Assembly: GCA_016188865.1 (NCBI GenBank)
Contig: JACPGX010000002.1
Span: forward strand, 130,398 to 194,397
Direction: 5' to 3'
Length of the DNA: 64,000 nt
Source of the DNA: Candidatus Nealsonbacteria bacterium
Lineage (GTDB): Bacteria > Patescibacteriota > Minisyncoccia > Minisyncoccales > MHMH01
Part shown: one piece after another, positions 1 through 64,000 of the stretch
How the letters are laid out: each line of letters begins with the position of its first letter
Numbering within the stretch: position 1 is the stretch's first letter
Position numbers and translations under genes: made by a program
The notes under the pieces: generated by a model
What the model was told of the DNA's origin: nothing
Databases searched by the model: none
The model's input: the letters and a program-made list of their open reading frames with translations, nothing else

Positions 1-2067
1 CGCAAAATCTATAAAAAACATCCGCATTTATTTTTATTAGCCAAACTCATCCTGGGTGGTTTTTTGTTTTTAACAATCAGTATTTCATTCGTGTTTTTGT
101 ATTTTTCCAGAGATCTGCCAAGGCCAGAGGTCTTCACAGAAAAACCGTTTATCCTTCCGACAGAAATATATGACAGAAAGGGCGAAGTGCTTTTATATCA
201 AATATACGACGAGGAGAAGAGAACTATTGTCTCTTTAAATCAAGTGCCGAATATTTTAAAAGAAGCCATAATTACCGCTGAAGACGCTAACTTTTATAAA
301 CATTTCGGTTTGGATTTTACTGGCATTGCCCGATCAATTTTCAAAAATCTAAGCTTGGGCAAATTAACTTACGGCGGCTCCACCATCTCTCAACAGTTAA
401 TCAGGTCGAGCTTTCTCACCGCAGAAAAAACCGCCCAAAGAAAAATAAAGGAAATCATCTTAACGCTGGAATTGGAAAGGCGTTATTCTAAGGACCAAAT
501 TTTAGAATTTTATTTAAACCAAGTTCCTTTTGGCTTAAACGCCTATGGGGTAGAAGCGGCTTCTCAAGTTTATTTCGGAAAAAACGTCTCCGAGGTTTCT
601 TTGGCAGAAGCTGCCGCCCTAGCTGCTTTGATCAGGGCGCCCAGCCGCCTATCGAGGCCGGAAAACAAAGATGAGTTGATTTCTCTTAAAAATTATATTA
701 TTGAACGAATGGTAAAAAATAATTATATCAGCTTAGAGGATGCAAAAAATAGTCAAAATGAAACCCTGCAATTTGCTGAAATCCGCCACCCCATTAAAGC
801 GCCTCATTTTGTGCTTTTCGTTAAAAATTACCTTGAAGAAAATTACCCCGCTTCTCTATTAAAAACCGGCGGCCTCAAGGTTTATACAACCATCGATTGG
901 CAGCTCCAACAATGGGCAGAGGAAGCCGTAGAAACCGGAGTCAAAATCAATAAAAACTATAATGCCCATAACGCAGCTTTAGTGGCGATCAACCCGAATA
1001 ATGGCGAGATTTTAGCCATGGTCGGCTCTGCCGATTATTTTGGAGAATCATATCCCAAAGACTGCGACTCGGGGAGCTTAGACAACGGCTGTCTTTTCGA
1101 CCCGCAAGTCAATGCGGCAGCTTACGGCGTAGGCAGACAGCCGGGCTCTTCTTTCAAGCCCTTTGCTTATTATTTGGCTCTCCAGAACGGCATGACTCCC
1201 GAAACCGTTTTATGGGACGTCAAAACTGAATTTAATCCAGACTGCGACCCTTCATCGGAGGAAGAAGAAGATAGCTTTGGAATGGATTGCTACCACCCTA
1301 AAAACTACGATGAAAAATTCAGGGGGCCCATCACTTTAAAAAATGCCCTTGCCCAATCAATCAATGTCCCGGCCGTAAAAATATTATATTCCGTAGGCCT
1401 TAAAAACACGCTGAACCTTGCTCATTCTCTCGGCATCACGACGCTTAATGAGCCCTCTTCATTTTATGGCCTTTCGTTAGTTTTGGGTGGCGGCGAAGTA
1501 AAATTGCTTGATATGACTTCAGCTTACGGCGTTTTCGCCGCCCGCGGGCTGAAAGTCCCCCCTGTTTCTATTTTAAAAATAGTAGATCCAAGAGAAAATA
1601 TTATCGAAGAAAATAAAAAAACTCCGCAAAGGGTTTTGGACCCGAAAATTGTTGACCAATTAAGCGATATTCTGTCCAACGATGAGGCGAGGGCGCCAAT
1701 TTTCGGCAGCCGAGGCTCTTTATACATCCCCGGGCACCAAGTGGCTGTTAAAACAGGCACCACTCAGGAATACAAAGACGCATGGACAATTGGTTATACC
1801 AACTCATTGGTAGTGGGGGTTTGGGCCGGAAATAATAATTCCGTGCCGATTGAAAGAAAATCCGGCGTAGCTATAGCCAGCCCTATTTGGAATAAATTTA
1901 TGAAAAAAGCGTTGGAGCTATATCCATCGCAAAATTTTGTCAAACCAGAAAAAACTCAAACGGCAAATACCACCTCCTCAGCATCCGGGCTGGACCCGCG
2001 CGATCCTCAATATCAAAACTGGGAATGGGCCATACAATCGTATGCCGCCAGCTCGACCTCTAGGTAG
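1..2067 (+). CDS. Class A penicillin-binding protein (GT51 transglycosylase + transpeptidase); frame is open to base 1, so the 5' end probably lies outside the window
   Basis: Motifs EDANFYKHFG, GGSTISQQL, RKIKE..ILEFYLN (GT51); SSFKPF (SxxK), SIN, KTGT (transpeptidase). No stop codon in frame between 1 and 63. Confidence 0.9.
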   Translation, partial: RKIYKKHPHLFLLAKLILGGFLFLTISISFVFLYFSRDLPRPEVFTEKPFILPTEIYDRKGEVLLYQIYDEEKRTIVSLNQVPNILKEAIITAEDANFYKHFGLDFTGIARSIFKNLSLGKLTYGGSTISQQLIRSSFLTAEKTAQRKIKEIILTLELERRYSKDQILEFYLNQVPFGLNAYGVEAASQVYFGKNVSEVSLAEAAALAALIRAPSRLSRPENKDELISLKNYIIERMVKNNYISLEDAKNSQNETLQFAEIRHPIKAPHFVLFVKNYLEENYPASLLKTGGLKVYTTIDWQLQQWAEEAVETGVKINKNYNAHNAALVAINPNNGEILAMVGSADYFGESYPKDCDSGSLDNGCLFDPQVNAAAYGVGRQPGSSFKPFAYYLALQNGMTPETVLWDVKTEFNPDCDPSSEEEEDSFGMDCYHPKNYDEKFRGPITLKNALAQSINVPAVKILYSVGLKNTLNLAHSLGITTLNEPSSFYGLSLVLGGGEVKLLDMTSAYGVFAARGLKVPPVSILKIVDPRENIIEENKKTPQRVLDPKIVDQLSDILSNDEARAPIFGSRGSLYIPGHQVAVKTGTTQEYKDAWTIGYTNSLVVGVWAGNNNSVPIERKSGVAIASPIWNKFMKKALELYPSQNFVKPEKTQTANTTSSASGLDPRDPQYQNWEWAIQSYAASSTSR

Positions 2068-3205
2068 ATTTAATCGGCATCACTATATAAATATAACTAG
2101 TGTCATCCTTGGGTTTTAAAACGGCCGGGCCCCCTTCTCCGTTGAGTTCAAAAATAACCTCGGGACCTTTAATGTTTAAAAGCCCGTCAATCAAAAAACG
2201 ATAATTAAAAGAAACTTCCATTTCTTTAATCCCGACAGAAGCATATTTTACTTGGGCCGATAAAAAACTTTTGTTCTCGCCAAATTCCGGATTCTGCGAA
2301 AGTATTTCTATGCCATCTTTTTTAACAATTATTTTTATTTCGTTAGTCTTGCCGCTAAAAATGCTAGCCGTTTTAACGTGGTTCAAAAAATCTTCTTTTG
2401 ATAATAAAGTCTGAATTTCATATTTTTTAGGAATAATTTCCTGATAATCCGGATAATCGCCGTCAATAAGGCGGGAAATAAGCTGGATTTCCGGGTGATC
2501 TGTTTCCGACATAAAATATTCAAACAAGACCTGGTGCGTCGAAAAATAAAATCTTAATTTTCCTTCTTTTTCAGAAAGAATATTAATTATTTCTCTGACT
2601 GACCTTTGAGGAATAATCAAAGAAAGTTCCTGATTATTTTTTTCTTCGAAGAATAATATTTTTTCGGCTAACCTGAAACTGTCGGTAGTTGTCAAGGACA
2701 GGGTGTCCTTGCCAAAATTAAGATAAACTCCGGATAATTCTGGTTTGGTGGTTTGGTTCTGGCTGGCAAAATCAACAACTTGAGATAAGCCCTTGCAAAA
2801 AGTTTGACAATCTAATTGTATAAAATTATTGTTTTCTATTTTAGGAATAATAGGGAAATCTTCTGCTGACAGCCCTTTAATTTTAGTTTGATAACTTTGA
2901 CAATTAATATTAAAAATTTGATTTTTCAATTCAAAATAAATTTTATCTTCCGGCAATAAATTAATAAAACTTGATAAAATTTTAGCCGGTATTGTTATTT
3001 TACCCTCCTTCTCTGTTTTTATAAGAGACCAATATTTGATTCCTAATTCCAAATCAGTAGCCGATAAATTCAAAAAATTTTTTTGGGCATCAATTAAGAT
3101 GTTATTCAAAATAGGCAAAGTCGAATTTTTCCCGGTAACCCGACTGACAATATTCAATCCCTTGTTTAGATTTTCTTTTAAAATTATAAATTTCATATAT
3201 TTCAA
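2060..3205 (-). CDS. dnaN: DNA polymerase III beta sliding clamp
   Basis: 381 aa with a typical N-terminus MKF.ILKENL..GL..V.....K.TLPIL..ILI. Located directly downstream of dnaA. Confidence 0.9.
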   Translation of the reverse strand: MKYMKFIILKENLNKGLNIVSRVTGKNSTLPILNNILIDAQKNFLNLSATDLELGIKYWSLIKTEKEGKITIPAKILSSFINLLPEDKIYFELKNQIFNINCQSYQTKIKGLSAEDFPIIPKIENNNFIQLDCQTFCKGLSQVVDFASQNQTTKPELSGVYLNFGKDTLSLTTTDSFRLAEKILFFEEKNNQELSLIIPQRSVREIINILSEKEGKLRFYFSTHQVLFEYFMSETDHPEIQLISRLIDGDYPDYQEIIPKKYEIQTLLSKEDFLNHVKTASIFSGKTNEIKIIVKKDGIEILSQNPEFGENKSFLSAQVKYASVGIKEMEVSFNYRFLIDGLLNIKGPEVIFELNGEGGPAVLKPKDDTSYIYIVMPIKST

Positions 3206-3285
3206 TTAATTTTAATTAAATATTAATTTGTAGTTGTTATATCTTTTGAATAATTTCATTTTAGATTCAATTTTAGTTAATTATT

Positions 3286-3294
3286 AGTGGATAA
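3286..3294. promoter_or_regulatory. DnaA box-like 9-mer AGTGGATAA (8/9 match to TGTGGATAA)
   Basis: Read directly in the dnaA-dnaN intergenic region. Confidence 0.5.
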
Positions 3295-3316
3295 GCCTGT
3301 TTAAAATAAGTTTTTT

Positions 3317-3351
3317 AAAAACTAAAAACTAAAAACTAAAAACTAAAAACT
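3317..3351. repeat. Five tandem copies of the heptamer AAAAACT (AT-rich, candidate unwinding element)
   Basis: aaaaact x5 read directly, immediately next to a perfect DnaA box. Confidence 0.8.
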
Positions 3352-3354
3352 AAT

Positions 3355-3363
3355 TTATCCACA
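3355..3363. promoter_or_regulatory. Perfect DnaA box TTATCCACA
   Basis: Exact consensus 9-mer, 2 nt from the dnaA stop codon. Confidence 0.65.
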
Positions 3364-3365
3364 GC

Positions 3366-4733
3366 TTATAAACGGCATGCCTGCTCCTTTATTAGACTTA
3401 TTTCCTCAGCTAAATTTTCGTCTTTTTCCAATTCTTTAGCAATTTTATTATATGCATGAATAGCCGTGGTATGGTCTTTCCCGCCGAATTTTCTGCCGAT
3501 AAACGGAAAAGAACACTTTAGTTCATTTCTCAAAAGATACATAGCCACCTGGCGGGGTTTTACAATTTCTTTTTTGCGCGAAACATCTATGAGGTCAGCT
3601 TCTTTCAAATCAAAGAAAAAAGCAGTAGCTTTTACGATTTTTTCCGGATTGATTATTTTTTTCGGAGAAAATATGGCATTTTTGAGAAGCATTTTTGTCG
3701 TTTCTATGTCCGGAGCGCGATTATTTAATTTTTGATACGCATTAATCCTGTTCAGGGCTCCCTCCAATTCTCTGATGTTTCTTTGGATATTTGTTGCGAT
3801 GTATTCAATAATTTCGGCAGAAAAACTAGATTTTTTTTCTTGAGCCTTGGCCTTTAAAATAGCTACTCTGGTTTCAAGGTCGGGCAAGCTTATATCGGCG
3901 ATCATACCGCCTTCAAATCGAGATCTTAATCTTTCCTCTAGGGCAGAGATAGCTTTTGGCGGGCGATCGGATGAAATTACTATTTGTTTATTTTTTTCAT
4001 ATAAATTATTAAAAATATGAAAAAATTCTTCCTGGGTTTTTTCCTTGCCAGCCAAAAATTGGATATCGTCGATGATCAAAAGATCAATATTTTTATAAAA
4101 AGATTTAAATTTTTCTATGTCGTGGTTTTTGATGGAGTCCACTATACCCGAGGTGAATTTTTCGGACGACATGTATCTTATTTTTTTTTCTGGAAATTTT
4201 TGGAATATTTCGTTGCCGATGGACTGTACCAGGTGAGTCTTGCCCAGGCCTACACCCCCATAAACAAACAGGGGATTGTAAGCCTGCCCCGGGCTGCGCA
4301 CTATAGCTAAAGCAGCGGCATGAGCCAGCTCATTAAATGGGCCGACTATAAAACTATCAAACGTATAGCGGGGATTTAAATTTGTTTCTTTGTCTACTTT
4401 TAATTCCGGAAAATCTAATTGAGAAATGCTGCTAATGGCGTTATCGGAAACGGCGGCGGCAGATTGGATTTCTGGTGCTGCCGCATGGGAAGCAAGAACA
4501 TTATATTTTACTTCCCTTACCCCTCCGTCTAAGTTGTGGAGAATTTTGAAAATGATCTTATTGTATTTGTTTTCTAGCCATTCTTTAGAAAAATTATTAG
4601 GCACAGAAACCATAATTTCACCGTCTTTTGCCGAAATAATATTGGTGCCCTTAAACCACGTAGCAAAACTGGCCTTGGAAATATTAAATTGGATTTGAGC
4701 AAGCAGGGCTTGCCACAATTCTTCTTTGTTCAT
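3366..4733 (-). CDS. dnaA: Chromosomal replication initiator DnaA
   Basis: Walker A GGVGLGKTHL, DDIQFL box, C-terminal KFGGKDHTTAIHAYNKI. Start moved to MNKEELW (4733) because a TGtTATAAT -10 element lies inside the track's N-terminal extension. Confidence 0.93.
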   Translation of the reverse strand: MNKEELWQALLAQIQFNISKASFATWFKGTNIISAKDGEIMVSVPNNFSKEWLENKYNKIIFKILHNLDGGVREVKYNVLASHAAAPEIQSAAAVSDNAISSISQLDFPELKVDKETNLNPRYTFDSFIVGPFNELAHAAALAIVRSPGQAYNPLFVYGGVGLGKTHLVQSIGNEIFQKFPEKKIRYMSSEKFTSGIVDSIKNHDIEKFKSFYKNIDLLIIDDIQFLAGKEKTQEEFFHIFNNLYEKNKQIVISSDRPPKAISALEERLRSRFEGGMIADISLPDLETRVAILKAKAQEKKSSFSAEIIEYIATNIQRNIRELEGALNRINAYQKLNNRAPDIETTKMLLKNAIFSPKKIINPEKIVKATAFFFDLKEADLIDVSRKKEIVKPRQVAMYLLRNELKCSFPFIGRKFGGKDHTTAIHAYNKIAKELEKDENLAEEISLIKEQACRL

Positions 4734-4833
4734 AGATTCCAAGGGCATTATAACACATGTCAAAAAAAAGCAAAATTAACTCAAATATTGTTCTTTTGTT
4801 GATAAACTGGGCAAAAACTGTTAATATTTGATT

Positions 4834-4968
4834 ATGAGTATTACATACCAACCCAAAAAAAGAAAAAGAAAAAGAGCCCATGGGTTTAGATCGCGTCAAA
4901 AAGCCAATGGCGGCAGGAGGGTTTTGGCGAGGAGAAGAGCCAAGGGCAGAAATAAATTGACAGTTTAA
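4834..4968 (+). CDS. rpmH: 50S ribosomal protein L34 (44 aa, below the ORF-track cutoff)
   Basis: My translation is [44 protein letters not shown]. Its stop overlaps the rnpA start (TAAATG). Confidence 0.9.
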
Positions 4969-5307
4969 ATGTTGTCAAAAATCAACCGTCTTAAAAAGAC
5001 CGCAGAAATCGAGCGGGTTTTTAAAAGAGGCAGGGGCGTTCGAGAGGATTTTTTATTTTTGAAAGCAGCCGAAAATAATTTAAGGGTTATCAGGTTTGCT
5101 TTTGTTGTTAGTAAAAAAATATCCGGCAAAGCGAGCTCAAGGAACAAGATAAAAAGAATATTGAGGGCGGCCGCGAGGAGGAGGCTCCCCCGCCTGAAAA
5201 CAGGCCTTGATGTGGTGATTGTGGTCCATGGGGGCATAGAAAATAAAAATTTTCAGGAGATAGAGCAGAGCGTAGATAAACTTTTTAAAAAAGCTAAACT
5301 TACTTAA
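4969..5307 (+). CDS. rnpA: RNase P protein component
   Basis: 112 aa basic protein with INRLKK..E...VFK.G; canonical rpmH-rnpA-yidC order. Confidence 0.85.
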   Translation: MLSKINRLKKTAEIERVFKRGRGVREDFLFLKAAENNLRVIRFAFVVSKKISGKASSRNKIKRILRAAARRRLPRLKTGLDVVIVVHGGIENKNFQEIEQSVDKLFKKAKLT

Positions 5308-6020
5308 TGGAATCTTTTGGCAATCTTTTTAATTTAATATTTTATCAGCCCCTTCAGTGGGCGCTGATGTTTTTGTATAACTATTTGCCGGGCAATGATT
5401 TTGGAGTGGCCGTTATCGCTTTGACTGTTTTAGTTAAATTAATGCTTTATCCCCTGGGGATTCAGGGGATTAAATCTCAAAAAGCGCTTCAGGGCCTCCA
5501 GCCGAAGATCAAAGAAATCCAAGAAAAATTTAAGGATGATAAAACAAGGCAGGCCAAAGAAACGATGGATCTTTATAAAAAAGAGAAAATTAATCCTTTC
5601 TCCAGTTTTTTACTTTTATTAATTCAACTGCCGATTTTGTTCGCTCTTTTTAAGGTCTTCGGGACGGGGCTGGGGAATATGGCGGGGATTGATACTACTT
5701 TTTTGGGAATAATAAATTTAGCGGAAGGTTCGGCTGTTTTGGTGATACTGTCAGGCATTGCCCAATTTTGGCAGACAAAAATGATGGCTCCCCCCTCGAC
5801 TCGTTCTGCCCGTTCGGGACAAGCCGCCGACTTTTCTGGTATGATGCAAAAGCAGATGCTTTATTTTTTCCCGATTTTCACGATATTTATTTTATGGCGC
5901 ATGCCCTCGGCCATCGCCCTTTACTGGCTGACCACCACCTTATTTACAATCGCTCAACAGTATATTACAGTGGGTAAGAGCCTGTCCGCCGGCAGGCAGG
6001 ATAAAAAAAATGCCAACTAA
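5307..6020 (+). CDS. yidC: Membrane protein insertase YidC (short form)
   Basis: 237 aa polytopic protein at the position after rnpA; 1-nt overlap with the rnpA stop. Confidence 0.85.
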   Translation: MESFGNLFNLIFYQPLQWALMFLYNYLPGNDFGVAVIALTVLVKLMLYPLGIQGIKSQKALQGLQPKIKEIQEKFKDDKTRQAKETMDLYKKEKINPFSSFLLLLIQLPILFALFKVFGTGLGNMAGIDTTFLGIINLAEGSAVLVILSGIAQFWQTKMMAPPSTRSARSGQAADFSGMMQKQMLYFFPIFTIFILWRMPSAIALYWLTTTLFTIAQQYITVGKSLSAGRQDKKNAN

Positions 6021-6471
6021 TCTTGAAAAAATTGAAGAAGCTGCCCGGGAATTTTTCAGCAAGACCGGTTTTTCTATTGATGCCATAGAAATTAACAATA
6101 CCCGGGACTCGGCTGTTTTTATCGGCTTAAAAATGGATGAACCGCAGATTTTAATCGGCGAAGGAGGACAAACATTGGCCGATATCCAGCGTCTTTTGAA
6201 AATAATTATCAATAAAAAATTCGGCCCCGAGTTGTCTTTTTACGTTGATTTAGATATTAATGACTATAAAAAGAAAAAAGCAGAGTATTTGAGAGAAATG
6301 GCAAAATCTACCGCTGACGAAGTGGTCTTAACCAAAGCAGAAAAGTTGTTGCCCGTCATGTCAGCTTACGACAGAAGGGTTGTCCATGTGGAGTTAGCCT
6401 CCAGATCTGATATTATTACCGAAAGCATTGGCGATGAACCGGAAAGAAGAGTGATAATAAAATTACGCTAA
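6010..6471 (+). CDS. jag: Jag-like KH/R3H RNA-binding protein
   Basis: C-terminal R3H-like SAYDRRVVHVELA......ESIGDEPERRVIIK, downstream of yidC. Confidence 0.75.
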   Translation: MPTNLEKIEEAAREFFSKTGFSIDAIEINNTRDSAVFIGLKMDEPQILIGEGGQTLADIQRLLKIIINKKFGPELSFYVDLDINDYKKKKAEYLREMAKSTADEVVLTKAEKLLPVMSAYDRRVVHVELASRSDIITESIGDEPERRVIIKLR

Positions 6472-6522
6472 TAGCCCCCGTTTTTTAAAAATTAAATAAA
6501 GCTCGCGAGGAGGTATGGAACA

Positions 6523-7020
6523 ATGGGGAAAAAATGGATTTGGGCAACGATTTTAGTTGGCGTTTCGATATTCGGCTTGATTATCATAACCGGCTGCAGT
6601 AAGCCTGCGGTGGAAAAACCGCCCTTGCCCGTACCGCCTCCTCCTCCGCCTTCACCACCACCCCCGCCTTTGCCTACAGCCAAAATTTATACCATTTCGG
6701 ATTTTCCCCGAGACCCTCAAACGCCCGGAGAAACCATCGCCGCGTATGTTTGCTCATTGATTTCCGGAGATTACGAAAAAACCATGTCATTCATTTCAGA
6801 AGAAAAATTAGCGGCAGAAGGCCTCCCGACTAGAGAAATTTGGTTCAGCCAAACAGCGCAGTGGAGAGAAAGATTGGGAGTTGAAGTGCTAGAGGAGAAA
6901 ATATCAGGCAATCGTGCCGAGGTAAAAATTAAGATTTATCATAAAGACGGCAGCTCTGTCCATGCTTTTTCAAGGCTTGTTTTTGAAAGAGCCAAATGGA
7001 AGATAAACGGAGCCGAGTAA
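6523..7020 (+). CDS. Putative lipoprotein with a polyproline linker
   Basis: Signal peptide plus a lipobox-like ITGC sequence, then PPLPVPPPPPPSPPPPPLP and a ~100-aa globular C-terminus. Confidence 0.55.
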   Translation: MGKKWIWATILVGVSIFGLIIITGCSKPAVEKPPLPVPPPPPPSPPPPPLPTAKIYTISDFPRDPQTPGETIAAYVCSLISGDYEKTMSFISEEKLAAEGLPTREIWFSQTAQWRERLGVEVLEEKISGNRAEVKIKIYHKDGSSVHAFSRLVFERAKWKINGAE

Positions 7021-7024
7021 AAAT

Positions 7025-7056
7025 AAAAAGCGCTATCTGCAAGGGATAGCGTTTTT
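7025..7056. terminator. Bidirectional hairpin terminator between convergent genes
   Basis: aaaaaGCGCTATCtgcaaggGATAGCGttttt: A-run, 8-9 bp stem, T-run. Confidence 0.65.
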
Positions 7057-7094
7057 ATTTATGAATATTTTGGCCCTACGAATATTTGCTTTTA

Positions 7095-8876
7095 TTATTC
7101 TTCGCTTAATTCTTCTTTTTCTTCTTTTATCTTTTTGACTTCTTCGGGAGCGGTGGTGATAAATTGGTGCTCTTGCTCAGAAGCAACCGTCCTGATGGCT
7201 ACGTGTTTTTGGCCGGCAAAGAAAAGCCCCTCCCCCACCGCAGCGCCTGTCAGGAGTTCTTTTTCCCAATCAGTCAGGTTAAATGTTTGTTGAACGACAC
7301 CCGCGGTAGCTGCGCTCTGTTTCATTAAAAATTGCAGGGCCGAGTTTGTGATAATCGGCTGGCCGTATTCTGATTTCATAAAATCATTAACATCTTGGGT
7401 AATTGTGGTTACTCCCAACCAATATTTTCTGGCTCTTTTTACCAGGCCATATAAGAAAGAGGCCCCATCTTCAGAATTCATCAGCCACCAAGCCTCATCA
7501 ATAACAAAGATTCTCCTTTTCAGTTCTGACCTGATTTTGTTCCAAATATAGCGGGTAATAATATACATTGCCATGGGCCGCAGGCTTTCCTCCATATCCC
7601 TGATGCCAAAAGCAATAAAATTATTGTCCATTTTGACGGTTGACGGTTTGTTAAAAAAATTAGCAAAAGTCCCCTTGGTGTATTTTCTAACTCTTTTTAA
7701 CAAAGATTCTGCGCCCTCCATGCCCTCTAATACCTGTTCCAAGTCGGACATTAAAGGCGGTTCGGCTTTGGAAAAATCAGCCTGCGGCGTTATGTCTTTA
7801 GCCGCGTAGGTTTCAGTGAGAGCTCTGTCCATAACAGCATCTTCTTCGGGCGTAAGGCCACCCAGCATTAGGCGCATTAAACCTACCAGGTTTATGATAT
7901 TAGACCTTAAAACATCTTCTGGTTTTTCGTCTTCTCTGGGCATAGGCAAATCAAAGGGGTTAATATGATTGGTGCTGCCTAAAGACATTTTGAAATAAGA
8001 GCCGCCTACGGCCCCAGACAGAGCTTCATATTCATTTTCCGGGTCAACCACAATAATATCAGTGCCTAACATCAAAGAGCGTAAAATTTCCAACTTTACA
8101 GCATAGCTTTTGCCAGCCCCCGATTGCGCAAATATCACCATGTTGGCATTGGGCATGGAAAATCTGTCGAACAAAACTAAAGAATTATTATGCTGGTTAA
8201 TGCCGTAAAGAATTCCCTCATTGGAGCTTAGGTCAAAAGAGATGAACGGGAAAATGCTGGACAAAGGCCCCGTATTCATTGAAACGTGAACTCCCAGTTG
8301 GTCCAGACCGTAGGGGGAGGTGGCAACAAATCCTTCCTTTTGTTGGTACAACGAAGGCTTGATGTAAATTAACTTCGACTCCAGCATTGATCTCAGGGTA
8401 GTTTCAATGTCATCTAATTGTTTTTCTTCGTCGGCATAAACTGTCAGATAAAGCCCCAACCTAAACATTCTTTCTTGGGCGGTTTGCAGCCTGTCCCTTA
8501 ATTCTTCAATATCTTTATAGGCCGTTTCAAGGGCTGGGTCCCTGACCAAACCCTTTGATTCTCTTTCCATTAATTCTGCCTGGACCTCGGTGACTCTTCT
8601 TCTTAGTTGTTTTAAAATGAGCCCCGCATCAATAGGGTGCACAAAAAAAGAAATATCCATCGAGATATCTAAATTAATAATGGGTGCAAACCAGCCAGTG
8701 GTTAAGTATCTGGGATAAGAAAAAATAAAGTAAGAGCGGGCGAATCTTTCTCCTAGTTTTAAACCGCCCGATTTGATTTCAATCGAAGACGGAGCGATGA
8801 TATCCGTCGCTCGAATGGCCTCTGCCTCAAAAATTTTCTCTTCGGGTATTTCCTTTTTTTGTTTTTTGAAAAACAT
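7095..8876 (-). CDS. VirB4/TraC-type T4SS ATPase (C-terminal ~3/4 of a canonical VirB4)
   Basis: Walker A FAQSGAGKSY, Walker B RRIFVIDEAWW, and an upstream YPRYLTTGWF motif region typical of VirB4. Confidence 0.85.
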   Translation of the reverse strand: MFFKKQKKEIPEEKIFEAEAIRATDIIAPSSIEIKSGGLKLGERFARSYFIFSYPRYLTTGWFAPIINLDISMDISFFVHPIDAGLILKQLRRRVTEVQAELMERESKGLVRDPALETAYKDIEELRDRLQTAQERMFRLGLYLTVYADEEKQLDDIETTLRSMLESKLIYIKPSLYQQKEGFVATSPYGLDQLGVHVSMNTGPLSSIFPFISFDLSSNEGILYGINQHNNSLVLFDRFSMPNANMVIFAQSGAGKSYAVKLEILRSLMLGTDIIVVDPENEYEALSGAVGGSYFKMSLGSTNHINPFDLPMPREDEKPEDVLRSNIINLVGLMRLMLGGLTPEEDAVMDRALTETYAAKDITPQADFSKAEPPLMSDLEQVLEGMEGAESLLKRVRKYTKGTFANFFNKPSTVKMDNNFIAFGIRDMEESLRPMAMYIITRYIWNKIRSELKRRIFVIDEAWWLMNSEDGASFLYGLVKRARKYWLGVTTITQDVNDFMKSEYGQPIITNSALQFLMKQSAATAGVVQQTFNLTDWEKELLTGAAVGEGLFFAGQKHVAIRTVASEQEHQFITTAPEEVKKIKEEKEELSEE

Positions 8877-8887
8877 ATTTCGATTTT

Positions 8888-8932
8888 AGGAGGTACGACC
8901 TCCACTCAAATTTGAGAGGAGGTCGGACCTCT
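8888..8932. repeat. Double-hairpin palindromic element, copy 1 (arms GGAGGTACGACCTCC / GGAGGTCGGACCTC, centre ACTCAAATTTGAGA)
   Basis: Read directly. Related copies lie at 17778-17820 and 43083-43126. Confidence 0.8.
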
Positions 8933-8937
8933 GCATA

Positions 8938-9576
8938 TTACGTCGCCAGTTCCGGCGGCACCTCCGGGTAATATCCCACTTCGGCCTGTTTGGGATGATG
9001 CAAGCCCCACAAGAGCTCAATAATTTCAGGAGTAGTCAGGGGCATCGCCTGCAGGCCGCATCTCCTCAAACCCAAGGCTACAAATTCCATTCTTTGCCAC
9101 AACTGCTGCTTAGCCATTTGAAATTTTTCTTCAGTCAAAACAGGAATTTTTAGGGCATCTCTAGTTTCAGCAAGCGAAAAAGGCACAACTGTAAAAAAAC
9201 TTTTTGACATAATTTCTCCATATCTGCCGGCTGGCGGAGCGCCGGTAATTAGGTCAGCGATAAATTGCCGGTATTCAGCTGTTTGATTCTTTAAAAGTTC
9301 ATTGGGTTGTTTGGCCTCTAGCGCGGCTAATTGGTCCAAATACCCCGTGATATTAAGCTGCCGCGTTTGGACTACGATCTGCAGGGAAAAATCCAAAGAA
9401 TTTAAAAATTCTTGAAATTGAGCAATGATAGATGATTGTTCTTCGTCTGACTTTAAGGCAAAGTTTAAAGAAGAAACCATCATTATGGCTCTTAGGGCTT
9501 TATTTTTCAGAATAACTACGCCTTCTCTTATTTGTTCTATTTCAAGAAAATCTTGAGTTGTTGCTGCCGTGGGCAT
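8938..9576 (-). CDS. T4SS-associated protein, possibly the detached N-terminal domain of VirB4
   Basis: 212 aa with the pattern EIEQIREGVVILKN...LNFALKSDEEQ. Immediately upstream of the ATPase ORF; 212+593 aa is close to canonical VirB4 length. Confidence 0.55.
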   Translation of the reverse strand: MPTAATTQDFLEIEQIREGVVILKNKALRAIMMVSSLNFALKSDEEQSSIIAQFQEFLNSLDFSLQIVVQTRQLNITGYLDQLAALEAKQPNELLKNQTAEYRQFIADLITGAPPAGRYGEIMSKSFFTVVPFSLAETRDALKIPVLTEEKFQMAKQQLWQRMEFVALGLRRCGLQAMPLTTPEIIELLWGLHHPKQAEVGYYPEVPPELAT

Positions 9577-9580
9577 AAAA

Positions 9581-9982
9581 TTATCTTATTTGAGATGACA
9601 AGTCTTTTAAATGGCTTTTTCCTATCATGGTCGGCACCGGGGTTTCTTTAACTTCCGCGGGTTTTGGTTTCTCGGCCTGAACTAATTTTGGCGGCGGGCC
9701 GACTTTCTTTTTCCATAAATAGATTTTCGGCTGAAGAGTAAAAGCGATAAAGTTTTTAAAAACCAGGGGCAATGGCCTGCCGCCGGATTGGCCGAAAGCC
9801 AAAAGTGCGGCGATGGACAATATTATAATCGTGCCTAAAATGAAAAAAAAGAAGGGGACCGTAAAATAAAGAAAGAAACAAATCACCCCTCCAGCTCCGA
9901 CATAAATAAACTGCTGGAAAGTTAAGGGGCCCACTATTTTGGGTTTATGCTCAATAAATTGTGGAACGGTGAATTGGTCCAT
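9581..9982 (-). CDS. PrgI/VirB3-like small T4SS membrane protein
   Basis: N-terminus FTVPQFIEHKPKIVGPLTFQQFIY followed by two TM helices, as in the PrgI family. Confidence 0.7.
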   Translation of the reverse strand: MDQFTVPQFIEHKPKIVGPLTFQQFIYVGAGGVICFFLYFTVPFFFFILGTIIILSIAALLAFGQSGGRPLPLVFKNFIAFTLQPKIYLWKKKVGPPPKLVQAEKPKPAEVKETPVPTMIGKSHLKDLSSQIR

Positions 9983-9991
9983 AATAAATCG

Positions 9992-10399
9992 CTAAACAGC
10001 TTCGCGGTAAACATCGGGGCCCTTTTGGGCCGGCTGTTCTGCGGATGGGGCAGAAGTTTCCTTCCTTTGTTCGGTTCGGGGAAGCGCGCCAGTTAAGCTT
10101 TCTCTAACTTGCGAGAAAATACGAAAATCTAATTCCCTGGCGATATTTTCAGCTTGCTCTTTTTTTAAGCCGACTTCTTTTTCCAATATTTTAGAGAATT
10201 CTTCGGGGGGGGCTGTTTTCAATAAAATATCTCCCACTGCTCCAGCAATTAAAGTAACTTTTTTTCCGGGAACATCAAATTTTTCGCAAACATTGGCGAT
10301 ATATTCTGCCGTATCGGTTGAGAAAAAAGCTGTTTTTAAATCTTCCGGCAGTTTCTCTAAAATTTTAAGCAATTGTTCGTCAGTTAGTTCTTTTGGCAT
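9992..10399 (-). CDS. Hypothetical protein within the T4SS-like operon
   Basis: 135-aa ORF, tightly spaced with its neighbours; no recognisable motif. Confidence 0.5.
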   Translation of the reverse strand: MPKELTDEQLLKILEKLPEDLKTAFFSTDTAEYIANVCEKFDVPGKKVTLIAGAVGDILLKTAPPEEFSKILEKEVGLKKEQAENIARELDFRIFSQVRESLTGALPRTEQRKETSAPSAEQPAQKGPDVYREAV

Positions 10400-10405
10400 A
10401 TAATT

Positions 10406-12490
10406 TTAAGACATAGCTTTCCTTAATTCTTTAATTCTGTCTCTGACATTGTAATCATCACCCTTATCTATTGATCCGTATTTTTTCCAAGCGCGCGTAG
10501 CGGGCGAACTATGGAGCGAGTTGATGTTTTCAAGCTGCAGGATAAGTTTTTTCCTTTGGTCAACGTCGAGCGTAGCTATATGGCTGGCAAATGATGCCGC
10601 GTCTTTCACGTTTGTGCCCAAGTCTCTCCAAGCCTTTCCCAGAGTTTCATCCACTTCTTTCTGGACCTTTTCTATGGATACTTTGGTCTGGGAGCCGAGG
10701 CGAGTGATAAAGTCCATCCTCATCGTCCCAACCATCTCCTTTATTATTGTGTCATTTTCTTTGGAGGATTTGCTCCATTTATCTATGTCCGCAGGGTTTA
10801 ATCCGGCTCTTGATGTTTCCCTTTCGCCGGGAGTGAGCCATTCCGGTCTTCTCGCTGAAGCCGCTTTTCTCACCGTATTTTTTCTGAAATCGTCCGGTCC
10901 CGCAGCTTTTGAAGCCTCATTAAACATGCCGCTCTTGAAATCACTATCATTTTCCGCGCCCTTTTCAAGCATTAATTTCATTAAGGCTATAGATTTTCCT
11001 ATGTTTGCTTTCCTGAAAGGACTTTGTTTATGCCTTTCCATCTCAGCTCGTAATACGCTTTTGGCAGTATCTTCATCAACATCTTTGATTTTAGTCATAA
11101 GCTTTTTTCTTTGTTCTTCTATAAGGCCACTCCTCATCACGCCTGCTTGAGCCTCAACCATTTCTTTTTTTATTAACCTTCTTTCTCTTTGTCCTTTAAA
11201 TTCCTGAGCCAGCGCTTTTCTTTCTGCTGTGGGCATGGGTTCAGTGCGCAATCTGGTTTGTAGAGCCAATTCTCGCCCCGAGAGCGCTCCTAGTTTTTCG
11301 GCTCTTCTTTCTCTTTCCCAAAGCCGGGCTCGCATCGTTCCTCTTAGCGCTTGAGCGGTTAAGAACCCCGTGCCCGCGCCAACTGCCAATTCTCCCACCG
11401 ACCAAATGGCGTTTGCTGCTGTCGGAGTGAATTTTTTAGCCATAGTAAGAGAAAATATTAAATAAACAAACAATAAAACGAGCTTAAGGTAGCCGCCGGC
11501 AAGATCAAATCCTCTTCCCGAGAAGATGTTCGGCGGGTCCATTACTGCGGCAAAAAGTTTCAGGCCCAAACCCATTAAAAAGAACGCCACTACACCGAAA
11601 AATACCCATTGGAATAAATTTTTAAGCCACTGCTGAAAGAATTTTTCCGTCTTTGGTAAAATATAAGCGGCGAAAGCTAGCGGCGAAACAATGGCAAGCA
11701 GCCAGATAGCAACTATCCTCGCCAGAAAAAGTATGGCGTAAGTGAGAAAAATAAGCCCACCGATAATGCCGAAAGCCACCAGTATAAAGGTTTGACTGAA
11801 AGTTCCAAAAAATATTTCATTCGTCAGCATGGCGCTAGCAAATAACCAAGCCGCTGCCACATTAGCAAATGGAATCAATGCGGTTAGGCGATATGCGGCA
11901 AAAAATGGTATATATCCGATCACCGTATCTTTTAGTTCTCCCGCTATAGCCCTACCGACAGTAATCGCCAAGCCTTCCCCAGTCCCCCAAAGAGCCGCTT
12001 TTAGGGCATTCTGCACAATGGCCCCCACATCAACGAATATTTTGACAAAAAGCAAACTAAAATTGAGCAAGAAAGCAATAAGAATCAGCCGAGGCAGGGC
12101 CCTCTTCATACCAAAAGTTTCCGTTTTAAAAATATAAGAAAGAGCGATGGCTATAAAAATCAAAATAAAAATCATATTAGTAAACCCTGCAAGAAAACTC
12201 CAACCGGCCTGGACTAGCTGGTTGCCGCTCAAGCCGACGGAAAGCGTTGAAGCCCAATCTAAAAAGCCGGCTGTCAAAGTAATAAAAATAGACGAACCCA
12301 ATGCCGCTATCAGGAGATAAAAAAGCGTAGCTACAATGCGATCTATAAAATCAAGTGCGCCAAGCTGCATATCTGCGAGCGACGGGATAACATCCAAAAA
12401 AGCGCCGACAGGGTACGCATAAGCAAATATCCCCAAGAAAATTAAAGATAAAAGTATTATTTTATCGAGCCTCAAAAGGTTTCCCATCAT
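10406..12490 (-). CDS. VirB6/TrbL-like polytopic membrane protein with a long charged C-terminal domain
   Basis: About 8-10 hydrophobic helices in the first ~390 aa, then ~300 aa that are K/R/E-rich. 4-nt overlap with the upstream pilin-like gene. Confidence 0.6.
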   Translation of the reverse strand: MMGNLLRLDKIILLSLIFLGIFAYAYPVGAFLDVIPSLADMQLGALDFIDRIVATLFYLLIAALGSSIFITLTAGFLDWASTLSVGLSGNQLVQAGWSFLAGFTNMIFILIFIAIALSYIFKTETFGMKRALPRLILIAFLLNFSLLFVKIFVDVGAIVQNALKAALWGTGEGLAITVGRAIAGELKDTVIGYIPFFAAYRLTALIPFANVAAAWLFASAMLTNEIFFGTFSQTFILVAFGIIGGLIFLTYAILFLARIVAIWLLAIVSPLAFAAYILPKTEKFFQQWLKNLFQWVFFGVVAFFLMGLGLKLFAAVMDPPNIFSGRGFDLAGGYLKLVLLFVYLIFSLTMAKKFTPTAANAIWSVGELAVGAGTGFLTAQALRGTMRARLWERERRAEKLGALSGRELALQTRLRTEPMPTAERKALAQEFKGQRERRLIKKEMVEAQAGVMRSGLIEEQRKKLMTKIKDVDEDTAKSVLRAEMERHKQSPFRKANIGKSIALMKLMLEKGAENDSDFKSGMFNEASKAAGPDDFRKNTVRKAASARRPEWLTPGERETSRAGLNPADIDKWSKSSKENDTIIKEMVGTMRMDFITRLGSQTKVSIEKVQKEVDETLGKAWRDLGTNVKDAASFASHIATLDVDQRKKLILQLENINSLHSSPATRAWKKYGSIDKGDDYNVRDRIKELRKAMS

Positions 12491-13191
12491 TTAACATTAA
12501 CATTAACTACTTTATATGATCTGAATAGCGTTTCGCCATATGCCTCCACATTGCTGACATCTGAAGCAATAATTAATGGCGGATTATCGGCAGTTGCTTG
12601 GTGACCCCTTAGGTAATATAAAGTTAACTGGCAGGCGCCTTTAACTTCTACCGATCCAATTTTTACTTGACCATCAAAATTATTAGCCTCTCCGGCGCGC
12701 AATTCTTCTATGAACGTATTGTAATCGGGGTTCATAAAAATTTTTACATATTGGCAGTCCACCTGCGTTAAAGTCGAAGTAGCAAATTTAATCGTCAATT
12801 CACCAGATTCTAGGGGGAACGGCGGTATTTTTAATTCGGTTAATTGAGGATTAATAGTGTTAAGAATCAGGACAGATCCCAAAAGAAGGGCTAGCCCTAT
12901 TACCGCAGACCTGATTCTGTCTAAGGCCTCCTTCATTTTGCCGGCATTGCCGGCCGAAGTCAGATACTGAAATCCGGCTGTTACTAAAACAATAAAAACC
13001 GCTAAGCCGCCCAGAGAAATTCCCCATTCGTAAAGATATTTAATCAGCTCGGTAAGCCCGGTACTTTCATTAAGCGGCGTGCCCAATGGCGAATTTGGCC
13101 AGTTTAATTCTAGCGGAGCAGCCGAAACTTGATAGCCGGCAATAAAACAGCCTGCAAAAATTAAAAATATGGCAACTGTTGTTTTTTCCAT
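12487..13191 (-). CDS. VirB2/TrbC-like pilin module fused to a C-terminal ~110-aa beta-rich domain
   Basis: Signal peptide, then two TM helices separated by SAGNAGKMKEALDRIRS (pilin-like hairpin), then an extra domain. Confidence 0.5.
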   Translation of the reverse strand: MEKTTVAIFLIFAGCFIAGYQVSAAPLELNWPNSPLGTPLNESTGLTELIKYLYEWGISLGGLAVFIVLVTAGFQYLTSAGNAGKMKEALDRIRSAVIGLALLLGSVLILNTINPQLTELKIPPFPLESGELTIKFATSTLTQVDCQYVKIFMNPDYNTFIEELRAGEANNFDGQVKIGSVEVKGACQLTLYYLRGHQATADNPPLIIASDVSNVEAYGETLFRSYKVVNVNVK

Positions 13192-13275
13192 ATGGCTATT
13201 TATATTATATCACAAACTAAAAACAAACAAAAAGAGGGGGACAAACTCTCTCGCATAGAGTAAGCCCCCTTGGTT

Positions 13276-13764
13276 TTATTTGATTATTTCAGGGTCATCC
13301 AAAATGACCCCTCTTTTTTTATATCCCGCCTCTTGGATGCCATAGTATCTTCCCCTTATCAGTACGGTAACTCCCTTAGTCAACCGAGCGAAATTAGAAA
13401 CATCGCGGCTGCCGTTGTATACTGAAGCTACAATGTATAATTCTTCTGTTTTAGGTCCGAAGAAGAAAAAAATGGAGCCTCCGTTTCCGTCCGTTATGCC
13501 CTCGTAGATGGCCGAAACTTCAACGGTTTGTCCGATTTTGTATTTTCCGGCAAGAGAGTTTAAAATAAACGCCTGCGCGGCAATTACACCTTTCTGCGGA
13601 GTTTGCGTTGGCGGTTGGCTCGGCTTCGGCGTTTGGGTTGATCCGGGTGGCACTGGCATCGGGTTTGTGTCATTATCGCCGAGAGACAATAACCCCCAAG
13701 TCAGCATAACCGATATCAGAATTGACAGCGCGACAATCATCATTATTTTTTTCATTGAACTCAC
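13276..13764 (-). CDS. Hypothetical secreted/anchored protein
   Basis: N-terminal TM/signal sequence and a P/T/Q-rich linker. Confidence 0.5.
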   Translation of the reverse strand: MSSMKKIMMIVALSILISVMLTWGLLSLGDNDTNPMPVPPGSTQTPKPSQPPTQTPQKGVIAAQAFILNSLAGKYKIGQTVEVSAIYEGITDGNGGSIFFFFGPKTEELYIVASVYNGSRDVSNFARLTKGVTVLIRGRYYGIQEAGYKKRGVILDDPEIIK

Positions 13765-13777
13765 CTCCCCTAATTTT

Positions 13778-14419
13778 CTATTCTATTGTAGCACTTTTTA
13801 GGATTTTGTCAACAGTATTTATAAATTCTAACCAGCTTTCTTCCGAAGCGAAGAAAGCGACCCAATACGTTTTTTCGCCTCGAGATAATATTTTTTCTTT
13901 AGAGCGCAAATGAGCACCGGCTGGATTAACATATTCTCCCTCAAAAGTTCCCTCACTGCCGTTAGTTTCTAGTTTTAATGTTTCCACCGTCCAGCCGTTG
14001 GACCTATTGGTTTCCTGCATTTTTTCAAAAATTTCCTTGATGGGTATTTTGAAAATACCGGCATAAACAATTAATTGGTTGGATTTTCCCTGCAAAAAAT
14101 TTTGAGCCAAAAATAGGGCCCTTAGATTATATTTTTCCGCCCAATCCTGCGGCACCATGGCTTGCAGAAAATTTTCATTGTCTATCGTTTGCCAATCTGC
14201 TGGATATTCCATCTCAAAATCAGCGTCAGGGCTTATAAATTTTTTGAATTGGTCGGTGGTGGTCGACCCATCACCTAAAGAAGATATTTTCTGTAGCCTT
14301 AAAGCGATATTTTCCAATGTTTCGGGGTTTGATAAATCGGGAGTCAGCCAAATTGCCGCGGCTCCCAGCGCTATGATTAAAATCAAGAATCCTAAAGTGA
14401 TAAAAATTATTTTTTTCAT
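13778..14419 (-). CDS. Hypothetical secreted/anchored protein
   Basis: Start set at MKKIIFITLGF, which forms an ATGA overlap with the upstream gene's stop. N-terminal TM helix. Confidence 0.5.
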   Translation of the reverse strand: MKKIIFITLGFLILIIALGAAAIWLTPDLSNPETLENIALRLQKISSLGDGSTTTDQFKKFISPDADFEMEYPADWQTIDNENFLQAMVPQDWAEKYNLRALFLAQNFLQGKSNQLIVYAGIFKIPIKEIFEKMQETNRSNGWTVETLKLETNGSEGTFEGEYVNPAGAHLRSKEKILSRGEKTYWVAFFASEESWLEFINTVDKILKSATIE

Positions 14420-16821
14420 AAATTGTACCAATTGCCGAAGATGCCGATATTAAAGCCCGTCAGCTTTAAAAGTACATTCACAAGAGTCCATGCGAAGAAA
14501 ATAAGACTCAAGCCGATGCCAGCGGCTTTCCATAAAGACATTATTTGAGCCATGGCAATGGCTTGCCCTAAGGCCGTGTAAAGCGTTACAGCCGTGGCTA
14601 TAGTTAATAATACCAAAATTATCGGCGTTATTCTAAATAAAAGAAAGTCAAGAATTATTTTTATTGATAAAAAAAGATGTTTGATCTGGCAGGGCTCGCG
14701 TTCATTCCAAGGAGTTTTTTGATTGTCTGTAGCTCTGCCGCAAGGCACTAGTCCGCCTTGGCTCATACCTCCTTCCAAAAAAGTGAAAGTCCATGAGTTA
14801 GACCAGTTGCTGGTTTCCTGGCAATTTTGATCAAGACAGGAGCGGACTTGCCATTGATATCGGCCCAAACATCCCAACTCCGTATAGCTGGAATTGACCA
14901 GCTCGGTTTTTAATGGCGGCACGGAACAGTCTTGGCTTTGTTCTTCAGCCGCTTTAGAAAGCAGTTTGACTTCATATTGGTAAGCCTTGGCTCCTACGAC
15001 TTTTTCCCAAGAAAGAAAATGCTCGTCCGTAAATAACATTCCCCTATTTTGCGGATATGTGGGGCTTAGCGGAGGGGAAATCCGGAATGTTTTAAAATTT
15101 TGAGAACTGCCATAATTGCCGCAAACTTGGCCATTATCACGAATGCAGGTTTTCACTCGCCAACTGTAATTTGTTTCTTGCAGCAAATCCGGAAAATCAA
15201 AAGTGATTTCCGGCTTGTCAGTTATTTTTTCTTCCCCCTTAATTTCAAAGACGTATGATTTGGCGCCGCTTACCGCATCCCATTTAAAATTTACGGGAAT
15301 GGGTATGCCGGCGGCTTCTGTGGCGGGATAAGTCAGATTCGGCGGCTGGCCGGTGGTTTTAAAAGTATAAATATCAGACCAGGAATTTTGGCATTTTTTT
15401 CCTTCATAATCAAAGCAAGAGAGCGCTTGCCATTGGTAAAAAGTGTTAAGCGATAATTCGGGATAGTCAAAAGAGCGACTTCGAGAGGTTCTTGCTAATT
15501 CTTGTTTTGAGTCGATTTTATACCACCAAGAATTAATTCCCGCATCTTTTCGCCAGTCTAATACTAAAGGAAAACCAACTGGCTTTAGCCCTTGCGGGTC
15601 ATCCGGCGGCGCCACCAAGAAAGTTTCGACAGCCGCTTTTTCGCTGGTCTTGAAGGTCCACTGCTGGCTAGGTTCTCCGCAGTCAATGCCGCTATCATCT
15701 GTACATGTGAGAATTTCCCATGCATAGGTGGTGGTTCCCGTGAAAAAGTACATATCCTCGTCTAAAAAATCGGAAAAAAGAGTTTTTTCTATTTGTTCGG
15801 GGTCTCTTCTCTGCTTTCTCAAAACCCAAGAATCACAGAATTCTCTTCCGTTTTTAGCAGCTAGAAGATTGGGGTGGCAGACTTTTTGCCCTCCCTGTAT
15901 TATATAAACGCCGAGGCGGTATGATTCGGCTTTTTCAACGTCGCACCAATCGAGTGTAGTCGGCGTGGAGGTGCCCCCCATATCTAATCCCGCCCAATCG
16001 GCGTCGTAAGGAGCAATAAGTTCCGGGGCCAAGTTGGTTCCAAAACTTTGGCCGTTAGGCCATTCACCGCAGTCCTCCCCTCCCGCATTAAGGCAGGCGC
16101 GGACTCGCCAGAGATAGTCGCCGCCGGATTTTATCTGGCATTCCAGTTTGTAAGCCGAGTCATCAACGGTTTGCAATTGAGTATCGGTTACTATTTTAGA
16201 AAGTGGCGGGTTAACGATATTAAACTCATAAGAGCCGACAGTGCAGAAATTTGGAGATTTAGCCACTTCTTTTTCAACATTATCTTCCCAGCCGAAATTT
16301 ATCGGCAGTTTATATTTAGAGCCATCGGAAACATTTTTTGGCAAAAGGTCGGCGTCGTCCAATGGTTTTAAATCCGGCGCGGGATAGCAGGCGCCTGAAC
16401 ATTGCGGCGTTGACGGGGCCGTGCCCCAATTATTGTAAGTTGCCGGACATATTTGGTAATCAGGCACAGAGCCATAGGGCTTGATCTGGTCGGGCCCGTG
16501 CGGTCCGCTAACTACATTTGTTCCGCCTGAGCTGCTACAGCCATTTGAACAAAACCAATTAACGCATTCGTACCACTCTATTCCCTGTTCCATGGCCCCG
16601 CCGGCTTTCCCGCAGAAATTATTAGCGCATTTATAAACGGCAAAATCGTTACAGCGGTAAGGCGGAGAGGAGCTGCATACTTCTGGCCCCGGGACGCAGG
16701 CTGGCGGCGGGGTGGGGGGCGTTTCTGGAGGAGGCTCCTCTTCGGCTAAGATTAAATTTACAAATAAAAAAGAAGCAAAAACCAGAAAAGCGACAAAAAA
16801 GACAATTAAAAATTTACTCAT
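14416..16821 (-). CDS. Giant Cys-rich repeat surface protein ending in a T4SS pilin (LVPCG) module
   Basis: Signal peptide, then repeated ~90-aa W/C-containing units (YxWRV..C / YQWQ..SC). The C-terminus GGLVPCG...PC...two TM...IFFAWTLVNVLLK parallels the pilin at 24077-24472. Confidence 0.7.
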   Translation of the reverse strand: MSKFLIVFFVAFLVFASFLFVNLILAEEEPPPETPPTPPPACVPGPEVCSSSPPYRCNDFAVYKCANNFCGKAGGAMEQGIEWYECVNWFCSNGCSSSGGTNVVSGPHGPDQIKPYGSVPDYQICPATYNNWGTAPSTPQCSGACYPAPDLKPLDDADLLPKNVSDGSKYKLPINFGWEDNVEKEVAKSPNFCTVGSYEFNIVNPPLSKIVTDTQLQTVDDSAYKLECQIKSGGDYLWRVRACLNAGGEDCGEWPNGQSFGTNLAPELIAPYDADWAGLDMGGTSTPTTLDWCDVEKAESYRLGVYIIQGGQKVCHPNLLAAKNGREFCDSWVLRKQRRDPEQIEKTLFSDFLDEDMYFFTGTTTYAWEILTCTDDSGIDCGEPSQQWTFKTSEKAAVETFLVAPPDDPQGLKPVGFPLVLDWRKDAGINSWWYKIDSKQELARTSRSRSFDYPELSLNTFYQWQALSCFDYEGKKCQNSWSDIYTFKTTGQPPNLTYPATEAAGIPIPVNFKWDAVSGAKSYVFEIKGEEKITDKPEITFDFPDLLQETNYSWRVKTCIRDNGQVCGNYGSSQNFKTFRISPPLSPTYPQNRGMLFTDEHFLSWEKVVGAKAYQYEVKLLSKAAEEQSQDCSVPPLKTELVNSSYTELGCLGRYQWQVRSCLDQNCQETSNWSNSWTFTFLEGGMSQGGLVPCGRATDNQKTPWNEREPCQIKHLFLSIKIILDFLLFRITPIILVLLTIATAVTLYTALGQAIAMAQIMSLWKAAGIGLSLIFFAWTLVNVLLKLTGFNIGIFGNWYNL

Positions 16822-17747
16822 TATTTCATTTTAAAACTTTTAGTCATTTTTATCCAATCTTCGATGCTTAAAGTTTCCGCCCTTTGGGTGGGCTGGATAT
16901 TGTTTGCTAAAAGCCACTCCCCTATTTTATTTTTGTTTATCTTTAGGCTGGCAGACAAATTATTTATTAGCTGCTTTCTCGGTTGGGAAAATCCGGCTTT
17001 GACAATTTTGAAAAAGATTTCCGAAACCGATTTAACACCCGGTGTTTCTCCGTCAACACCGGGTGTTTGACGCGGTTTCGGAAATTCTGGATTCACGGGA
17101 ATAATTTTTATTATTGCTGCGTCTACTTCTGGAGATGGCCAAAAAGAATTCCTTGGGATATAAGAGATAATTTTAGGCTCGGCATAAAATTGCACAGAAA
17201 CCGCCAGAAGGTTCATCCTCGGCGGTTTGGAGCAAATTCTCTGTGCTACCTCCTTCTGCACCACCAGTAATAGATACACGGGTTGCACCCGTGTATTCTC
17301 GAGGAAACGACGGATGACGGGAGCGGTAAGGTAAAAGGGCAGATTGCCGACGACTTTATATCTCAGAAAATCCGATTTCCTCGTTTTAACACCCGGTGTT
17401 TCTGCGTCAACACCGGGTGTTTTTAGGAAATCGGATTTTCTGATATCGTCGCGGATAATCTCCACATTGCCATAGGTTTCACCTATGGATTTTTTAAGTA
17501 TCTCAACCATATTCGGATCTTTTTCTATGGCGATGACTTTTTTAGCTCTCCTTGCTAACTCTTGGGTTAAAACGCCCAAGCCGGGGCCGATTTCCAGTAC
17601 CGTGTCGTTTGGCTGTATGTCGGTGGCCTCGACAATCTGCCGAACAGCTCCACGGTCAATTAAAAAATTCTGGCCGAGTCCCTTGGAGGGTTGGAGATTG
17701 CGGGCCTGGAGGAGGTCTTTAATGACAGATTTGGAAGTTAGGTCCAT
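16821..17747 (-). CDS. rsmA: 16S rRNA (adenine1518/1519-N6)-dimethyltransferase, carrying two in-frame palindromic inserts
   Basis: GQNFLID, VLEIGPGLG (SAM site), VVGNLPFY. 308 aa compared with about 270 aa for typical KsgA. Confidence 0.9.
   Translation of the reverse strand: MDLTSKSVIKDLLQARNLQPSKGLGQNFLIDRGAVRQIVEATDIQPNDTVLEIGPGLGVLTQELARRAKKVIAIEKDPNMVEILKKSIGETYGNVEIIRDDIRKSDFLKTPGVDAETPGVKTRKSDFLRYKVVGNLPFYLTAPVIRRFLENTRVQPVYLLLVVQKEVAQRICSKPPRMNLLAVSVQFYAEPKIISYIPRNSFWPSPEVDAAIIKIIPVNPEFPKPRQTPGVDGETPGVKSVSEIFFKIVKAGFSQPRKQLINNLSASLKINKNKIGEWLLANNIQPTQRAETLSIEDWIKMTKSFKMK
17018..17086. repeat. In-frame palindromic element, copy B (core 17035-17068; 13-nt outer arms)
   Basis: ATTTCCGAAACCG ... 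AACACCCGGTGTT tctccgtc AACACCGGGTGTT ... CGGTTTCGGAAAT. It encodes FPKPRQTPGVDGETPGVKSVSEI in rsmA. Confidence 0.85.
17363..17443. repeat. In-frame palindromic element, copy A (core 17388-17421; 19-nt perfect outer arms)
   Basis: TCAGAAAATCCGATTTCCT ... AACACCCGGTGTT tctgcgtc AACACCGGGTGTT ... AGGAAATCGGATTTTCTGA. It encodes RKSDFLKTPGVDAETPGVKTRKSDFL. Confidence 0.9.
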
Positions 17748-17777
17748 TACGGCATCTTAACACGGATACGGATTTTT

Positions 17778-17820
17778 GGGAGGTCCGACCTCCGTCTAGA
17801 TTTGGCGGAGGTCGGACCTC
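17778..17820. repeat. Double-hairpin palindromic element, copy 2
   Basis: GGGAGGTCCGACCTCC gtctagatttggc GGAGGTCGGACCTC, in the divergent rsmA / LysM-M23 intergenic region. Confidence 0.8.
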
Positions 17821-17880
17821 TTTTGCCGCTGGGGATAACTACCTTGACTGCCTCCTTTGGGGTGGTAGACTGAACTTAGG

Positions 17881-19005
17881 ATGGAAAGCCTGTTAGGTTT
17901 GCCCCAGATACTAAGGAAAAGATGGCTGAAAAGAGCGATTCGGGGGCTTAAAAAATCAAAAATAAGGATTTTGCGGGATTTTAAGGGTTCTTCAAGAGAT
18001 CCCTTGTTTTATTTAGGCACGCTAGCGGTTATTTTATTCGGATTTATCGCTGTTTTGGCGCCAGCCACCGTTAACTCGCCTCTTTTAGCTGAAGACGCTT
18101 TATCGCTAAGGGGAGCTTTTATTATTCCAGCGGAAAAGATACAAGAGTCTCCCGATTTGAGTATTATACAGGGCAACAGCTTAGCCGCTGTTTCGCCTCC
18201 TATTTTGGTAACCCCCCAGGTTTTAGGGGCGCTAGTCGGGGGTGGAGATTTTAGTTGGCAAGAAAAAGAAGTGGTTGAATATGAAATCCAGCCGGGGGAT
18301 AACCTGTGGTCGATTGCCGAGAAATTTAACGTTTCCCTTGAGACTATTTTATGGGCGAATAATCTTAATAAGAACTCTTTGATTCAAATTGGTCAAAAAT
18401 TAGTGATTTTGCCGGTTTCAGGCATTAGCCATCAAGTTGGTAGGGGCGACACTGTTTCGCGAATCGCTCAGACTTACAAAACTAAAATTGATGATATTAT
18501 CGCTTTCAATGATTTATCCGGAGAAGGAGACATCTATATCGGAGATATTTTGATTATTCCCAACGGAGTCCAGCCTCCGCCGGTTATTTATGCTCCTAAA
18601 CTTGTTCCATTGGCTTCCAGTTACTTTCTCTGTCCGATTTCCGAGCCCTGCAGGGTCACTCAAGGTTTACATTGGTACAATGCTATTGATTTTAGCCATG
18701 GTAAGTGCGGAGATCCGATTTATGCGGCAGCTGCCGGCACAATACAAAAGGTTAAACTAACTAATTCTACGTCCAGATGGGCTTTTGGCGGAGGCGGCAA
18801 CCATTTGACCATCCTGCACCCCAATGGCGTAGTCACCTATTACGGTCACTTACAAGCGGCACTAGTAAATCCGGGCGATTATATTTCCCAGGGTCAGATG
18901 ATTGCTATTATGGGCGGCCAACCAGGCACTCCCGGCGCTGGCAAATCAACTGCTTGCCACGTGCACTTCGGAGTTACCGGAGCCAAGAATCCGTTTGCAA
19001 AATAA
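17881..19005 (+). CDS. LysM-domain M23 family peptidoglycan endopeptidase
   Basis: Two LysM repeats (YEIQPGDNLWSIAEKF, HQVGRGDTVSRIAQTY). M23 motifs HLTILH...YGHL and CHVHFGV. Confidence 0.85.
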   Translation: MESLLGLPQILRKRWLKRAIRGLKKSKIRILRDFKGSSRDPLFYLGTLAVILFGFIAVLAPATVNSPLLAEDALSLRGAFIIPAEKIQESPDLSIIQGNSLAAVSPPILVTPQVLGALVGGGDFSWQEKEVVEYEIQPGDNLWSIAEKFNVSLETILWANNLNKNSLIQIGQKLVILPVSGISHQVGRGDTVSRIAQTYKTKIDDIIAFNDLSGEGDIYIGDILIIPNGVQPPPVIYAPKLVPLASSYFLCPISEPCRVTQGLHWYNAIDFSHGKCGDPIYAAAAGTIQKVKLTNSTSRWAFGGGGNHLTILHPNGVVTYYGHLQAALVNPGDYISQGQMIAIMGGQPGTPGAGKSTACHVHFGVTGAKNPFAK

Positions 19006-19034
19006 AATGTAACGGGTACGACCCGTTACATTTT
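19004..19034. terminator. Bidirectional intrinsic terminator
   Basis: aaaaTGTAACGGGTacgACCCGTTACAtttt: perfect 13-14 bp stem flanked by A and T runs, between convergent genes. Confidence 0.8.
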
Positions 19035-19036
19035 AT

Positions 19037-19405
19037 TTATTTAGAGCACTTCATGCAGAATCTGGCTTCGGGCGAGACTTTTAACCGGTCTTCGTCGATA
19101 TCCTTGTCGCAATTCTCGCATTTTCCATATTTGTTATTTGCTATTTTTTCCAGAGCTAAATCAATATTTTTGAGTCTAAGCTCTAAGGTGTGTTCAACTG
19201 ATAAACGACCCTCGTATTCTTCAACTTCGTCAGCTGCCGACTCTAAAGCAGCTCCGCCAAACTCACCGTTAAATTTAGGGAACTTGGAATCCCAGTCCCC
19301 CTTTAGATTAGGATCTTTATCAGCAAAAGTTTTTAGCTGCTCCTCAATGGCAGCTTTTTCTTTTTCTAGTTTTTCTTTGAGTTCTGCGACTAAATTTTTA
19401 TTCAT
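19037..19405 (-). CDS. DksA/TraR-family C4 zinc-finger protein
   Basis: Coiled-coil N-terminus; C-terminal CENC...(x17)...CMKC. Confidence 0.75.
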   Translation of the reverse strand: MNKNLVAELKEKLEKEKAAIEEQLKTFADKDPNLKGDWDSKFPKFNGEFGGAALESAADEVEEYEGRLSVEHTLELRLKNIDLALEKIANNKYGKCENCDKDIDEDRLKVSPEARFCMKCSK

Positions 19406-19659
19406 ATTTTTATAATAGTAAACAAAAAGAGGGTTGGCAAGCCCAGAATGTTGAATATAAATGGACCCAACCCCGCTTTTTATCCCTTTGATACAATCTC
19501 GGGATTTAATTTAGCCAAGTTTTGGCGTTACCCATAAACCCAGCATGAATAAGGAACTAACTATATTATCCCAAAAACAAAAGAGCCGGTCAAGGCCGGT
19601 TATAATTATAAAATAAGGGCTAATTCCTAGTTTTTCCACAGGTTATTAACAGCTGAGCG

Positions 19660-21111
19660 TTATTCTTTTATCTTGTCGATGGTTTTTATAGCGCTTTCTC
19701 CAGAAGAAGTAAATATAAGATAATTGTCGGTTACGGTCCAAACTATTCCAAAATTTTCAGCAAATGAAGTGTAATGCATTGTTGCGTTCTTGTAGATAAA
19801 TTTTGAAAAAGGCTGGATAGTTATCCCCTCGCCATTGCCAAGAAAACTGAATAAGCCGTTAGAGTCGTTTTTAAGAGTTTTCTCCCACGATTCCATTACC
19901 GCGCGAAGCACAACCGGATTATCGGTTCGAGCCACGAAGCCCAGTTGATTTTTAGCTGTTCTAGAAAAAATAAATAGGGTAAAGTCGATATTTATGTTAT
20001 TATAAAAGTTTTCCGGAGTCTTGACCTGAAAAACTTCAAAAAAATCACTTAATCCCCAGAATTTCTTTTCTGTAGTATTTTTAATTAAAATCCTGGCGAA
20101 TTTGCCGTCGCCCAAGTTTTCTTGAAGCATTAGAGAAAGCAAGGCGGGCAATTCTGCTGAGTTGGCGATTTCAATGGTGCGCAAACTTTCAGTTGGTATA
20201 AGTGGCAATGGCGCAGTAGTCTCCTCAGTTATTCGGGGTTTTTCTATTTTTTCGGAAACGGAAACTGGCCTTTCCCTTATGACTAAATACCAATACCAGA
20301 ATGTGGCAATGGTGGCTAAAATTGCCAAGACAAAGAGAGAAACAATAATCCTGATCCAAATTTTTGCAAAGATAGATGATTTTGCCGGAAAATATCCTTC
20401 GATTTTAGGCAACTGAACTTTGGGCAGCTGAACTTTAGGTATTTGGATCTTTGGGAGTTGAACTTTAGGAAGCTGGACGGAAGGAAATTTAAAGGGTTTT
20501 TTGGGGCTCTCGGCAGGTAAGGGTGGCGGTATTGTGGTTTCGGGAGCGGCGGGCACAGAAGGAATTTCTGGTGGGGCCGGTATTATAGGTTCTACGGGGA
20601 GAATTGGCTCCGCCTTCGCTTTCGGAGCTTCTGCGGACAAGGGTTCTGGCCAGGCGCGAGGAGGGGCGGGCCACACCGGAGTAGGTTCTGCTTCTTCGCC
20701 TGATTGTTTGGCAACATTTTCTAAAAATTTTCTTCTTTCTTCTTCTTCTTTTGCCTGGGCTTCTCTGAATTGTGCTCTTAATGATTCTTTTTCTAATTCT
20801 TCTCGATTAGCTTCCTCTTTCCCCGCAGAAAATTCTGCATTTTGGCGGGCTCGCCTCAATGCTTCGCTTTGGGCGAACTCCTCTTTAACTTTAGTTTCAG
20901 TTTCTAATAGTTCTCTTTCTTGAGCAATTTTTTGGGCTTCTTCTAGTCTCGCCCGTTCTTTTATGAGTTCTTCCCCCGATTGAATTTCAGCTATTTTTTC
21001 TCTAGCTGTTTCTGCCTCCTGTTCACGAAGTCGGGCTACGTCTTTTGCCATAGTCCTAACTTCCTCCCTTTTAAGATATTGTATTTTTTTATCGTTGGTC
21101 TCGTTCGGCAT
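19660..21111 (-). CDS. Hypothetical membrane-anchored protein with a charged N-terminus, a P-rich segment and (V/I)Q(L/I)PK pentapeptide repeats
   Basis: 483 aa with SVQLPKVQLPKIQIPKVQLPKVQLPKIE, followed by one TM helix and a ~210-aa C-terminal domain. Confidence 0.55.
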   Translation of the reverse strand: MPNETNDKKIQYLKREEVRTMAKDVARLREQEAETAREKIAEIQSGEELIKERARLEEAQKIAQERELLETETKVKEEFAQSEALRRARQNAEFSAGKEEANREELEKESLRAQFREAQAKEEEERRKFLENVAKQSGEEAEPTPVWPAPPRAWPEPLSAEAPKAKAEPILPVEPIIPAPPEIPSVPAAPETTIPPPLPAESPKKPFKFPSVQLPKVQLPKIQIPKVQLPKVQLPKIEGYFPAKSSIFAKIWIRIIVSLFVLAILATIATFWYWYLVIRERPVSVSEKIEKPRITEETTAPLPLIPTESLRTIEIANSAELPALLSLMLQENLGDGKFARILIKNTTEKKFWGLSDFFEVFQVKTPENFYNNINIDFTLFIFSRTAKNQLGFVARTDNPVVLRAVMESWEKTLKNDSNGLFSFLGNGEGITIQPFSKFIYKNATMHYTSFAENFGIVWTVTDNYLIFTSSGESAIKTIDKIKE

Positions 21112-23191
21112 TATTAATTTCTTTTATAGATAAATTAATTCTGCCTTGTTCGTCTATGGAAATAACTTTTACCGGGACCATATCCCCAACTTTTACTATG
21201 TCTTCAACTTTTTCAACCCGATAAGGAGCTAATTGAGAAATGTGCACCATTCCTTCCTGGCCGGGCAATATTTCAACAAACGCTCCAAAATTTAAAATTC
21301 TTTTGACTTTTCCCTGGAATATCTCACCGACCTTGACTTCTCTTGTGATATTTTTGATCCATTCCACGGCTTTCAGGGCAGCTTCTTCTTTTTCAGCTGT
21401 AACGAAAATTTTCCCCGAATCTTCAATATCAATAGCTACTGCGCATTTTTCAATTATTTCATTAATGATTTTTCCGCCCGGCCCTATAACTTCCCTGATT
21501 TTTTCCGGCCTGATTTGAACGACATATATTCTGGGGGCCCATGGGGATAAATTCGGTCTTGGTTTTTCCAAAACTTTCTCTAAATTTTCTAAAATATGAA
21601 GCCTTGATTTCCTGGCCAAAGTTAAAGCATCCTTCATTATTTTTTCATTTATACCGTCAATCTTGACATCCATTTGAATAGCAGTGATGCCGTTTTTCGT
21701 GCCAGCCACCTTAAAATCCATATCGCCATGATGGTCTTCCGGTCCTTGGATATCGGCAATTACTTTATAGTTTTCGCCATCGCCCCTGATTAAACCTACG
21801 GAAATGCCTGTTGCCGGGGACTTAATCGGCACGCCTGCATCCATTAAGGCCAAAGAGGCGGCAGTTACCGAAGCCATGGAAGTGGAGCCGTTGGAAGAAA
21901 GGATTTCGGTAACAATTCTCATGGTATAAGGGAAGTCGTCGAAATTAGGCACCAAAGGCAAAAGGGCTTTTTCCGCCAGCATGCCATGGCCTATTTCGCG
22001 CCTGCCGGGACCGCGCATCGGTTTTATTTCGCCCGAAGAATAAGGCGGGAAATTATAATGGTGCATAAATCTTTTTTTGCCCCTGATTTCCATGCCCTCC
22101 AAAAGTCTCACATCAGAAGGCGCTCCCAAGGTTAAAATAGATAAAGCCCTAGTTTCGCCTCTGGTGAAGAGTCCTGATCCGTGGGTTCTGGGCAAAACGC
22201 CGGCTCCTATGTCTAATTTTCTGACCTCATCTAACCCCCTGCCGTCAGGCCTTCTTTCCTTTTCGAGAATATTTTTATGGATTAATTTATCTAGCTCTTC
22301 ATCAAATAATTTCTTAGCAGAATTTATTTTTCCACCAGAGGAATACTTTTCTTCAATATGTAAAACCAACTCTTCTCTTAGAGACTCAACTTCATCCATT
22401 CCCCCGCCGGGCCTATAGAGGGCTTTTTCCAATTTTCCCGCCAAGAAATCCTTGATCTCATTTTTGAAGTCAGCGTCAGGAGCGCTCCCCTTAACAGCGG
22501 CTTTTTCTTTGCCGATCTGCTTTGCAATTTCTTTTTGAAATTCAAGATTTTCTTTCAAGTATGGTTTGGCAAATTCGTAAGCATTCATAATCGAATCTTC
22601 TGATGTTTCATTGCCTTCCATTTCAATCATATTGATAGTATCTTCAGAAACAGCCGCTAAAACGAAGTCTAGATCGCTTTTTTCTCTGTCTTCATAATGC
22701 GGATTTATCGTGAATTCATTATTTATTCTGCCTATTCTCAAAGAAGCGATGGGGCCTGCCCAAGGTATATCGGAAACAGACAAGGCCAGAGAAGCTGCCA
22801 GCAATCCAAGTATATCTGGGTCGTTTTGGCCGTCCCACGAAAGGCAGGTAACCACTACCTGGACTTCCTTGCCTAAATTTTTAGGGAATCTCGGCCTGAT
22901 AGCCCTATCTATGGCTCTGGCAGTAATAATTGCTTCATCGGAAGGTCTGCTTTCCCGCCTGATAAAGCGAGAGCCAAGTATTTTGCCTGCAGCATAGTAT
23001 CTTTCTTCGTACTCCACGGTCAAGGGGAAAAAATCCTGTTCAGCCGCGGTTTTTGACATGACGGCCGTGGCCAAAACCATTGTATCTCCATACCTGACAG
23101 TAACGCTCCCGTTGGCCTTTGCGGCCAAGGGTTTCGTTTCAACAATAAGGTCCTTTCCGCCAATTTCTAATTTAAATGTTTTATCGATCAT
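21089..23191 (-). CDS. pnp: Polyribonucleotide nucleotidyltransferase (PNPase)
   Basis: 700 aa with two RNase PH-like halves, KH (GPGGKIINEI) and S1 (GEIFQGKVKRILNFGAFVEI) domains. Confidence 0.95.
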   Translation of the reverse strand: MIDKTFKLEIGGKDLIVETKPLAAKANGSVTVRYGDTMVLATAVMSKTAAEQDFFPLTVEYEERYYAAGKILGSRFIRRESRPSDEAIITARAIDRAIRPRFPKNLGKEVQVVVTCLSWDGQNDPDILGLLAASLALSVSDIPWAGPIASLRIGRINNEFTINPHYEDREKSDLDFVLAAVSEDTINMIEMEGNETSEDSIMNAYEFAKPYLKENLEFQKEIAKQIGKEKAAVKGSAPDADFKNEIKDFLAGKLEKALYRPGGGMDEVESLREELVLHIEEKYSSGGKINSAKKLFDEELDKLIHKNILEKERRPDGRGLDEVRKLDIGAGVLPRTHGSGLFTRGETRALSILTLGAPSDVRLLEGMEIRGKKRFMHHYNFPPYSSGEIKPMRGPGRREIGHGMLAEKALLPLVPNFDDFPYTMRIVTEILSSNGSTSMASVTAASLALMDAGVPIKSPATGISVGLIRGDGENYKVIADIQGPEDHHGDMDFKVAGTKNGITAIQMDVKIDGINEKIMKDALTLARKSRLHILENLEKVLEKPRPNLSPWAPRIYVVQIRPEKIREVIGPGGKIINEIIEKCAVAIDIEDSGKIFVTAEKEEAALKAVEWIKNITREVKVGEIFQGKVKRILNFGAFVEILPGQEGMVHISQLAPYRVEKVEDIVKVGDMVPVKVISIDEQGRINLSIKEINNAERDQR

Positions 23192-23697
23192 TTTTTAGAC
23201 ATTAAAAGGTATTTTTCCGAAGTTTCTCCCAAGTCAATGAATTCATCAGCTACTTCTTTCAGCTTCGCAGAAGCCGATCTCCCAAAAGCTATAACCTCGA
23301 CTCTTATACCTTGGTTTTTCAAATATTCGACTAGTTGCAAGAAGTCGCCATCTCCAGAAACCAAAATAATAACATCTGCCTTATTGGCAGACTTAACAGC
23401 ATCAATGGTAATGCCTACGTCCCAATCGGCTTTTTTCATTCCACCGTAGAATTCCTGCAGATCCCTCACCCTTGTTTCCATGCCCAATTTGGTCAAAGCT
23501 TCAAAAAACGGCTTTTCTTCGCCGGTTTTTGTTCTGACCACGTAGGCGAAAGCCCTGATAAGTTTTCTGCCAGAAACAGCCAATTTTAAAATTTCGCCGA
23601 AGTTAACTCTTGCCTGATAAAGATTCTTGGCAGAATGGTACATATTCTGCACATCAATAAATACGGCTACTCTTTGTTCCTTTTGCTTGAGTATCAT
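23188..23697 (-). CDS. NYN/LabA-like domain protein (putative RNase)
   Basis: RVAVFIDVQNMY ... ILVSGDGDF ... GIRVEVIAF. 4-nt overlap with the pnp start. Confidence 0.8.
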   Translation of the reverse strand: MILKQKEQRVAVFIDVQNMYHSAKNLYQARVNFGEILKLAVSGRKLIRAFAYVVRTKTGEEKPFFEALTKLGMETRVRDLQEFYGGMKKADWDVGITIDAVKSANKADVIILVSGDGDFLQLVEYLKNQGIRVEVIAFGRSASAKLKEVADEFIDLGETSEKYLLMSKK

Positions 23698-23964
23698 TTA
23701 CTTTTTTACCCCAATTTTTTTTATAATAACGTTGTATTTTCGAATATTGGCCTCCTTTAAATAATTCAGGAGCTTTTTTCTTTTAGCCACCATTTTTAAA
23801 AGGCCCCTTCTGGAATGGATATCTTTTTTGTGTTTTTTCAAATGAGAAAGCAGTCTTGCTATTTCTTCTGTCAGCAGGGCAATTTGCACTTCTTCGGAAC
23901 CAGTATCTTTTTCGTGCCTTTTAAAATCTTCTATAACTTTTGTTTTTTCTTTTGTTGTCAGCAT
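23698..23964 (-). CDS. rpsO: 30S ribosomal protein S15
   Basis: 88 aa with [38 protein letters not shown]. Confidence 0.95.
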
Positions 23965-23997
23965 ATTTTTATTATTATTTATATTCTAACATTTTTA

Positions 23998-24070
23998 TGG
24001 GTCCGGCGCGAATCGAACGCGCAACCTTGGCGTTAAGAGCGCCCTGCTCTGCCAATTGAGCTACGGACCC
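23998..24070 (-). tRNA. tRNA-Lys (anticodon CTT)
   Basis: Manual cloverleaf: GGGTCCG TA GCTC AATTGGC AGAGC A GGGCG CTCTTAA CGCCA AGGTT GCGCG TTCGATT CGCGC CGGACCC A. No encoded CCA. Confidence 0.9.
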
Positions 24071-24076
24071 CTTTGC

Positions 24077-24472
24077 TTATTGGACAGTGCATTGGATTTG
24101 GTACCATTGCAAGAGAGAGGGCGACGCAACAATTCCTGATTTAACTAAAACGGTATTAACTATAACCCAAGCGGCGAAAATAATCAAGAGGCCGATAACG
24201 ACCGAGGTGATTATACCCTGCGCCTGTCTTAGGGTATCCGGTTTAGCCCCGGCAAAAAGGAAAAGAACTCCGCCTACGACTAACATTAAAACCGCCACCG
24301 TTGGTACGACCCATTTGAAAAATTCCCTGACAATATTGTTAATCATCGTAAAAAAGTCGCAAAAAGTACAAGGGCTTTCTCCCGTTCCTCCGCAAGGCAC
24401 CAGCCCTGCAGCAGAACTGAAATTAGGCAGTAAAGCAATCAAAAACAAAAAGCTTATCAATATTATTTTCAT
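24077..24472 (-). CDS. T4SS pilin (VirB2/TrbC-like, LVPCG type)
   Basis: Signal peptide, AAGLVPCGG...PCTFCDFF, two TM helices, IGLLIIFAAWVIVNTVL. Confidence 0.7.
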   Translation of the reverse strand: MKIILISFLFLIALLPNFSSAAGLVPCGGTGESPCTFCDFFTMINNIVREFFKWVVPTVAVLMLVVGGVLFLFAGAKPDTLRQAQGIITSVVIGLLIIFAAWVIVNTVLVKSGIVASPSLLQWYQIQCTVQ

Positions 24473-24495
24473 ATTTTTATTATATCATAATTTAT

Positions 24496-24523
24496 GTTTC
24501 ACGTGAAACCCAGCTTAGCTGGG
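24496..24523. repeat. 14-bp palindrome GTTTCACGTGAAAC followed by the hairpin CCCAGCttaGCTGGG
   Basis: Read directly between the Fic stop and the pilin start. On the minus strand the second hairpin is followed by a short T-run (TTTCAC), so a terminator role is only weakly supported. Confidence 0.6.
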
Positions 24524-24531
24524 TGAAACTT

Positions 24532-25458
24532 TTATGCCTTACGTTCTAAAATTCCGAATCCATACGCAACCGCCTCGCATATAAAATTTTCCAATTGGCT
24601 GTGGTCGCCTTTGGTTTGCGCCTTATAAAGATAAGTATAATAAAGCTGTTTTTTTTCTTGGAGAATAACAGCCGGAGCAAGATTGGCTTCCAGAAGCATT
24701 GACTGCATAAGCAAGCGGCCAATACGGCCGTTACCGTCAGAAAAAGGATGAATTTGCTCGAATTGAGCGTGGATTTTAACCGATAAAGCGATTATATCAT
24801 CCGTAGTTTTAGCAGCTTCTTTAATAATGGCCGGCATAAGAACGGGGATTTTTAGATAATTGGCCGTCGGCAAATTAATACCGGTAATCCGTACGGCATG
24901 GCTGCGGTATAAGCCGGCGTCCGGTCTGATCCCGCTCATGAGAATAGCGTGGAGCTTTAATATCAAATTTTCATCTACAATGCCTCTCTCCAGCGCGTGA
25001 TTGAATAAATAATTTAGCGCTGTTTGGTGATTTTTAGCTTCCAGTTGTTCTGTTAAACTTTTGTCCGGCAAGGCGGCATTTTCAAAGAGAATAGCGGCCG
25101 TGTCCGGCTCAGTAAGTTTACTGCCCTCTATGCGATTGCTGTGGAAGGTGAGCTTTAGAATAAATTGGTCGCGGATATCAGGATTATTTAAAATTTCGGC
25201 AATAACGCTTTTGTGCTCCAACGACTTTTGGCGTAAAACTTCTTTTTTGGCATTAAGCTGTTCGGCCGGAATGATTTTTTGGCCAGTTACTTCCAGAAAT
25301 AATTCCTCAATAGCGGTTTGCATCTTGGGCCTGGGAGTAGATTTGCCGGTCCACCAGCTGTTGAATGCGGGAAAGGACACGCCGAGCTGTTCGGCTAATT
25401 TAGTCTGCGTAAGTCCTAACAATTTTTGGATAGTTTCGAGTTTTTGACGTAGGGTCAT
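24532..25458 (-). CDS. XRE-type HTH + Fic domain protein
   Basis: N-terminus LGLTQTKLAEQLGVSFPAFNSW (HTH); Fic motif HPFSDGNGRIGRLL. Confidence 0.85.
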   Translation of the reverse strand: MTLRQKLETIQKLLGLTQTKLAEQLGVSFPAFNSWWTGKSTPRPKMQTAIEELFLEVTGQKIIPAEQLNAKKEVLRQKSLEHKSVIAEILNNPDIRDQFILKLTFHSNRIEGSKLTEPDTAAILFENAALPDKSLTEQLEAKNHQTALNYLFNHALERGIVDENLILKLHAILMSGIRPDAGLYRSHAVRITGINLPTANYLKIPVLMPAIIKEAAKTTDDIIALSVKIHAQFEQIHPFSDGNGRIGRLLMQSMLLEANLAPAVILQEKKQLYYTYLYKAQTKGDHSQLENFICEAVAYGFGILERKA

Positions 25459-25467
25459 AATATTTAT

Positions 25468-25496
25468 ATTGTAGCAAACTTTATAAAGTTAGTCAA
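25468..25496 (-). promoter_or_regulatory. Sigma70-type promoter of the HTH-Fic gene (TTGACT-17-TACAAT)
   Basis: The minus strand reads TTGACTaactttataaagtttgcTACAAT. The spacer is occupied by a 14-bp palindrome. Confidence 0.6.
25477..25490. promoter_or_regulatory. Putative operator 1: perfect palindrome AACTTTATAAAGTT
   Basis: Sits exactly between the -35 and -10 elements of the HTH-Fic promoter. Confidence 0.55.
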
Positions 25497-25505
25497 AAAC
25501 AGCCG

Positions 25506-25519
25506 AACTTTATAAAGTT
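25506..25519. promoter_or_regulatory. Putative operator 2: identical palindrome AACTTTATAAAGTT
   Basis: Second exact copy, 29 bp centre-to-centre from operator 1. Confidence 0.55.
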
Positions 25520-25540
25520 AGGCAGTTACTGGTTTGTCTT

Positions 25541-25561
25541 GTTAGACATTGAATGTCTAAC
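25541..25561. repeat. 21-bp perfect palindrome GTTAGACATTGAATGTCTAAC (copy 1)
   Basis: An identical copy lies at 53069-53089. Both are located just 3' of a minus-strand tRNA. Confidence 0.85.
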
Positions 25562-25583
25562 GTTAATTCGTGAAACTTTTTTA

Positions 25584-25656
25584 TGCCCCCGGCAAGAGTC
25601 GAACTTGCAATCTTCTGCTTCGAAGGCAGACATGTTATCCATTACACCACGGGGAC
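25584..25656 (-). tRNA. tRNA-Arg (anticodon TCG)
   Basis: GTCCCCG TG GTGT AATGGATA ACAT G TCTGC CTTCGAA GCAGA AGAT TGCAAG-TTCGACT-CTTGC CGGGGGC A. T-arm boundaries are approximate. Confidence 0.85.
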
Positions 25657-25669
25657 GTCTTTTTATATT

Positions 25670-26608
25670 TTATCTCTTTCTTTCCCTTCCCTCCAAATAT
25701 CTTTTTAGCGCTTCTTTAGAGACTACCCAAATTCTACCTTCCTTATGAGCCTCTAATTTGCCGGTTCGGGCAAGAAGATTTAAATATTTAGGAGAATATT
25801 TAGTGCCCCTACTCAATTCTTCCAGTGATATAAATTTTTCTCTCGGTTTACCAGGAGTTAATACTTTAAGGTAAATATCAAGGGATCTTTCTACAGATTG
25901 GAAAATAAAACGGACAAAAGGTGTGGAGTCTTTTTTGTCGGCTTGAGCCAATGTATGATAGTATTTTTTTCTGTCATTTTTCAAGATAACAGAAAGAGGA
26001 TAGCCAGCCCTCATTAGTATGACATTCATTATTAATCTTGCAGTTCGGCCATTTCCGTCAAAGAAGGGGTGGATAGCCGTTATCTTGTGGTGGATAATTG
26101 CGGCTAGTTCAACCGGGTGGAGCTTTTTTTGATTTTTTCCGATCCATTTGATTAAATTTTCCATTAATTTTGGCACTTCAATGGCTTCAGGCGGTTTATG
26201 GTCGGCTCCGCCGATTAATACCGCGCTGTTTCTATATTTTCCGGCCCATTCTCTGTCAATATCTTGAGTCACTATTTGGTGGAATAACCTAATCAATCTT
26301 TCAGAGATTGTGTTTCGCTTATCTTTAGATACCGACTCGTATAAATAATCTAATGCTTCCTTATGGCTTTTTGCCTCAAGATGGTCTTTGAGGGGCTTGC
26401 CTTTTATTGTAATACCTTCATTAATAACTAAGTAGGTTTCTTTTAAAGTCAAACTGTTGCCCTCAATGGCATTGGAGTTATAGGTCATTTCTATCTCAAA
26501 CTGCTCCCGTATTTTTCTTACGGCAGATTCCGGCAATGGTCTGTACGAATTTAGAATTTTTAACTTTTCGTTTAGCCTCCCTCCTATTTTTTCTTCTAGG
26601 TAATGCAT
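25670..26608 (-). CDS. Fic domain protein with a C-terminal excisionase/MerR-like HTH
   Basis: Fic motif HPFFDGNGRTARLIMN. C-terminus ISLEELSRGTKYSPKYLNLLARTGKLEAHKEGRIWVVSKEAL. Confidence 0.85.
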   Translation of the reverse strand: MHYLEEKIGGRLNEKLKILNSYRPLPESAVRKIREQFEIEMTYNSNAIEGNSLTLKETYLVINEGITIKGKPLKDHLEAKSHKEALDYLYESVSKDKRNTISERLIRLFHQIVTQDIDREWAGKYRNSAVLIGGADHKPPEAIEVPKLMENLIKWIGKNQKKLHPVELAAIIHHKITAIHPFFDGNGRTARLIMNVILMRAGYPLSVILKNDRKKYYHTLAQADKKDSTPFVRFIFQSVERSLDIYLKVLTPGKPREKFISLEELSRGTKYSPKYLNLLARTGKLEAHKEGRIWVVSKEALKRYLEGRERKR

Positions 26609-26676
26609 GATCGCTTAATATGGTTTATCTATATTTTCATTGTACACCATATTAAAACAAAAAGCAACACAACCGA

Positions 26677-26705
26677 TTGAAAAAATCAAATTTTTGTGGT
26701 AGAAT
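26677..26705 (+). promoter_or_regulatory. Promoter of cca (TTGAAA-17-TGgTAGAAT)
   Basis: ttgaaaaaatcaaatttttgtggtagaat. Only 13 nt lie between the -10 and the ATG, and there is no SD. Confidence 0.55.
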
Positions 26706-26718
26706 TTAGTCAGTTATT

Positions 26719-28194
26719 ATGGTTATCCCAAAAGAAGTAAAATCCGTCATAGCAAAACTCAAAAAGAAAGGATATGAGGCATATATTGTCGGCGGCTGCG
26801 TCCGCGATTTTTTGCGTGGCGTAGAACCTAAAGATTGGGATATAACTACCAATGCCAAGCCGGAAGAAATCCGCAAGACCTTTGCTAGGAGTTTTTACGA
26901 GAACAAATTTTTAACCGTTACCGTTCAAACGGCTAGTAAAGACCCCACACTTAAGGAAATCGAGGTCACTACCTATCGATCAGAGGCAAAATATACAGAT
27001 AAAAGGCACCCAGACGAAGTGAAATATGCTAAAACCCTAGAAGAAGACTTGGCGAGGAGGGATTTTACGGTGAATGCGATGGCCGTGGGTTTAACACCCG
27101 GTGTTGCACGTGAAACACCGGGTGTTGAGGACCCGTTCGGCGGACAGAAAGACTTAGAAACTAAGTTCCTAAGAACGGTGGGCGAGCCGGAAGAGAGGTT
27201 TGGCGAAGACGCTCTGCGGATGATGAGAGCGGTAAGGTTTGCCGTCACCTTAGGCGAAGATTGGCAGATTGAGCCAAAAACAGCTGAAGCTATAAAGAAA
27301 AATGCCCCATGGCTTCAGGCGATTTCCCACGAGAGAGTTAGAGACGAACTATTGAAAATCATTATGTCGGAAAGGGCGATGGAGGGTATTAGCCTTTTAA
27401 GGGAGCTGACTTTACTAAAGTATATTATTCCGGAGCTTGAGGAGGGTTATGGGGTGGGGCAAAATAAACACCATATTTACAACTGCTACGAACATTCTTT
27501 GCTTTCTTTAAAATACGCTGCTCAAAAAGGGTTTAACATGGAAGTGAGATTATCTGCCCTGCTTCATGATGTGGGTAAGCCAAGAGCAAAGCGAGGCGAG
27601 GGTCAAGATTCCACTTTTTACAATCATGAAGTAATTGGCGCTAGAATGACAGCAGGTATTTTAAACCGTTTAAAATTTCCGACTAAAGAGATTGAGAAAA
27701 TAACAAAGCTGGTAAGATATCACCTTTTCTATTATAATGTGGATGAAGTGGGAGATTCTTCTGTCAGGAGGCTGGTCAGGCAGGTGGGGCCGGAAAACAT
27801 GGAAGAACTTTTGCAGGTAAGGATGTCTGACAGAATCGGCTCGGGCGTGCCTAAGGCCGAGCCGTATAAATTGCGACATTTGAAATACGTAGTTGAGAAA
27901 GTCAGCAGAGATCCGATTTCTGCCAAAATGCTCAAAGCGGATGGGAACGATGTAATGAAGCAGCTGAAAATTGGGCCGGGGCCGAAAATAGGACAAATTT
28001 TGGATGTCTTATTGGGACATGTCCTAAATGACCCGAAGAATAACAAAAAAGAGTGGCTTGAAAAAGAAATTGCCAAATTAGGCAAATTGAGCGATAAAGA
28101 GCTCAAGGATTTAGCCGAAGAGGGCCGCAAAGAACGAGAAAAACTGGAAACAAAACGCGATCAAATGACAAAAAGTAAATATTGGGTAACGTAG
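26719..28194 (+). CDS. cca: CCA-adding enzyme / poly(A) polymerase family with an HD domain, carrying an in-frame palindromic insert
   Basis: GGCVRDFLRG..PKDWDITT, RDFTVNAMA, DPFGG, HD motif LLHDVGKP. Confidence 0.9.
   Translation: MVIPKEVKSVIAKLKKKGYEAYIVGGCVRDFLRGVEPKDWDITTNAKPEEIRKTFARSFYENKFLTVTVQTASKDPTLKEIEVTTYRSEAKYTDKRHPDEVKYAKTLEEDLARRDFTVNAMAVGLTPGVARETPGVEDPFGGQKDLETKFLRTVGEPEERFGEDALRMMRAVRFAVTLGEDWQIEPKTAEAIKKNAPWLQAISHERVRDELLKIIMSERAMEGISLLRELTLLKYIIPELEEGYGVGQNKHHIYNCYEHSLLSLKYAAQKGFNMEVRLSALLHDVGKPRAKRGEGQDSTFYNHEVIGARMTAGILNRLKFPTKEIEKITKLVRYHLFYYNVDEVGDSSVRRLVRQVGPENMEELLQVRMSDRIGSGVPKAEPYKLRHLKYVVEKVSRDPISAKMLKADGNDVMKQLKIGPGPKIGQILDVLLGHVLNDPKNNKKEWLEKEIAKLGKLSDKELKDLAEEGRKEREKLETKRDQMTKSKYWVT
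27093..27126. repeat. In-frame palindromic element, copy C (core only)
   Basis: AACACCCGGTGTT gcacgtga AACACCGGGTGTT, encoding TPGVARETPGV in the loop between NAMA and DPFGG. Confidence 0.85.
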
Positions 28195-28236
28195 TAAAAA
28201 TTCAAAATTCAAAAATCAAATCTAAAAATTTACGAA

Positions 28237-28307
28237 CGGGGTGTAGTGTAATGGTAGCACGAGTCCTTCGGGAGGATTTAGTTGGAGTTCGACCCTCCAC
28301 ACCCCGA
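28237..28307 (+). tRNA. tRNA-Pro (anticodon CGG)
   Basis: CGGGGTG TA GTGT AATGGTA GCAC G AGTCC TTCGGGA GGATT TAGT TGGAG TTCGACC CTCCA CACCCCG A. Confidence 0.9.
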
Positions 28308-28316
28308 CAATAAACT

Positions 28317-28344
28317 TTGACAAGATTGTTTAAATTGGTAGACT
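28317..28344 (+). promoter_or_regulatory. Promoter (TTGACA-16-TAGACT) upstream of 28366
   Basis: ttgacaagattgtttaaattggtagact, followed by SD GAGGAGG. Confidence 0.55.
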
Positions 28345-28365
28345 AATTGGATTGAGGAGGGTGAA

Positions 28366-28767
28366 ATGATATACAATATTGTCCGTCCAGATACGGTTAT
28401 AAAAGTGGCAATGGAAAAAATAAGCGAGAAGAAGCAAACAATGTTTCCCATTGTTCACGCCAAAACCGGAGTTTATTGCGGCTACGTAACTAGAGACGAT
28501 ATTAATAAGTATTGCGTGAAATTTTACGGTGTCAGCGAAGAATCAATTACGATGATAGATGTCTTGTTTTGGGTGTTGGGAAAGCTTGGCCAGCCGAGGA
28601 ATATCAGCGTGTTTGAAGATACTTCGCAGACATTGTGTATCAAGATTATGCTTGTGAGCGGACTGCAATTTATACCAGTAATTGATTACGACGGCACCTA
28701 TCTTGGGACAATCGATGCGGAAGGGTTGAGAGAATTAACAGAATTTATTATAAAAAAACTAGAATAA
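28366..28767 (+). CDS. Small CBS-pair-like protein (tentative)
   Basis: 133 aa with two halves showing CBS-like patterns (FPIVHAKTGVYCGYVTRDDI / FIPVIDYDGTYLGTIDAEGL). Confidence 0.5.
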   Translation: MIYNIVRPDTVIKVAMEKISEKKQTMFPIVHAKTGVYCGYVTRDDINKYCVKFYGVSEESITMIDVLFWVLGKLGQPRNISVFEDTSQTLCIKIMLVSGLQFIPVIDYDGTYLGTIDAEGLRELTEFIIKKLE

Positions 28768-28832
28768 TAAAAGGGCGCTATTCTTTGAGGGTGGCGCTTT
28801 TTATAATGTTATTTATAATATATAATATATCA

Positions 28833-30263
28833 ATGATAAGCACGTGCCGGCAAAAAGGGCAAATTCAAATCGTTGTATTAGTAGTAGCTGTTTTAGTGAT
28901 TGCCGGAATTTATTTCGGGGCTCGTTTTTTTGGCAAATCTGACGGAGAACAAATTGGCAAAGAGAAAATAATCGAGAATTCAAATGATGATGTCCCGCCT
29001 CTGCGCACCAATCTTTTGCCGTCAGGCGTCCTTTCTTTGAATACTTCTAAAACTACCCTTACCCTGGTCACCGACGAGCCGGCCTATTGCCGTTATTCTA
29101 GCGAACCCGATCAAGCCTATATTAATATGTCAAAGGGGTTTGGGCCTGATAAAAATAAAACATCTCACAGCGTAAACGCCAGTGGTCTTGAAAACGGTAA
29201 GGTTTACAAATACCATGTCCGCTGCCAAGATATGGCAGGCAACAGGAATACCGAAGATGCTTTGATTGAGTTTAGCGTGGGGTCAGCTGTTTCACGTGAA
29301 ACAGCCGTTCTTTCTGCGCCGTTGCCGAGCGAAGCGCCGCCCACGCGGAGCAATCTCCTGCCCTCGGGCACTCTCTCCAGCGGTACCACTAAGACTACGA
29401 TTGGCCTCATCACCAATGAATCAGCTTATTGCCGTTATGCCAGCCAATCGCAGCCATACATTAATATGTCCAAGGGGTTTTCATCTGATAAAGATAAATT
29501 ACAGCACACAGCCACTGTTTCCGGACTGGCGGATAATAAAATTTACGAATATTATGTGCGCTGCCGCGATGTTAAGGGCAATGAGAATGACGATGATGCG
29601 ATAATCCGCTTTGGCATTGGCGGAGCTTCTGTCAATCAAACTCCTTTGGGGGCAGATGCCACGCCTCCCAATCGTTTTAGCGCTTCCCCAAGCGGCAGTT
29701 TGCCGGTAAGCACTCGCCAGACAAACATTAAACTTCAAACTGATGAAAAAGCCATTTGCAGATATAGCGAGACTGCCGGACTTGGCTATGATTCTATGAA
29801 GAATTTTTCTAATACTAATTCAACTTCTCATTTAGCGGAGATATTGGGATTGGATGAGGGCGGTTCTTATAAATTTTATGTGCGGTGCGCTGACCAGTAT
29901 GGCAATAAAAACACCAACGATTTCATTATTTCGTTCAAGGTAGAGACGGCAGAAGATGAAATCCCGCCTATTTTATCAAATCCTTCCCATAATGGAAATA
30001 TTTTGCCTTCCGGCACTGCCCAAGTTGTAATAAGCATCAGTACCAATGAGCCGTCTGCCTGCCGTTATTCTGCGAATGCAGGCACTGTTTACAATTCAAT
30101 GTCGGGAAGATTCTCTTATTATGACCAAACCCAAAAATTTCACACTAAAAGCGTTACCGGCCTGCAAAATGGCAGAGGATACGATTATTTTGTCCGCTGC
30201 CAAGACTTGGCAGGCAATGCAAACATCGGGGATGTTTTAATAAGTTTTAGCATAGCGCAGTAA
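28833..30263 (+). CDS. Membrane-anchored protein with four tandem ~100-aa repeats
   Basis: Repeat consensus is LPSG.LS..T..T.L.L.T.E.A.CRYS....Y..M...F......H...V.GL.....Y.Y.VRC.D..GN. Start chosen at MISTCRQ. Confidence 0.6.
   Translation: MISTCRQKGQIQIVVLVVAVLVIAGIYFGARFFGKSDGEQIGKEKIIENSNDDVPPLRTNLLPSGVLSLNTSKTTLTLVTDEPAYCRYSSEPDQAYINMSKGFGPDKNKTSHSVNASGLENGKVYKYHVRCQDMAGNRNTEDALIEFSVGSAVSRETAVLSAPLPSEAPPTRSNLLPSGTLSSGTTKTTIGLITNESAYCRYASQSQPYINMSKGFSSDKDKLQHTATVSGLADNKIYEYYVRCRDVKGNENDDDAIIRFGIGGASVNQTPLGADATPPNRFSASPSGSLPVSTRQTNIKLQTDEKAICRYSETAGLGYDSMKNFSNTNSTSHLAEILGLDEGGSYKFYVRCADQYGNKNTNDFIISFKVETAEDEIPPILSNPSHNGNILPSGTAQVVISISTNEPSACRYSANAGTVYNSMSGRFSYYDQTQKFHTKSVTGLQNGRGYDYFVRCQDLAGNANIGDVLISFSIAQ
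29286..29305. repeat. 20-bp perfect palindrome GCTGTTTCACGTGAAACAGC inside the CDS (encodes AVSRETAV)
   Basis: Read directly. It lies in the linker between repeat units 1 and 2 and shares GTTTCACGTGAAAC with 24496-24509. Confidence 0.8.
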
Positions 30264-30267
30264 TAAT

Positions 30268-30744
30268 ATGAAAATCCCTCATCAGCTTCAAAAATTAAGA
30301 AATATAGAAACAAGAATCAACAGAAACTTATTCCTAGTCTGTGCCGGCGTGACTTTAGCCGCCATGATCATGTCAATTCTGGAATTCTTTACCAGAGGCG
30401 CATTCCCGCCAGTTCAAATAGGATTTTTTTATATCGTGGTTTTAATTATTTATTCTTTGCATAAAGAAATAGTTAGGTGGCTTGGCGAAAGAAAGGTTGA
30501 AAGGCAGGGAGAATACTTTGTTTACGGCTGGGTAGTTATGGCAACCATTCTTTATTTAGTTAATTTTTTAAGCAAAAATTACTTCTCTTTTTCTGCTTTA
30601 GGGGAAAAAATGCCGGTCCTAAGAGATGTTTCCACGATTACCTTGGAAGTATTAGCTGTATTTATTTCCACTAGAATACTGAAATTGTTAAGAATTTTTT
30701 TGACTAAAAGAAAACTGCTAAAACATCTTAAAAATAACGAATAA
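30268..30744 (+). CDS. Hypothetical integral membrane protein
   Basis: 158 aa with four predicted hydrophobic helices. Confidence 0.5.
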   Translation: MKIPHQLQKLRNIETRINRNLFLVCAGVTLAAMIMSILEFFTRGAFPPVQIGFFYIVVLIIYSLHKEIVRWLGERKVERQGEYFVYGWVVMATILYLVNFLSKNYFSFSALGEKMPVLRDVSTITLEVLAVFISTRILKLLRIFLTKRKLLKHLKNNE

Positions 30745-30762
30745 TTAAAGATTTAAATCAAA

Positions 30763-31062
30763 ATGCGCATTGTTTTAAAATTTTCCGGAAATATGTATAA
30801 TCTAATGCGGCAGGCGGGCTATCATCCCCACGAAACCGGTGAGGAAAAATCCGGAGAGTCGTCATTCGCCCGCCGCCTTAGTATCGCGGATTACCCCAGA
30901 TTCCACGCTTATGTTGAGCTATCGGGGCAAGAACTGATAATTAATCTGCATCTTGATCAAAAAAAGCCGATTTACCGAGGAACTTCGGCTCACAGCGGAG
31001 AGTATGACGGTACTTTATTAGAAAAAGAAGCAGAGAGAATAAAGCAAATTGCGGGCCTGTAG
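30763..31062 (+). CDS. Hypothetical small protein
   Basis: 99-aa ORF. Its last 10 nt overlap the 5' end of tRNA-Ala. Confidence 0.45.
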   Translation: MRIVLKFSGNMYNLMRQAGYHPHETGEEKSGESSFARRLSIADYPRFHAYVELSGQELIINLHLDQKKPIYRGTSAHSGEYDGTLLEKEAERIKQIAGL

Positions 31063-31123
31063 TAAAGTGGCATTACGCGGCATTCGCATTGCCGAAGCGG
31101 GAGTTCGATTCTCCCCAGGTCCA
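31053..31123 (+). tRNA. tRNA-Ala (anticodon CGC)
   Basis: GGGCCTG TA GTAA AGTGGCA TTAC G CGGCA TTCGCAT TGCCG AAGC GGGAG TTCGATT CTCCC CAGGTCC A. The G3:U70 Ala identity pair is present. Confidence 0.9.
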
Positions 31124-31207
31124 CCGGCTATTGAAAACAAGAAGGTAATATGTAATAGTAAATTAATCAACAAGGTCGAAGTTTTATTAATAATAACAAA
31201 AAACATT

Positions 31208-31456
31208 ATGGCAAATTCCGCATTCATGAAGCCGTTGAAAGTTGATGAGGATTTAGCCGCAGTTGTCGGCAAGGGGCCAATGCCCAGAACGCAAGTCGTC
31301 AAAAAACTCTGGGTGTACATCAAGAAGAACGGCCTTCAAGACAAGAAGAACAGGCGCAACATCAATGCCGATGCAAACTTGAAAAAAGTTTTCGGCGGTA
31401 AAGCAACCGTCTCGATGTTCGAGATGACCAAGCTTGTTTCTAAGCATTTATCATAA
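31208..31456 (+). CDS. SWIB/MDM2 domain protein
   Basis: PLKVDEDLAAVVG...PRTQVVKKLWVYIKKNGLQD...R.I..D..L..VFG......FEM.KLVSKHL. Start set at MANSAF; the track's longer ORF overlaps the tRNA. Confidence 0.8.
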   Translation: MANSAFMKPLKVDEDLAAVVGKGPMPRTQVVKKLWVYIKKNGLQDKKNRRNINADANLKKVFGGKATVSMFEMTKLVSKHLS

Positions 31457-31593
31457 GGTTATTCGCGAATGACCTAATCTTAGCGGCCCGGCGCTATTAG
31501 CGCATAGGGCCGTTTAAGTTGGAGGATTGACGAAATTATTAAAACGAATAGACTAAATTTAGCAATTTTAAAAGACCAAAGGAGGAAAGAAGA

Positions 31594-32364
31594 TTGAGAA
31601 AGAGATTTTTGGCGTTGCTGTTAAGCATGATAAGCATGATATTGATAATTGCCTGCGCGCCCAGATTTGTTGAACCGCAAACTGTTTATATTAAAATGCC
31701 GGGCACAGAAAGAAAGCTTCAGGCAAAGGCCTATGCAGATAAACGCGCCTTGCAAAAATACAGATTGCTGAATTTTAAAGTAGAAATAACCAACACTTCC
31801 AGCCAAACATTAGAAAAAGCGGAACTAACTTTTTCCATTTATAATAAAGAGGGAGTTGTTGTTGAGAGGGGAGTGGACGGTCTATATTATTTATCGGCTG
31901 GCGATACTGCAACGGTAAATTCCTGGATAAGCAGCGCAGAATCTAACCAGAAAATCAGCAAATACGAATTCTCTTTTAAAGAAATGGAGTGGGGGTCCGA
32001 TTCAACGCCTTATTCTATAAATAATTTTCTGGAAAATCCCCTATCTCCGGGAGAAGTTTTAGCGGCTTATTTTCTTTTTACGGCGCAAATCAACTATGAG
32101 CGGATGAAAGATTTAGTTTCTTACGCTCTCCAAGGTCAATTGCCCGATAAGATTATTTGGGAAGTAGAAAATGCCAAACCCTTTGCGTCGGGTTTCGCAG
32201 ACATTCTGATTATGAGAGAATATATTCATGAGACATATGCAAAAGTCAATTTAGTTATTTATTACAAAGGAGGAGAGGAGACTTTGCCCGTTACCATGTA
32301 TCTTATTTTAGAGGATGGCATGTGGAAAATTGGCAAGCGTCTCGTCGCTGGGGCATTGTTTTAA
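31594..32364 (+). CDS. Putative lipoprotein
   Basis: TTG start after SD AAAGGAGG. Signal peptide with LIIAC lipobox. Confidence 0.55.
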   Translation: MRKRFLALLLSMISMILIIACAPRFVEPQTVYIKMPGTERKLQAKAYADKRALQKYRLLNFKVEITNTSSQTLEKAELTFSIYNKEGVVVERGVDGLYYLSAGDTATVNSWISSAESNQKISKYEFSFKEMEWGSDSTPYSINNFLENPLSPGEVLAAYFLFTAQINYERMKDLVSYALQGQLPDKIIWEVENAKPFASGFADILIMREYIHETYAKVNLVIYYKGGEETLPVTMYLILEDGMWKIGKRLVAGALF

Positions 32365-32390
32365 GACAGTGCCCTTTATTTTTTTATATT
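32349..32390 (+). terminator. Intrinsic terminator
   Basis: GGGCATTGttttaagaCAGTGCCC followed by tttattttttt. Confidence 0.65.
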
Positions 32391-32466
32391 GCTATTTGAC
32401 AGTATTTTCCCGAGGTGATACTTTTTTAAGATAAGCACTTTGAAAATAAAAATAGGAGATAGAGCG

Positions 32467-34437
32467 ATGAAGAAATTTAACAGAAGAAGATTTCTCATTC
32501 TAATACTCATTTTCCTTTCGATATTGGTAATACTAGCCGGTTTTGGCATCTGGCGGTTTAATTCTTCTCAGCAAACCGGCGGTCCAACAGATACGGCCAG
32601 GAGTTCTGATGAACTCATAGCGGAGGAAATAGCCAACAAATACAATGGAGAAATTAATATCACCAAGTTTAAAAGGCTTCTAGATAAAGATGAGGTGGGA
32701 ACTGTTTATTTCCAAAATAAGGATACGGAATGGGGCACTGTCGTATTGTATTTTATAAAGCTAAGAGGGGAGAAAGGTTATTATCTGGCGCAAGCTACGC
32801 CAGGAACTGGCTATGCTCTTATTGGTGAGCTAGGAAACGTTGTCATCGTACCCCTTAATGATTATCTTAGCGATATATCATCAAAAGTTTACAATAGACA
32901 GATTGATTTTAAATTGATTTCCGCTACGCCAAAGTTGCCGTTCGATAAGAACCAGCTTATTATTCAGCTTGCTGTCGCGTTTATTATTCTTATAGCAGTT
33001 GTTCTTGCGATTTGGTTGTTATGGGGACGGATGGCGCGCGGTGGTTTGGGCGGCTTTAACAAACTTAGAAAGAGAGAGGTAAAAGCTACGGTTACCTTTG
33101 ACGAAATAGCTGGCATTGATGAAGCCAAAAATGAGCTTCGCGAGGTTGTCGATTTTCTAAAGAATAGGGAGCATTATAAAGCCGTAAAAGCAAAAGTGCC
33201 AAAAGGCGTTATGCTTATCGGCCCCCCCGGCACGGGCAAAACCATGCTGGCAGAAGCCGTAGCGCATGAACTCGGCAAGGAGTCTTATTTGTCTTTGAGC
33301 GGGTCTGAATTCGTAGAAATGTTTGTCGGAGTGGGAGCGGCAAGAGTCAGAGATTTGTTCGACGAAGCCCATAAGGTAGTGATGAAGACTGGCTATTGCG
33401 TGGTGTTTCTCGACGAAGTTGAGGCTCTCGGTGGTAAAAGGGGCCACAGAATGTCCGGAGGCAATGAGGAAAGAGAAAGCGCAACCAATGAGATAATGGT
33501 GCGAATGGATGGCATTGGGTCTGATGAGCGCATAATCATTCTCGCAGCTACTAATCGTCCCGATATGGTAGACGAAGCTTTTATGAGGCCCGGCCGATTT
33601 GATAGAAAAATTATTATCGATTACCCTGACGCCAAAGGAAGAGAAGCTATTTTTAGAGTTCATTGCAAAGGTAAACCAATAGACGAAGACGTTAATTTCA
33701 CTGAATTAGCGCGAAGCATCCCCTTGGGTAGCTCCGGCGCTGACATTGCCAATATTGTTAACGAGGCAGCTATTTATGCCGGCCGAAAGGGCAAAAAGCA
33801 AATAGGCAGGGAAGATTTCCAAAATGCCAGAGATAAGATACGGTTTGGGCTCGAAAAGAAAGGCGAGGTTATCACAGGGGATGAAAAAAGGGTTTATGCT
33901 TACCATGAGGCTGGCCATGCCTTAGCGGCTAAGCTTTTACCCAATATGCCTCCCTTAGGCAAGGTAAGTATTTTGAGGCGGGGGTTGACTCATGGAGTAG
34001 TGGAGGTATTGCCAGAAAAAGATCAAAACATTAAAACAAAGCAAGATCTTTTGAATAATATAATTTTTGCTTTAGCCAGCGTAGCTGCCGAAGAAGAGAT
34101 CTATGGCGGGGATGGTGTGACAACCGGCGCTTATATTGACATAAAGCAAGCAACAAAAACAGCCATAGCCATGGTTTCTGCTTTTGGCATGAGTGAGGAA
34201 TTCGGTCTAGTTTCCCTTGAGGCGTTACAGGAAGGTGGTATTCATTTCCTGTCCGCCAAAGAAGTAATTGATGCTGTCAATAAAATAAACAGCAAGGCCA
34301 AGGGGCAGGCCCAGCAACTGATCAAGGATAATAGGCCAAAACTCGATGCTTTAGCCGACGCCCTTATCGAGCTTGAAGACATTGACGGCAAAACCGCGGA
34401 AAAGATTATTGAACAAGGTAAATATCCCCTAGATTAA
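32467..34437 (+). CDS. ftsH: ATP-dependent zinc metalloprotease FtsH-like
   Basis: Two TM helices, Walker A GPPGTGKTMLA, SRH region, zinc motif HEAGHAL. Start at MKKFNRRRF after AGGAG. Confidence 0.85.
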   Translation: MKKFNRRRFLILILIFLSILVILAGFGIWRFNSSQQTGGPTDTARSSDELIAEEIANKYNGEINITKFKRLLDKDEVGTVYFQNKDTEWGTVVLYFIKLRGEKGYYLAQATPGTGYALIGELGNVVIVPLNDYLSDISSKVYNRQIDFKLISATPKLPFDKNQLIIQLAVAFIILIAVVLAIWLLWGRMARGGLGGFNKLRKREVKATVTFDEIAGIDEAKNELREVVDFLKNREHYKAVKAKVPKGVMLIGPPGTGKTMLAEAVAHELGKESYLSLSGSEFVEMFVGVGAARVRDLFDEAHKVVMKTGYCVVFLDEVEALGGKRGHRMSGGNEERESATNEIMVRMDGIGSDERIIILAATNRPDMVDEAFMRPGRFDRKIIIDYPDAKGREAIFRVHCKGKPIDEDVNFTELARSIPLGSSGADIANIVNEAAIYAGRKGKKQIGREDFQNARDKIRFGLEKKGEVITGDEKRVYAYHEAGHALAAKLLPNMPPLGKVSILRRGLTHGVVEVLPEKDQNIKTKQDLLNNIIFALASVAAEEEIYGGDGVTTGAYIDIKQATKTAIAMVSAFGMSEEFGLVSLEALQEGGIHFLSAKEVIDAVNKINSKAKGQAQQLIKDNRPKLDALADALIELEDIDGKTAEKIIEQGKYPLD

Positions 34438-34486
34438 AAAACAAGCGGTTGGCAACTAATGTCAGCCGCTTTTTCAAGGAGGCAAA

Positions 34487-35431
34487 ATGGTTAAACGAAT
34501 TGATCCGCATGTGCATTGCCGCGATGGCAAAGAGCATTACAAGGCAAATATCAGGAGAGTTTCGGAGTTGGCTAAAAAACAGGGCGTTACTCATATTTGC
34601 GATATGCCCAACACAAATCCTCCGATTTTAAGGGAGAAAGACGTTATTGCCAGAATAGAGCTGGCCGGGGAAAGGAAGCCGGTGGTGGGGTATTCTTTTT
34701 ATGTGAAATTGACTGCCGATGAAGGCCAAATTAAAGAAGCGGCCAGATTGGCAAGAGATTACCCTCAAGTGTGCGGCTTGAAACTCTATCCTCCGGAAAA
34801 TGAGAATCGGAAAATTTACCAAGTTTTAGCCGATGAAGGATACTCCGGAGTTTTGGCAATCCATGCCGAGAAATTCAGTTTATTAAAGCCGGAATTGTTC
34901 GTTCCTAAAAGGCCTTGGACGCATAATTTAGCTCATCCGCCAGAAGCAGAAATTGAATCAATTAAAGAGCAAATTCGGTTTTCCACAGAAGCTAATTTTC
35001 GTGGAAATCTCTATATTTGCCACATAACTTTGCCGGAATCGGCAAAATTAATTTGGCAAGCAAAAAAGCATTTGAATATCTATTCCGAAATTACTCCTCA
35101 TCATTTATTGATGAACAACGAAGAAAGCGTAATGGATGGCGGGAACGGCCTATTACTAAAGGTCAATCCTCCCTTAAGAAGCCGCGAAGCATCGGCTGAC
35201 CTGCTTAAAGCTACAATAAATGGTTTGGTCGATTGCCTTGGCACAGATTATGCTCCCCATACTTTCGTGGAGAAATTATATCCTCCGTATCTTTCCGGAA
35301 TCGCTTCTTACGGACTTTACGGCATGGTTCTTAATTTTTTAAGAGAGCAAGGCATGCCGGAAAAAGATATTGAGAAATTAACTTACTGGAATATCAAGAA
35401 AATTTTCGGAGATAAATTGAAAGACGCATAA
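34487..35431 (+). CDS. Dihydroorotase-like amidohydrolase
   Basis: IDPHVHCRDG...GVTHICDMPNTNPP pattern of the PyrC-type metal-dependent hydrolases. Confidence 0.7.
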   Translation: MVKRIDPHVHCRDGKEHYKANIRRVSELAKKQGVTHICDMPNTNPPILREKDVIARIELAGERKPVVGYSFYVKLTADEGQIKEAARLARDYPQVCGLKLYPPENENRKIYQVLADEGYSGVLAIHAEKFSLLKPELFVPKRPWTHNLAHPPEAEIESIKEQIRFSTEANFRGNLYICHITLPESAKLIWQAKKHLNIYSEITPHHLLMNNEESVMDGGNGLLLKVNPPLRSREASADLLKATINGLVDCLGTDYAPHTFVEKLYPPYLSGIASYGLYGMVLNFLREQGMPEKDIEKLTYWNIKKIFGDKLKDA

Positions 35432-35438
35432 AAATAGC

Positions 35439-35467
35439 AAGGCTCAGGTCTAAACCTGAGCCTTTTT
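35439..35467. terminator. Bidirectional terminator
   Basis: aaGGCTCAGGTctaaACCTGAGCCttttt between convergent genes. Confidence 0.75.
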
Positions 35468-35468
35468 G

Positions 35469-35726
35469 TCACCAGACCTTTTGAGTGAGGTCTTCTTGAG
35501 GGTCGAGGGGCAGGAAAGAGAATGAAGGAGCAGTGTCGAAGAGCGTTTCCTTTCCAGCTAAAGCATTTAGCCGGAGGATAACGTCCTCTACGGGCATTTC
35601 CCCTCCTTGGGCGCGCCGAAGTTGTTCTTTGATGATCAGTTCGTTGACGACCCCCAGTTCGTCCTTTTCTGCTTTTCCCAGCACAGCAGCTGCCGCCCGG
35701 TATAATTCCGCTTCCACATTATACAT
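35469..35726 (-). CDS. Small hypothetical protein (paralog A)
   Basis: 85 aa with its own consensus promoter, SD and terminator. Shares the LY.AAA...AEK.....P.ED..LRLNA.A pattern with 35845-36120. Confidence 0.6.
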   Translation of the reverse strand: MYNVEAELYRAAAAVLGKAEKDELGVVNELIIKEQLRRAQGGEMPVEDVILRLNALAGKETLFDTAPSFSFLPLDPQEDLTQKVW

Positions 35727-35758
35727 TTTGAAAACCTCCGTTCCCGTTTTATAATAAA

Positions 35759-35787
35759 ATTATAGCACTTTTTTAATATTTTGTCAA
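35759..35787 (-). promoter_or_regulatory. Consensus sigma70 promoter TTGACA-17-TATAAT
   Basis: The minus strand reads ttgacaaaatattaaaaaagtgctataat. Confidence 0.75.
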
Positions 35788-35804
35788 TAGTTTTATAAAA
35801 ATTC

Positions 35805-35834
35805 AAAGGGCAGTCGCCATCGACCGCCCTTTTT
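35805..35834 (-). terminator. Intrinsic terminator of paralog B
   Basis: The minus strand reads aaaaaGGGCGGTCGatggCGACTGCCCtttgaatttt. Confidence 0.6.
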
Positions 35835-35844
35835 GGTTCCTCCC

Positions 35845-36120
35845 CTATTGCTCATCTTCGTCGTAACAGAGGTGGTCCCACGGTTCCCCCTCAAATGCTT
35901 TAATAAAAGCCGGAGGAACCTTGGTGGTAGTTGATTGCTCTTGCCTCGCTATTGCGTTTAGGCGTAGAAGAGCGTCTTCGGGGGGGATGGTGCGCAAATG
36001 TATTCGGCATCGTATCATTCTCTCCGATTCCTCTCTTGCGCCCTGCTCTAGTTTTTCTGCCGCTGTTTGAGCCCTAGCTGCTGCTAGGTAAAGATCCCTT
36101 TCCAAATCTGCAACAATCAT
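35845..36120 (-). CDS. Small hypothetical protein (paralog B)
   Basis: 91 aa with its own promoter and an SD (GGAGG). Confidence 0.6.
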   Translation of the reverse strand: MIVADLERDLYLAAARAQTAAEKLEQGAREESERMIRCRIHLRTIPPEDALLRLNAIARQEQSTTTKVPPAFIKAFEGEPWDHLCYDEDEQ

Positions 36121-36163
36121 TTCCTCCGTTCCCTCTTATTATTTTTATTTTGACTAACAAGAT

Positions 36164-36192
36164 ATCGTAGCATTTTTTCACAAATATGTCAA
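36164..36192 (-). promoter_or_regulatory. Promoter TTGACA-17-TACGAT
   Basis: The minus strand reads ttgacatatttgtgaaaaaatgctacgat. Confidence 0.65.
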
Positions 36193-36202
36193 CCCCCAAA
36201 AT

Positions 36203-37621
36203 TTATTTTATCAATTTTTCTCCGATAGGTTTAAATTTTGCCTGAAAGAACCTTAATTGTTTAGTTTCGTAAACCATTTTTAAACCAGAAATTTTTTTTC
36301 GCATTTTATGAAGCCTAATGATGGCCTGAGCCACGAAATCCATGTCGGTGTGCGTGTACACCCTGCGGGGGATAGCTAATCTTACCAATTCTAATTTTGA
36401 TTCCCTTTCTTTGCCGGTTTTTGGATCGCGGCCAGAAGAAACAATACCTCTCTCCATGCCCCTGATGCCCGATTCTGAATAAATAGCAGCACATAGGGCT
36501 TGAGCGGGATATTGTTTTTGGGGAATATGGGGCAGGAATCTTTTGGCGTCCAAAAAAATACCATGTCCGCCAACGGGCACCATAATTGGTACTTTTGCCT
36601 TCAGGAGCAAATGCCCCAAATATTCAATTTGATTGACTCTTGCAGCGATGTGCCTGCCATTAACCATTTCGTAAATGCCTCGGGCCATGGCTTCCATGTC
36701 TCTGCCGGCTAAGCCTCCATAGGTATGGAGGCCCTCATAAACTACCACCAACGCCTTGGCTTCCAAAAACAGCTTTTCGTTATTGCAGGATAGAAATCCT
36801 CCGATGTTAACTAAAATATCTTTTTTAGCAGAAACCGTTGCGCCATCAGTGTAAGAACAAATTTCCCTCACAATTTCTTTTATTGTTTTACTTTTAAATT
36901 CATTTTCTCTTTGCTGGATAAAATAGGCATTTTCCACGACCCTTGTGCCGTCAAGCATGATGGGAATTCTGTATTTATTGCAAAGTTTTCTTAAAGCTCT
37001 CAAGTTGGCCATGGAAAAAGGCTGGCCGCCGGCCATATTAACATTGGCCTCCAGAGACATATATGGGATTTTTGAAGCACCGACTTTTTTTATCAGCTTT
37101 TCTAACTTTTCCAAATCAACATTGCCCTTAAACGGGTGCCAGGTTGCCGACTCGTGGGCTTCCTTGATACTGACGTCAATCCACATGGCGCCAGCCAGTT
37201 CTTGGTGGACTCTGCGGGTAGTAAAATACATATTATTAGGCACGAAATCACCCGGCTTAATCAAAATTTTTGACATTATGTGTTCGGCCGCTCTGCCTTG
37301 GTGAGTGGGCACTAAGTATTTATAGCCGTAAATTTCCCGAACCGCTTTTTCCAGATGGTAAAAGTTTTTGCTGCCCGCATAGGCCTCGTCGCCCAGCATC
37401 ATGCCTGCCCATTGGTTATCAGACATAGCGTTAGTGCCGCTGTCAGTAAGAAAATCAATATAGACGTCATCTTCTTCTAAAAGAAAGGTATTATAGCCCG
37501 CTTTTTTAATAGCTATTTCTCGTCTTTTTCGGTTATCAATAATGTCTACTTGTTTTTTGGTCAAAAGTTCAACCGCCTTAATCCTGTAAGGCGGCGGAAT
37601 AATTTGAAATTCTCTTGTCAT
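36203..37621 (-). CDS. Beta-eliminating lyase (tryptophanase / tyrosine phenol-lyase family)
   Basis: 472 aa with the PLP-lysine motif VSAKKDILVNIGG and a conserved N-terminus PPYRIKAVE. Confidence 0.85.
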   Translation of the reverse strand: MTREFQIIPPPYRIKAVELLTKKQVDIIDNRKRREIAIKKAGYNTFLLEEDDVYIDFLTDSGTNAMSDNQWAGMMLGDEAYAGSKNFYHLEKAVREIYGYKYLVPTHQGRAAEHIMSKILIKPGDFVPNNMYFTTRRVHQELAGAMWIDVSIKEAHESATWHPFKGNVDLEKLEKLIKKVGASKIPYMSLEANVNMAGGQPFSMANLRALRKLCNKYRIPIMLDGTRVVENAYFIQQRENEFKSKTIKEIVREICSYTDGATVSAKKDILVNIGGFLSCNNEKLFLEAKALVVVYEGLHTYGGLAGRDMEAMARGIYEMVNGRHIAARVNQIEYLGHLLLKAKVPIMVPVGGHGIFLDAKRFLPHIPQKQYPAQALCAAIYSESGIRGMERGIVSSGRDPKTGKERESKLELVRLAIPRRVYTHTDMDFVAQAIIRLHKMRKKISGLKMVYETKQLRFFQAKFKPIGEKLIK

Positions 37622-37711
37622 ATTTTTAATTTAACATCTAATATTTTAAGTGTCTATGTATCTAATCAACTAGGCGTTCAGGTTGTAAAATTTTTCTAAG
37701 CATCTTACAAT

Positions 37712-37740
37712 AAACATACGAGAACCGTTCTCGTATGTTT
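37712..37740. repeat. 29-bp hairpin copy 1 (centre C)
   Basis: aaacatacgagaacCgttctcgtatgttt, ending 1 nt before the ATG at 37742. Confidence 0.9.
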
Positions 37741-37741
37741 T

Positions 37742-38458
37742 ATGCCGATAAAAAGACCGCCAATAATTACCGGAGAAATCTATCATATTGTGATTAAGGC
37801 AGTTGATAGGACAAAACTCTTTCGAGATCAAAGAGATTATTTTAGAATGGTCCACGATTTATTTGAATTTAATGACGAAAAACCTACTTCGCCGTATTAT
37901 CGTCAAGAGCCCAAACATACGAGAACGGTTCTCGTATGTTTGGAAAAAAGACATACTGGCCGGGAATGTCTAGTAGAGATTTTGGCATTTTGCTTAATGT
38001 CGAATCACGTACATTTATTGATAAGACAGTTAAAAGATAATGGAATTAGTAAATTCATGAGAAAGATTGGGGCTGGGTACGGTGGCTACTATAATAAAAA
38101 ATATAAGAGAAGCGGGCATTTATTCCAGGGAAAATATCGAATTGTTTATATTAAAGACGATCAACAATTAATTACAGTTTTTGTTTATATTCACACTAAT
38201 CCAGTAGCCTTATTGGCTCCGGACTGGAAGGAAAAGGGGATTGATAAAAAAGATTTACGGAAAATTATAAAATTTATAGAAGATTATCGATGGTCGAGCT
38301 ATTCAGACTATTTGGGAAAGAAAAATTTTCCATCTTTAACAACCAGAGATTTTTTATTAAATGAATTCGGAGTGGTTAAGGAAGCTCAAAGATTTGTTAA
38401 TGATTGGCTCCAAACTAAGAGAGAATTGGCCGATCTTGAACAAGTAGCTATAGAATAA
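37742..38458 (+). CDS. Y1 (HUH) transposase, IS200-like / RAYT
   Basis: HUH motif SNHVHLLI; catalytic Tyr region VYIHTNPV. Confidence 0.85.
   Translation: MPIKRPPIITGEIYHIVIKAVDRTKLFRDQRDYFRMVHDLFEFNDEKPTSPYYRQEPKHTRTVLVCLEKRHTGRECLVEILAFCLMSNHVHLLIRQLKDNGISKFMRKIGAGYGGYYNKKYKRSGHLFQGKYRIVYIKDDQQLITVFVYIHTNPVALLAPDWKEKGIDKKDLRKIIKFIEDYRWSSYSDYLGKKNFPSLTTRDFLLNEFGVVKEAQRFVNDWLQTKRELADLEQVAIE
37913..37941. repeat. 29-bp hairpin copy 2 (centre G), in-frame inside the transposase CDS
   Basis: aaacatacgagaacGgttctcgtatgttt, encoding KHTRTVLVCL. Confidence 0.9.
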
Positions 38459-38487
38459 AAACATACGAGAACGGTTCTCGTATGTTT
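38459..38487. repeat. 29-bp hairpin copy 3 (centre G)
   Basis: Begins on the nucleotide after the TAA stop (38456-38458). Confidence 0.9.
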
Positions 38488-38490
38488 TGA

Positions 38491-38517
38491 GGCTCGGGGA
38501 TTAGGCCCGAGCTTTTT
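38491..38517 (+). terminator. Intrinsic terminator
   Basis: GCTCGGGgattaggCCCGAGCttttt. Confidence 0.65.
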
Positions 38518-38956
38518 CGTCGACAACTTTTTTGTCGATTATCATGCAAATTCTTTGCCAGATTCTTTCGTCGTTCATTTCCGGCGGGATGATTATTAGG
38601 GGCACGTCAGGGTGCAGCGCGCGGTGCTCATTCTGGTATCGTAGGGATATTGTTACCCCAAAAGAAGCCGAAAACGTCTCTTCGTCAATTTTTTGGGAAA
38701 CACTGAAATCTTTGCCGTCACGATCTTCTGCGCTATTTGGCAGATGCTTCTCGAAAAAAAGAAGTTCGCCAGTTTTCAGTTTTTTCTTAAGGAGTTTTTC
38801 AACTCTCTCTTCGGTTTGCCTGCCGAGTTTAGATCGGCGTATAGCACGCCTGTCGGAAAAAGCTAGGCGCCTCAGCGCCGACCTTGCTTTTTGCTTTTTC
38901 GCTTCCTTAAAAATTTTTCTTTTTTCTACCCTGCTGTTCATTTTGACAAGCCTCAT
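38501..38956 (-). CDS. Hypothetical basic protein
   Basis: 151 aa, preceded by a consensus-like promoter and SD. K/R-rich N-terminus. Confidence 0.5.
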   Translation of the reverse strand: MRLVKMNSRVEKRKIFKEAKKQKARSALRRLAFSDRRAIRRSKLGRQTEERVEKLLKKKLKTGELLFFEKHLPNSAEDRDGKDFSVSQKIDEETFSASFGVTISLRYQNEHRALHPDVPLIIIPPEMNDERIWQRICMIIDKKVVDEKARA

Positions 38957-38992
38957 AATCTCCTCCTTTTTTCATTAGCGTCCATCGTATAT

Positions 38993-39021
38993 ATAATAGC
39001 ATTCTTCTTAATGTTTGTCAA
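38993..39021 (-). promoter_or_regulatory. Promoter TTGACA-17-TATTAT for 38501-38956
   Basis: The minus strand reads ttgacaaacattaagaagaatgctattat. Confidence 0.65.
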
Positions 39022-39023
39022 GA

Positions 39024-39051
39024 TTGACAGGAATTTTGGTTTTGCTAAACT
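39024..39051 (+). promoter_or_regulatory. Promoter TTGACA-16-TAAACT for nusA
   Basis: ttgacaggaattttggttttgctaaact. Its -35 is back-to-back with the divergent -35 (TGTCAAgaTTGACA). Confidence 0.6.
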
Positions 39052-39096
39052 AATTTTAGTCCGTTAAAGTAAACGGACTTATTTTTTAAAAATTTT

Positions 39097-40374
39097 ATGT
39101 TTGACATAAAAAATTTTACTGCAGCTATCGCTCAGATTGCCGAAGAAAAAGGCATTTCAAGGGAAAAGGTTTTTGAAACCATTGAAATGGCTATTGCCGC
39201 AGCTTATAAAAAGGACTATGGCGAGAGGGGTCAAATTATTAAAGCTAAATTAAGCCCGGAAACGGGCGAAATTAAGTTTTGGCAGGTAAAGCAGGCAGTT
39301 ACTGAAGATATGATTTATTCCGAAGAAGAATTAGTCGAATTAGCTGAGAAAAGGGAAGTGGAACAACCTGCTCAAAGCCCTACGGGCATTGAGGCGGGCG
39401 AGGGGAAAGTACGTTTTAATCCCGAAAAGCATATAATGTTGGAGGAAGCTAAAAAAATTAATTCCAAGATTAAGGCCGGAGAAGATTTAGAAACCCCCCT
39501 GGAAACTCGCGAAGACTATGGCAGAATTGCCGCCCAGACTGCCAAACAGGTAATTTTACAAAGAATTAAAGAAGCGGAAAGAGAATTTATTTTTTCGGAA
39601 TTCAAATCAAAAGAAGGAGAAATTATTTCCGGTATTGTCCAAAGAGTGGAAGGGAGGGTAGTTTTTATGGATATAGGCAAAGCTCTTGGTTTATTGCTTC
39701 CCGAAGAGCAAGTGCCCGGAGAATTTTACAGGCCCAGCCAAAGGCTTAAGGTTTATCTTTTGAGCGTAGAAGAAACTCCCAAGGGCCCGTCTATTTTAGT
39801 ATCAAGAGCTTATCCTAAAATTATTTCCAAGCTTTTTGAATTGGAAGTGCCAGAGGTTTCGGCTGGCACAGTAGTTATAAAATCGGTGGCTAGAGAGCCG
39901 GGTTCCCGCTCTAAGATCGCCGTTGTTTCAAATGCCCAAGGAGTTGATCCGATTGGCTCCATGGTGGGCCAAAGAGGCACCAGAGTTTCAGCAGTAATCA
40001 ATGAATTGGGCGGAGAAAAAATAGATATTATTGAATGGAAAGAAACCCCTGAAGAATATATCGCCAATTCGCTTTCGCCGGCTAAAGTTTTGGAAGTTAA
40101 AATTTTGCCTAGAAATAAGGCCTTAGCTATAGTTCAGGAAGACCAGCTTTCTTTGGCAATTGGCAGGGAAGGGCAAAATGTCAGATTAGCGGCTAAGTTA
40201 ACCGGCTGGAAAATCGACGTAAGAAGTCCGGAACAGGCGAAAGAAACAGGAATCGAAGTTGAGGAGGAAGCAAAAGGGGAGGTTAAAGAAAAACCTAAGA
40301 GGGTTATTAAGAAGAAACTCGCCAAGAAATCCGAAGCACGAAGCACGAAATCCGAAACAAATTCAAATGATTAA
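39097..40374 (+). CDS. nusA: Transcription termination/antitermination factor NusA
   Basis: N-terminal domain, S1 (GEIISGIVQRVEGRVVFMDIG) and two KH domains (GSMVGQRGTRV, LAIGREGQNVRLA), with a K/E-rich tail. Confidence 0.95.
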   Translation: MFDIKNFTAAIAQIAEEKGISREKVFETIEMAIAAAYKKDYGERGQIIKAKLSPETGEIKFWQVKQAVTEDMIYSEEELVELAEKREVEQPAQSPTGIEAGEGKVRFNPEKHIMLEEAKKINSKIKAGEDLETPLETREDYGRIAAQTAKQVILQRIKEAEREFIFSEFKSKEGEIISGIVQRVEGRVVFMDIGKALGLLLPEEQVPGEFYRPSQRLKVYLLSVEETPKGPSILVSRAYPKIISKLFELEVPEVSAGTVVIKSVAREPGSRSKIAVVSNAQGVDPIGSMVGQRGTRVSAVINELGGEKIDIIEWKETPEEYIANSLSPAKVLEVKILPRNKALAIVQEDQLSLAIGREGQNVRLAAKLTGWKIDVRSPEQAKETGIEVEEEAKGEVKEKPKRVIKKKLAKKSEARSTKSETNSND

Positions 40375-40465
40375 AATCCAAAATTAAAAACAGTTCAGAA
40401 AATTAGAATTTATAATTTAAATATTGTTTCGAATTTCGATATTCGAATTTCGAACTTTAATTAAT

Positions 40466-42448
40466 ATGTTTTATCTACCCATCATTGTTTCTGTGTTCAC
40501 TTTAGTTTTCACCGGCTTTCTTGCTCGGCAAATAGCAAAAGCATCTTCGGGTGAAGGTAAAATGATTGCCATCTCCAAGTATATCAGGGAAGGCGCCATG
40601 GCTTATTTAAAGAGACAGTACAGAGCAGTTGCCATTGCCGCTGTTATTTTATTTATTTTGCTTTGGATATTACTGGGCTTTGGCACTGCCATCGGATTTT
40701 TATTGGGAGCTGTATTTTCAGCTTTAGCCGGCTTTGCCGGAATGGTTGTTTCAACCAACACCAATGTAAAAGTTGCCGAAATTGCCAAAAAAGGACTGGG
40801 GCCAGCCTTGGGCTTATCTTTCAGGGGCGGGGCGATAACCGGCTTTTTGGTAGCAGGGCTGGGGCTTTTATCTGTTTCCGGATTTTATCTTTTGACCCAA
40901 GATTTAAAATCTTTAATAGCCTTGGGCTTCGGAGCTTCTTTAATTTCAGTTTTCGCCCGGCTTGGCGGAGGAATTTACACTAAAGCAGCTGATGTAGGCG
41001 CTGATTTAGTCGGGAAAGTTGAAAAGGGTATTCCCGAAGACGACCCGAGAAATCCAGCGGTTATAGCCGATCAAGTGGGAGATAACGTGGGAGACTGCGC
41101 GGGCATGGCTGCTGATCTTTTTGAAACTTACGTAGTCAGTATGGCCGCAGCCATGATTTTAGGTGGAATTATTTTTACCGGCAACACGGCAGCCGTTCTT
41201 TTGCCGCTATTTCTTGGCGGAGTCGGCATGCTGTCTTCTATTTTCGGCAGTTTTTTTGTGCGTTTGCCAAAGAGCCAAGGCATTATGTCTGCCCTTTATA
41301 AAGGACTGCTTGTTTCTGCTTTGGTTTCTGCTTTTGGATTTATTTGGGTTGTCAGGAATTTTGCCCCTTCTTTAAATTTTTCTTTTTGGCAGATTTATTT
41401 GCCGGCTTTAATGGGCTTAGTATTAGCCGGAGGCATGTTTTTAATAACCGAATATTACACCTCAAAGAAATACAAGCCGGTAAGGTCCATTGCCGTAGCA
41501 TCGGAAACCGGCCATGCCACTAATATTATTACGGGACTGGCCATAAGCATGCAGTCAACCGCCTTGCCCGTTATTTTAATTTGTCTAAGCATTTTAGTCA
41601 GCTTTTGGGCGGCAGGTCTGATGGGGTTAGCTATAGCTGTAGTTTCTATGCTTTCTCTAGCTGGAATGATTGTGGCTTTAGACTCTTATGGCCCGATTAC
41701 TGACAATGCTTCAGGTATTGCTGAAATGGCAGGCCTGCCAGACGAAATCAGAAAAGTTACCGATACTCTTGATGCTGTAGGAAACACCACAAAAGCAGTT
41801 ACCAAGGCTTACGCCATTGCTTCAGCGGGATTGGCAGCTTTGGTTCTTTTTTCAGCTTACACCCAAGAACTTGCCAATTTGGGGGCCAAGGTTTTATTTT
41901 ACCTTGAAGACTACAAAGTGTTAGTGGGATTGTTAATCGGCGGTTTATTGCCGTATATATTTGGCGCCCAAGCAATGACAGCCGTAGCTAAGGCCGGCGG
42001 GAAAGTAGTGGAAGAAGTTAGGCGGCAATTTAAAGAAATTCCCGGCATAATGGAAGAAAAAGCCAAGCCGGAATACGGCAAATGCGTTGATATCGTCACT
42101 AAAGCCGCCTTAAAAGAAATGGTGTTTCCGGCATTAATTCCAGTGGTAACTCCCATTTTAGTCGGATTTATTTTAGGGCCTCAGGCCTTAGGCGGACTTT
42201 TAATCGGCTCGATTGTTACTGGTATTTTTGTGGCAATCTCTATGACCTCTGGTGGCGCTGCTTGGGACAATGCCAAAAAATATATCGAGGAAGGAAATTT
42301 AGGTGGCAAGGGTAGCCCGGCGCATCAAGCTGCAGTAACCGGAGACACCGTTGGCGATCCCTACAAAGATACAGCGGGGCCCGCCATCAATCCGATGATT
42401 AAAGTTTTAAATATCGTTGCTTTGTTAATCGTAGGATTTTTAGTGTAA
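40466..42448 (+). CDS. hppA: Membrane-bound proton/sodium-translocating pyrophosphatase
   Basis: [38 protein letters not shown]. Start set at MFYLPIIV. Confidence 0.9.
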
Positions 42449-42457
42449 TATAAAAAT

Positions 42458-43042
42458 ATGAATCTCATTCCAACCGTTATAGAGAAGTCTCAATATGGTG
42501 AGAGGGCCTATGATATCTATTCCCGGCTCTTGAAAGAGAGGATAGTTTTTTTAGCAAGCCCCATTACTGATTCCGTGGCAAATTCAATTATTGCCCAGCT
42601 TTTGTTTTTGGCTTCAAAAGACGCTGATAAAGATATTCAGCTTTACATTAACACTCCGGGCGGTTCTGTTACTGCCGGTTTGGCAATTTACGACACTATG
42701 CAGTATATTAAATGTCCGGTTTCTACGGTTTGCGTAGGATTGGCAGCTTCCATGGGCGCTACCTTGTTGGCAGCCGGCGCCAAAGGCAAAAGGTTTGCCT
42801 TGCCAAATTCGCAGGTGATGATGCATCAGGTGGCCGGGGGAGTGACCGGCGAAGCTATAGAAATTGAAATTACGGCTAAGCAAATAATTAAAATCAAAGA
42901 AAAACTAAACAAGATTTTGGCCAAACATACCGGTCAGTCTCTTGAAAAAGTGGAAAGAGATACTGACCGCGATTTTTATCTTGATGCTCAAGAAGCCAAA
43001 GAATATGGCATTATCGACGAAGTGATTAAGACCAAAGAATAA
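42458..43042 (+). CDS. clpP: ATP-dependent Clp protease proteolytic subunit
   Basis: IPTVIE....[18 protein letters not shown], catalytic [12 protein letters not shown]. Confidence 0.95.
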
Positions 43043-43082
43043 ATAATGGATATCGGATATCCATTATTTACCTCAGATTTCT

Positions 43083-43126
43083 TGGTTTACGAAACCCACT
43101 TAAATTTGAGAGGGTTTCGTAAACCA
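43083..43126. repeat. Double-hairpin palindromic element, copy 3 (different arms, same centre)
   Basis: TGGTTTACGAAACCC acttaaatttgaga GGGTTTCGTAAACCA. Confidence 0.8.
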
Positions 43127-43129
43127 CAA

Positions 43130-43155
43130 ATATCCCGCTTTACGGGATTTTTTAT
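43130..43155 (+). terminator. Intrinsic terminator after clpP
   Basis: ATCCCGctttaCGGGATtttttatttt. Confidence 0.7.
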
Positions 43156-43177
43156 TTTGTGCTAAAATATAATTAGC

Positions 43178-43423
43178 ATGGTCAAAAAAATTGTTATTTC
43201 TTTAATCGCAGCCATCGCCTTATTTTTGGTTTTGGCCGGAGTTGTTTTTTATATTATAAAATTCGGAGGGGAAAAACAGGGGCCGGTTACAGGAGAAAAA
43301 GAGCAAACCACAGAAGAAAAAATACAATCAATTACAGCTCCCGAAAGAACCGAGCCCATTCCTCTAGAAGAACAGCAGAGAATAGAAAAATTACTAAAGA
43401 GTGTTACGGCTCCGTTAAAATAA
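43178..43423 (+). CDS. Small single-pass membrane protein
   Basis: 81 aa with an N-terminal TM helix and an E/K/T-rich tail. Its stop abuts the next ATG. Confidence 0.5.
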   Translation: MVKKIVISLIAAIALFLVLAGVVFYIIKFGGEKQGPVTGEKEQTTEEKIQSITAPERTEPIPLEEQQRIEKLLKSVTAPLK

Positions 43424-44113
43424 ATGAATAAGCAAATCTCACCCAAAATTACAGCCCTAACTTTCGGGATTTTAGCCGTGGTTTTCCTGGCGGCTTTCTA
43501 TGTCGTTGCCTGGCGAGAGCCTTCTCAGGCTCCGCCCGGAGGGAATGTAGCGGCTCCCCTTAATGTTGGCCCCGCCGGCCAATCCAAAGAAGGCGGGCTG
43601 ATTATAAACACTGGAGGGGCTGCCAACGGCTTGATTATTGATAAGGGAAAATTATGTCTTGGCGCTGACTGCCGCAATACTTGGCCGTTAGAGGGCGGGC
43701 CAATCACCACCTATCATATATCTGTTGCTGTTTCTGAAAGCCAGGGAGAGGATTGCCCTGGTGGGCCCGATGATGAAGGTGTTTGCCAGCCTCCTTCCAC
43801 TATTTTTTCTACGAGAACTAAATCATTTACTTGCCTTAACGGTAGTATCCCCAGAATAATTTCAAGAACTACGGCAATATTTAATCCTTCTTCTGGGAAT
43901 GCTTGTGGGTACGCAATTGACTTATGCCCATACTCGATAAGCGGATCAACTATTTATTATTCTGCAAAAGTAGTGAGAAGCTTAGTGTATTATCCAAGCG
44001 GTGGAGTTTGCGAATTTGATCGATGTGATAGTTATGGGGGTGGTTGCTATTATTCTCAATCGGGGTGCGAGGTTCAATTCCAATGCGGACTAGAACAATG
44101 GGTCGGCGATTGA
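43424..44113 (+). CDS. N-terminally anchored surface protein, paralog 1 (Cys-rich C-terminus)
   Basis: MNKQISPKITAL..TM..AW.EPSQ.PPGGNVAAPLNVGPAGQSKEGGL shared with 44188-44829, followed by a unique C-terminus. Confidence 0.6.
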   Translation: MNKQISPKITALTFGILAVVFLAAFYVVAWREPSQAPPGGNVAAPLNVGPAGQSKEGGLIINTGGAANGLIIDKGKLCLGADCRNTWPLEGGPITTYHISVAVSESQGEDCPGGPDDEGVCQPPSTIFSTRTKSFTCLNGSIPRIISRTTAIFNPSSGNACGYAIDLCPYSISGSTIYYSAKVVRSLVYYPSGGVCEFDRCDSYGGGCYYSQSGCEVQFQCGLEQWVGD

Positions 44114-44187
44114 TTATCCACAAAATCAATTGAAGAAAAAGTTAAATATTTTTTCGATGCGTTATAATAAAATTGATGAAAAAATGG

Positions 44188-44829
44188 ATGAATAAGCAAA
44201 TTTCGCCAAAAATAACGGCTTTAAACTTCGGAATATTAACCATTGCTTTTCTGGCTGTTTTTTATGTTGTTGCCTGGACAGAACCCAGCCAAGTCCCGCC
44301 CGGAGGAAACGTGGCAGCTCCCCTTAACGTCGGCCCAGCCGGCCAGTCTAAAGAAGGCGGACTGATTTTAAACACCGGAGGAGCGGCGAATGGTTTAATT
44401 ATCGACAAGGGCGATTTAGATGTTACTTCTGGCGCTTATAAAAAGGGTGGGGCAGCCGGAGCTAGCGCGGTTTGTACTGCCAGCCAAGTTTTAAAGGGAG
44501 CGACTGTTTCAGGGGGCATTGTTACCGGGGGCTCCTGCGCAATGGATAACAACAGCGGCGGCACGATAACCGGCGTTACGGCCGGCGCCGGGCTTACTGG
44601 CGGAGGGACCAGTGGAACGGTAACGCTCGATTTAGGTACTCAAGTTAAAAATACGCGGACTACAAATAGTACCCTATATCTTAATATATACGGTAAATTA
44701 AATGGGCAGATACTTAGATGTTCGGCCGGGCAGTATGTCTGTGGTGTTGGTTTAGTTGATGCCGGTGATCCCAATGGTGGTAATTCTGGTGGTAACGGTT
44801 TGCTTCGAATAGAATGTTGCGGAAAATAA
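44188..44829 (+). CDS. N-terminally anchored surface protein, paralog 2 (Gly-rich, fibre-like C-terminus)
   Basis: Same ~75-aa N-terminal module, then GGTITGVTAGAGLTGGGTSGTVTLDL. The track start at 44173 is also possible. Confidence 0.6.
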   Translation: MNKQISPKITALNFGILTIAFLAVFYVVAWTEPSQVPPGGNVAAPLNVGPAGQSKEGGLILNTGGAANGLIIDKGDLDVTSGAYKKGGAAGASAVCTASQVLKGATVSGGIVTGGSCAMDNNSGGTITGVTAGAGLTGGGTSGTVTLDLGTQVKNTRTTNSTLYLNIYGKLNGQILRCSAGQYVCGVGLVDAGDPNGGNSGGNGLLRIECCGK

Positions 44830-44830
44830 A

Positions 44831-46069
44831 ATGAAAAAATTATTATTTTTTTTAATTATTATTTCAGCTGGTTTAGGTTTTTTGATAAATAAGGCAGAAG
44901 CCGGCACGGGGGATAATGTTTCCGGCTGGGCTTGGTCGGAAAACATCGGCTGGATAAATTTCAATGGGAGCAATTATGGAGTAACCATTAACTCCAACGG
45001 CAATTTTTCCGGCTACGCTTGGTCGGAAAATATCGGCTGGATTGACTTTGCGCCAGCCGGGCCATATCCCGCCTCGCCGAATTATTCCGCTTGTCTTGAT
45101 TTGCCCGGGGCCGGCCAAGCTTGCGACGGTATCGGCAATTATAATGTCGGCGGCTGGGCAAGAGTTTTGTCCTATGGCGGCGGCTGGGACGGCTGGATAA
45201 AATTAAGAGGAATCAATTACGGAATTTCAATAGACAAAAAAACGGGCGATTTTTCCGGCTATGCTTGGTCAGATATAGTTGTCGGCTGGATTAATTTTCA
45301 GGGAATAAATTATAAAGTTAAGACAACTTTTGCTTTTAATAGTCCGCCCGATAAGCCGACTAAGGTGGGGGACGGAGAAAGCTGGAATCATTGTTCTTAT
45401 CAAGGGAAAAGCATTACTACTTTTTCCTGGACATATTCAGACCCCGATTCAGATTTCCAGTCAGCTTATGAAATTGAGGTAGACGATAACAGTTCTTTTA
45501 ATGCTCCGAAGTTTAACCACCTAGTTAATTTAGCTGCCACTTCGTATGTTTTAGACCTTAGCCAAGATGATAATCTGGATTGGATTTCGCAATTAGCCTG
45601 GAATACCACTTATTTTTGGCGAGTCAGGGTTAAAGACAATCAAGGCAACTGGTCAGATTGGTCAAGTCCTGACAGCTTTCAGACGCCAAAGCACGCCTAT
45701 CCGTGGCCTGATTTCAATTTTACGCCTTTAGAGCCAACTCAAGGAGAAATAGTTGCATTTAATTCGGGCCTTAGCCAAGTTTACGGCGGCGCCGTTATTT
45801 CCAGCTATCTTTGGGCAATCACTCAAGGCGCGGGTCAATACGTTGACGGCACCAGCAATATTTCAGCCAATCCTCATATTATTTTTTCCACTCCAGCTAA
45901 TAAAATAAAATTGGCGGTGACGGATTCCGACGGATATTCTTGCCAAAGCTCGGAAAAGCCGGTTGCTGCCCAGCTTCCTTTGCCCGAATATAAAGAAGTG
46001 GCGCCGACCAGCTGGCTTCAAAAAATCTTTTTTTCTTTGACAAAATTCTGGAAATTTGCTACACTTTAA
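44831..46069 (+). CDS. Secreted protein with G(W/Y)AWS-N/D-IGWI-F repeats plus FN3/PKD-like C-terminal domains
   Basis: Signal peptide, then the repeats VSGWAWSENIGWINF, FSGYAWSENIGWIDF, FSGYAWSDIVVGWINF. Confidence 0.6.
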   Translation: MKKLLFFLIIISAGLGFLINKAEAGTGDNVSGWAWSENIGWINFNGSNYGVTINSNGNFSGYAWSENIGWIDFAPAGPYPASPNYSACLDLPGAGQACDGIGNYNVGGWARVLSYGGGWDGWIKLRGINYGISIDKKTGDFSGYAWSDIVVGWINFQGINYKVKTTFAFNSPPDKPTKVGDGESWNHCSYQGKSITTFSWTYSDPDSDFQSAYEIEVDDNSSFNAPKFNHLVNLAATSYVLDLSQDDNLDWISQLAWNTTYFWRVRVKDNQGNWSDWSSPDSFQTPKHAYPWPDFNFTPLEPTQGEIVAFNSGLSQVYGGAVISSYLWAITQGAGQYVDGTSNISANPHIIFSTPANKIKLAVTDSDGYSCQSSEKPVAAQLPLPEYKEVAPTSWLQKIFFSLTKFWKFATL

Positions 46070-46132
46070 TTAGATTTAAATTTTAATTTTGGATTTTTGG
46101 TATTATGATCAGCCAAATTTTCACCAAAACTT

Positions 46133-47662
46133 ATGAAAGAATTTATACCGCTTTTTGCGGCTATTTTAGCCTTAGCCGCGGGTTCTGTTTTGGGTTATTA
46201 TGCTCGCCAGTCAATCGCCAAGAAGCGCATTGGCACTATCGAGCAAAAGCTTCAGGAGAAGATTTCTCTAGCCCAGAAAGAGCATGACAGGCTTTTAATC
46301 GAAGCCAAAGAAAAAGCTCTAGCTTTTTCAGAAGAGGCCAAAAGAGAAGAGGCCCAATTTAGAAATCGTCTCCTAAAAACCGAACAGCTCTTGTTAAAAA
46401 GAGAGGATGTTTTGGACCAAAAAATTTCCGATTTAGACGCAAAAGAAAAAGATCTTCAGCAAAAATCAGACCAGTTGAAGAAGTCAGAGGAGACCTTGGG
46501 CAGCTTAAGGCAAGAAGCTATTGCGGGTTTGGAAAAAGTTGCAAAATTATCCAAGGAGGAGGCAAAAAAAGAATTATTGGCAAACTGCGAAAAAGAGTTT
46601 GAGCTGGAGATTTTGGAAAAAATGAAAAAACTTGAAGGAGAGGGGAGAGAAAAAATTAATAATCGCGCCAAAGAAATTATTGTTTCGGCTATTCAAAGAT
46701 TTGCTCTTTCGCAGGCTCAAGAAGTAACCACCACCACCGTTGCTCTGCCCAACGATGATATTAAAGGAAAAATTATCGGCAAAGAAGGCAGGAATATAAG
46801 GACTTTGGAAAAAATGACAGGCGTTGAGCTGGTGGTTGATGAAACTCCGGGAGCCGTAGTTATTTCCGGATTTGATCCCATTCGTAGGCATATAGCAAAG
46901 ATTAGCTTAGAAAAATTAGTGCAAGACGGCAGGATACAGCCTGCCAGGATTGAAGAAATCGTTCAGAAGACTCAAGAAGAGGTAGTGTCGCAAATTCAGG
47001 AAGCCGGGCAAGCGGCAATATACGATACAGGCATTGTCGGTTTAGACCCTAAAATTATTCAACTTTTAGGAAGATTGCGTTTTAGGACCAGTTACGGCCA
47101 GAATGTTTTGCTTCATTCAATTGAGGTGAGTCATTTGGCCGGAGCTCTGGCTGCAGAAATCGGAGCCAATGTAGCTGTGGCTAAAAAAGCCGGCCTCCTG
47201 CACGATATTGGCAAAGCAGTCGACCATCAAATTGAAGGTTCCCACGTTGATATAGGCATGAGAATACTGGAAAGATTTGGCGTAGAAAAAGAAGTTATTT
47301 TAGCCATGAAATCGCACCATGAAGATTATCCCGCAGAAACCACAGAAGCGTCTTTAGTGCAAGCCGCTGACCAGATTTCCGGCGCCAGGCCCGGGGCCAG
47401 AAAAGATACTCTGGAAAATTACTTAAAAAGATTGGGCGAGTTGGAGTCAATAGCCACCTCGTTTTCCGGAGTCGATAAGGCCTGGGCATTGCAAGCTGGC
47501 AGGGAAATAAGAGTGTTTGTTAAACCGGAATCGGTCGATGATTTGGGCGCCCAAAAAATGGCAAAAGAAATCGCTCAAAGAATTCAAAACGAACTAAAGT
47601 ATCCTGGAGAAATTAAAATTAATGTGATCAGGGAAAGCAGAGTCGTAGAATATGCTCGTTAA
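46133..47662 (+). CDS. rny: Ribonuclease Y
   Basis: N-terminal TM helix, coiled coil, KH (GKIIGKEGRNIRTLE), HD (LLHDIGKAVDH). Confidence 0.92.
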   Translation: MKEFIPLFAAILALAAGSVLGYYARQSIAKKRIGTIEQKLQEKISLAQKEHDRLLIEAKEKALAFSEEAKREEAQFRNRLLKTEQLLLKREDVLDQKISDLDAKEKDLQQKSDQLKKSEETLGSLRQEAIAGLEKVAKLSKEEAKKELLANCEKEFELEILEKMKKLEGEGREKINNRAKEIIVSAIQRFALSQAQEVTTTTVALPNDDIKGKIIGKEGRNIRTLEKMTGVELVVDETPGAVVISGFDPIRRHIAKISLEKLVQDGRIQPARIEEIVQKTQEEVVSQIQEAGQAAIYDTGIVGLDPKIIQLLGRLRFRTSYGQNVLLHSIEVSHLAGALAAEIGANVAVAKKAGLLHDIGKAVDHQIEGSHVDIGMRILERFGVEKEVILAMKSHHEDYPAETTEASLVQAADQISGARPGARKDTLENYLKRLGELESIATSFSGVDKAWALQAGREIRVFVKPESVDDLGAQKMAKEIAQRIQNELKYPGEIKINVIRESRVVEYAR

Positions 47663-47693
47663 AAAATACACCGGTTCAACCGGTGTATTTTTT
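47663..47693. terminator. Bidirectional terminator
   Basis: aaaaaaTACACCGGttcaaCCGGTGTAtttttt between convergent genes. Confidence 0.8.
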
Positions 47694-47695
47694 AG

Positions 47696-48226
47696 CTATT
47701 CAGAGCACGCTGTTTTAAGTTTTTCTTGAGTGACGAACCAAGTATGGAGATCGTAATGAGGGATTTCGTATCCGGGATGGCCTTTGGGCAGAAATCTGAT
47801 ATCTGCGCTTGCATACTTAAAGTAAAATAATGGGAATAGCAGCTCGCTTAGGGGGAGTAATTCTCCTTCTTTATTTTTGATCCTTAAATCACTCATTCTT
47901 TTTTCGTCATTGATTAGCGCTTCTTGGCTGACATGGTATTCAATGCCCACGACTTCTCCGGTTTTTTCCTCAACAATATAGTCTGGGCCGGTAAATGGCG
48001 AAGTGACATCGCCTGCTTCAGCGGGCCGAATAAAATGAGCTCCGTGTTCTCTAAAGCATGGAGAAACCTTTACCGCATCCTCCGGAAGCTGGGGGTTTGC
48101 TTGGGCCAACTCTTTTTCAACAGTGCTTTTTTCAAAGTAAATATTAGAATACCAGCCGATTAAAGTTCCAAGCAGGGCAAAAATAATAATAGCCGGAATA
48201 ATTTTTAAGTTCATGTTTGTTTGCAA
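47696..48226 (-). CDS. Hypothetical membrane-anchored protein
   Basis: 176 aa with an N-terminal TM helix. Confidence 0.5.
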   Translation of the reverse strand: MQTNMNLKIIPAIIIFALLGTLIGWYSNIYFEKSTVEKELAQANPQLPEDAVKVSPCFREHGAHFIRPAEAGDVTSPFTGPDYIVEEKTGEVVGIEYHVSQEALINDEKRMSDLRIKNKEGELLPLSELLFPLFYFKYASADIRFLPKGHPGYEIPHYDLHTWFVTQEKLKTACSE

Positions 48227-48277
48227 TTAGTTATTTTCGACCTTTGGCGTCTTTTGTGATATTATATCATAAAATAA

Positions 48278-50158
48278 ATGAAAATAGCGTTTTGGGAAAA
48301 TAAAAGAATTGATATTAGAAAAAAATTACTCATTGCCTTCCTCCTGCTGGTATTGGCGACAGCCGCAATTATTAATTTTTTGTGGCTTAATTCGTCGCAA
48401 AAAATTATAAAAGAAGGTATTCTTCGGCAGCAAAAAGAAAGAGCTGTTTCCGCAGGTTTTAGAATTGAGGAATTTATTAAAGCCAAAAAACGCAATTTTA
48501 TTTTAAGGTCGCAAAGCACAGCTTTTTTGGACAAGAATATAGAGCTAGCCAGAGTAGAGTTAGATTTAGTTTTGCTCCAAGATAAAGATATTGCCGAAAT
48601 ATCTTTTCTTGATATTACGGGAAAAGAATTGATTAGATTAGCTCCAGAGAAAGTTTTCCCCAAAGAAGAGCTTAGGGACAGAAGCGCTGACCCGGCTTTT
48701 ATTGTGCCCAGTTATCGTTTCGGCATAGAATATCTGGGCCCGGTTTATTTTAAGGGAGAGGAACCCTCCATAATAATCTCTGTTCCCGTAACTATTCCTA
48801 AAACCAGAAAAGAAGTAGAAGATATTACTACGGCGGAGCCCGAATTTTTCGGCCGTTTTCCCGGTGAAATCGTAGGAGTTATTGCCGCAGAAGTTTTTTT
48901 AGACGATGTGCTTAGGTCTGTTGCCGAAGTTGAGGTCGGCAAAGAAGGCTATGTTTATGTGATAGATGGAAAAGATACTCTTATAGCCCACCCCCAGCAT
49001 GATTTGGTGCATGGAGGAAAAGATGTGGGCGGCGCGGCTATAATCAAAAAATATCATGAAAAAATAACGGATAATAGGCATGTTTTTGGTATTTTTTCAG
49101 ATGAAGGTTTGAACGAATTGGGTAAAAAAGTGCTGGCAACTTTTTATCCCTTAGCCTCTTTGGGGTGGGGGGTTGTTGTGCAGCAGCCTGTTTCCGAGGT
49201 TTTCTCACCGATTGGAAGAATTCAGCTTTTTGTTTTATTATTGTCCCTCGGTATTTTAATCAGCGCTATTTTTCTTAGTCTTGTTGCTTCCGGAAAATTT
49301 ACCAAACCAATAATTGCTTTAATAGAGGGTGCCAAGAAAATCAGCGAAGAAGAATATGGATACAGGGTAAGGGTTGCAACCAATGACGAACTGCAAGACC
49401 TTGGCGAAACCTTCAATGTTATGGCAGAAAAGCTTGGCAAAATAAGGGAGCGCGAACGCTTAATTGTCCAAAGCAAATCTCAATTTATAGATATTGCCGC
49501 TCACCAGCTAAGGACTCCAACCTCATTCTTCAGATGGGCGCTAAGCGCTCTAGTGGGAGAAGGGATGGGGAAACTGAATAAAGAGCAGAAAAAAATATTG
49601 GAAAAAGTTAAGTCAGCCAACGATGACTTTATCAGTCTTATTAACAATCTTCTTAATATAAATCGCATTGAAGAGGGGAGTATTGGTTATATTTTTTCTT
49701 ATAGCAGGCCGGAAGATATTGTTTTGGAGGTAGTGGAGAAATTAAGGCCTCAAGCGGAAGAAAAAAATATCAAATACACCTATAATCCTCCCGATTCCGC
49801 CATTGAGCCAGTTTCAATGGACGCCGTCTTAATGAAAGTGGCAATTTATAATATTATTGACAATGCCATACACTATACCCCTTCGGGAGAAATATCGATT
49901 ACTTTAATAAAAAAACCCGATAGTTTTCAGGTTTCAGTAAAAGATACAGGGGTGGGCATTGCCAAAGATGAGCAGGAGAGAATATTCGGCAAATTTTTCA
50001 GGGCAGAAAATTCAAAGCTTTATACCGAAGGAGTCGGACTGGGGCTTTATTTAACCAAAGGCATAGTTGATAGGCACGGGGGCAAGATTTGGTTTGAATC
50101 AGAGAAGGGGATGGGCACCGCCTTCTTCATTGAGATTCCCTATACAAAACATTCTTAA
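48278..50158 (+). CDS. Sensor histidine kinase (extracytoplasmic Cache-like sensor, HAMP, HisKA, HATPase_c)
   Basis: Two TM helices flank a ~270-aa sensor domain. H-box AAHQLRTP; N/G boxes DNAIHYTP, DTGVGI, GLGLYL. Confidence 0.85.
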   Translation: MKIAFWENKRIDIRKKLLIAFLLLVLATAAIINFLWLNSSQKIIKEGILRQQKERAVSAGFRIEEFIKAKKRNFILRSQSTAFLDKNIELARVELDLVLLQDKDIAEISFLDITGKELIRLAPEKVFPKEELRDRSADPAFIVPSYRFGIEYLGPVYFKGEEPSIIISVPVTIPKTRKEVEDITTAEPEFFGRFPGEIVGVIAAEVFLDDVLRSVAEVEVGKEGYVYVIDGKDTLIAHPQHDLVHGGKDVGGAAIIKKYHEKITDNRHVFGIFSDEGLNELGKKVLATFYPLASLGWGVVVQQPVSEVFSPIGRIQLFVLLLSLGILISAIFLSLVASGKFTKPIIALIEGAKKISEEEYGYRVRVATNDELQDLGETFNVMAEKLGKIRERERLIVQSKSQFIDIAAHQLRTPTSFFRWALSALVGEGMGKLNKEQKKILEKVKSANDDFISLINNLLNINRIEEGSIGYIFSYSRPEDIVLEVVEKLRPQAEEKNIKYTYNPPDSAIEPVSMDAVLMKVAIYNIIDNAIHYTPSGEISITLIKKPDSFQVSVKDTGVGIAKDEQERIFGKFFRAENSKLYTEGVGLGLYLTKGIVDRHGGKIWFESEKGMGTAFFIEIPYTKHS

Positions 50159-50516
50159 CCTTTTGGATGATTTCATTAATATCGTAGTTGGCTTTTACCA
50201 TAAAATCTTCAGCGCCTAATTTTAGGCCTCGTTCAATTTCGTCTTTTTGGCCAAGGTTAGAAAGAATAATGACTCTTATATCCCGCAAAATCGGGTCGCT
50301 TTTTATTTTTTCTAAAAATTCAAATCCGTTCATTCCCGGCAGGATTAGGTCAAGCAGAACAAGCGACGGTTTTTCCTGTTTTATTTTTTCCAAGGCGGCT
50401 TTTGCATCTATTGCCAAATCAGTATCAAAGCCGGCTTTTGCGAGCTGTTTTACAAGAATATCGGCCAGGAACTCATCGTCTTCGACAATGAGGACTTTTT
50501 TATTTTCATTTGCCAT
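50127..50516 (-). CDS. Single-domain response regulator (receiver only)
   Basis: VLIVEDDEF...LVLLDLILPGMNGFE...K motif pattern. 3' end overlaps the kinase 3' end by 32 nt. Confidence 0.85.
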   Translation of the reverse strand: MANENKKVLIVEDDEFLADILVKQLAKAGFDTDLAIDAKAALEKIKQEKPSLVLLDLILPGMNGFEFLEKIKSDPILRDIRVIILSNLGQKDEIERGLKLGAEDFMVKANYDINEIIQKVKNVLYRESQ

Positions 50517-50547
50517 ATATTAATATTACCAGATTGTTTTCAAAAAA

Positions 50548-51686
50548 TCAAAAAGTTGTATAATGCCACCCAATTTTAGACTCCGCGGGCATTTTAAATA
50601 GTTGATTAATAGATTGGTTTTGCAGTTGTCCCCGCAGCAGTTTTTGTTCCTGCCACTGCATCATAAATTGTACCGGAGATAGCTTGTTTTGGAAAGCGCA
50701 GTGGACTCTTTCTGTGTTGTAAAAAATCAGATAATCAACGAGCCTTCGGTTGAATTTGTCAGGATCAATCAAGAGATAGGCGAAGTAGTCGATGAATTCT
50801 TCCTGGATAGTCCGGTTAAATCTTTCGACATGAGTATTCATTTGAGGGCACTTGGGATAGGTGTGGTAATGGGTGAGGTGGAGTTCTCTCAACCTTTCGG
50901 CAAAATGCTTCTTAAATTCAGACCCGTTGTCGGTTAAAACCCAAAGAAGGTTGAATGAATACGGAAATACTTTAAGGCATAACTCAAAGAATTCTTCGGC
51001 TGCCTTAGAGGCGTGGGACTTGGTTGACCAAGCAAAGCTGAAGCGGGTATATATGTCTTCAAAAGTAATGACGTATCTGCGGCAGCCGTTGATTATCTTT
51101 TCTATCGTATCTAAAGCGATTAAATGGCCCGGGTATTCTGGTTTCAGGTCTTTTGGCTTCCTTAATACCTTCTGGCGCTTAATTGGCTTTATCTTGCCAA
51201 AGTGGGATATCTTCCTGGGAAACACCCTCATTTTATCTGGAGCGTCAGCGATAATCCGAGCAATAGTTCTCGGCTGAGGACACTTTAAATTGCTCGTCTT
51301 GCAGAAAGACGATAATAGAGGATAAATCTTTTCTGGGCCTAAGTTGGGGTGTTCTTCTATGTCTCTGATGCTCCTAATCTTCTGTCTTATCTCAAACGGC
51401 CAGATTCTCTTGCGTCTTGTTATGGGAACGCGTTTCTTGTCGTTAAGGGTCTCTAATTTACCACCTCCTTCTTTGAATTTCTTCTTCCAGAGAAAGAGAG
51501 TCGGCTTTTTTCTGGGAAAGCGTCCATTGTTGCCTCAAGGCCGTGCTTTTCCCAGAAGACTAATACCTTGGCCTTGTATTTGGCTTTTTCCGTAATCATA
51601 TACCGGTATCTTAACCCGTCGTTGTAGACGGTCAAAAACCCCTTGATGCCGGTATATTTGCAATGAATATGATTAAAAAACTCCAT
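50548..51686 (-). pseudogene. DDE (rve) transposase interrupted by a frame change at an A6 run (51506-51511)
   Basis: The N-terminal ORF (51686-51453) stops. The -1 frame continues KKPTLFLWKKKFKEGGGKLETLNDKKR... without stops into ORF 51231-50548 (DDE residues in LIALDT, TDNGSEF, ERFNRTIQEE). Confidence 0.7.
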
Positions 51687-51731
51687 GGCCTTACGGCCTG
51701 ACGGAGTCTAATATGTATCTGGCATTATGCA
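50557..51731 (-). mobile_element. IS element (~1.17 kb) of the rve/DDE (IS3/IS481-like) type with imperfect terminal inverted repeats
   Basis: IRs are TGTATAATGCCA...TTAGACTCCG (50557->) and TGCATAATGCCA...TTAGACTCCG (51731<-). The transposase lies inside. Confidence 0.7.
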
Positions 51732-52032
51732 TTTCCTCAGGCGACCATTCAGTTCTAAGTTTTTCATACACATACGACATCAAGGAATTATCAGTTTGCA
51801 ACTTCAAGGTGCGTCCGCGAAGGCTCTTCTCTTCCGCTTTTTCTTGAGCCTTTTCTGCTCTGTAAGATTTGGGATATCTGGCATTTCGCCAAACCTCACG
51901 AGTTACTGTACTGGGATGTCTGTTGATCCTGCCGGCTATTTCAGAGAAATCTTCTTCAACCCAGACTCCTCGACTAATTTCTTCCCTTTCGGCAAGGGTA
52001 AGCCTTTGATAAGTAGTAGTCATACCTTGCAT
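51691..52032 (-). pseudogene. IS30-family transposase N-terminal (HTH) fragment, truncated by the neighbouring IS
   Basis: LTLAEREEISRG......IAGRINRHPSTVTREVWRN...YRAEKAQ...LRTEWSPEE then diverges exactly at the IS inverted repeat. No catalytic domain follows. Confidence 0.65.
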
Positions 52033-52085
52033 TGTAATTCAGTCGAAGTTTTTGCGATAGTTTCTTGAACTCACGTTACAAAAAC

Positions 52086-52114
52086 TTGACAGATTAAAGT
52101 AATGGGTGTATAAT
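52086..52114 (+). promoter_or_regulatory. Consensus sigma70 promoter TTGACA-17-TATAAT
   Basis: ttgacagattaaagtaatgggtgtataat. Confidence 0.75.
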
Positions 52115-52150
52115 CTAGTAGAATAAAAAATCGCAGATAAGGAGGGCAAA

Positions 52151-52330
52151 ATGTTAGGCTTTTTTCTGGTTTTCGGTATTTGGTTTGCAGTGGGAGTACT
52201 TATGGGGGGATGTCTTGTATTAGATGAAATTGATGATTTTAGACTGAAAAGAAAAATGAGTAAGGAAGAATATAAAAAGTATAAAGAATACGAAGCAAGT
52301 GCAAACAACACTTATGGCGATCTGTTTTAG
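52151..52330 (+). CDS. Unannotated 59-aa single-TM protein
   Basis: SD AAGGAGGG sits 4 nt before the ATG. My translation is MLGFFLVFGIWFAVGVLMGGCLVLDEIDDFRLKRKMSKEEYKKYKEYEASANNTYGDLF. A consensus promoter lies upstream and a terminator downstream. Confidence 0.6.
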   Translation: MLGFFLVFGIWFAVGVLMGGCLVLDEIDDFRLKRKMSKEEYKKYKEYEASANNTYGDLF

Positions 52331-52454
52331 AAATCAAGACCTATTTATCCTTCGGTTTTCAGAAGTTAATGAAACCCTAGACCGCTAGGCACCGAATTAG
52401 ACCATTAGACACCGAGTGTTTAACAGACTAACTAACGATTTAATCAAGATAAAA

Positions 52455-52486
52455 TCCTAAGAGCACCAAAAACTCTTGGGCTTTTT
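52455..52486. terminator. Bidirectional terminator
   Basis: CCTAAGAGcaccaaaaaCTCTTGGGcttttt between the small + ORF and hicA. Confidence 0.6.
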
Positions 52487-52497
52487 GTTTTGGCCTC

Positions 52498-52716
52498 CTA
52501 TTTTTTGAGTAAATTGATAAAATCTTCTACCGACAGCTCGGCATCCCGTAATATTTTTCTTAAAAGACCCTTTCCTACAGTTTTGTGATCGTGTATAGTC
52601 AGCGATCTCTTAAGGGGATGGCCCAAACGAATATGGCTACCGCGTTGTCTAACTATGCGATAGCCAATCTTCATAAAAACTCGCGCAGCAATTCTTCCAG
52701 AAATAACGGGCAACAT
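52498..52716 (-). CDS. hicA: HicA-family mRNA interferase toxin
   Basis: 72 aa with G.RIVRQRGSHIRL.HP..R.LTI..H...VGKGLLRKILRDA. Confidence 0.8.
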   Translation of the reverse strand: MLPVISGRIAARVFMKIGYRIVRQRGSHIRLGHPLKRSLTIHDHKTVGKGLLRKILRDAELSVEDFINLLKK

Positions 52717-52738
52717 AAAAAATAAATAACAATAAAAA

Positions 52739-53047
52739 TTAGAGCGTAATTGTGTGTACGCTTAGCTCTCTGGGTTTATATGATTTAAGCATTTTCTGGT
52801 TTTCTTTCTCTTCTAAGCAAAGCCCAATAACCTCTCTAATGTTTTTGAGGCAGTCGTCTAAGGTTTTACCCTGAGAATAACATCCTTGAAATAATGGACA
52901 TTCGGCGATATAAAACCCATCCTCATCTTTTTCAATAATAACGGGAAACTGACGATTTTTAATATTAGTTAGAGAAAATTTCTTCATGGCTACATGATAA
53001 CTCCTTTTAAATTCTATGTCAAATTCTTGTGCTGGTTTATATGACAC
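52739..53047 (-). CDS. hicB: HicB-like antitoxin (UPF0150 fold)
   Basis: FPVIIEKDEDGFYIAECPLFQGCYSQGKTLDDCLKNIREVI. The true start may be the internal MKKFSL. Confidence 0.75.
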   Translation of the reverse strand: MSYKPAQEFDIEFKRSYHVAMKKFSLTNIKNRQFPVIIEKDEDGFYIAECPLFQGCYSQGKTLDDCLKNIREVIGLCLEEKENQKMLKSYKPRELSVHTITL

Positions 53048-53068
53048 CCTTCACTTAGGACTTGGAGT

Positions 53069-53089
53069 GTTAGACATTGAATGTCTAAC
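53069..53089. repeat. 21-bp perfect palindrome GTTAGACATTGAATGTCTAAC (copy 2)
   Basis: Identical to 25541-25561. Lies between tRNA-Gly and hicB. Confidence 0.85.
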
Positions 53090-53099
53090 ATATTGTTTG

Positions 53100-53170
53100 A
53101 GCGGGTGATGGGAATCGAACCCACGTAATCTGATTGGAAATCAGAGGCACTGCCATTGTGCTACACCCGC
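53100..53170 (-). tRNA. tRNA-Gly (anticodon TCC)
   Basis: GCGGGTG TA GCAC AATGGC AGTGC C TCTGA TTTCCAA TCAGA TTAC GTGGG TTCGATT CCCAT CACCCGC T. Confidence 0.9.
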
Positions 53171-53224
53171 CTTCGCTCGCTGAAGCGAGCTACGGCGGGC
53201 AGGCCCGCTAGCTCGCGTAAGCGA

Positions 53225-53415
53225 TGGTCGGAGAGTCGGGATTTGAACCCGAACTAAATCCTCCCCCGCCTGCTAGCGCCTTGAGCCTTCGGAGTACTCG
53301 GATTCGAACCGAGACTAAATCCTCCCAAAGGACTCGTGCTACCATTACACCATACTCCGGCGCAGGCGATTGGCGGGCAGGCAAAGGACTCGTGCTGCCG
53401 TTACACTACTCTCCG
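53225..53415 (-). tRNA. Interrupted tRNA-Pro: matched 5' and 3' halves separated in the anticodon loop by a 117-nt insert; encodes a 3' CCA
   Basis: 5' half is CGGAGAG TA GTGT AACGGCA GCAC G AGTCC TT. 3' half is GGGGA GGATT TAGT TCGGG TTCAAAT CCCGA CTCTCCG A CCA. The acceptor and anticodon stems of the halves are perfectly complementary. Confidence 0.6.
53289..53359 (-). tRNA. tRNA-Pro (anticodon TGG), nested inside the interrupted tRNA-Pro
   Basis: CGGAGTA TG GTGT AATGGTA GCAC G AGTCC TTTGGGA GGATT TAGT CTCGG TTCGAAT CCGAG TACTCCG A. Confidence 0.9.
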
Positions 53416-53423
53416 TATTTCGC

Positions 53424-53452
53424 AGTTTAGCATATTTTAATTTGGTTTTCAA
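53424..53452 (-). promoter_or_regulatory. Promoter TTGAAA-17-TAAACT for the tRNA-Pro/Pro/Gly cluster
   Basis: The minus strand reads ttgaaaaccaaattaaaatatgctaaact, ending 8 nt before the first tRNA nucleotide. Confidence 0.6.
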
Positions 53453-54427
53453 ATGAGAAAATGGTATAATTATAATGTGAGTTTTAAATGGATTTCGGAG
53501 GAATTGAATATTTTTAACAAGTGCCGGCAATATAGGCTCCGCCTTAAAGATTGCCCTCAGTTTTTGTTTCTCATAATGGGCATAGTTATTTCCGGTTCGG
53601 CTTTCACCACTTATGCCTTAGGCACTCGTTATTTTGTTGTAGAGCCAACCACAGTTTCTTTAATTGTCTTGGTTGTAACGGGAGTTTTGCTGATTATCAC
53701 TTTCAGCATTGTCAGGAGCATGGAAGGATTGGCTGAAGCGTCAAGATTAAAATCAGAATTTATCAGCATAGTTTCCCACCAGTTAAGGTCGCCCCTTTCT
53801 AATTTGAGGTGGGCCGCAGAAGTTTTAGTTTCGAAAGATTTTGGCGAGCTTGCGCCAAAACAAAAAGAATACTTAAAAATCATCCAGGAAAATAACGGGC
53901 GAATGGGCGAATTGGTTACCGACCTTTTGATGGTTTCCCGAATTGATGAAGGCAAGCTGCTTTTTGATAAAATTAAGTTTTCCTTAGAAGATTTGGCAAA
54001 AGAGGTTATTAACGGATTAAAAGTTTTAGCCGAAGCATCCAATGTGGCAATCAACCTTGAAGTTTCAGAAATTTTGCCGCAAGTTTGCAGTGATTATAAA
54101 ATGATTAAAATAGTCGTGGAAAATCTTCTAGACAATGCCATTCGCTATATCAAAGAAAAGGGCAAGGTATTTATAAAAATAAATAATAAAAATGATCATT
54201 TGCTTTTTGAAATAAGAGATACGGGAGTGGGTATTCCCAAGGACGACCAAAGGCATATTTTTCAGAAATTTTTCCGATCTCAAAATATTTTAAGGCAGCA
54301 GACTTTGGGCTCGGGCCTCGGCTTGCATATAACAAAATCAATTATAGAAAAATCCGGAGGTAAAATATGGTTTAAAAGCCAAGAGGGGGTTGGGTCGACC
54401 TTCTGGTTTACTTTGCCAATAAAATAA
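53453..54427 (+). CDS. Membrane histidine kinase (no obvious sensor domain)
   Basis: Two TM helices; H-box VSHQLRSPL; DNAIRY, DTGVGI, GLGLHI. The true start may be internal. Confidence 0.8.
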   Translation: MRKWYNYNVSFKWISEELNIFNKCRQYRLRLKDCPQFLFLIMGIVISGSAFTTYALGTRYFVVEPTTVSLIVLVVTGVLLIITFSIVRSMEGLAEASRLKSEFISIVSHQLRSPLSNLRWAAEVLVSKDFGELAPKQKEYLKIIQENNGRMGELVTDLLMVSRIDEGKLLFDKIKFSLEDLAKEVINGLKVLAEASNVAINLEVSEILPQVCSDYKMIKIVVENLLDNAIRYIKEKGKVFIKINNKNDHLLFEIRDTGVGIPKDDQRHIFQKFFRSQNILRQQTLGSGLGLHITKSIIEKSGGKIWFKSQEGVGSTFWFTLPIK

Positions 54428-54445
54428 TGAAATAAATATAAAAAT

Positions 54446-54820
54446 ATGCAAAAAATACTTTTTATCGAAGACGAGTCTGCCCTTCAAAAAACTTTCGGCG
54501 ATATTTTAACTGAAAGCGGTTATAATATGGTTTCTGCTACTGACGGCGAGCAAGGCATAAGGCTGGCAAAATCAGAAAAACCTGATTTAATTTTGCTTGA
54601 CTTGATTTTGCCGAAAATCCACGGCTTTGATGTTTTAAAACAGCTTAAAACAGATAAAGAAACAAAAAATATTCCCATCATTGTTTTGACAAATCTGGAA
54701 GGCGTTGGCGACGTTGAAAAAGCTTTGGAGTTTGGGGCTACCACCTATTTGGTTAAAGCTAATTATTCTTTAGAAGAAGTGGTAAAAAAAATTAAACAGT
54801 CGCTTGCGCCCAAAGAGTAA
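54446..54820 (+). CDS. Single-domain response regulator (receiver only)
   Basis: ILFIEDE....DLILLDLILPKIHGFDVL....PIIVLTN....K. Confidence 0.85.
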   Translation: MQKILFIEDESALQKTFGDILTESGYNMVSATDGEQGIRLAKSEKPDLILLDLILPKIHGFDVLKQLKTDKETKNIPIIVLTNLEGVGDVEKALEFGATTYLVKANYSLEEVVKKIKQSLAPKE

Positions 54821-54824
54821 ATTT

Positions 54825-56570
54825 ATGCGTGTTGAAGCGAGTCAATTAAGGGCATTTTTATTGGATGCAGGCTTGGTCACAAGGGAGCAATTTGGGCAGG
54901 CCTTGAAAAAGGCCTCAAAAACCAATCAAGACGTTGGAGATATTTTGGTTGCCGACAAATTAATCACAGAAGAAGAATTAATCAAGCTTCAATCATACAT
55001 TCTTGGCATACCCTTTGTCGATTTAAGAAAAGAAACAGTTCCCTTGGAGATTTTGAGCATAATACCCGAGCCTATGGCCAAGAAGCACAGCATCGTCGCT
55101 TTTAAAAAAAGCGGCAACGATCTTGAAGTGGCCATGCTTGATCCAGCCGACCTTAGAGTAACTGAATTTATAAAAAAAGAGATTGGCTTGAGAGTTTTGC
55201 CCAGGCTTACCAGCCCGGAGGGCATTAAAAATATTCTAAAGCAGTATCAAAAAACGCTGGAAGTTGAATTCGGAGAAATTATTAAGAGAGACGCTGAAGA
55301 TGTCAAACCTATCGCCGAAGAACGCATGGAAGAAAAATCAGAATTGGAAAAAATTGCGAAAGAACTGCCGATTGTCAGGATTGTTGACACTTTAATCAAG
55401 CACGCAATTTTAGGCAGGGCTTCCGATATTCATATCGAACCGCAGGAAAAAGAGGTAACGGTAAGATACAGGATTGACGGCGTTTTGCATGATGCCATGA
55501 CATTGCCGAGGCAAGTGCATTCTGGAATTGTTGCCAGAATTAAGGTGCTTGCCAATTTAAAACTCGATGAGCATCGCCTTCCCCAAGACGGACGTTTTAA
55601 AATAGAAACCGATGAATACAGGTATTCATTGAGAGTGTCTGTTCTGCCGGTTTTTGACGGCGAAAAAATAGTTATGAGATTGCTTTCAGAAACAGCCAAA
55701 GCTTTTACGCTCGAGGAGCTTGGTTTGCAAGACAATGCTTTAGAGCAAATTCACGATAACTTAAAAAAACCGGTCGGCATGATTTTGGTTACCGGCCCCA
55801 CGGGTTCTGGCAAAACAACCACCCTATATTCGATGATGGAAATTTTAAATAAGCCGGGGGTTAATATTTCCACAGTTGAAGATCCAATAGAATACCGCAT
55901 GCCCAGGGTAAATCAAACGCAGGTTAATCCCAAAATTGGGCTAACCTTTGCTTCGGGCTTGCGATCTTTAGTCAGGCAAGACCCAAACATTATTATGGTT
56001 GGAGAAATAAGAGACAACGAAACGGCTGGATTGGCTATTAACGCCTCCTTAACCGGTCATCTGGTTCTGTCTACTTTGCATACCAACACTGCGGCAGGCG
56101 CTATTCCCCGGCTGATTGATATGAAGGCCGAACCATTTTTAGTTTCCTCTACTTTAAATATTATTTTAGCCCAAAGATTAGTTAAGCGCCTTTGCCAGGA
56201 TAAGGAAAAATATTTTTTAAAAGAAGCTGAATTAAAGAACTTTGCGAAATATTTTGATTTAGCTACAATTTTAAAAATCCTCAAAGAAAAAAAGATATCC
56301 AAACCGAGGCAAACCTTAAAAGATATTCCATTTTTCAGGCCGAAGTCTACTAAAACTTGTCCCGAAGGATATAAGGGGAGAATCGGCATTTATGAGGCTT
56401 TGTCTGTCACAGAAACCATTAAAAGACTAATTACCCAGAAAGCAACTTCCGATGAAATTCAGCGTCAGGCAATCAAAGAGGGGATGATGACCATGGTTGA
56501 AGACGGCTTTATTAAAGCATCCCAAGGAATAACTTCGTTGGAGGAAGTGCTTCGCGTTATCATCGAATAA
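54825..56570 (+). CDS. pilB: Type IV pilus assembly ATPase PilB (GspE family)
   Basis: Walker A GPTGSGKTTT, Asp box, Walker B IIMVGEIRD, His box. Start at MRVEASQL, just after the regulator's stop. Confidence 0.9.
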   Translation: MRVEASQLRAFLLDAGLVTREQFGQALKKASKTNQDVGDILVADKLITEEELIKLQSYILGIPFVDLRKETVPLEILSIIPEPMAKKHSIVAFKKSGNDLEVAMLDPADLRVTEFIKKEIGLRVLPRLTSPEGIKNILKQYQKTLEVEFGEIIKRDAEDVKPIAEERMEEKSELEKIAKELPIVRIVDTLIKHAILGRASDIHIEPQEKEVTVRYRIDGVLHDAMTLPRQVHSGIVARIKVLANLKLDEHRLPQDGRFKIETDEYRYSLRVSVLPVFDGEKIVMRLLSETAKAFTLEELGLQDNALEQIHDNLKKPVGMILVTGPTGSGKTTTLYSMMEILNKPGVNISTVEDPIEYRMPRVNQTQVNPKIGLTFASGLRSLVRQDPNIIMVGEIRDNETAGLAINASLTGHLVLSTLHTNTAAGAIPRLIDMKAEPFLVSSTLNIILAQRLVKRLCQDKEKYFLKEAELKNFAKYFDLATILKILKEKKISKPRQTLKDIPFFRPKSTKTCPEGYKGRIGIYEALSVTETIKRLITQKATSDEIQRQAIKEGMMTMVEDGFIKASQGITSLEEVLRVIIE

Positions 56571-57785
56571 ATGCCCAGATACTCGTTTAGCGCTAAATTG
56601 CAAAATGGAGAGACATACTCCGGCACGCGAGAGGCCAAGGATGAGTATGATTTGGCTAAAACCCTTCGTCAAGAGGGCTATATTTTGATTTCAGCTGCCG
56701 CAGAAAAAGCAAAAAAATCTTTCTCGTTTTATTTCTCCCTATTGAATCAGGTATCTTCTAGAGAAAAAATGATTTTCACCAGAAATCTTAGAGTAATGAT
56801 CGGAGCCGGCGTTTCTCTGAATAGAGCCCTGAATACATTATCGCGCCAGACAAAGAACAATAAATTAAAGAACGCTCTGCTGGTTATGGAATCAGAAATA
56901 ACTAAGGGAAAAAGTTTTTCCGACGCTCTTTTGCAATATCCCGATATTTTTTCTCCCCTTTTTCGCAGCATGATTAGCGTGGGAGAGGAGTCGGGTACCC
57001 TGGAAAAAAATCTGACAATTCTAGCTAAACAAATGGAGCGCGAGCAAGAGTTAACATCTAAAATTCAAAGCGCCATGATTTATCCGATAGTGATTATTTT
57101 AACCATGATAGGCATCGGAGCCATGATGTTGGTAGTCGTAGTGCCAAAATTATCACAAATTTTCGAGGATTTGCAAATAAAGCTTCCTCTGACTACTAAA
57201 TTGGTAATCCTGCTGGGTAATTTTTTGGCTCAAAAATGGTATTTTGTCATTGTGGGTTTGATTATTTCTTTTATTTTGTTTCGGGCCGCTTTAAGAACAA
57301 AAACCGGCAAAAAACTGGCCAGTTCCCTGTCTTTCAAAATGCCCATAATTGCCGCTCTTGTTCAGAAGACTAATTCTGCCCATATAGTCCGAACGCTTTC
57401 TTCTTTAATAACTGCTGGCGTGCCTTTAGTGAGGTCTTTAGAAATTATTGCCGAGACTCTAACTAATTTTGATTACCAAAAGACTATTTTGGGAGCAGTT
57501 GAGGAGGTTAAAAAGGGGAAAAAATTGTCAGAAGCCTTAAAGCCTTATCCCCACCTTTACTCCCTAACGGTTATCCAAATGGTCGAGGTGGGGGAGGAGA
57601 CCGGAGAAACCTCCGATGTCTTGGAAAAGCTGGGAGATTTTTTCGACGAAGAAATCACCATGGCTACTAAAAATTTGGTAGCCGTCATAGAGCCGGTTTT
57701 AATGCTTATTATAGGAGGGGTCGTCGGTTTCTTTGCGATTTCTATGGTTCAGCCAATGTATTCGATGCTAAGCGGCCTTAAATAA
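56571..57785 (+). CDS. pilC: Type IV pilus platform protein PilC (GspF family)
   Basis: 404 aa with a duplicated T2SSF domain and three TM segments. Confidence 0.9.
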   Translation: MPRYSFSAKLQNGETYSGTREAKDEYDLAKTLRQEGYILISAAAEKAKKSFSFYFSLLNQVSSREKMIFTRNLRVMIGAGVSLNRALNTLSRQTKNNKLKNALLVMESEITKGKSFSDALLQYPDIFSPLFRSMISVGEESGTLEKNLTILAKQMEREQELTSKIQSAMIYPIVIILTMIGIGAMMLVVVVPKLSQIFEDLQIKLPLTTKLVILLGNFLAQKWYFVIVGLIISFILFRAALRTKTGKKLASSLSFKMPIIAALVQKTNSAHIVRTLSSLITAGVPLVRSLEIIAETLTNFDYQKTILGAVEEVKKGKKLSEALKPYPHLYSLTVIQMVEVGEETGETSDVLEKLGDFFDEEITMATKNLVAVIEPVLMLIIGGVVGFFAISMVQPMYSMLSGLK

Positions 57786-57786
57786 T

Positions 57787-58665
57787 ATGTTGCGCGGATT
57801 TACTCTTATTGAATTGATGATTGTTGTGGGGATCGTGGCGATCTTAGCTGCTTTGGCTGCCCCTGCCCTTAGAGATTTTTGGATGGATACTGATTTAGAA
57901 AATTCAGCTGAAGAAATTATTAATACTCTAAGGCTTGCTCAAAATAAAACCATTGCTTCAGAGGGCAGTTCGAATTGGGGAGTTTATTTTTCCATCAGCA
58001 CCTCCCCTTATCAGTATACTTTATTTAAGGGACAAAATTATTTGACTCGAGATGTTTTGTCAGACGATATTCACAAAATACCCGGAACTGTTTTAGTTTC
58101 AGAAGTAAATTTAAGCGGCGGCAGAGAGGCAGTTTTCAATCGGATCACCGGCAATCCCCAGCAGTCAGGTTTAATTACCATAGCTGCCAAAACTGACCTC
58201 TCTAAAACAAAAACTATTTATCTTGAAGAAAGCGGCCAAGCCGGATTAGCCGCTCCGATTTTACCATCTGACTTCAATAGGATTAAAGATTCCAGGCACG
58301 CGCATGTTGATTACAGCAGGTATATTTCTACCAGCGTGGAGAGCTTAACCCTTACTTTTTATTATGATAGCTCGCAGCAATTAGAAACCATTCCTATCAT
58401 TAATAATCTGAAAGACGGTCAAATTTATTGGGAAGGAGAGTTCAGCGTAGCAGGAACCATTCAAAAGATTAAAATTCACACTCATAGATTAAATGACCCG
58501 CTTTCTAATACCCAGTTTTCTATTCATCGGGACAGAAGATATAATACCAAGGCGCTAAAGGTTGGAATTTCAGGTGACAGCTCGGGAACCATAGCAGAAT
58601 ATTCAGCAGACGGATTAAATATTACTCATAATTCTATTTATGTTACAGACATTCAATGGCAATAA
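57787..58665 (+). CDS. Type IV pilin-like protein (large, 292 aa)
   Basis: Prepilin N-terminus MLRG/FTLIELMIVVGIVAILAALA. Confidence 0.8.
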   Translation: MLRGFTLIELMIVVGIVAILAALAAPALRDFWMDTDLENSAEEIINTLRLAQNKTIASEGSSNWGVYFSISTSPYQYTLFKGQNYLTRDVLSDDIHKIPGTVLVSEVNLSGGREAVFNRITGNPQQSGLITIAAKTDLSKTKTIYLEESGQAGLAAPILPSDFNRIKDSRHAHVDYSRYISTSVESLTLTFYYDSSQQLETIPIINNLKDGQIYWEGEFSVAGTIQKIKIHTHRLNDPLSNTQFSIHRDRRYNTKALKVGISGDSSGTIAEYSADGLNITHNSIYVTDIQWQ

Positions 58666-59107
58666 GGGAATTTCAATAATTGAAATTTTGGTGGTCATAG
58701 CTATTTTAGCTGTAACCTTAACCACCCTTTTGGGGTTGATAAATTTTTCTTTAAGGATTAATGATTTATCAAGACAGACAACTCAAGCTAATGGCTTAGC
58801 CCAAGAAGCAATGGAAGCCGTAAGAAGCATTAGAGATAATGCCGGTTGGCAGCAAATTGCCAACGGGAATCATGGCTTAATAAATACTGCAGGGAAATGG
58901 AGTTTTTCCGGGACAGAAAATATTACCGGCGGATTTACCAGGATGATATCCATCCAAGACGCTTATAGGGATGCCGGCGATAATATTGTTGCATCCGGGG
59001 GGACGGCTGACTTAGATACAAAGAAAATAACGGCTTCTGTTTCGTGGAGCGAACGAAGCCAAAATCATAATATAGAAATAATAACCCATCTAACTAATTG
59101 GAAATAA
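58640..59107 (+). CDS. Minor pilin-like protein
   Basis: N-terminus NKG/ISIIEILVVIAILAV. Confidence 0.7.
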   Translation: MLQTFNGNKGISIIEILVVIAILAVTLTTLLGLINFSLRINDLSRQTTQANGLAQEAMEAVRSIRDNAGWQQIANGNHGLINTAGKWSFSGTENITGGFTRMISIQDAYRDAGDNIVASGGTADLDTKKITASVSWSERSQNHNIEIITHLTNWK

Positions 59108-59595
59108 TGAAAAGAGGTTTTACCTTAATGGAGATTTTGATATATGTATCAGTCTTAGCCATAATATTTTTGGCAGTTTATAGTTTTTTAGACTGGGCGG
59201 TAAAATTATCCGCTAAAGCAGGAGCGATCAGAGAGGTTACAGATAACGCTAGGCGCGCCATGGAAATAATGACTCACGAAATCAGATCGGCTAAGTCAGT
59301 TTACGAGCCGACTTCCGGCGCTAGCCAATTGTCTTTGGAAACAGGCAATTATTTGCCTAACGGAGAAACCTCCAGTTATATTGATTTTTATCTTTGCGGC
59401 CAAGCCTCTTCAACAATTTGTTTTAAAAAAGAATCTCAAAATCCCATTGCCATAACTTCAGACAAGGTCAATGTGACCGGCTTTAAATTTATTCAGCTTT
59501 CCACTACTACGCCTTCCATCCAAATTTCTTTGAGTTTGGATTATAAGCAAGCTTCCATTAATTCAACCTCCAGTGCTTCTTTAAGGCCATACTAA
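59107..59595 (+). CDS. Minor pilin-like protein
   Basis: MKRG/FTLMEILIYVSVLAIIFLAV. Confidence 0.7.
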   Translation: MKRGFTLMEILIYVSVLAIIFLAVYSFLDWAVKLSAKAGAIREVTDNARRAMEIMTHEIRSAKSVYEPTSGASQLSLETGNYLPNGETSSYIDFYLCGQASSTICFKKESQNPIAITSDKVNVTGFKFIQLSTTTPSIQISLSLDYKQASINSTSSASLRPY

Positions 59596-59596
59596 T

Positions 59597-60922
59597 ATGA
59601 TTAAAAATCAAAAAGGTTTTGCAACGTTTTTTGTGACAATTTTAATTTTCACCGTGGTTTTTAGCATAAGCGCGAGCATTTTCATTCTGACGTATGGAGA
59701 ACAAAAAATTATTAAAAATATCGTTAAATCCAGCCAATCTTATTATGCGGCTGAAACCGGCCTTGAGGATGCAATTTTGCGTCTGAAAAAATCAATGAAT
59801 TTGCCTTCGAGTTATTCAATTGCTTTCAACGGCGTCCAGGCGCAGGTTTCTTTGCAATCTCCTAACGTTAATACGAGAATAATCACATCTGACGCAGTTG
59901 ATGCGGGCATATCTAGAAAACTAGAAATGCGAGTGGCGGTTGAAACGATTAAGCCTCAATTTTTTTACGGAGCTCAAGTCGGAACATTGGGTATTGAAAT
60001 GGAAAATAATTCCCGCATTGAGGGGGCGGGAGGAACAGTAGGCAACATTTATTCCAACGGCCCGATTGAGGGCGATGGGGGAGCCACTATTACGGGCGAT
60101 GTTTTTATCGCTGCGGGCGCATTAGATGACGTTGTAGTTTTAGGTTCAGTTCATGCCAATACAATTGATGACAGCAAAATTTGCGGTAATGCTTATTACC
60201 AAACCATCGACAGTTCCTCGCTTGATTTTTTAAATAATCCGCGCAATCCTACTTGCCCGGATCCTTTGAGTCCGGGAAATGCTTATCCTGACAGTTCTGA
60301 TCCTCCGTTGCAAAATATGCCGATTTCCGACTCTGATATTGCTAAATGGAAGCAGGACGCTGCCGCCGGGGGGATTTATTCGGGCGATCTGACGGTAAAT
60401 TCTAATATGTCTTACGGACCCAAGCAAATCAACGGGAATTTAATTATGACCAGCAACAATAAAATTTTGACGGTTACCGGCACTCTCTACATTACCGGTT
60501 ACCTTGACATCGATAACGGTTCGACAATCCGCTGCGATGCTGCCTATGGATTAAACAGCTGCATTGTAATGGTTGATAAGTGGGTTCACACAAAGAATAA
60601 CGGTATTTTTCAAGGTTCTGGAAGCGCAGGAAGCTATATCATGATTTTATCTAATTCTAATTGCCTGGGCTCTTCCGGACCAGATTGCACTCATCATGAT
60701 TCAGCCATAGATCTTCATAATAATGCTTCGGGCGCCATATTTTATGCCAACAATGGTTTGATTTACCTGCATAATGGCGTAGAGGTTTCTGAACTTACGG
60801 CAAAAAAAATTCAATTAAATCAAGGGGCCATTGTCCGATATGAACAAGGGTTAGTTAATGCAGAATTTTCAGCAGGGCCTGGCGGCGCTTGGGATGTAAC
60901 TGGCTGGAAAGAGATTGAATAA
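59597..60922 (+). CDS. PilX-like large minor pilin with a beta-helix-like repeat region
   Basis: N-terminal hydrophobic segment QKGFATFFVTILIF, followed by G-rich repeats. Confidence 0.6.
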   Translation: MIKNQKGFATFFVTILIFTVVFSISASIFILTYGEQKIIKNIVKSSQSYYAAETGLEDAILRLKKSMNLPSSYSIAFNGVQAQVSLQSPNVNTRIITSDAVDAGISRKLEMRVAVETIKPQFFYGAQVGTLGIEMENNSRIEGAGGTVGNIYSNGPIEGDGGATITGDVFIAAGALDDVVVLGSVHANTIDDSKICGNAYYQTIDSSSLDFLNNPRNPTCPDPLSPGNAYPDSSDPPLQNMPISDSDIAKWKQDAAAGGIYSGDLTVNSNMSYGPKQINGNLIMTSNNKILTVTGTLYITGYLDIDNGSTIRCDAAYGLNSCIVMVDKWVHTKNNGIFQGSGSAGSYIMILSNSNCLGSSGPDCTHHDSAIDLHNNASGAIFYANNGLIYLHNGVEVSELTAKKIQLNQGAIVRYEQGLVNAEFSAGPGGAWDVTGWKEIE

Positions 60923-60941
60923 ATTATGCTATAATTAATAT

Positions 60942-61922
60942 ATGCTGGATTTTTTAACTTTAAAACCAGAAGTTTTTGGACTAGATATCTCCGATTTGTC
61001 TTTGAGGATAATCAAGCTTAAAAGGAGGGGCGATTTTTTAAATTTAGCTTCTTTTGATGAAGCAGAAATTCAGCCCGGAATAATTGAGTCGGGAGAAATT
61101 AAAAATGAATCAGTTTTAGTGGAAATTATCAAAAAAGCCATTGCTGGCGTTAAGGGAGAAAAGCTTAAAACAAAATATATAACTGCTTCCCTGCCCGAAG
61201 AAAAAACTTTCATGCAGGTGATTCAACTTCCTAAAATGGAAGAAGGCGAAGCCCAAAAATCAGTTTATTTTGAAGCGGAAAATTATATTCCCATGCCGGT
61301 AGAAAAAGCCTATGTTGACAGTCAGATAGTTTATCCCCTTAAAAATCATCTTAATCACCTAGATGTTTTGCTTGCCGCTGTTCCGAAGGAAACGGTCGAT
61401 TCATATTTGTCGGTTTTAAAAAAATCGGGGTTGAGCCCCCTTGTTTTGGAAAGCGAATCTCAAGCAGTTGCCAGAGCGTTAATTAAAGACGGGAAAAGTT
61501 CGGAGCCCGTACTTTTGCTAGATTTGGGCAGCAGCGCTACCACCTTTATTATTTTTTCCGGATATTCTATAAGATTTACCACATCATTATTAATTACCCC
61601 AAGGAAAGACAATCTGGGTAATTTAGCGGAGCAGATTAAAAAGTACCTTGATTATTACCAGACTCATTCTGCCCACGAGCATCTTGCTTCCTCGTTAGAC
61701 GGTAGGGGGGTGGCAAGAATTATTCTTTGCGGCAGCGGAGCTAATCTTAAGGGACTTGATGATTTTTTGGCGCAAAAACTTAACCTTCCAGTAGCCTTGG
61801 GCAACCCTTGGGTGAATATATTGCCCCATCCCCTAAAAGAGGTCCCGGAGCTTTCTTATGGGGACTCCCTAAAATATACAGCCGCTTTGGGCCTTGCTCT
61901 TCGCGGCATGAATTATGATTAA
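60942..61922 (+). CDS. pilM: Type IV pilus assembly protein PilM (actin-like ATPase fold)
   Basis: 326 aa with GLDISDLSLRIIKL at the N-terminus and DLGSSATTFIIF. Located upstream of pilN and pilO. Confidence 0.8.
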   Translation: MLDFLTLKPEVFGLDISDLSLRIIKLKRRGDFLNLASFDEAEIQPGIIESGEIKNESVLVEIIKKAIAGVKGEKLKTKYITASLPEEKTFMQVIQLPKMEEGEAQKSVYFEAENYIPMPVEKAYVDSQIVYPLKNHLNHLDVLLAAVPKETVDSYLSVLKKSGLSPLVLESESQAVARALIKDGKSSEPVLLLDLGSSATTFIIFSGYSIRFTTSLLITPRKDNLGNLAEQIKKYLDYYQTHSAHEHLASSLDGRGVARIILCGSGANLKGLDDFLAQKLNLPVALGNPWVNILPHPLKEVPELSYGDSLKYTAALGLALRGMNYD

Positions 61923-62439
61923 TTTATTGCCACCGCAGCAAAAAAAGGAACTCCTTGAACTAGAAGTCCGCAAATTATTTTTAATTTCAGGAGTTTTGAT
62001 TATTCTATTTTTGATTGTTTTTTCTTTGGCGCTTTTTTCAGCCAAAATATATATTCTCGGCAAAGTGGTGCCCGAAGATTTTTTAATCTCTCCGCAGTTT
62101 CAAGATCAAGAAAAAGAAATTATGGAAATAAATTTGCGTCTTCAAAAATTAAACTCTTTTTATTCAGAACAGCTAAATTTTGCAGAACTTTTGAAAATAA
62201 TTTCTGAAATTCTTCCCAATGGTATTTATTTAAACGATCTTTCTTTTGCTGAAAATTTTCAGAAAAATGGCAATTTTTTGGTATCTCTGCAGGGATTTTC
62301 TCCTACCAGAGAAATTTTATTCCAATTGAAGAAAAATTCAGAATCCAATAAGAATTTTAAAAAAGTTGATTTTCCACCGGCTAGCTGGGTAAAACCCGAA
62401 AACATTGAATTTAATGTTAACTTCGAGATTGGATTATGA
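61915..62439 (+). CDS. pilN: PilN-like protein
   Basis: MINLLPPQQKKE start followed by a TM helix. Its stop is an ATGA overlap with the next gene. Confidence 0.75.
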   Translation: MINLLPPQQKKELLELEVRKLFLISGVLIILFLIVFSLALFSAKIYILGKVVPEDFLISPQFQDQEKEIMEINLRLQKLNSFYSEQLNFAELLKIISEILPNGIYLNDLSFAENFQKNGNFLVSLQGFSPTREILFQLKKNSESNKNFKKVDFPPASWVKPENIEFNVNFEIGL

Positions 62440-62966
62440 TATCAATGAAGCAAAAAATAAACATAACATTGCTAACCCTCGCTTTATTGATTTTGTTTTT
62501 AATTATTTTTGGCGTTAGCCCCATTTTCAGTCAAATAAAAAAAGAATCAGAAAATTTCATTACCCAAAGAAATAAGCTTGCTGAATTAGAATTAAAGATC
62601 CAAAATTTCAAAAACTTCGAAGATAATTTCAAACAATATCAGCCAAATTTTCAAAAAATAGACGGGCTTTTTATTAGTTATTCAGAGCCGATTAAATTCA
62701 TTGAATTTTTAGAGAAAGAAGCGGCTAACTCCAAACTTTCCATCGAAATTACCCCGCCTATTTTATCAAAAACTAAAAATGAGCTGGGGATAGTTGTGGA
62801 CTTCCACTTAATTTTGAAGGGGGAGTTTGCGGATTTTTCAGAATTTCTTGAGAAATTAGAGGCAGCTCCTTACCTGGTTCGGGTTAGCAATTTGGATATT
62901 CGCAAGAATGCCAAGCCAGAAGTCGGCATCACCGCTAATTTATCAATAATAGCTTTAGCAAAATGA
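62436..62966 (+). CDS. pilO: PilO-like protein
   Basis: TM helix plus coiled coil plus a C-terminal domain, at the pilO position. Confidence 0.65.
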   Translation: MISMKQKINITLLTLALLILFLIIFGVSPIFSQIKKESENFITQRNKLAELELKIQNFKNFEDNFKQYQPNFQKIDGLFISYSEPIKFIEFLEKEAANSKLSIEITPPILSKTKNELGIVVDFHLILKGEFADFSEFLEKLEAAPYLVRVSNLDIRKNAKPEVGITANLSIIALAK

Positions 62967-63262
62967 TTTTCCTCAATTTTAAATTGAATAGGGCAAAAGA
63001 TGGCTTTTTTAAGCTTTTGAGGCGGGCAGCGGAAAATTTTTTCTTAACCTTTTTGATTTTAGTTTTTTTCGCCCTGATCGTCGGATTAGTAATTTTTTAT
63101 AAATACAGTATTTTACCGTCAAAAATGGAACCCGAACTAGGCGAAGAAGTGATAAAATTCGATAATGATTCTTATCAAAAAATACTCCAAGAGTGGCAGA
63201 ATAGAGAAGGGAGATTTAATGCCGCTAAAACTAAATTATACTCCGATCCATTTAGGCCTTGA
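62963..63262 (+). CDS. Small single-TM protein at the end of the pilus operon
   Basis: 99 aa, overlapping the pilO stop (ATGA). Confidence 0.5.
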   Translation: MIFLNFKLNRAKDGFFKLLRRAAENFFLTFLILVFFALIVGLVIFYKYSILPSKMEPELGEEVIKFDNDSYQKILQEWQNREGRFNAAKTKLYSDPFRP

Positions 63263-63304
63263 TTCGGGCTTAATTTTGAACTATAATAAGGCATGTTATC
63301 CTCT

Positions 63305-63378
63305 GCCCTCGTAGCTTAATTGGATAAAGCAGGTCCCCTCTAAGGACAAGAGTGCAGGTTCGATTCCTGCCGAGGGCA
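63305..63378 (+). tRNA. tRNA-Arg (anticodon TCT), atypical anticodon arm; followed by an encoded CCA (63379-63381)
   Basis: GCCCTCG TA GCTT AATTGGATA AAGC A GGTCC CCTCTAA GGACA AGAGT GCAGG TTCGATT CCTGC CGAGGGC A CCA. Position 33 reads C and 27:43 is a G/A mismatch. Confidence 0.75.
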
Positions 63379-63543
63379 CCACGTAGGAAAAGTCAATGAG
63401 TTTTGGTTCGCCTCGCCTCGCTCGTCGACTAATTGGTATTCAATTTTAGGGGCAAAAACGAATTAGCGATTCCGCATTTTGGGGAAGAAAATTTTTTAAT
63501 CATAGGTCGATAATTAACAAAATTAAATCAATAAATTCAAAAT

Positions 63544-63909
63544 ATGACTTTCTTTGAACGAATTTTCGTTCTACATGCGCATCCCACAAAACTGATTTTG
63601 GAGATGCTCGGCGTGCTCTGGGTGGTATATTTCCTTTGGCATCAAAACTGGGTATGGGCATTAGTATCCGGTATTGGATTGCCGATTTTCAGCACTGTCC
63701 TTGTCTGGGGCAAAGACGAAGAGCGGTTTGCCCAAACGACTTTGGGGAAATTCATGCTCACGCACGTTCATCCTCTGAATGCGCTTCTCCACATTATAGG
63801 CGCAATTCCTTTGGTGTATGGTTTATGGATTCACTCCGCGCTTTATATTTTTCTAGGAATTTCGGGGTTTGTAGTTGGGCATTTGTGGGGCTGGGAAAGG
63901 TTGCGATAA
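63544..63909 (+). CDS. Hypothetical integral membrane protein
   Basis: 121 aa with four hydrophobic helices. Confidence 0.5.
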   Translation: MTFFERIFVLHAHPTKLILEMLGVLWVVYFLWHQNWVWALVSGIGLPIFSTVLVWGKDEERFAQTTLGKFMLTHVHPLNALLHIIGAIPLVYGLWIHSALYIFLGISGFVVGHLWGWERLR

Positions 63910-64000
63910 AGGATATATTTCCTTTGAGTTTCCGAAATAGGAATTTGCCGCCAAAGAAAAATTGGAAATTGTTATCGGTGCGGCTTCGCCGCATTTTCCG

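What the first reader, a model, noticed from the sequence alone, without database searches (positions are those of the whole stretch)
17018..17443. Two in-frame hairpin elements (TPGVxxETPGV core) inserted in the essential rRNA methyltransferase gene rsmA
The rsmA CDS contains two copies of the 34-bp core AACACCCGGTGTT-N8-AACACCGGGTGTT (17035-17068 and 17388-17421). Both are read in the same frame, as TPGVDGETPGV and TPGVDAETPGV. Each core is embedded in longer perfect inverted arms that differ between the copies. One copy has 13-nt arms ATTTCCGAAACCG/CGGTTTCGGAAAT. The other has 19-nt arms TCAGAAAATCCGATTTCCT/AGGAAATCGGATTTTCTGA. The result is 69-nt and 81-nt hairpins inside a housekeeping ORF with the reading frame preserved. 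In copy A the two arms are reverse complements, yet both translate to RKSDFL, so the protein carries ...DDIRKSDFL-KTPGVDAETPGVKT-RKSDFL-RYKVVGNLPFY. One RKSDFL looks native when compared with the KsgA motif region before GNLPY. The other looks like an inverted copy of the adjacent target DNA. This suggests an insertion or fold-back mechanism that extends the hairpin into the flank. The protein is 308 aa, compared with about 270 aa for typical KsgA (E. coli 273 aa). The closest known parallel is the Rickettsia palindromic elements, which insert in-frame into ORFs. I am not aware of this particular core.
Basis: partly seen in the sequence, partly recalled or inferred. Interest (0 to 1): 0.8.

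Follow-up and report, generated by a model that had tools for sequence, protein, structure and literature searches.

The report
Translated palindromic mini-repeats in CPR genes
A 34-base double-palindrome repeat sits in frame, and is probably translated as a small surface loop, in two housekeeping genes of a Candidatus Nealsonbacteria genome and in many other ultra-small bacteria; it is a new family of a rare but known kind of selfish DNA (REP/RPE-like repeats inside genes).

Summary
The core AACACCCGGTGTT-N8-AACACCGGGTGTT occurs twice in rsmA (17034-17067, 17388-17421) and a third time in the CCA-adding enzyme gene (27093-27126). All three are read as TPGVxxETPGV. About 0.06 matches are expected by chance.

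The same core lies in 60 loci of other genomes. Most are Patescibacteria, where it usually sits inside long housekeeping ORFs (uvrA, uvrB, trmD, rnhB, comM and others). In 35 of 41 such ORFs it is read in the TPGV frame.

Orthologue comparisons show lineage-specific additions of 10-15 aa in variable loops. The model gives these loops low confidence.

The outer arms are not extra inserted DNA. Alleles with arms have the same length as alleles without them. The arms are native loop sequence remodelled into an inverted repeat, with compensatory changes and loop flips typical of template switching. Arm-plus-core composites also recur in unrelated genes.

A RAYT-like Y1 transposase, itself flanked by odd palindromes, lies in the window (37742-38458). 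It is a candidate mobiliser, but the link is unproven.

Verdict: a new variant of intragenic REP/RPE-like palindromic repeats. The mobility mechanism is inferred.

The parts
16821..17747 (-). rsmA (16S rRNA adenine dimethyltransferase) ORF of 308 aa, the host gene of two copies
   Evidence: ORF listing. Pfam RrnaAD, E 8.8e-51. 100% identical to a protein that NCBI names as from a Candidatus Nealsonbacteria MAG. All 39 invariant columns of a 56-orthologue alignment are kept.
17388..17421 (-). Core copy A: units AACACCCGGTGTT / AACACCGGGTGTT with loop GACGCAGA on the coding strand. Read TPGVDAETPGV (residues 110-120).
   Evidence: The orthologues P0002, P0003, P0004, P0006 and P0009 carry the core at the same site, and most others lack it.
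17363..17443 (-). Composite hairpin A: perfect 19-nt arms (17363-17381 / 17425-17443), linkers AAA and AAAACG, and core A. Each arm, AGRAAATC-S-GATTTYCT, is itself an odd palindrome, so both arms read RKSDFL.
   Evidence: -34.0 kcal/mol, z -12.6. The same arms, linkers and core occur in rnhB (L014:5546) and in a helicase (L054:4417, L065).
17034..17067 (-). Core copy B: loop GACGGAGA on the coding strand. Read TPGVDGETPGV (residues 228-238).
   Evidence: No other RsmA orthologue among the 120 listed has the core at this site.
17017..17085 (-). Composite hairpin B: perfect 13-nt arms ATTTCCGAAACCG / CGGTTTCGGAAAT, linkers CGTCA and AAAT, and core B. The right arm overlaps the native-like (I/V)SEI motif that precedes FFKIV.
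   Evidence: -28.1 kcal/mol, z -7.9. A near-identical composite lies in the atpD-atpC spacer of JACPLM01 (L030:5365).
26719..28194 (+). CCA-adding enzyme / poly(A) polymerase family ORF of 491 aa, the host gene of the third copy
   Evidence: Pfam PolyA_pol, PolyA_pol_RNAbd and HD. PDB alignment to 6ibp.
27093..27126 (+). Core copy C: loop GCACGTGA. Read LTPGVARETPGVE, in the turn between NAMA and DPFGG. The flanking stem is weak.
   Evidence: It adds 7 aa relative to 6ibp. The fold is -21.9 kcal/mol, z -4.2.
37712..38488 (+). Candidate mobilising locus; the link to the repeat is unproven. It is a RAYT-like Y1 (HUH) transposase gene, 37742-38458. The 29-nt odd palindrome AAACATACGAGAAC-S-GTTCTCGTATGTTT flanks it at 37712-37740 (centre C) and 38458-38488 (centre G). 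A third copy lies in frame inside the gene at 37911-37943.
   Evidence: Pfam Y1_Tnp E 7.4e-12, above its cut-off. NCBIfam REP-associated tyrosine transposase scores 50.7 bits, below its cut-off of 80. Hairpins. The gene has the same single context on 4 contigs. A homologue in L006 is flanked by a different odd palindrome.
17780..17820 (.). Intergenic doublet of the same design: GAGGTC-C-GACCTC, 15 nt, GAGGTC-G-GACCTC. It lies in the divergent spacer upstream of rsmA.
   Evidence: -19.4 kcal/mol, z -7.1.

Best explanation
The TPGV core is a very short, non-autonomous palindromic repeat of the REP/REPIN and RPE kind. It consists of two inverted copies of the 13-nt odd palindrome AACACC-S-GGTGTT around a short loop (modal GACGGAGA).

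**Shown**
- Copies have entered many unrelated genes in Patescibacteria.
- The surviving copies lie in variable protein loops, keep the reading frame, and are overwhelmingly in the frame that encodes Thr-Pro-Gly-Val. I read this as evidence that they are translated as small extra loops and that selection filters them at the protein level.
- Each event adds about 30-45 nt. The window's rsmA has +13 aa at site 1 and about +15 aa at site 2. TrmD has +10 aa.

**Inferred from compensatory changes, loop flips and equal-length alleles**
- The perfect hairpin evolves by template switching during replication.
- This keeps the two units complementary and flips the loop.
- It also overwrites one flank with the reverse complement of the other. 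The stem therefore grows into native coding sequence without adding length. RKSDFL/RKSDFL and FPKP/VSEI arose this way.

**Inferred from recurrence**
- Once formed, a whole arm-plus-core hairpin can be copied to other loci.

**Inferred, weakest step**
- Mobilisation in trans is by a hairpin-recognising single-strand DNA enzyme.
- The candidate is the RAYT-like Y1/HUH transposase encoded 10-20 kb away, which is itself flanked by odd palindromes of the same C-S-G-centred design.
- Insertion would go preferentially into single-stranded hairpin tips, which would give the nested arrangement.
For: **Repeat family and spread**
- There are three copies in 64 kb against 0.06 expected.
- There are 60 loci in other genomes. 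32 are labelled Patescibacteria, 14 Planctomycetales, 8 Omnitrophota and 6 other.
- Host ORFs include uvrA, uvrB, two UvrD-like helicases, trmD, rnhB, comM, comF, mnmA, a cysteine desulfurase, aminoacyl-tRNA synthetases, a Mur ligase, nusB and gatB. These were identified from visible motifs.

**Presence or absence among orthologues**
- RsmA.
- RNase HII.
- TrmD.
- DNA-level pair in TrmD: the empty allele reads CCA ATT AAA, and the filled allele reads CCA [ACACCCGGTGTTGGCAGAAAAACACCGGGTGTT] AAA. The net gain is 30 nt, with no target duplication.

**Translation**
- 35 of 41 ORF-embedded copies read TPGV (p = 9e-12 against one third).
- The loop orientation tracks the coding strand in the N11 subfamily.
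- In the AlphaFold2 model the inserts are coil with pLDDT roughly 45-75, between conserved strands and helices.
- All invariant residues of RsmA are kept.

**Hairpin maintenance**
- P0249 has AACTCCCGGTGTT / AACACCGGGAGTT, a synonymous compensatory pair.
- P0005 carries a variant core, AACATGGAATGTT / AACATTCCATGTT.
- The arms covary: T:A in the window against C:G in P0003 and P0004.
- The loop is flipped at the same site in comM (L010 against L021), in rsmA (P0012 against P0004), and in N11 copies (L033 against L052).
- Template switching is documented to produce exactly these footprints (PMC8794818).

**Arms**
- 17 of 66 copies have a perfect flank inverted repeat of at least 7 nt, against 1.5% of control positions.
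- Arm-bearing loops have the modal length.

**Unit conservation**
- All 26 unit bases are identical in P0002 and P0003, which were found by protein search and not by DNA pattern. The genes are only about 70% identical at nucleotide level.

**Candidate enzyme**

**Precedent**
- Intragenic REP dimers encoding 20-30 aa are known, often in uvr, rec and tRNA-modification genes. REP dimers can also sit inside longer palindromes (PMC3733652).
Against: - No transposition event or intermediate is observed.
- The window's Y1 gene is flanked by a different palindrome. That palindrome has no dispersed copy in the window, so nothing ties the enzyme to the TPGV core.
- No Y1 homologue was found next to TPGV units in the fetched loci, apart from one 1 kb away in L006 that again has its own palindrome.
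- The GTAG tag is absent. CGTC is seen only in the N8 loop subfamily.
- The perfect conservation of the units in diverged rsmA orthologues is more than a decaying selfish insert predicts. It could mean function, repeated re-insertion, or conversion between copies.
- Whether arm-only alleles (P0011, P0274, P0198, P0200) are pre-insertion targets or post-excision remnants is unresolved. The TrmD tree is star-like.
- Translation is inferred, not observed.
- Some non-Patescibacteria hits may be chance hairpins or convergent.
Confidence: 0.6

Rival explanations
1. The element inserts and a fold-back step copies the adjacent target in inverted orientation. Extra DNA is added, so the hairpin extends into the flank at the moment of insertion.
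For: - The left RKSDF of rsmA matches the family motif D-[IV]-[LR]-K-x-D-[FL].
- The right VSEI matches the native ISEI motif seen in orthologues.
- In TrmD the left arm encodes the conserved EVF.
- In the N11 subfamily the arms differ from copy to copy and follow host base composition.
Against: - Arm-bearing alleles are no longer than arm-less ones. In TrmD, EVFCPIKAKYWR and EVFEPAKGKKWR are both 12 aa. In RsmA, P0011 has the modal length. The arms therefore replace sequence.
- Arm-only alleles exist without the core.
- Identical arms, linkers and core occur in unrelated genes.
Confidence: 0.12
2. The whole 69-87-nt nested hairpins, arms included, are the mobile units. There would be several composite subfamilies, and the resemblance of the arms to native motifs would be coincidence or a survivorship effect.
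For: - Composite A occurs in rsmA, rnhB and a helicase, in two reading frames and both orientations.
- Composite B occurs in rsmA and in an atp spacer. Its arms match over 12 of 13 nt and its linkers are near-identical (CGTC/TAAT against CGTCA/AAAT).
Against: - Many cores have no arms (copy C, comM, comF).
- The arms in TrmD and in the N11 copies are locus-specific.
- Arm-bearing loops have native length.
- Both rsmA and rnhB natively carry K/R-S-D-F-like motifs at the arm position.
Confidence: 0.15
3. The hairpin is kept because it has a function as nucleic acid. It could be a protein-binding site or an RNA/DNA structure, for example an antisense terminator, a processing site or a regulatory site. 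On this view it is not mainly selfish DNA.
For: - All 26 unit bases are conserved, third codon positions included, in rsmA orthologues that are about 70% identical overall.
- Compensatory changes keep the stem.
- The same 13-mer lies at the centre of longer palindromes in Planctomycetales.
- In one Patescibacteria single-cell genome the copies are intergenic and followed by T runs.
Against: - The positions are scattered over unrelated genes and differ among close relatives.
- Copies decay or are partly deleted in TrmD (P0242, P0254, P0335).
- No Rfam family matches.
- Template switching alone explains the compensatory changes (PMC8794818).
- There is no consistent position relative to gene ends in Patescibacteria.
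Confidence: 0.1
4. There is no mobility at all. Every copy would arise locally by template switching, or the peptide TPGVxxETPGV would be an ancestral or convergently selected protein motif.
For: Template switching can create hairpins de novo (PMC8794818). The window has 28 perfect hairpins with stems of at least 10 bp, against about 3 in shuffles. One of them is a native-length hairpin in rsmA at 17274-17296.
Against: - The identical 26 bases, with identical codon choice, occur in dozens of unrelated genes and genomes.
- Six ORF-embedded copies are read in other frames, as HPVL or NTRC.
- The distribution among orthologues is clade-restricted.
Confidence: 0.03

Closest known systems
Intragenic REP dimers (GTAG- and CGTC-tagged REPs; Di Nocera et al. 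2013, PMC3733652) and REPINs mobilised by RAYTs (PMC3116915)
   Same: - The units are short palindromes arranged as inverted doublets that can fold singly or as one long hairpin.
- Copies inside ORFs encode short peptides, sometimes twice in one gene, and often in uvrA, uvrB, uvrD and tRNA/rRNA-modification genes.
- Dimers are sometimes nested inside longer palindromes.
- Copies are extragenic in some hosts (a Planctomycetales MAG and a Patescibacteria single-cell genome).
- A RAYT-like Y1 gene flanked by inverted palindromes is present in the window.
- rc(CGTC) abuts unit 1 in the modal loop GACGGAGA.
   Different: - The units are much shorter (13 nt; the described CGTC REPs have stems of 8-9 bp and loops of 4-5 nt) and are perfect odd palindromes.
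- Single units are rare (7 in about 505 kb of fetched sequence, in three non-window loci) and none occurs in the window.
- There is no GTAG tag, and CGTC is absent from the N11 subfamily.
- In Patescibacteria most copies are intragenic.
- The resident Y1 gene is flanked by a different palindrome.
- The host phylum has not been reported for such elements in the literature I could search.
Rickettsia palindromic elements (RPE-1 to RPE-8). Basis: my own knowledge of Ogata et al. 2000, plus PMC3733652, which equates RPE-4 and RPE-6 with CGTC REPs.
   Same: - Both are palindromic repeats inserted in frame into essential genes.
- The reading frame is consistent and the site is a tolerated surface position.
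- No dedicated transposase is known.
- The host is a reduced-genome bacterium dependent on other cells.
   Different: - RPE-1 is about 100-150 bp and unrelated in sequence. Here the core is 34 bp.
- The stems here are rebuilt from host sequence.
- The family here spans many lineages of a whole superphylum rather than one genus.
Template-switch mutations at quasi-palindromes (PMC8794818, PMC5453318)
   Same: The footprints match: compensatory double changes, loop inversion in place, and conversion of flanks into perfect reverse-complement repeats without any change in length.
   Different: Template switching is local. It does not explain how the identical core reached unrelated genes and genomes.
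MITEs derived from insertion sequences (review PMC10969869)
   Same: Both are small, non-autonomous, inverted-repeat elements that can land in frame in genes.
   Different: The one empty/filled pair shows no target-site duplication. No parent IS with matching ends was found. The size is far below that of typical MITEs.

Membership tests
REP / REPIN (RAYT-associated) | Short palindromic unit able to form a stem-loop | tested here: met
   The unit AACACC-S-GGTGTT is palindromic. The doublet folds at -14.6 kcal/mol, z -5.8. At 13 nt the unit is at or below the lower size limit of described REPs (PMC3733652, Table 1).
REP / REPIN (RAYT-associated) | Units paired in inverted orientation (REPIN / head-to-head dimer) | tested here: met
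   All window copies and 66 non-redundant copies elsewhere are doublets with the centre base flipped, C then G. Only 7 single units occur in about 505 kb of fetched sequence.
REP / REPIN (RAYT-associated) | Conserved unpaired GTAG or CGTC tag at one end of the unit | tested here: inconclusive
   There is no GTAG. CGTC is the second commonest loop-side tetramer (10 cases), which comes from the N8 loop GACGGAGA. It is absent from the N11 and Planctomycetales subfamilies.
REP / REPIN (RAYT-associated) | Predominantly extragenic location | tested here: not met
   41 of 67 non-redundant copies lie in open frames of at least 150 aa. The feature is met only in the Planctomycetales MAGs and in one Patescibacteria single-cell genome.
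REP / REPIN (RAYT-associated) | A single-copy RAYT gene flanked by the same repeat | tested here: not met
   A Y1_Tnp gene is present and appears to be single copy. However, it is flanked by AAACATACGAGAAC-S-GTTCTCGTATGTTT, not by the TPGV unit. The homologue in L006 is flanked by yet another palindrome.
REP / REPIN (RAYT-associated) | High copy number per genome | not testable with these tools
   Only 64 kb of this genome is available, and it holds 3 copies. The genome is not among the species representatives that were scanned.
Rickettsia palindromic elements (RPE) | In-frame insertion in ORFs with a preferred reading frame | tested here: met
   35 of 41 copies are in the TPGV frame.
Rickettsia palindromic elements (RPE) | Insertion at tolerated surface positions, with the host protein otherwise intact | tested here: met
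   In the AlphaFold2 model the insert segments are low-confidence coil between conserved elements. The PDB alignments place them in loops. The invariant residues are kept. Function itself was not tested.
Rickettsia palindromic elements (RPE) | Sequence relationship to RPE consensus sequences and a rickettsial host | not tested
   No RPE sequences were compared. The host is Patescibacteria, so this would be at most an analogue.
IS-derived MITE | Target-site duplication flanking the element | tested here: not met
   In TrmD the empty allele reads CCAATTAAAGC and the filled allele reads CC[AACACC...GGTGTT]AAAGC. There is no duplication. The AATT of the empty allele equals the outer AA..TT of the core. 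This rests on a single pair.
IS-derived MITE | A parent IS with the same terminal inverted repeats | tested here: not met
   No pair of units encloses a transposase in any fetched locus.
Template-switch-generated hairpin | One arm is the reverse complement of adjacent native sequence, with no length change | tested here: met
   TrmD and RsmA sites 1 and 2.
Template-switch-generated hairpin | Simultaneous compensatory changes and loop inversions | tested here: met
   P0249, P0005, and the window against P0003. Loop flips: L010 against L021, P0012 against P0004, L033 against L052.
Template-switch-generated hairpin | Purely local origin of all the hairpin sequence | tested here: not met
   The same core occurs in dozens of unrelated loci.

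The most novel reading that the evidence does not exclude
Patescibacteria may harbour a hairpin system defined by structure rather than by sequence. RAYT-like Y1 enzymes would recognise a small apical module: an odd palindrome with a C-S-G centre, of which AACACC-S-GGTGTT is one type conserved across phyla. They would insert it into single-stranded hairpin tips. Replication template switching would then grow, flip and homogenise the stems. Together these two processes would build nested palindromes that continually create new peptide loops in essential proteins. Composite hairpins assembled from host coding sequence at one gene, such as rsmA, would afterwards become mobile themselves.
Probability: 0.2. 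Interest if true: 0.8.

Novelty: new variant of a known kind. Interest (0 to 1): 0.6.

Why it matters
In-frame palindromic repeats in essential genes have been known since the Rickettsia RPEs. How they move, and why proteins tolerate them, has remained open, partly because few genomes carry them.

Here the same phenomenon appears across a very large, heavily sampled radiation. Metagenomes already provide several kinds of useful allele:
- empty and filled alleles;
- arm-only and decaying alleles;
- compensatory variants.

A candidate hairpin-specific enzyme sits nearby.

This makes several questions directly testable:
- whether there is a target preference for hairpin tips;
- what role template switching plays in building stems out of coding sequence;
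- whether such repeats are a regular source of new surface loops in the streamlined proteins of ultra-small bacteria.

There is also a practical consequence. These segments inflate protein lengths, break assemblies at hairpins, and can mislead alignments of marker genes.

Tried and rejected
1. **Viral contig scan for the core.** It gave 0 hits, so there is no evidence for a phage vector.
2. **Metagenome scan for arm A plus core.** It returned only two loci, both already-known contexts. It spent the cap for little gain.
3. **phmmer with IS200, IS608 and E. coli RAYT sequences typed from memory.** It found nothing in any locus. This was a false negative, because Pfam later identified a Y1 gene in the window.
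4. **Rfam scan of the whole window.** It found only 7 tRNAs.
5. **Literature search.** No paper contains the core string, and I found none describing such repeats in Patescibacteria.
6. **Neighbour-joining tree of TrmD with the loop masked.** The tree is star-like. It gives only a weak hint that the arm-only allele nests among filled ones.
7. **Search for a target-site duplication or a flank consensus.** None was clear, apart from a frequent AAA after unit 2.
8. **DNA-uptake-sequence idea.** Rejected, because single units are rare and none occurs in the window.
9. **Assembly or amplification artefact.** Rejected, because the copies occur in independent projects and assemblers, are in frame, and show decay series.
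10. **PDB search with the Y1 protein.** No significant hit.
Full report
**1. What is in the sequence**

The window comes from a Candidatus Nealsonbacteria genome. Its RsmA protein is 100% identical to a protein that NCBI names as from such a MAG. GC content is 41%.

The 13-mer AACACC-S-GGTGTT occurs six times in the window, always as three pairs separated by 8 nt:
- 17034-17067
- 17388-17421
- 27093-27126

About 0.06 matches are expected, and none of 100 shuffles reached six.

The first two pairs lie in the rsmA ORF (16821..17747, minus strand, 308 aa). All three are read as TPGVxxETPGV.

The perfect outer arms are as described: 13 nt around copy B and 19 nt around copy A. As single-stranded DNA the composites fold far better than shuffles, at -28.1 kcal/mol (z -7.9) and -34.0 kcal/mol (z -12.6).

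One detail explains the double RKSDFL. Each arm, AGRAAATC-S-GATTTYCT, is itself an odd palindrome, so it encodes the same peptide on either strand. K-S-D-F written AAA TCS GAT TTY is a natural palindrome.

**2. The inserts are lineage-specific additions in loops**

I examined 120 RsmA orthologues.

*Site 1* lies between GDI[LR]K and YKVVGNLPFY.
- The modal segment is 11-13 aa. The window has 26 aa.
- The TPGV core is present only in a subset: P0002, P0003, P0004, P0006, P0009, and P0012 and its near relatives.
- Other orthologues have arms only (P0011, P0019), other palindromic cores (P0005, P0007/P0013), or unrelated sequence.

*Site 2* is the domain linker before FFKIVKAGF.
- Only the window has the core.
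- The modal linker is about 10 aa. The window has 25 aa.

Against B. subtilis KsgA (PDB 6ifs), site 1 adds 9 aa and site 2 about 14 aa. In the CCA enzyme the insert adds 7 aa in the turn between NAMA and DPFGG (6ibp).

An AlphaFold2 model built on 56 orthologues (mean pLDDT 80) places both rsmA inserts in coil of low to moderate confidence (10-residue block means 44-75). They fall between E95-99 and E131-135, and between E210-217 and H241-252. All invariant residues are retained. The gene therefore looks functional.

**3. It is a dispersed repeat family**

An exact-pattern scan of one genome per species returned 60 loci:

| Label | Loci |
|---|---|
| Patescibacteria lineages (Nealson-, Giovannoni-, Nomura-, Andersen-, Wildermuth-, Staskawiczbacteria, \"Saccharibacteria\", unclassified) | 32 |
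| Planctomycetales MAGs | 14 |
| Omnitrophota | 8 |
| Others | 6 |

Some of the isolated non-Patescibacteria hits could be chance hairpins.

In Patescibacteria most copies lie in long ORFs. From the visible motifs these are uvrA, uvrB, two UvrD-like helicases, trmD, rnhB, comM, comF, mnmA, a cysteine desulfurase, two aminoacyl-tRNA synthetases, a Mur ligase, nusB and gatB.

In one Planctomycetales MAG and in one Patescibacteria single-cell genome the copies are intergenic. Their units are embedded in longer palindromes, which is ordinary REP behaviour.

Two subfamilies stand out:
- **N8**, with the loop consensus GACGRARA.
- **N11**, which sits between GGGAA and GAGGAG.

No copy was found in viral contigs.

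**4. Evidence that the copies are translated and filtered by selection**

Of 41 copies in open frames of at least 150 aa, 35 read the first unit as TPGV (p = 9e-12 against one third). Five of the six frames are open.

In the N11 subfamily the loop orientation follows the coding strand, even when the flanks are in the opposite orientation. The result is E/K-rich rather than F/L-rich loops.

This is the behaviour described for RPE-1 (my own knowledge) and for intragenic REPs (PMC3733652).

**5. An empty/filled pair at DNA level**

TrmD orthologues at 75-85% identity give the cleanest comparison.

| Allele | Protein | Sequence |
|---|---|---|
| Modal | (several) | YTRP-EVFEPAKGKKWR-VPKV, a 12-aa loop |
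| Filled | P0241 | GAAGTATTTTGCCCA-ACACCCGGTGTTGGCAGAAAAACACCGGGTGTT-AAAGCAAAATACTGG |
| Arm-only | P0274 | GAAGTATTTTGCCCA-ATT-AAAGCAAAATACTGG |

- The net difference between filled and arm-only is 30 nt (10 aa).
- There is no target duplication.
- The AATT left in the arm-only allele equals the outer AA..TT of the core.
- The 10-nt arms AGTATTTTGC/GCAAAATACT are present in the arm-only allele too.
- That allele has the same 12-aa loop length as arm-less orthologues.

The arms are therefore native loop sequence converted into an inverted repeat, not added DNA. The conserved EVF side served as the template.

The same logic holds for rsmA. P0011 (arms only) has the modal length. The window protein exceeds it by 26 aa, roughly two units of 13 aa.

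**6. Hairpin-level evolution**

- **P0249 (TrmD).** It has AACTCCCGGTGTT / AACACCGGGAGTT. These are two synonymous changes that keep the 13-bp stem but break each unit's own palindromy.
- **P0005 (RsmA).** It carries AACATGGAATGTT-N8-AACATTCCATGTT in the same place. Five changes per unit remain perfectly complementary.
- **Arm covariation.** The window arms have T:A where P0003 and P0004 have C:G. The change is non-synonymous on both sides.
- **Loop flips.** Loops are inverted at the same site in comM (L010 GACGAAAA against L021 TCTCCGTC), in rsmA (P0012 against P0004), and between N11 copies (L033 against L052).
- **Decay.** Decay and partial deletion also occur (P0242, P0254, P0335).

These are the footprints documented for template switching at hairpins during replication (PMC8794818).

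Flank inverted repeats are frequent but not universal. 17 of 66 copies have at least 7 perfect nt, against 1.5% of control positions.

**7. The arms are not only local**

- Arm A with its linkers (AAA / AAARCG) and core recurs in RNase HII of another Nealsonbacteria genome, in the opposite orientation (VRKSDFLVLTPGVSSPTPGVFGKSDFL).
- It also recurs in a UvrD-like helicase, read in another frame (SGNPIFPKHPVLTEKHRVLKRENRISK).
- Arm B plus core fills an atpD-atpC spacer.

RNase HII orthologues also show arm-only alleles (P0198, P0200). Their native motif x-D-F-x-x-[IL]-[KR]-DSKKL coincides with the right arm.

So either natural palindromes such as KSDF (AAATCSGATTT) and ISEI (ATTTCSGAAAT) are preferred landing sites, or composites built at one gene are later copied as units. 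The helicase and spacer cases favour the second reading for at least some events. I cannot separate the two fully.

**8. Unit conservation**

P0002 and P0003 were found by protein similarity, so they are not biased by the DNA pattern. Both keep all 26 unit bases, including eight third codon positions. Their genes are only about 70% identical to the window's, and their loops and arms vary.

This is stronger than neutral decay predicts. It points to re-insertion, to conversion among copies, or to a constraint on the DNA or RNA itself. I keep a functional-hairpin rival at about 0.1.

**9. A candidate enzyme**

The ORF at 37742..38458 is a Y1 (HUH) transposase.
- Pfam Y1_Tnp gives E 7.4e-12, above its cut-off.
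- The best NCBIfam match is REP-associated tyrosine transposase, but below its cut-off.
- SNHVHLL and YIHTNPV motifs are visible.
- The gene is flanked by the 29-nt odd palindrome AAACATACGAGAAC-S-GTTCTCGTATGTTT, with centre C on the left and G on the right.
- A third copy of that palindrome lies in frame inside the gene.
- The identical protein occurs on four contigs in one genomic context.

A homologue (E 6e-39) lies 1 kb from a TPGV copy in another Nealsonbacteria genome. It is flanked in the same way by a different 35-nt odd palindrome.

All the palindromic units met here share a C-S-G centre (notes).

This is the REPtron arrangement known for RAYTs. However, the flanking palindromes are not the TPGV unit, so the link to the TPGV family is an inference.

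**10. Comparison with known systems and verdict**

The closest described phenomenon is intragenic REP dimers and RPEs. They are inverted doublets of short palindromes inside ORFs, encoding 20-30 aa, sometimes twice per gene, often in uvr and tRNA-modification genes, and sometimes nested in longer palindromes (PMC3733652).

Membership in the REP/REPIN family proper fails on three points:
- the extragenic bias;
- the cognate-RAYT criterion;
- at least partly, the tag criterion.

MITE criteria (target duplication, parent IS) are not met. Template switching explains how the stems evolve but not how the core spreads.

I therefore class this as a new variant of a known kind. What is new is the family itself, the host superphylum, the extreme shortness and perfect odd-palindrome design, and the documented rebuilding of stems from host coding sequence.

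The library held no paper with the core string and none describing such repeats in Patescibacteria.

Noticed in passing
window 37712-38488: A RAYT-like Y1/HUH transposase gene (37742-38458) is flanked by inverted copies of the 29-nt odd palindrome AAACATACGAGAAC-S-GTTCTCGTATGTTT. It carries a third copy in frame inside its own coding sequence (37911-37943, PKHTRTVLVCLE). The gene has a single genomic context on four contigs.
   Followed up: partly
window 17780-17820: A perfect doublet of another odd palindrome (GAGGTC-C-GACCTC, 15 nt, GAGGTC-G-GACCTC) lies in the divergent spacer between rsmA and the LysM/M23 peptidase gene. It has the same architecture as the TPGV core. Its role is unknown.
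   Followed up: partly
window 17274-17296: A perfect hairpin with a 10-bp stem and 3-nt loop (ATACACGGGT tgc ACCCGTGTAT) lies inside rsmA and encodes NTRVQPVY. The segment has the normal orthologue length, so it looks like native sequence turned into a hairpin without any insertion.
   Followed up: partly
window, whole (for example 19000-19038, 43040-43070, 43083-43126, 47660-47694, 53068-53090): The window has 28 perfect hairpins with stems of at least 10 bp, against about 3 in shuffled sequence. Many sit at gene ends and have 3-nt loops, which is terminator-like. The hairpin at 47660-47694 contains ACACCGGT/ACCGGTGT, which resembles half of the TPGV unit.
   Followed up: no
RsmA P0015/P0021/P0048; RNase HII P0139/P0155/P0158/P0173/P0177/P0216; L029 ORF (glycosyltransferase-like): A second, longer in-frame element family recurs in loops of unrelated Patescibacteria proteins. 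It encodes roughly ...NPKQ(I/Y)QNSKFK.SKR..L.FG.L.F....(S/N)(D/N)LGFRIS.... Many other AT-rich palindromic or repeated peptides (KFKIQNSKFKI, ILNTKYQILNTK, RSDL...RSDL) fill the same loops.
   Followed up: no
TrmD orthologues P0285, P0323, P0343: Here the loop reads YTRP-PKFF...RRA(R/S)PEVWS-VP in place of YTRP-EVF...KKWR-VP. It looks as if the loop region had been inverted in place. Several other insert types share this one TrmD loop.
   Followed up: no
L004, L011, L016 (Omnitrophota): Copies with a 22-nt loop lie inside giant ORFs (the two largest about 1,900-2,500 aa) and read TPGVK(F/S)G(E/R).E(G/V)KHRVL. The three loops are homologous to one another. Whether these belong to the same mobile family is not known.
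   Followed up: no
window 25477-25519: Two direct copies of the 14-nt palindrome AACTTTATAAAGTT lie 15 nt apart in the spacer next to tRNA-Arg (25584-25656) and the Fic/HTH gene.
   Followed up: no
L003:2630-2663: A doublet variant with a W centre (AACACCTGGTGTT-N8-AACACCAGGTGTT) lies beside two canonical copies in one ORF region. The centre base is free, but it is still flipped between the two units.
   Followed up: no

Follow-up and report, generated by a model that had tools for sequence, protein, structure and literature searches.

The region analysed here is a 64-kb stretch of DNA (the window) from the neighbourhood of dnaA in a Candidatus Nealsonbacteria (CPR) genome, and the feature of interest lies within its cca gene (26719-28194, plus strand). 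This open reading frame contains the Pfam domains PolyA_pol, PolyA_pol_RNAbd, HD and tRNA_NucTran2_2, and the solved structures closest to it are those of CCA-adding enzymes (E 3e-45); on this evidence it encodes a CCA-adding enzyme, a class II nucleotidyltransferase with an HD domain. At 27093-27126 (plus strand) the gene carries a REP-like hairpin doublet, AACACCCGGTGTT gcacgtga AACACCGGGTGTT, in which two arms (27093-27105 and 27114-27126) are separated by an 8-nt spacer (27106-27113). The doublet is in frame, the translation being ...AMAVGL-TPGV-ARE-TPGV-EDPFGG, with the insert located between RRDFTVNA and DPFGG. As DNA it is predicted to fold with an energy of -19.5 kcal/mol (z -4.3), its outer flanks pairing weakly.

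The same 34-bp core, AACACCCGGTGTT-N8-AACACCGGGTGTT, occurs three times in the window, the other two copies being in ksgA/rsmA (16821-17747, minus strand), which encodes the 16S rRNA dimethyladenosine transferase KsgA/RsmA (Pfam RrnaAD, E 9e-51). Both of these are nested composites on the minus strand, where their core doublets read QTPGVDGETPGVKS and KTPGVDAETPGVKT. Copy 1 (17017-17085) has its core doublet at 17034-17067 and is translated as TPGV-DGE-TPGV; its outer arms, ATTTCCGAAACCG and CGGTTTCGGAAAT, are a degenerate GGTTTC-S-GAAACC unit. Copy 2 (17360-17446) has its core doublet at 17388-17421, translated as TPGV-DAE-TPGV, inside an outer doublet of a GAAATC-S-GATTTC hairpin (arms 17360-17381 and 17425-17446) that encodes the peptide RKSDFL...RKSDFL. 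The predicted DNA folds of the two copies have energies of -28.3 and -33.1 kcal/mol (z -8.7 and -13.8), with outer stems of 13 and 19 bp, and the elements in the window are 34-87 bp in size. A preliminary description of this DNA had noted the in-frame core in cca with its TPGV-ARE-TPGV reading, the CACGTG in its spacer, the weak complementarity of its outer arms, and the presence within 10 kb of three copies that share a translational phase and fall in two unrelated genes. All of this stands, the phase being that of TPGV throughout and the distance between the genes about 10 kb.

The basic unit is a 13-nt odd palindrome, AACACC-S-GGTGTT (6+1+6), two of which, set head to head, form the 34-mer. 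The 13-mer AACACCSGGTGTT has six mismatch-free occurrences in the window (at 17034, 17055, 17388, 17409, 27093 and 27114), where shuffled sequences lead one to expect 0.06. The six units make up the three doublets, each with an 8-nt spacer, and their codons are identical. Related doublets, at 8889 and 43083, lie just 3' of genes. An Rfam scan of the whole window returned only tRNAs, with no known RNA family at the doublets; a literature search for the motif gave only unrelated primer and vector matches. The doublet was not found in the viral contigs scanned, and so there is no indication of a phage link. The possibility that the repeats are artefacts of assembly or of adapters was rejected, since assemblies made independently have copies at orthologous sites, with evolutionary variants among them.

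A search of public DNA identified 123 exact doublets in 114 loci from many phyla, and the identical 13-mer is present in at least 40 genomes. Inverted C/G or G/C pairs account for 110 of the 123, the search having required two perfect arms no more than 30 nt apart. The spacers range from 1 to 30 nt, 8 nt being the commonest, and the outer repeats are variable. Within the fetched loci, Planctomycetales MAGs have 44 units (most from CAZASA01) and 'Patescibacteria group' MAGs 37 (most from JAHJTG01); JAGLOF01 has 18, as does the Nealsonbacteria group, which here comprises three MAGs and the window. In CPR lineages most units are in open frames (16 of 18 in Nealsonbacteria, 10 of 10 in Giovannonibacteria and 26 of 32 in Saccharibacteria); units are mostly extragenic in Endomicrobiales (2 of 12 coding) and JAGLOF01 (none of 18 coding). 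Neither a GTAG nor a CGTC tag adjoins the unit: across 263 oriented units the flank consensus is at most 0.3 bits at any position, and a weak C(-1)/G(+1) merely extends the palindrome. Nor was any target duplication or cleavage motif found adjoining the unit. The CGTC...GACG seen around some copies was considered as a REP tag and rejected, the flank consensus being flat and the CGTC being a stem extension in a subset.

The reading phase was surveyed in the 114 public doublet-bearing loci together with the window, using open frames of at least 150 codons, which is a heuristic and not a gene annotation. The TPGV frame is used by 97 of 133 coding units, where one third would be expected (p 1e-20), the remaining two frames being read in the other 36, and TPGV is in the majority in 28 of 39 genomes (p 1e-6). 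A spacer length that leaves a remainder of 2 on division by 3 holds both arms in one frame; such spacers occur in 42 of 63 coding doublets, and among non-coding doublets the figure is 19 of 63 (Fisher p 7e-5). The phase bias and the in-frame spacers support frame-specific survival. It could be argued instead that TPGV-x3-TPGV is a peptide motif selected in the protein, with the palindromy of the DNA incidental, given that Thr-Pro-Gly-Val could plausibly form a loop or turn and that all three copies in the window are in loops. We find this scarcely credible. Half of the doublets (63 of 126) are non-coding, and both orientations occur, which identifies the doublet as an element of the DNA rather than a motif of the protein; moreover the other two frames are used in more than a quarter of coding units, the codons of all six window units are the same, intergenic copies flank transposase genes, and close orthologues lack the motif.

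In the cca and ksgA loops the net insertion relative to solved homologues is +7, +9 and +14 amino acids, and orthologues with minimal loops exist for the insert sites. All three host loops are hypervariable hotspots for insertion and deletion, with many unrelated palindromes and low-complexity repeats, and close orthologues carry other hairpins or none. In two orthologues the complementarity of the arms has been retained, in one (P0067) through a two-sided change and in the other (P0005) as a coordinated variant. A third, P0107 (TPDV...TSGV), was considered as a compensated variant and rejected, being a decayed copy at the DNA level. No clean pair of empty and filled sites was recovered, because the loops are too diverged.

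The stability of the predicted folds could suggest that the hairpins are kept for a role in RNA, as mRNA stabilisers, terminators or RNase targets. Such roles have been proposed for many REPs (PMC3733652), and the doublets at 8889 and 43083 are in a suitable position for them. However, a hairpin of -28 to -33 kcal/mol within an essential open reading frame has no obvious benefit, the hairpins come and go among close orthologues and occur in both orientations, and their spread and their link to a transposase would be left unexplained. We therefore regard an RNA role as very unlikely to be what maintains them.

The cca doublet has a further property. The inner 4 nt of each arm (TGTT and AACA), together with the 8-nt spacer, make a complete parS site, TGTTGCACGTGAAACA (27102-27117), with no mismatches to the 16-bp consensus TGTTNCACGTGAAACA (PMC7022226). 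Sites of this kind are common within coding regions (PMC7022226). This is the middle one of three within 4.8 kb, the first being an intergenic parS-like site with one mismatch, TGTTTCACGTGAAACC (24495-24510), and the third a perfect palindromic parS, TGTTTCACGTGAAACA (29288-29303), in the open reading frame 28785-30263. The third site reads V-S-R-E-T and shares its codon phase with the cca site. The cluster lies about 22 kb from dnaA (3366-4763), and both a GC-skew minimum and a switch in gene strand are found at about 24-27 kb. No perfect parS was present in 1.13 Mb of other fetched DNA. The synteny of parS around cca is conserved in one relative only (L118), and no parS was found at four other cca loci of relatives (L199-L202). 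Among the 42 window open reading frames scanned for domains, none encodes ParB or ParA. The cca parS probably loads ParB. It is worth adding that the CACGTG in the cca spacer had been seen in the preliminary description, which missed the perfect parS of which it forms part.

This raises the question of whether all of the copies are protein-binding sites, either ParB centromere-like sites or paired operators, with the coding frame merely tolerated. Besides the perfect parS in an origin-proximal cluster, the geometry is suggestive: the centres of the two 13-bp palindromes are 21 bp apart, or two turns of the helix, and this would place two dimers on one face. The remaining data do not agree. The ksgA spacers, TCTCCGTC and TCTGCGTC, give only 10 of 15 parS matches each, and the parS spacer is found in none of the 123 doublets elsewhere; parS as the explanation of all copies was rejected because the cca spacer alone fits. 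Furthermore, spacers vary from 1 to 30 nt, many genomes have tens of copies, some of which flank transposase genes, and there are orthologues with no site or with other hairpins. It is very unlikely that protein binding accounts for the whole set.

The window also contains a gene for a RAYT-like HUH/Y1 transposase (37742-38458, plus strand), whose product gives a Pfam match to Y1_Tnp (E 7e-12). Its best NCBIfam match is the REP-associated tyrosine transposase NF047646, at 50.7 bits, which is below the 80-bit cut-off. The HUH and Y-x3-NP motifs are invariant. A PDB search with the single sequence gave no match, and a clade profile was needed; its best match is the E. coli RAYT 4ER8 (E 2e-4), compared with E 0.01 for ISDra2 TnpA. 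The top Foldseek match to the AlphaFold model is also 4ER8, the model being of low confidence (pLDDT 56.6), and the next-best matches are the solved ISDra2 and IS608 TnpA structures. Going by these profile and fold comparisons, the nearest characterised relative of this transposase of about 240 aa is RAYT. The RAYT-like Y1 clade has abundant members in Nealsonbacteria and extends to many phyla.

Members of the clade are closely associated with hairpins. A tblastn search with the window protein found homologues in 6 of the 114 doublet loci. In three of these (L064, L070 and L075) the Y1 gene has AACACC-S-GGTGTT units on both sides, at distances of 18-50 nt from its ends; in L007 a unit lies 99 nt from one end, and in L196 the variant GACACC-S-GGTGTC lies 39 and 52 nt from the ends. 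The unit or its G..C variant is thus adjacent to Y1 genes in five loci, from several unrelated genomes. Among metagenomic Y1 relatives, 25 of 80 have the same palindrome (stem of at least 7 bp) on both sides, many of these loci being truncated. Further members of the family have different hairpins at their sides, each its own, and AACACC-S-GGTGTT is one of several odd-palindrome families tied to the RAYT-like Y1 clade. The gene in the window is a case in point. It belongs to the family flanked by AACACC-S-GGTGTT in other genomes, and here its hairpin is AAACATACGAGAAC-C-GTTCTCGTATGTTT, found immediately 5' of the gene (37712-37740), within the open reading frame, where it is translated in frame as PKHTRTVLVCLE (37911-37943), and at the stop codon (38458-38488). 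The same upstream, internal and downstream layout is seen in L203. The 64-kb window has no Y1 gene with AACACC-S-GGTGTT at its sides, and since the one that is present has a different hairpin, the three doublets may be orphans or served in trans.

In the ksgA copies the outer repeats belong to other hairpin families, and hence the inserts are nested: the outer arms of copy 2 are the GAAATC-S-GATTTC that flanks a transposase relative in L125, and those of copy 1 match the GGTTTC-C-GAAACC that flanks another in L131. In P0131, a KsgA orthologue, the outer doublet is present without the core. In addition, the composite of about 66 bp at copy 1 (17018-17085) is found nearly identical in L054, between atpD and atpC, with sharp borders and flanks unrelated to those at ksgA. 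The putative transposed unit of copy 1 is about 66-69 bp. This size, together with the spacer range of 1-30 nt, makes the 13-nt hairpin the common unit, in place of the 34-bp core favoured in the preliminary description. Mobility of the hairpins is supported by the copies that flank transposase genes and by the recurrent composite, and we infer transposition from this distribution. The suggestion made at the outset, that the core is a mobile or recombining element surviving in a translatable frame, has in this respect been strengthened, the phase bias, the transposase-flanking copies and the composite all pointing the same way, and the alternative of a plain peptide-coding motif unrelated to palindromy has fallen away, about half of the doublets being non-coding.

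A transposase-free origin deserves consideration at this point. Fold-back or template-switch synthesis, with short-patch gene conversion, could create and homogenise hairpins in indel-prone loops, and the link to Y1 would then be secondary, for example if the Y1 gene tends to land among hairpins. The character of the host loops, with their unrelated palindromes and low-complexity repeats, would fit this origin, as would the lack of any tag, target duplication or cleavage motif, and two-sided changes in the arms are also expected from gene conversion within a hairpin. Local de novo generation, however, does not explain how an identical 13-mer comes to be shared by at least 40 genomes from many phyla. 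Also counting against this origin are the units that stand symmetrically, 18-50 nt away, at either end of Y1 genes in several unrelated genomes, the separate hairpin that each Y1 relative has on both its sides, and the sharp-bordered composite at an unrelated site. We consider this origin unlikely.

The explanation that we favour as a whole, and that we regard as likely, is that the cca element is a REPIN-like doublet of AACACC-S-GGTGTT, associated with a Y1 transposase and filtered by reading frame, the cca copy being also a parS. By analogy with IS200/IS605 and with RAYT biochemistry, the transposase would recognise the folded hairpin in single-stranded DNA, and would cut and join it at replication forks. 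CPR genomes being gene-dense, many insertions would fall in open reading frames, and the survivors would be those in tolerant surface loops that leave the frame intact and are read as Thr-Pro-Gly-Val, a small peptide that forms a turn; frames containing Cys or His/Arg would mostly be lost. New hairpins would nest into older ones. The hairpins would on this proposal persist in essential genes because they are read as a harmless Thr-Pro-Gly-Val peptide. A broader claim can be put forward only tentatively, as a possibility that we would not yet lean towards: that minimal 13-nt repeats of this kind form a distinct class extending across phyla, that a divergent RAYT-like transposase clade serves them, and that they colonise the surface loops of essential proteins in streamlined CPR genomes, where they would make the loops hypervariable, nest, and sometimes be co-opted, as in the cca doublet if its parS is a functional centromere.

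The REP/REPIN-RAYT systems are known mainly from Proteobacteria, as extragenic repeats, and no paper linking RAYTs or REPINs to CPR/Patescibacteria was found in the searchable literature. What is described here is a much smaller hairpin unit, common to many phyla and living largely inside essential CPR genes, where the frame filter is strong and measurable. It provides a concrete example of selfish DNA shaping protein loops, and accounts for recurrent odd insertions in CPR housekeeping proteins. Annotators should be aware that such loops are repeat-derived. If the cca parS is functional, a mobile-element scaffold would have been recruited as a chromosome-segregation site.

Several known systems can be compared with this one. 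The cca copy resembles parS/ParB centromeres in its exact consensus and origin-proximal cluster; it differs from the usual parS in that only one of the three doublets has it, embedded in a mobile-element doublet, with no ParB among the window open reading frames scanned. PATEs and other MITE-like derivatives of IS200/IS605 carry hairpins but no transposase of their own, and are presumed to move by means of a Y1 HUH transposase that is supplied in trans and acts on single-stranded DNA. The elements described here would likewise be non-autonomous hairpins, and the TnpA proteins of ISDra2 and IS608 are the next-best structural relatives of the Y1 protein. The ends of IS200/IS605 are asymmetric, with distinct left and right subterminal hairpins and a specific target tetra- or pentanucleotide, whereas in the present case one and the same palindrome stands on both flanks, and a target motif was not found.

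A parallel in terms of location is provided by the Rickettsia palindromic elements (RPEs), which were reportedly described by Ogata et al. in 2000 as lying in frame in unrelated housekeeping genes. RPE-1 is about 100-150 bp long and is known only from Rickettsia; REPs with a CGTC tag make up RPE-4 and RPE-6. The likeness lies in having in-frame palindromes in unrelated housekeeping genes of a reduced genome, which add extra surface peptides, some genes being hit twice. Comparing the two by description, the units here are far shorter (in elements of 34-87 bp), carry no CGTC tag, cross phyla and are linked to Y1. For the CGTC-type RPEs no dedicated transposase is known (PMC3733652).

The strongest resemblance is to the REP/REPIN-RAYT systems. 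REPs and REPINs are dispersed stem-loop palindromes, arranged as inverted doublets and flanking a single HUH/Y1 gene (the REPtron), and different RAYT paralogues pair with different hairpin families in one genome, with occasional intragenic REPs (PMC3116915, PMC3733652, PMC5581495). Here too there is a short foldable palindrome, multi-copy and dispersed, whose units form inverted pairs with a spacer and are able to fold as one long hairpin. In the manner of a REPtron, the units flank the Y1 gene in L064, L070 and L075, as the variant unit does in L196, and in L007 on one side, though not in the window; several hairpin families go with different Y1 relatives, and some copies are intragenic. There are also differences. 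REPs are 20-40 nt, while the unit here is of 13 nt and perfectly palindromic around one central base, C or G; no GTAG/CGTC tag emerges from the flank consensus of 263 units; REPs are normally lineage-specific, whereas the 13-mer is common to many phyla; and REPs are mainly extragenic, whereas most CPR copies here are intragenic. The Y1 protein itself departs from RAYT, with its length of about 240 aa and a score of 50.7 bits against the NCBIfam cut-off of 80. On these comparisons the system is probably a variant of REP/REPIN-RAYT, placed in frame in the manner of the RPEs of Rickettsia.

The 34-nt element at 27093-27126 reads AACACCCGGTGTT-gcacgtga-AACACCGGGTGTT and lies within cca (26719-28194, plus strand), whose product has PolyA_pol, PolyA_pol_RNAbd, HD and tRNA_NucTran2_2 domains and, among solved structures, is most closely related to CCA-adding enzymes (E 3e-45). 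Sequence and translation agree with the preliminary description in placing the element between RRDFTVNA and DPFGG, where it is read as TPGV-ARE-TPGV. The 13-mer AACACCSGGTGTT, an odd palindrome of the form AACACC-S-GGTGTT (S being C or G), occurs in six exact copies in the window, against 0.06 expected, and these pair into three doublets, each with a spacer of 8 nt. The other two doublets are both found in ksgA/rsmA (16821-17747, minus strand, RrnaAD domain), and are translated as TPGV-DGE-TPGV and TPGV-DAE-TPGV. There are indeed, as had been described, three copies in two unrelated housekeeping genes, all in the same translational phase. Relative to solved homologues, the net loop insertions are +7 aa in cca, and +9 aa and +14 aa in ksgA. 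CCA enzyme, KsgA and one transposase from the window match proteins of a Candidatus Nealsonbacteria metagenome-assembled genome at 100% identity.

A scan for AACACCSGGTGTT-N0-30-AACACCSGGTGTT, using one genome per species, gave 114 loci with 123 doublets, and some metagenome-assembled genomes carry tens of copies. The hosts include Patescibacteria (Nealson-, Giovannoni-, Sacchari-, Uhr-, Staskawicz-, Wildermuth-, Andersen- and Nomurabacteria, and Parcubacteria), Omnitrophota, Planctomycetales and Endomicrobiales, together with Gammaproteobacteria, Myxococcales, Acidimicrobiia, Verrucomicrobia, Armatimonadetes and others. Most doublets (110/123) are inverted pairs, with centres C then G or G then C, and the spacer ranges from 1 to 30 nt, 8 nt being the commonest. 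The flanks vary by locus and mostly prolong the palindrome; orienting 263 units on the central base left them nearly devoid of information, apart from a slight preference for C at -1 and G at +1. What stays constant is thus the 13-nt odd palindrome, the 34-mer being one common doublet format.

The 13-mer is free of stop codons in all three frames, which read TPGV, NT(R/G)C and H(P/R)V. The preliminary description had suggested a census of reading phase; run on units pooled from many genomes rather than from the window's own, with an open-frame heuristic and a search demanding two perfect arms, it bears out a bias, the TPGV phase being found in 97 of 133 units within open frames of at least 150 codons (p 1e-20). 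The result is stable at thresholds from 100 to 300 codons, and TPGV is the majority phase in 28/39 genomes (p 1e-6). Similarly, a spacer length of 2 modulo 3 is seen in 42/63 coding doublets versus 19/63 non-coding ones (Fisher p 7e-5). Copies are mainly coding in CPR lineages, and mainly non-coding in Endomicrobiales, JAGLOF01 and Planctomycetales. The simplest reading of the frame bias is selection after insertion, the survivors being those that keep the frame, encode small turn-forming residues and sit in tolerant loops.

The window also carries, in ORF 37742-38458 (plus strand), an IS200-like transposase of the Y1 type (Pfam Y1_Tnp, E 7e-12), whose top NCBIfam match is "REP-associated tyrosine transposase" (RAYT), with 50.7 bits where the cut-off is 80. 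Its flanking hairpin is AAACATACGAGAAC-S-GTTCTCGTATGTTT (core ACGAGAAC-S-GTTCTCGT), with one copy upstream (37712-37740), one at the stop codon (38458-38488), and one in-frame inside the ORF (37911-37943, translated PKHTRTVLVCLE). The stretch 37712-38488 is a REPtron-like unit, a RAYT-like Y1 gene with its hairpins. A second transposase, unrelated to Y1, is an rve (IS3-type) integrase-core ORF at 50548-51231.

Using tblastn with the window Y1 protein, homologues were identified in 6 of the 114 doublet loci. AACACC-S-GGTGTT units lie 38 nt before and 26 nt after the Y1 gene in a Saccharibacteria locus (L064), 33 nt before and 50 nt after in a Patescibacteria locus (L070, several on each side), and 30 nt before (a G..C variant) and 18 nt after in a Pseudomonadota MAG (L075). 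In L007 a doublet lies 5' of the gene at a distance of 99 nt, and a split unit past its 3' end; the Y1 genes of L014 and L017 are flanked by other odd palindromes. All seven proteins have the N-terminal YH, HUH and Y-x3-NP motifs. Their profile matches best the E. coli RAYT structure 4ER8 (E 2e-4), with ISDra2 TnpA behind (E 0.01); 4ER8 is also ranked top by Foldseek, from a low-confidence AlphaFold model of Y1 (pLDDT 56.6). It is worth adding that in L064 (2444-3622) the Y1 unit and two doublets lie between direct copies of a host sequence of about 55 bp (ggtggctacgccggcggccgatgaggagttagcggggtaaaaccagagtgag).

The pairing of transposase and hairpin recurs more widely. A metagenome scan with the Y1 alignment gave 521 relatives, from which 80 loci were kept; in 25/80 the Y1 gene lies between copies of one palindrome (stem at least 7 bp), each no more than 300 nt away, a lower bound because many loci are truncated. 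These palindromes are mainly odd, and the single central base flips between copies. The arms differ from locus to locus: cGACACC-S-GGTGTCg in L196, which is the variant in the cca loop of orthologue P0005, GAAATC-S-GATTTC in L125, GGTTTC-C-GAAACC in L131, and yet another hairpin, on both sides, in L204. A close Nealsonbacteria homologue (L203) has the same upstream, internal and downstream arrangement as the window. One 271-kb Nealsonbacteria contig holds at least four diverged Y1 paralogues (P0245, P0253, P0294, P0303), which suggests several transposase-hairpin pairs per genome. Multiple paralogues per genome would account for much of the excess of hairpins in the window, where 23 with a CCG, CGG, ACG or CGT centre and a stem of at least 5 bp are found, against about 3 in shuffles. 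Several of these, including 19000-19038 and 43040-43070, lie where genes end and may also serve as terminators. Intergenic double hairpins are found at 8889-8931 and 43083-43126; their arms differ (GGAGGT-ACG-ACCTCC and GGTTT-ACG-AAACC), and the palindromic spacer ACTYAAATTTGAGAG is common to both. A GGAGGTC-S-GACCTCC doublet (17779-17820) occupies the spacer between the divergent ksgA and LysM-peptidase genes.

Both ksgA copies are composites of nested elements. In copy 2 the outer arms (17360-17381 and 17425-17446) form a doublet of the L125-type unit, which explains the peptide RKSDFL on either side of its core; in copy 1 they form a degenerate unit of the L131 type. Across 120 KsgA orthologues, loop 2 is 21-65 aa long and carries the TPGV doublet in 11, in either orientation; orthologue P0131 has the outer doublet alone (ESDFLK-RKSDFL), and others have different hairpin-derived peptides. 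In loop 1 (25-48 aa) the TPGV doublet is seen only in the window. In another Nealsonbacteria genome (L054), a near-identical counterpart of the segment 17018-17085 lies between atpD and atpC; the likeness stops sharply at both borders, and the copy 1 composite has therefore probably moved as a unit. Together with the phase and spacer biases, this supports the original interpretation of a mobile or recombining element with frame-specific survival; the finding is real. A third palindrome in ksgA (17272-17298, ATACACGGGT-TGC-ACCCGTGTAT, read NTRVQPVY) resembles the CACGGGTT-S-AACCCGTG hairpin, found in the Y1 flanks of L121 and the cca loop of P0048.

The cca loop, like the ksgA loops, is a hotspot for hairpins. 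In 120 CCA orthologues, 70-80% identical overall, the stretch from RRDFTxNA to DPFGG is 8-36 aa long, and minimal loops, such as VAMNAEVI and MAVSANGEII, have no palindrome. In the nucleotide sequences, the arms are GACACC-S-GGTGTC in P0005, a two-sided change keeps the arms complementary in P0067, and P0107 has a decayed copy. P0048 has AATTGCACGGGTT-C-AACCCGTGCAATT, built around the hairpin that flanks the L121 Y1 gene, and P0065 a palindrome with 21-bp arms. Elsewhere in the window cca (27658-27676) there is a perfect palindrome with an 8-bp stem, ATTTTAAA-CCG-TTTAAAAT, read ILNRLKF.

The cca copy is also a parS site, and probably a functional one. The CACGTG previously noted in its spacer is present, and the match goes beyond that account: the spacer plus the inner 4 nt of both arms form TGTTGCACGTGAAACA (27102-27117), which matches the full chromosomal parS consensus, TGTTNCACGTGAAACA (PMC7022226). 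The probability of an 8-nt spacer completing parS is 6e-5, and none of 123 other doublets has such a spacer; the parS identity is therefore taken as real. Two further sites, an intergenic one with one mismatch (24495-24510) and a perfect palindrome inside ORF 28785-30263 (29288-29303), make three within 4.8 kb, the last being in the same codon phase as that in cca (V-S-R-E-T and V-A-R-E-T). In 1.13 Mb of other fetched DNA no perfect site was found, and the three one-mismatch sites are all around cca in L118, the syntenic locus of a relative; the middle one immediately follows the stop codon of cca, and the window has no counterpart there. No parS was found near cca in four other relatives (L199-L202), and no ParB gene in the 64-kb window. 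Judged by its sequence, the cca site would be bound by ParB. At about 24-27 kb, beside the parS cluster, the cumulative GC skew reaches its minimum and the genes switch from the minus to the plus strand; the origin of replication may lie some 20 kb from dnaA (3366-4763; dnaN is at 2060-3205). In the same region, two tandem Fic-domain genes and a tRNA-Arg (24532-26608) separate a T4SS-pilin gene from cca; the pilin gene is directly upstream of cca in L199, L200 and L202, and no Fic domain is recorded at the corresponding place in L118 or L201.

Neither the AACACC-S-GGTGTT motif nor any paper tying RAYT or REPIN to CPR bacteria was found in the searchable literature. Among known systems the nearest is REP/REPIN with its RAYT transposases, which shares the palindromic units, the inverted doublets, the units flanking a transposase gene, the several hairpin families and transposase paralogues per genome, and the occasional in-frame copies inside genes; intragenic in-frame copies of REP type include Rickettsia RPE-4 and RPE-6 (PMC3733652, PMC3116915, PMC5581495). 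There are also clear differences. The unit is 13 nt, compared to 20-40 nt in REPs, and lacks their GTAG or CGTC tag; one exact 13-mer is common to many phyla; the CPR copies are mostly intragenic; the transposase is divergent; and one copy, that in cca, is at the same time a parS. The element is best filed as a variant of REP/REPIN-RAYT, with behaviour in coding DNA like that of the Rickettsia RPEs.

Follow-up and report, generated by a model that had tools for sequence, protein, structure and literature searches.

Disrupted tRNA genes, be they intron-containing, split or permuted, are central to debates on the origin of tRNA and count as archaeal and eukaryal traits. The only introns found in bacterial tRNAs are, to our knowledge, self-splicing. 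Bacterial tRNA genes are in addition the targets of integrative elements, which bring along a replacement copy of the part that they displace. Among other structural RNAs, bacterial rRNA operons form leader–trailer processing stalks, and 23S rRNA may carry intervening sequences. In Archaea, the disrupted tRNAs comprise genes with non-canonical bulge-helix-bulge (BHB) introns as well as the split and tri-split tRNAs of Nanoarchaeum and Caldivirga (PMC10714607, PMC3218864). In Patescibacteria, group I introns occur at position 35/36 in the anticodon loop of tRNA-Asn and tRNA-Asp, and most complete genomes contain three tRNA-Pro genes (PMC13011429 and its Table S2). A search of the full-text literature found neither a tRNA nested in a tRNA nor a BHB motif or splicing endonuclease reported for Patescibacteria.

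The locus analyzed here lies in a window of 64,000 nt, the whole stretch of DNA under study, from Candidatus Nealsonbacteria (Patescibacteria, CPR). Its neighbor genes are bacterial, encoding RNase Y, two-component systems and type IV pilus proteins, and the histidine kinase next to the locus shares 100% identity with an NCBI protein of a Candidatus Nealsonbacteria MAG. On the minus strand (53415–53225), the anticodon loop of one tRNA-Pro gene is interrupted by a short double-stranded stalk that carries a second, complete tRNA-Pro. We refer to this architecture as a nest and to the interrupted outer gene as its shell. The first-pass annotation had read five consecutive parts on this strand, and this reading is correct to the base. 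With their surroundings, and in the direction of transcription, the features are as follows:

53424–53452, minus strand: sigma-70-like promoter-like site, TTGAAA, 17 nt, TG-TAAACT
53384–53415, minus strand: outer tRNA-Pro 5′ half, CGGAGAG-TA-GTGT-AACGGCA-GCAC-G-AGTCC-TT, with acceptor 5′ strand, D arm, anticodon-stem 5′ strand and TT
53360–53383, minus strand: stalk 5′ strand (s1), GC-rich, 24 nt, TGCCTGCCCGCCAATCGCCTGCGC, including the 11-mer GCCTGCCCGCC
53289–53359, minus strand: inner complete tRNA-Pro(UGG), 71 nt, identified by ARAGORN and Rfam RF00005
53267–53288, minus strand: stalk 3′ strand (s2), 22 nt, AGGCTCAAGGCGCTAGCAGGCG
53225–53266, minus strand: outer tRNA-Pro 3′ half, with loop remainder, anticodon-stem 3′ strand, variable loop, T arm and acceptor 3′ strand
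53171–53224, minus strand: structured GC-rich spacer from outer tRNA-Pro to tRNA-Gly, 54 nt
53099–53170, minus strand: tRNA-Gly(UCC), downstream gene of the same operon, present after the tRNA-Pro locus in nearly all related loci
53068–53090, minus strand: perfect 11-bp palindrome 3′ of tRNA-Gly

The insert thus measures 24 + 71 + 22 = 117 nt, of which 71 are tRNA. The acceptor ends of the outer gene read CGGAGAG...CUCUCCGACCA (5′ CGGAGAGUAGUGUAACGGCAG..., 3′ ...CCCGACUCUCCGACCA), its halves would meet across the anticodon loop as GAGUCCUUU joined to GGGAGGAUU, and its T arm is UCGGGUUCAAAUCCCGA versus CUCGGUUCGAAUCCGAG in the inner gene. The promoter-like site lies 8 nt ahead of the outer tRNA, so that the outer 5′ half would open the transcript; TTGAC(C/T)-17-TAnnnT likewise abuts the outermost 5′ half at the related loci L014, L032 and L033. 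The outer 5′ half is identical at 32/32 positions to an orphan 5′ half in L033 and to the 5′ part of a stand-alone gene in L039, and the T at 53383 that follows it is probably T34 of the outer gene. The inner gene passed the gathering threshold of RF00005 (63.0 bits versus a threshold of 29, model positions 1–71), was read by ARAGORN as tRNA-Pro(tgg) and is presumably the working gene of the nest. Only the outer gene is followed by an encoded CCA, with which its 3′ half finishes after the discriminator A, as the first-pass annotation had stated.

The spacer between outer tRNA-Pro and tRNA-Gly forms two hairpins, GCGGGC-CT-GCCCGC and GCTCGC-TTCA-GCGAGC, and its final 40 nt match L031, and also L048 with its un-nested tRNA-Pro, at 38/40 positions each. 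It also contains, at 53194–53204, an exact second copy of the s1 11-mer. This recurrence had been pointed out before and is real, with 4 matches at no more than one mismatch versus 0.68 expected; the 11-mer is part of a motif common to s1 and the tRNA spacers of the operons. The palindrome behind tRNA-Gly may mark the end of the transcription unit; having no T run on the tRNA strand, it is a candidate terminator at most. DNA with an IS and HicAB adjoins the locus in the window, and an rve-domain ORF (50548–51231) lies outside the nest, beyond tRNA-Gly. Elsewhere in the window, a plain tRNA-Pro(CGG) gene is found at 28237. CCY accounts for 50% of the proline codons in the window.

Folding analyses confirmed that the outer halves constitute a real tRNA-Pro body rather than a duplication artefact, as had been proposed: acceptor, D, anticodon and T stems all pair between the halves, and the tRNA joined in silico matches the stand-alone tRNA-Pro(UGG) at the orthologous locus L039 at 68/71 positions. 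In the MFE fold of the 191 nt (−81.2 kcal/mol, z = −3.4, with none of 200 shuffles equally stable), the anticodon stem of the outer cloverleaf continues into the s1/s2 stalk, and the inner cloverleaf is found at the tip. The s1 × s2 duplex of the window has −25.2 kcal/mol versus −15.0 ± 3.7 for shuffles. All 12 parsed lineages have a stalk of 11–14 bp, the sequences of which differ while pairing is kept by compensatory change, and the earlier proposal that the insert folds into a stalk presenting the inner tRNA therefore stands. Stalk shuffling lowered the predicted inner acceptor-stem pairing, modestly, in 12/12 loci. Deletion of either outer half altered this prediction in the window only and not in 11 other loci; we hence rejected a role of the outer halves in protecting inner folding, as the predictions contain no general effect beyond the window. 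The folding predictions thus lend modest backing to a role of the stalk. Furthermore, s1 is identical at 23/24 positions between the window and L032, an independent JGI contig of the same architecture, although the PilB proteins of the two are only 73% identical, which hints at a sequence-specific role. By analogy to the rRNA stalks, a long flanking helix might present a structural RNA for processing, and as in 23S rRNA intervening sequences an extended hairpin takes the place of a loop of the host RNA; in the nest, unlike in both of these, the host is a tRNA body and the presented RNA is a tRNA.

Precise removal of the insert restores a 7-nt anticodon loop, as predicted by the first-pass annotation, both in the joined sequence of the window and in the intron mode of ARAGORN, which takes all 191 nt for a tRNA-Pro(GGG) interrupted at 34/35 by a 115-nt intron. 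The joined outer gene forms a cloverleaf with a 7-nt anticodon loop and the proline identity elements G35, G36, G37, C1:G72 and A73 (ARAGORN). The suggestion that it matures by splicing or as a split tRNA is not supported, as the junctions form a continuous helix with neither BHB geometry nor a group I core. A BHB (two 3-nt bulges, 4-bp helix) was absent from the MFE and centroid folds of the window, and by inspection its bulges are also absent from L010-type loci, where the junction is a continuous wobble-rich helix; the BHB intron was hence rejected on junction geometry. No group I match (RF00028) was obtained at gathering threshold, nor at E values up to 10 in 52900–53700, and group I and other Rfam families were dropped as candidates for want of matches. 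EndA- or RtcB-type domains were absent from the ten scanned ORFs adjoining the locus in the 64-kb window. No integrase-bearing element lies between the halves, where only stalk and tRNA are found. The nest shares with the group I introns of Patescibacteria the phylum, the insertion in the anticodon loop (at 33/34 or 34/35 in nests) and an interrupted gene that is missed by standard annotation tools (PMC13011429). Bacterial group I introns in tRNAs typically reach 200 nt or more; the nest insert, at 117 nt, lacks their core, interrupts tRNA-Pro and brings a tRNA of its own.

About 15 other lineages of Patescibacteria share this architecture, as found in one pattern scan. The nest-specific pattern consisted of two copies of the anticodon-stem 5′ strand 30–60 nt apart, which tandem genes cannot produce. 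It matched in five GTDB species genomes (L007, L009–L012), labelled Saccharibacteria, Parcubacteria or Patescibacteria, and at about 10 further distinct metagenome loci (L013–L036); the remaining matches were due to chance, in coding or repeat DNA. The pattern requires an intact 8-mer in the shell, and old shells are therefore under-sampled. Most nests are found at the locus of the window, divergent from genes for a histidine kinase, a response regulator and PilB and upstream of tRNA-Gly, with identities to the window of 43–58% for the kinase and 62–76% for PilB (PilB 64–84% all-against-all). The nest of L034 occupies another locus, the tRNA-Pro CGG gene, which is syntenic with the tRNA-Pro(CGG) of the window at 28237. 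In some lineages there are two or three nesting levels, the third in L016, L013/L021 and L025; the outermost shell is degenerate in L013 and L025, and in L016 it has only a hairpin insert. Half copies of the same allele were seen for tRNA-Pro only among the 59 tRNAs of the fetched loci, and a phenomenon general to tRNAs was hence rejected. By eye, L032 also contains orphan tRNA-Gly 5′ halves. Viral contigs contained no match to the nest pattern, and a phage origin was set aside on this count. Among the disrupted tRNA genes of Bacteria, the nest is a novel variant, and one that recurs.

Comparison with relatives showed that the two tRNA bodies of the window are both found as ordinary genes elsewhere. 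The joined outer gene differs from the L039 gene at three positions, namely one compensated T-stem pair and the wobble base, and the inner gene agrees at 68/71 positions with a tRNA-Pro that stands alone at the orthologous locus L048. The compensated differences between inner and outer body had been taken to mean that the outer gene co-evolves as a tRNA in its own right; since both bodies exist stand-alone in relatives, these differences are those between two ordinary tRNA-Pro(UGG) alleles, and the claim is not supported. The wobble difference disappears when the insert is placed between T34 and G35 (TCCTTT, then GCCTGCC...GCAGGCGG, then GGGAGG). Only the compensated T-stem pair then differs from L039, which makes UGG the parsimonious outer anticodon. 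The first-pass annotation had allowed for GGG or TGG; of these, UGG is backed by the L039 homology, whereas GGG is not needed, and GGG as a non-redundant function of the outer gene is weakened. In agreement with ordinary alleles, inner and outer bodies interleave in a clustering of all bodies, and alleles swap roles: the L010 inner gene resembles the L013 outer gene (97%), the L011 outer gene the L013 inner gene (97%) and the window outer gene the L025 inner gene (94%).

The need of the nest pattern for an intact shell 8-mer called for a second, bias-free sample, and we collected orthologous loci via homologs of the kinase, with no reference to the nest. Among the 9 distinct loci obtained, 7 had a plain tRNA-Pro directly behind the promoter, including the complete Nealsonbacteria genome L042. 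In L039 the plain gene follows a 34-nt possible relic leader, and in L041 tRNA-Pro lies between shell stubs (5′ CGGAG..., 3′ ...AAATCCCGGCTCTCCGA). An intact nest was present in none of the 9. An indispensable shell is at odds with its absence or decay in 9/9 orthologous loci, and an ancient, universally conserved nest was rejected on the same sample. L038 and L039 encode an identical kinase protein next to different tRNA-Pro alleles, with homology breaking exactly at tRNA position +1. From this kinase-based sample it follows that the shell is dispensable and decays and that the locus turns over fast, as far as genome comparison can tell.

In nested relatives, the shells are in very different states. 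The outer anticodon loop is not conserved, being lost in 6/12 parsed relatives (L009, L013, L014, L025, L026, L029), which thus have no restorable proline loop. It is replaced there by a fully paired helix in which the 3′ junction pairs with the 5′ junction, e.g., TTCTT/AAGAA. When ARAGORN was applied to these six joined outer genes, none was called as tRNA-Pro, five having another or no anticodon and one being unrecognized. A proline anticodon is retained in the window, L032, L010, L011 (TGGAA), L012, L016 and L034. The 3′ junction of these seven lineages reads NGGGA or, in L011, TGGAA and varies mostly at position 34 (T, C or G), with C in L034 at the CGG locus. Inserts of 20–55 nt are found in shells at 26/27, at 40/41, in the variable loop or in the T loop (L010, L011, L012, L014, L016, L025, L029, L034), and L031 has three inserts within one 5′ half. 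The L026 shell has lost its D arm, and its T loop is interrupted by 66 nt, with the nest retained; stem mismatches occur in the shells of L009 and L025, and orphan 5′ halves with no 3′ partner in L007, L031 and L033. L035, a population variant of L010, has recombined inner and outer 3′ halves and a deleted s2, which leaves an orphan 5′ half and a chimeric tRNA. The inner tRNAs are always intact, and inserts and deletions are found in shells only.

Otherwise, the shells have kept a tRNA-like shape. The acceptor and T stems of the shells are paired in every cell (100%), and 99.1% of all stem cells are standard pairs. Double changes occur at 8/21 outer stem pairs, with a covariation score of 0.386 versus 0.178 for shuffled alignments (0/500 reach it). 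D-loop and T-loop signature bases of the shells are invariant in 11 lineages. These intact stems and signature bases fit selection on a tRNA-like shape as well as they fit youth of the shells. Furthermore, some shells share a family of 30-nt hairpins, CCCCG...RAGC-RRA-GCTY...CGGGG, with a bulged A and compensatory changes, and this family occupies the same position in shells from two loci. Its core RAGCRRAGCTY occurs 11 times in seven lineages (279 kb, both strands), each time in an outer shell and in tRNA sense. A genome-wide REP- or MITE-like repeat was hence rejected, as no copy lies outside shells or in reverse orientation in these 279 kb; restricted to shells and to one orientation, the hairpins look more like an RNA-level element than like random decay.

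Taken together, we consider it somewhat probable that a stalk-flanked tRNA-Pro(UGG) cassette sits in a formerly ordinary tRNA-Pro(UGG) gene and that the outer gene is a disrupted shell rather than a spliced tRNA. The recurrence of the nest, the ordinary alleles, the lost anticodon loops, decay in shells only, the kinase-based sample, the stalk and the abutting promoter support this reading. One promoter would then give rise to a single precursor of outer 5′ half, stalk, inner tRNA, stalk, outer 3′ half, spacer and tRNA-Gly, from which RNase P and 3′-end processing enzymes would free the inner tRNA for decoding. The outer halves would stay behind as a paired, tRNA-shaped leader and trailer that are not joined into a working tRNA. 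The stalk might be kept because it allows clean folding of the inner tRNA between near-identical half-tRNA sequences. Over evolutionary time, insertion could repeat to give two or three levels, since each newcomer, as we propose, presents the same target, and older shells would decay by loop loss, deletions, hairpin insertions and recombination with the inner copy. Several observations do not fit easily: the outer shells are on the whole remarkably intact, though found with a pattern that under-samples old ones, and that of the window is free of any defect and ends in CCA. The near-identity of s1 between the window and L032, the hairpins confined to shells and the share of CCY codons also speak against this reading.

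How such a cassette might move is suggested by its ends. Insertion was clean, at 33/34 or 34/35 with no target duplication, and in the window a position between T34 and G35 is the simplest choice. The strands s1 and s2 look like the arms of the GC-rich hairpins between the tRNAs of these operons, with their order permuted; at 53194–53210 in the window, an s2-like end is followed by an s1-like start. The motif YTTGCCCGCC stands at the start of s1 both in L007 and in the L025 third-level shell; further copies lie in the Pro–Gly spacer of the window (as CTGCCCGCC), L031 and L048. What moves might thus, speculatively, be one tRNA of a tandem array along with half-spacers. A tyrosine-recombinase-type core was rejected by inspection, as the stem-to-stalk sequences differ between the junctions with no simple shared overlap. 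As with integrative elements, a resident tRNA is disrupted, its function is kept by the incoming copy and the fragments decay as direct repeats; the locus is likewise a recombination hot spot, with IS and HicAB DNA in the window and the allele replacement between L038 and L039. Unlike these elements, the nest insert measures about 110–120 nt, contains no integrase, makes no target duplication and carries a whole tRNA rather than a 3′ segment. Also, 5′ and 3′ orphan halves both occur, the copies are nested rather than tandem, and the flanks are complementary with a conserved helix.

Alternatively, the outer shell could be a selected, non-decoding tRNA-like scaffold that serves production of the inner tRNA or has a function of its own; we regard this as possible but rather unlikely. 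Its elbow and acceptor might recruit RNase P, 3′-end enzymes or the CCA-adding enzyme, or stabilize the precursor. Such a role would account for tRNA bodies that are kept where the anticodon loop is lost (L013, L014, L029), and for the invariant loop signatures and the fully paired acceptor and T stems described above. In the same direction, the shells of L011 and L014 have by inspection come to differ at about 3/66 positions after descent from a shared nested ancestor; their inner genes differ at least as much, the unpaired stretches of the spacers have diverged strongly, and the sequence-level conservation of s1 between the window and L032 fits as well. Selection on a scaffold is nevertheless hard to reconcile with relatives that manage with no shell (7/9 plain loci, among them L042), with L026, which keeps its nest despite the missing D arm and the 66 nt in its T loop, and with orphan 5′ halves that persist without partners. 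In thermodynamic predictions, moreover, inner folding does not generally depend on the outer halves.

A further alternative is that the outer gene works as an intron-containing, cis-split tRNA-Pro (GGG or UGG), the halves of which are trimmed and joined, which we think improbable. RNase P and RNase Z would excise the inner tRNA, complementary tails would hold the halves together, and an endonuclease and a ligase would join them. The resemblance to archaeal disrupted tRNAs invites this reading, as the break in the body lies in the anticodon loop or beside it, complementary GC-rich stretches at this break can hold the halves as in split tRNAs, and extra short inserts lie elsewhere in the body (26/27, 40/41, T loop). 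The geometry is like that of the Nanoarchaeum split-tRNA intermediate, with s1 × s2 pairing over 11–14 bp in 12/12 lineages. In the window and L032, joining the defect-free shells yields a perfect tRNA-Pro; a proline anticodon persists at the 3′ junction in seven lineages, and the outer stems covary. Both the share of CCY among the proline codons of the window and the three tRNA-Pro genes of most complete Patescibacteria genomes also count in its favor.

Against it, both junctions lie at the base of one helix with no BHB motif, and a group I core is missing. Splicing would need a cut geometry (4-nt 5′ overhang) opposite to that of RNase III, and we know of no bacterial enzyme that cuts in this way. 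Half of the parsed relatives have lost the outer loop from shells that are otherwise intact, the shell is absent or decayed in all nine kinase-sampled loci, and hairpin inserts and deletions are confined to shells. By L039 homology, the outer anticodon would be UGG and duplicate that of the inner gene. Separate half loci with own promoters, as in Nanoarchaeum, are not found here, the halves lying 117 nt apart behind one promoter-like site. Other than in Archaea, the host is bacterial, both halves belong to one transcription unit, a BHB is lacking, the intervening sequence is a complete, presumably functional tRNA for the same amino acid, and the interrupted gene often has no anticodon and decays in relatives. 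That the outer genes of the window and L032 in particular are still expressed as a second tRNA-Pro, with the inner tRNA excised as an intron and the stalk-held halves ligated, seems to us quite unlikely. The flawless shells of the window and L032, the conservation of s1, the low divergence of the L011 and L014 shells, the shell hairpins, the CCY codons and the three tRNA-Pro genes are the reasons why we retain both the scaffold and, with less weight, splicing.

The nested arrangement is not an assembly artefact: a chimera or strain collapse of two tRNA-Pro alleles is extremely improbable, for although short-read (Logan) contigs break inside these tRNAs and several alleles coexist in one sample series (L048–L051, related SRR12113xxx runs), the parts are joined by unique spacers, at least two other runs (Logan assemblies SRR12113419 and SRR12113430) reproduce the first junction base for base from the promoter through outer 5′ half and s1 into the inner 5′ half, and many other assemblies, independent in project and assembler, contain the architecture with compensatory variation of the stalk.

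The nest is thus of interest for both tRNA gene evolution and annotation. Besides intron-containing, split and permuted genes, it adds a recurrent fourth form in a bacterial phylum, in which one tRNA sits entire within another's anticodon loop on a conserved stalk, with up to three levels. In practice, it is an annotation trap in Patescibacteria, as tools report the inner gene only or give chimeric calls. If the shell were processed into a tRNA, this would point to a new bacterial RNA-splicing pathway; splicing of the outer gene in the window and L032, if true, would be the first protein-dependent tRNA splicing or cis-split maturation in Bacteria. Even if the shell is only a relic, the pattern points to a process by which a tRNA-Pro cassette is, time and again, inserted exactly at the anticodon loop of the resident tRNA-Pro gene and thereby replaces it. 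This process would amount to gene turnover by self-targeting insertion, with no recognizable enzyme.

Recombination within nests was apparent in a population variant of the tRNA-Pro locus. At L035 (5503-5573), compared with L010, L022, L023 and L036 from the same pattern scan, the 3' halves of the inner and outer genes have recombined with each other, and s2, the 3' strand of the stalk, is deleted. What is left is an orphan outer 5' half together with a chimeric tRNA-Pro, in which the inner 5' half is joined to the T arm and acceptor 3' strand of the outer gene. A further exchange was seen between two orthologous-locus contigs reached via kinase homologues, L038 (1874-2000) and L039 (1840-2000), which encode an identical histidine kinase protein and have a common promoter (one mismatch). 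Starting at tRNA position +1, their tRNA-Pro alleles are unrelated, and both the tRNA-Gly alleles and the genes further downstream differ. The recombination boundary falls exactly at the tRNA start.

Half genes can also be stacked, with three levels at the following loci:

L016:315-40, minus strand, three-level nest
L013:1996-1763, minus strand, three-level nest
L025:1-354, three-level nest

At L016, an allele C 5' half with a hairpin insert is followed by an allele A 5' half with a larger insert and then by an intact allele C tRNA, the 5' half of this innermost gene being identical to the outermost one. The third shell is degenerate in L013/L021 and in L025.

The shells also harbour a 30-nt hairpin family of the form CCCCG-N-RAGC-RRA-GCTY-N-CGGGG, with a bulged A and a short tail:

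L010:4340-4306 (coordinates in this list approximate), hairpin
L011, L012 and L016, hairpin
L026:4033-4108, hairpin
L031, hairpin
L034:5375-5413, hairpin

All 11 of 11 occurrences in 279 kb lie within outer tRNA-Pro shells and in sense orientation, inserted at 26/27, at 40/41 or in the T loop. The same hairpin occupies the same position in L011, a UGG locus, and L034, a CGG locus, with one compensated change between them. The tRNA-Pro(CGG) of L034 belongs to a tRNA-Lys(CTT), tRNA-Arg(TCG), tRNA-Pro(CGG), tRNA-Ala(CGC) series (1659-7615) that is syntenic with window positions 23998-31125; it is nested in L034 and plain in the window. At the orthologous locus, L046 (1388-1317, minus strand) likewise has a plain tRNA-Pro(CGG), whose D loop is 8 nt long, where the UGG gene is usual.

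Stalk-arm sequence recurs in segments of 100-134 nt with inverted repeats:

L010:2321-2454, segment
L031:3340-3473, segment
L014:6232-6331, segment
L033 and L032, segment upstream of the tRNA promoter

These segments adjoin gene starts or promoters and end in 14-nt inverted repeats (CCCCGTTAGAAGTC...GACTTCTAACGGGG), whose arms are identical in sequence to the stalk arms in L011 and L013. They had no match in Rfam.

Between tRNA-Pro and tRNA-Gly lies a GC-rich structured spacer:

window:53171-53224, spacer
L031:2978-3040, spacer
L048:1306-1372, spacer

It is strongly conserved, its final 40 nt being identical at 38 of 40 positions where PilB identity is about 75%, and occurs as well in genomes with an un-nested tRNA-Pro. 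Its 5' part can base-pair with the start of tRNA-Gly.

Beyond tRNA-Gly, towards the RNase Y side of the locus, the window carries further genes:

window:50548-53047, rve-integrase ORF, HTH_38 ORF and HicA/HicB toxin-antitoxin pair

An rve ORF is likewise present here in L038; in L039 and L042, RNase Y directly follows tRNA-Gly. The tRNA locus is a hot spot for insertions.

At L032, two orphan tRNA-Gly 5' halves, one at 7412-7378 (minus strand) and another about 60 nt upstream, precede an intact tRNA-Gly. Both end at the anticodon loop; GC-rich, s1-like sequence (CCGCCTGCCATCG...), resembling the 5' stalk strand, follows the half closest to the intact gene. Because of these halves, half-gene stacking is not strictly limited to tRNA-Pro.
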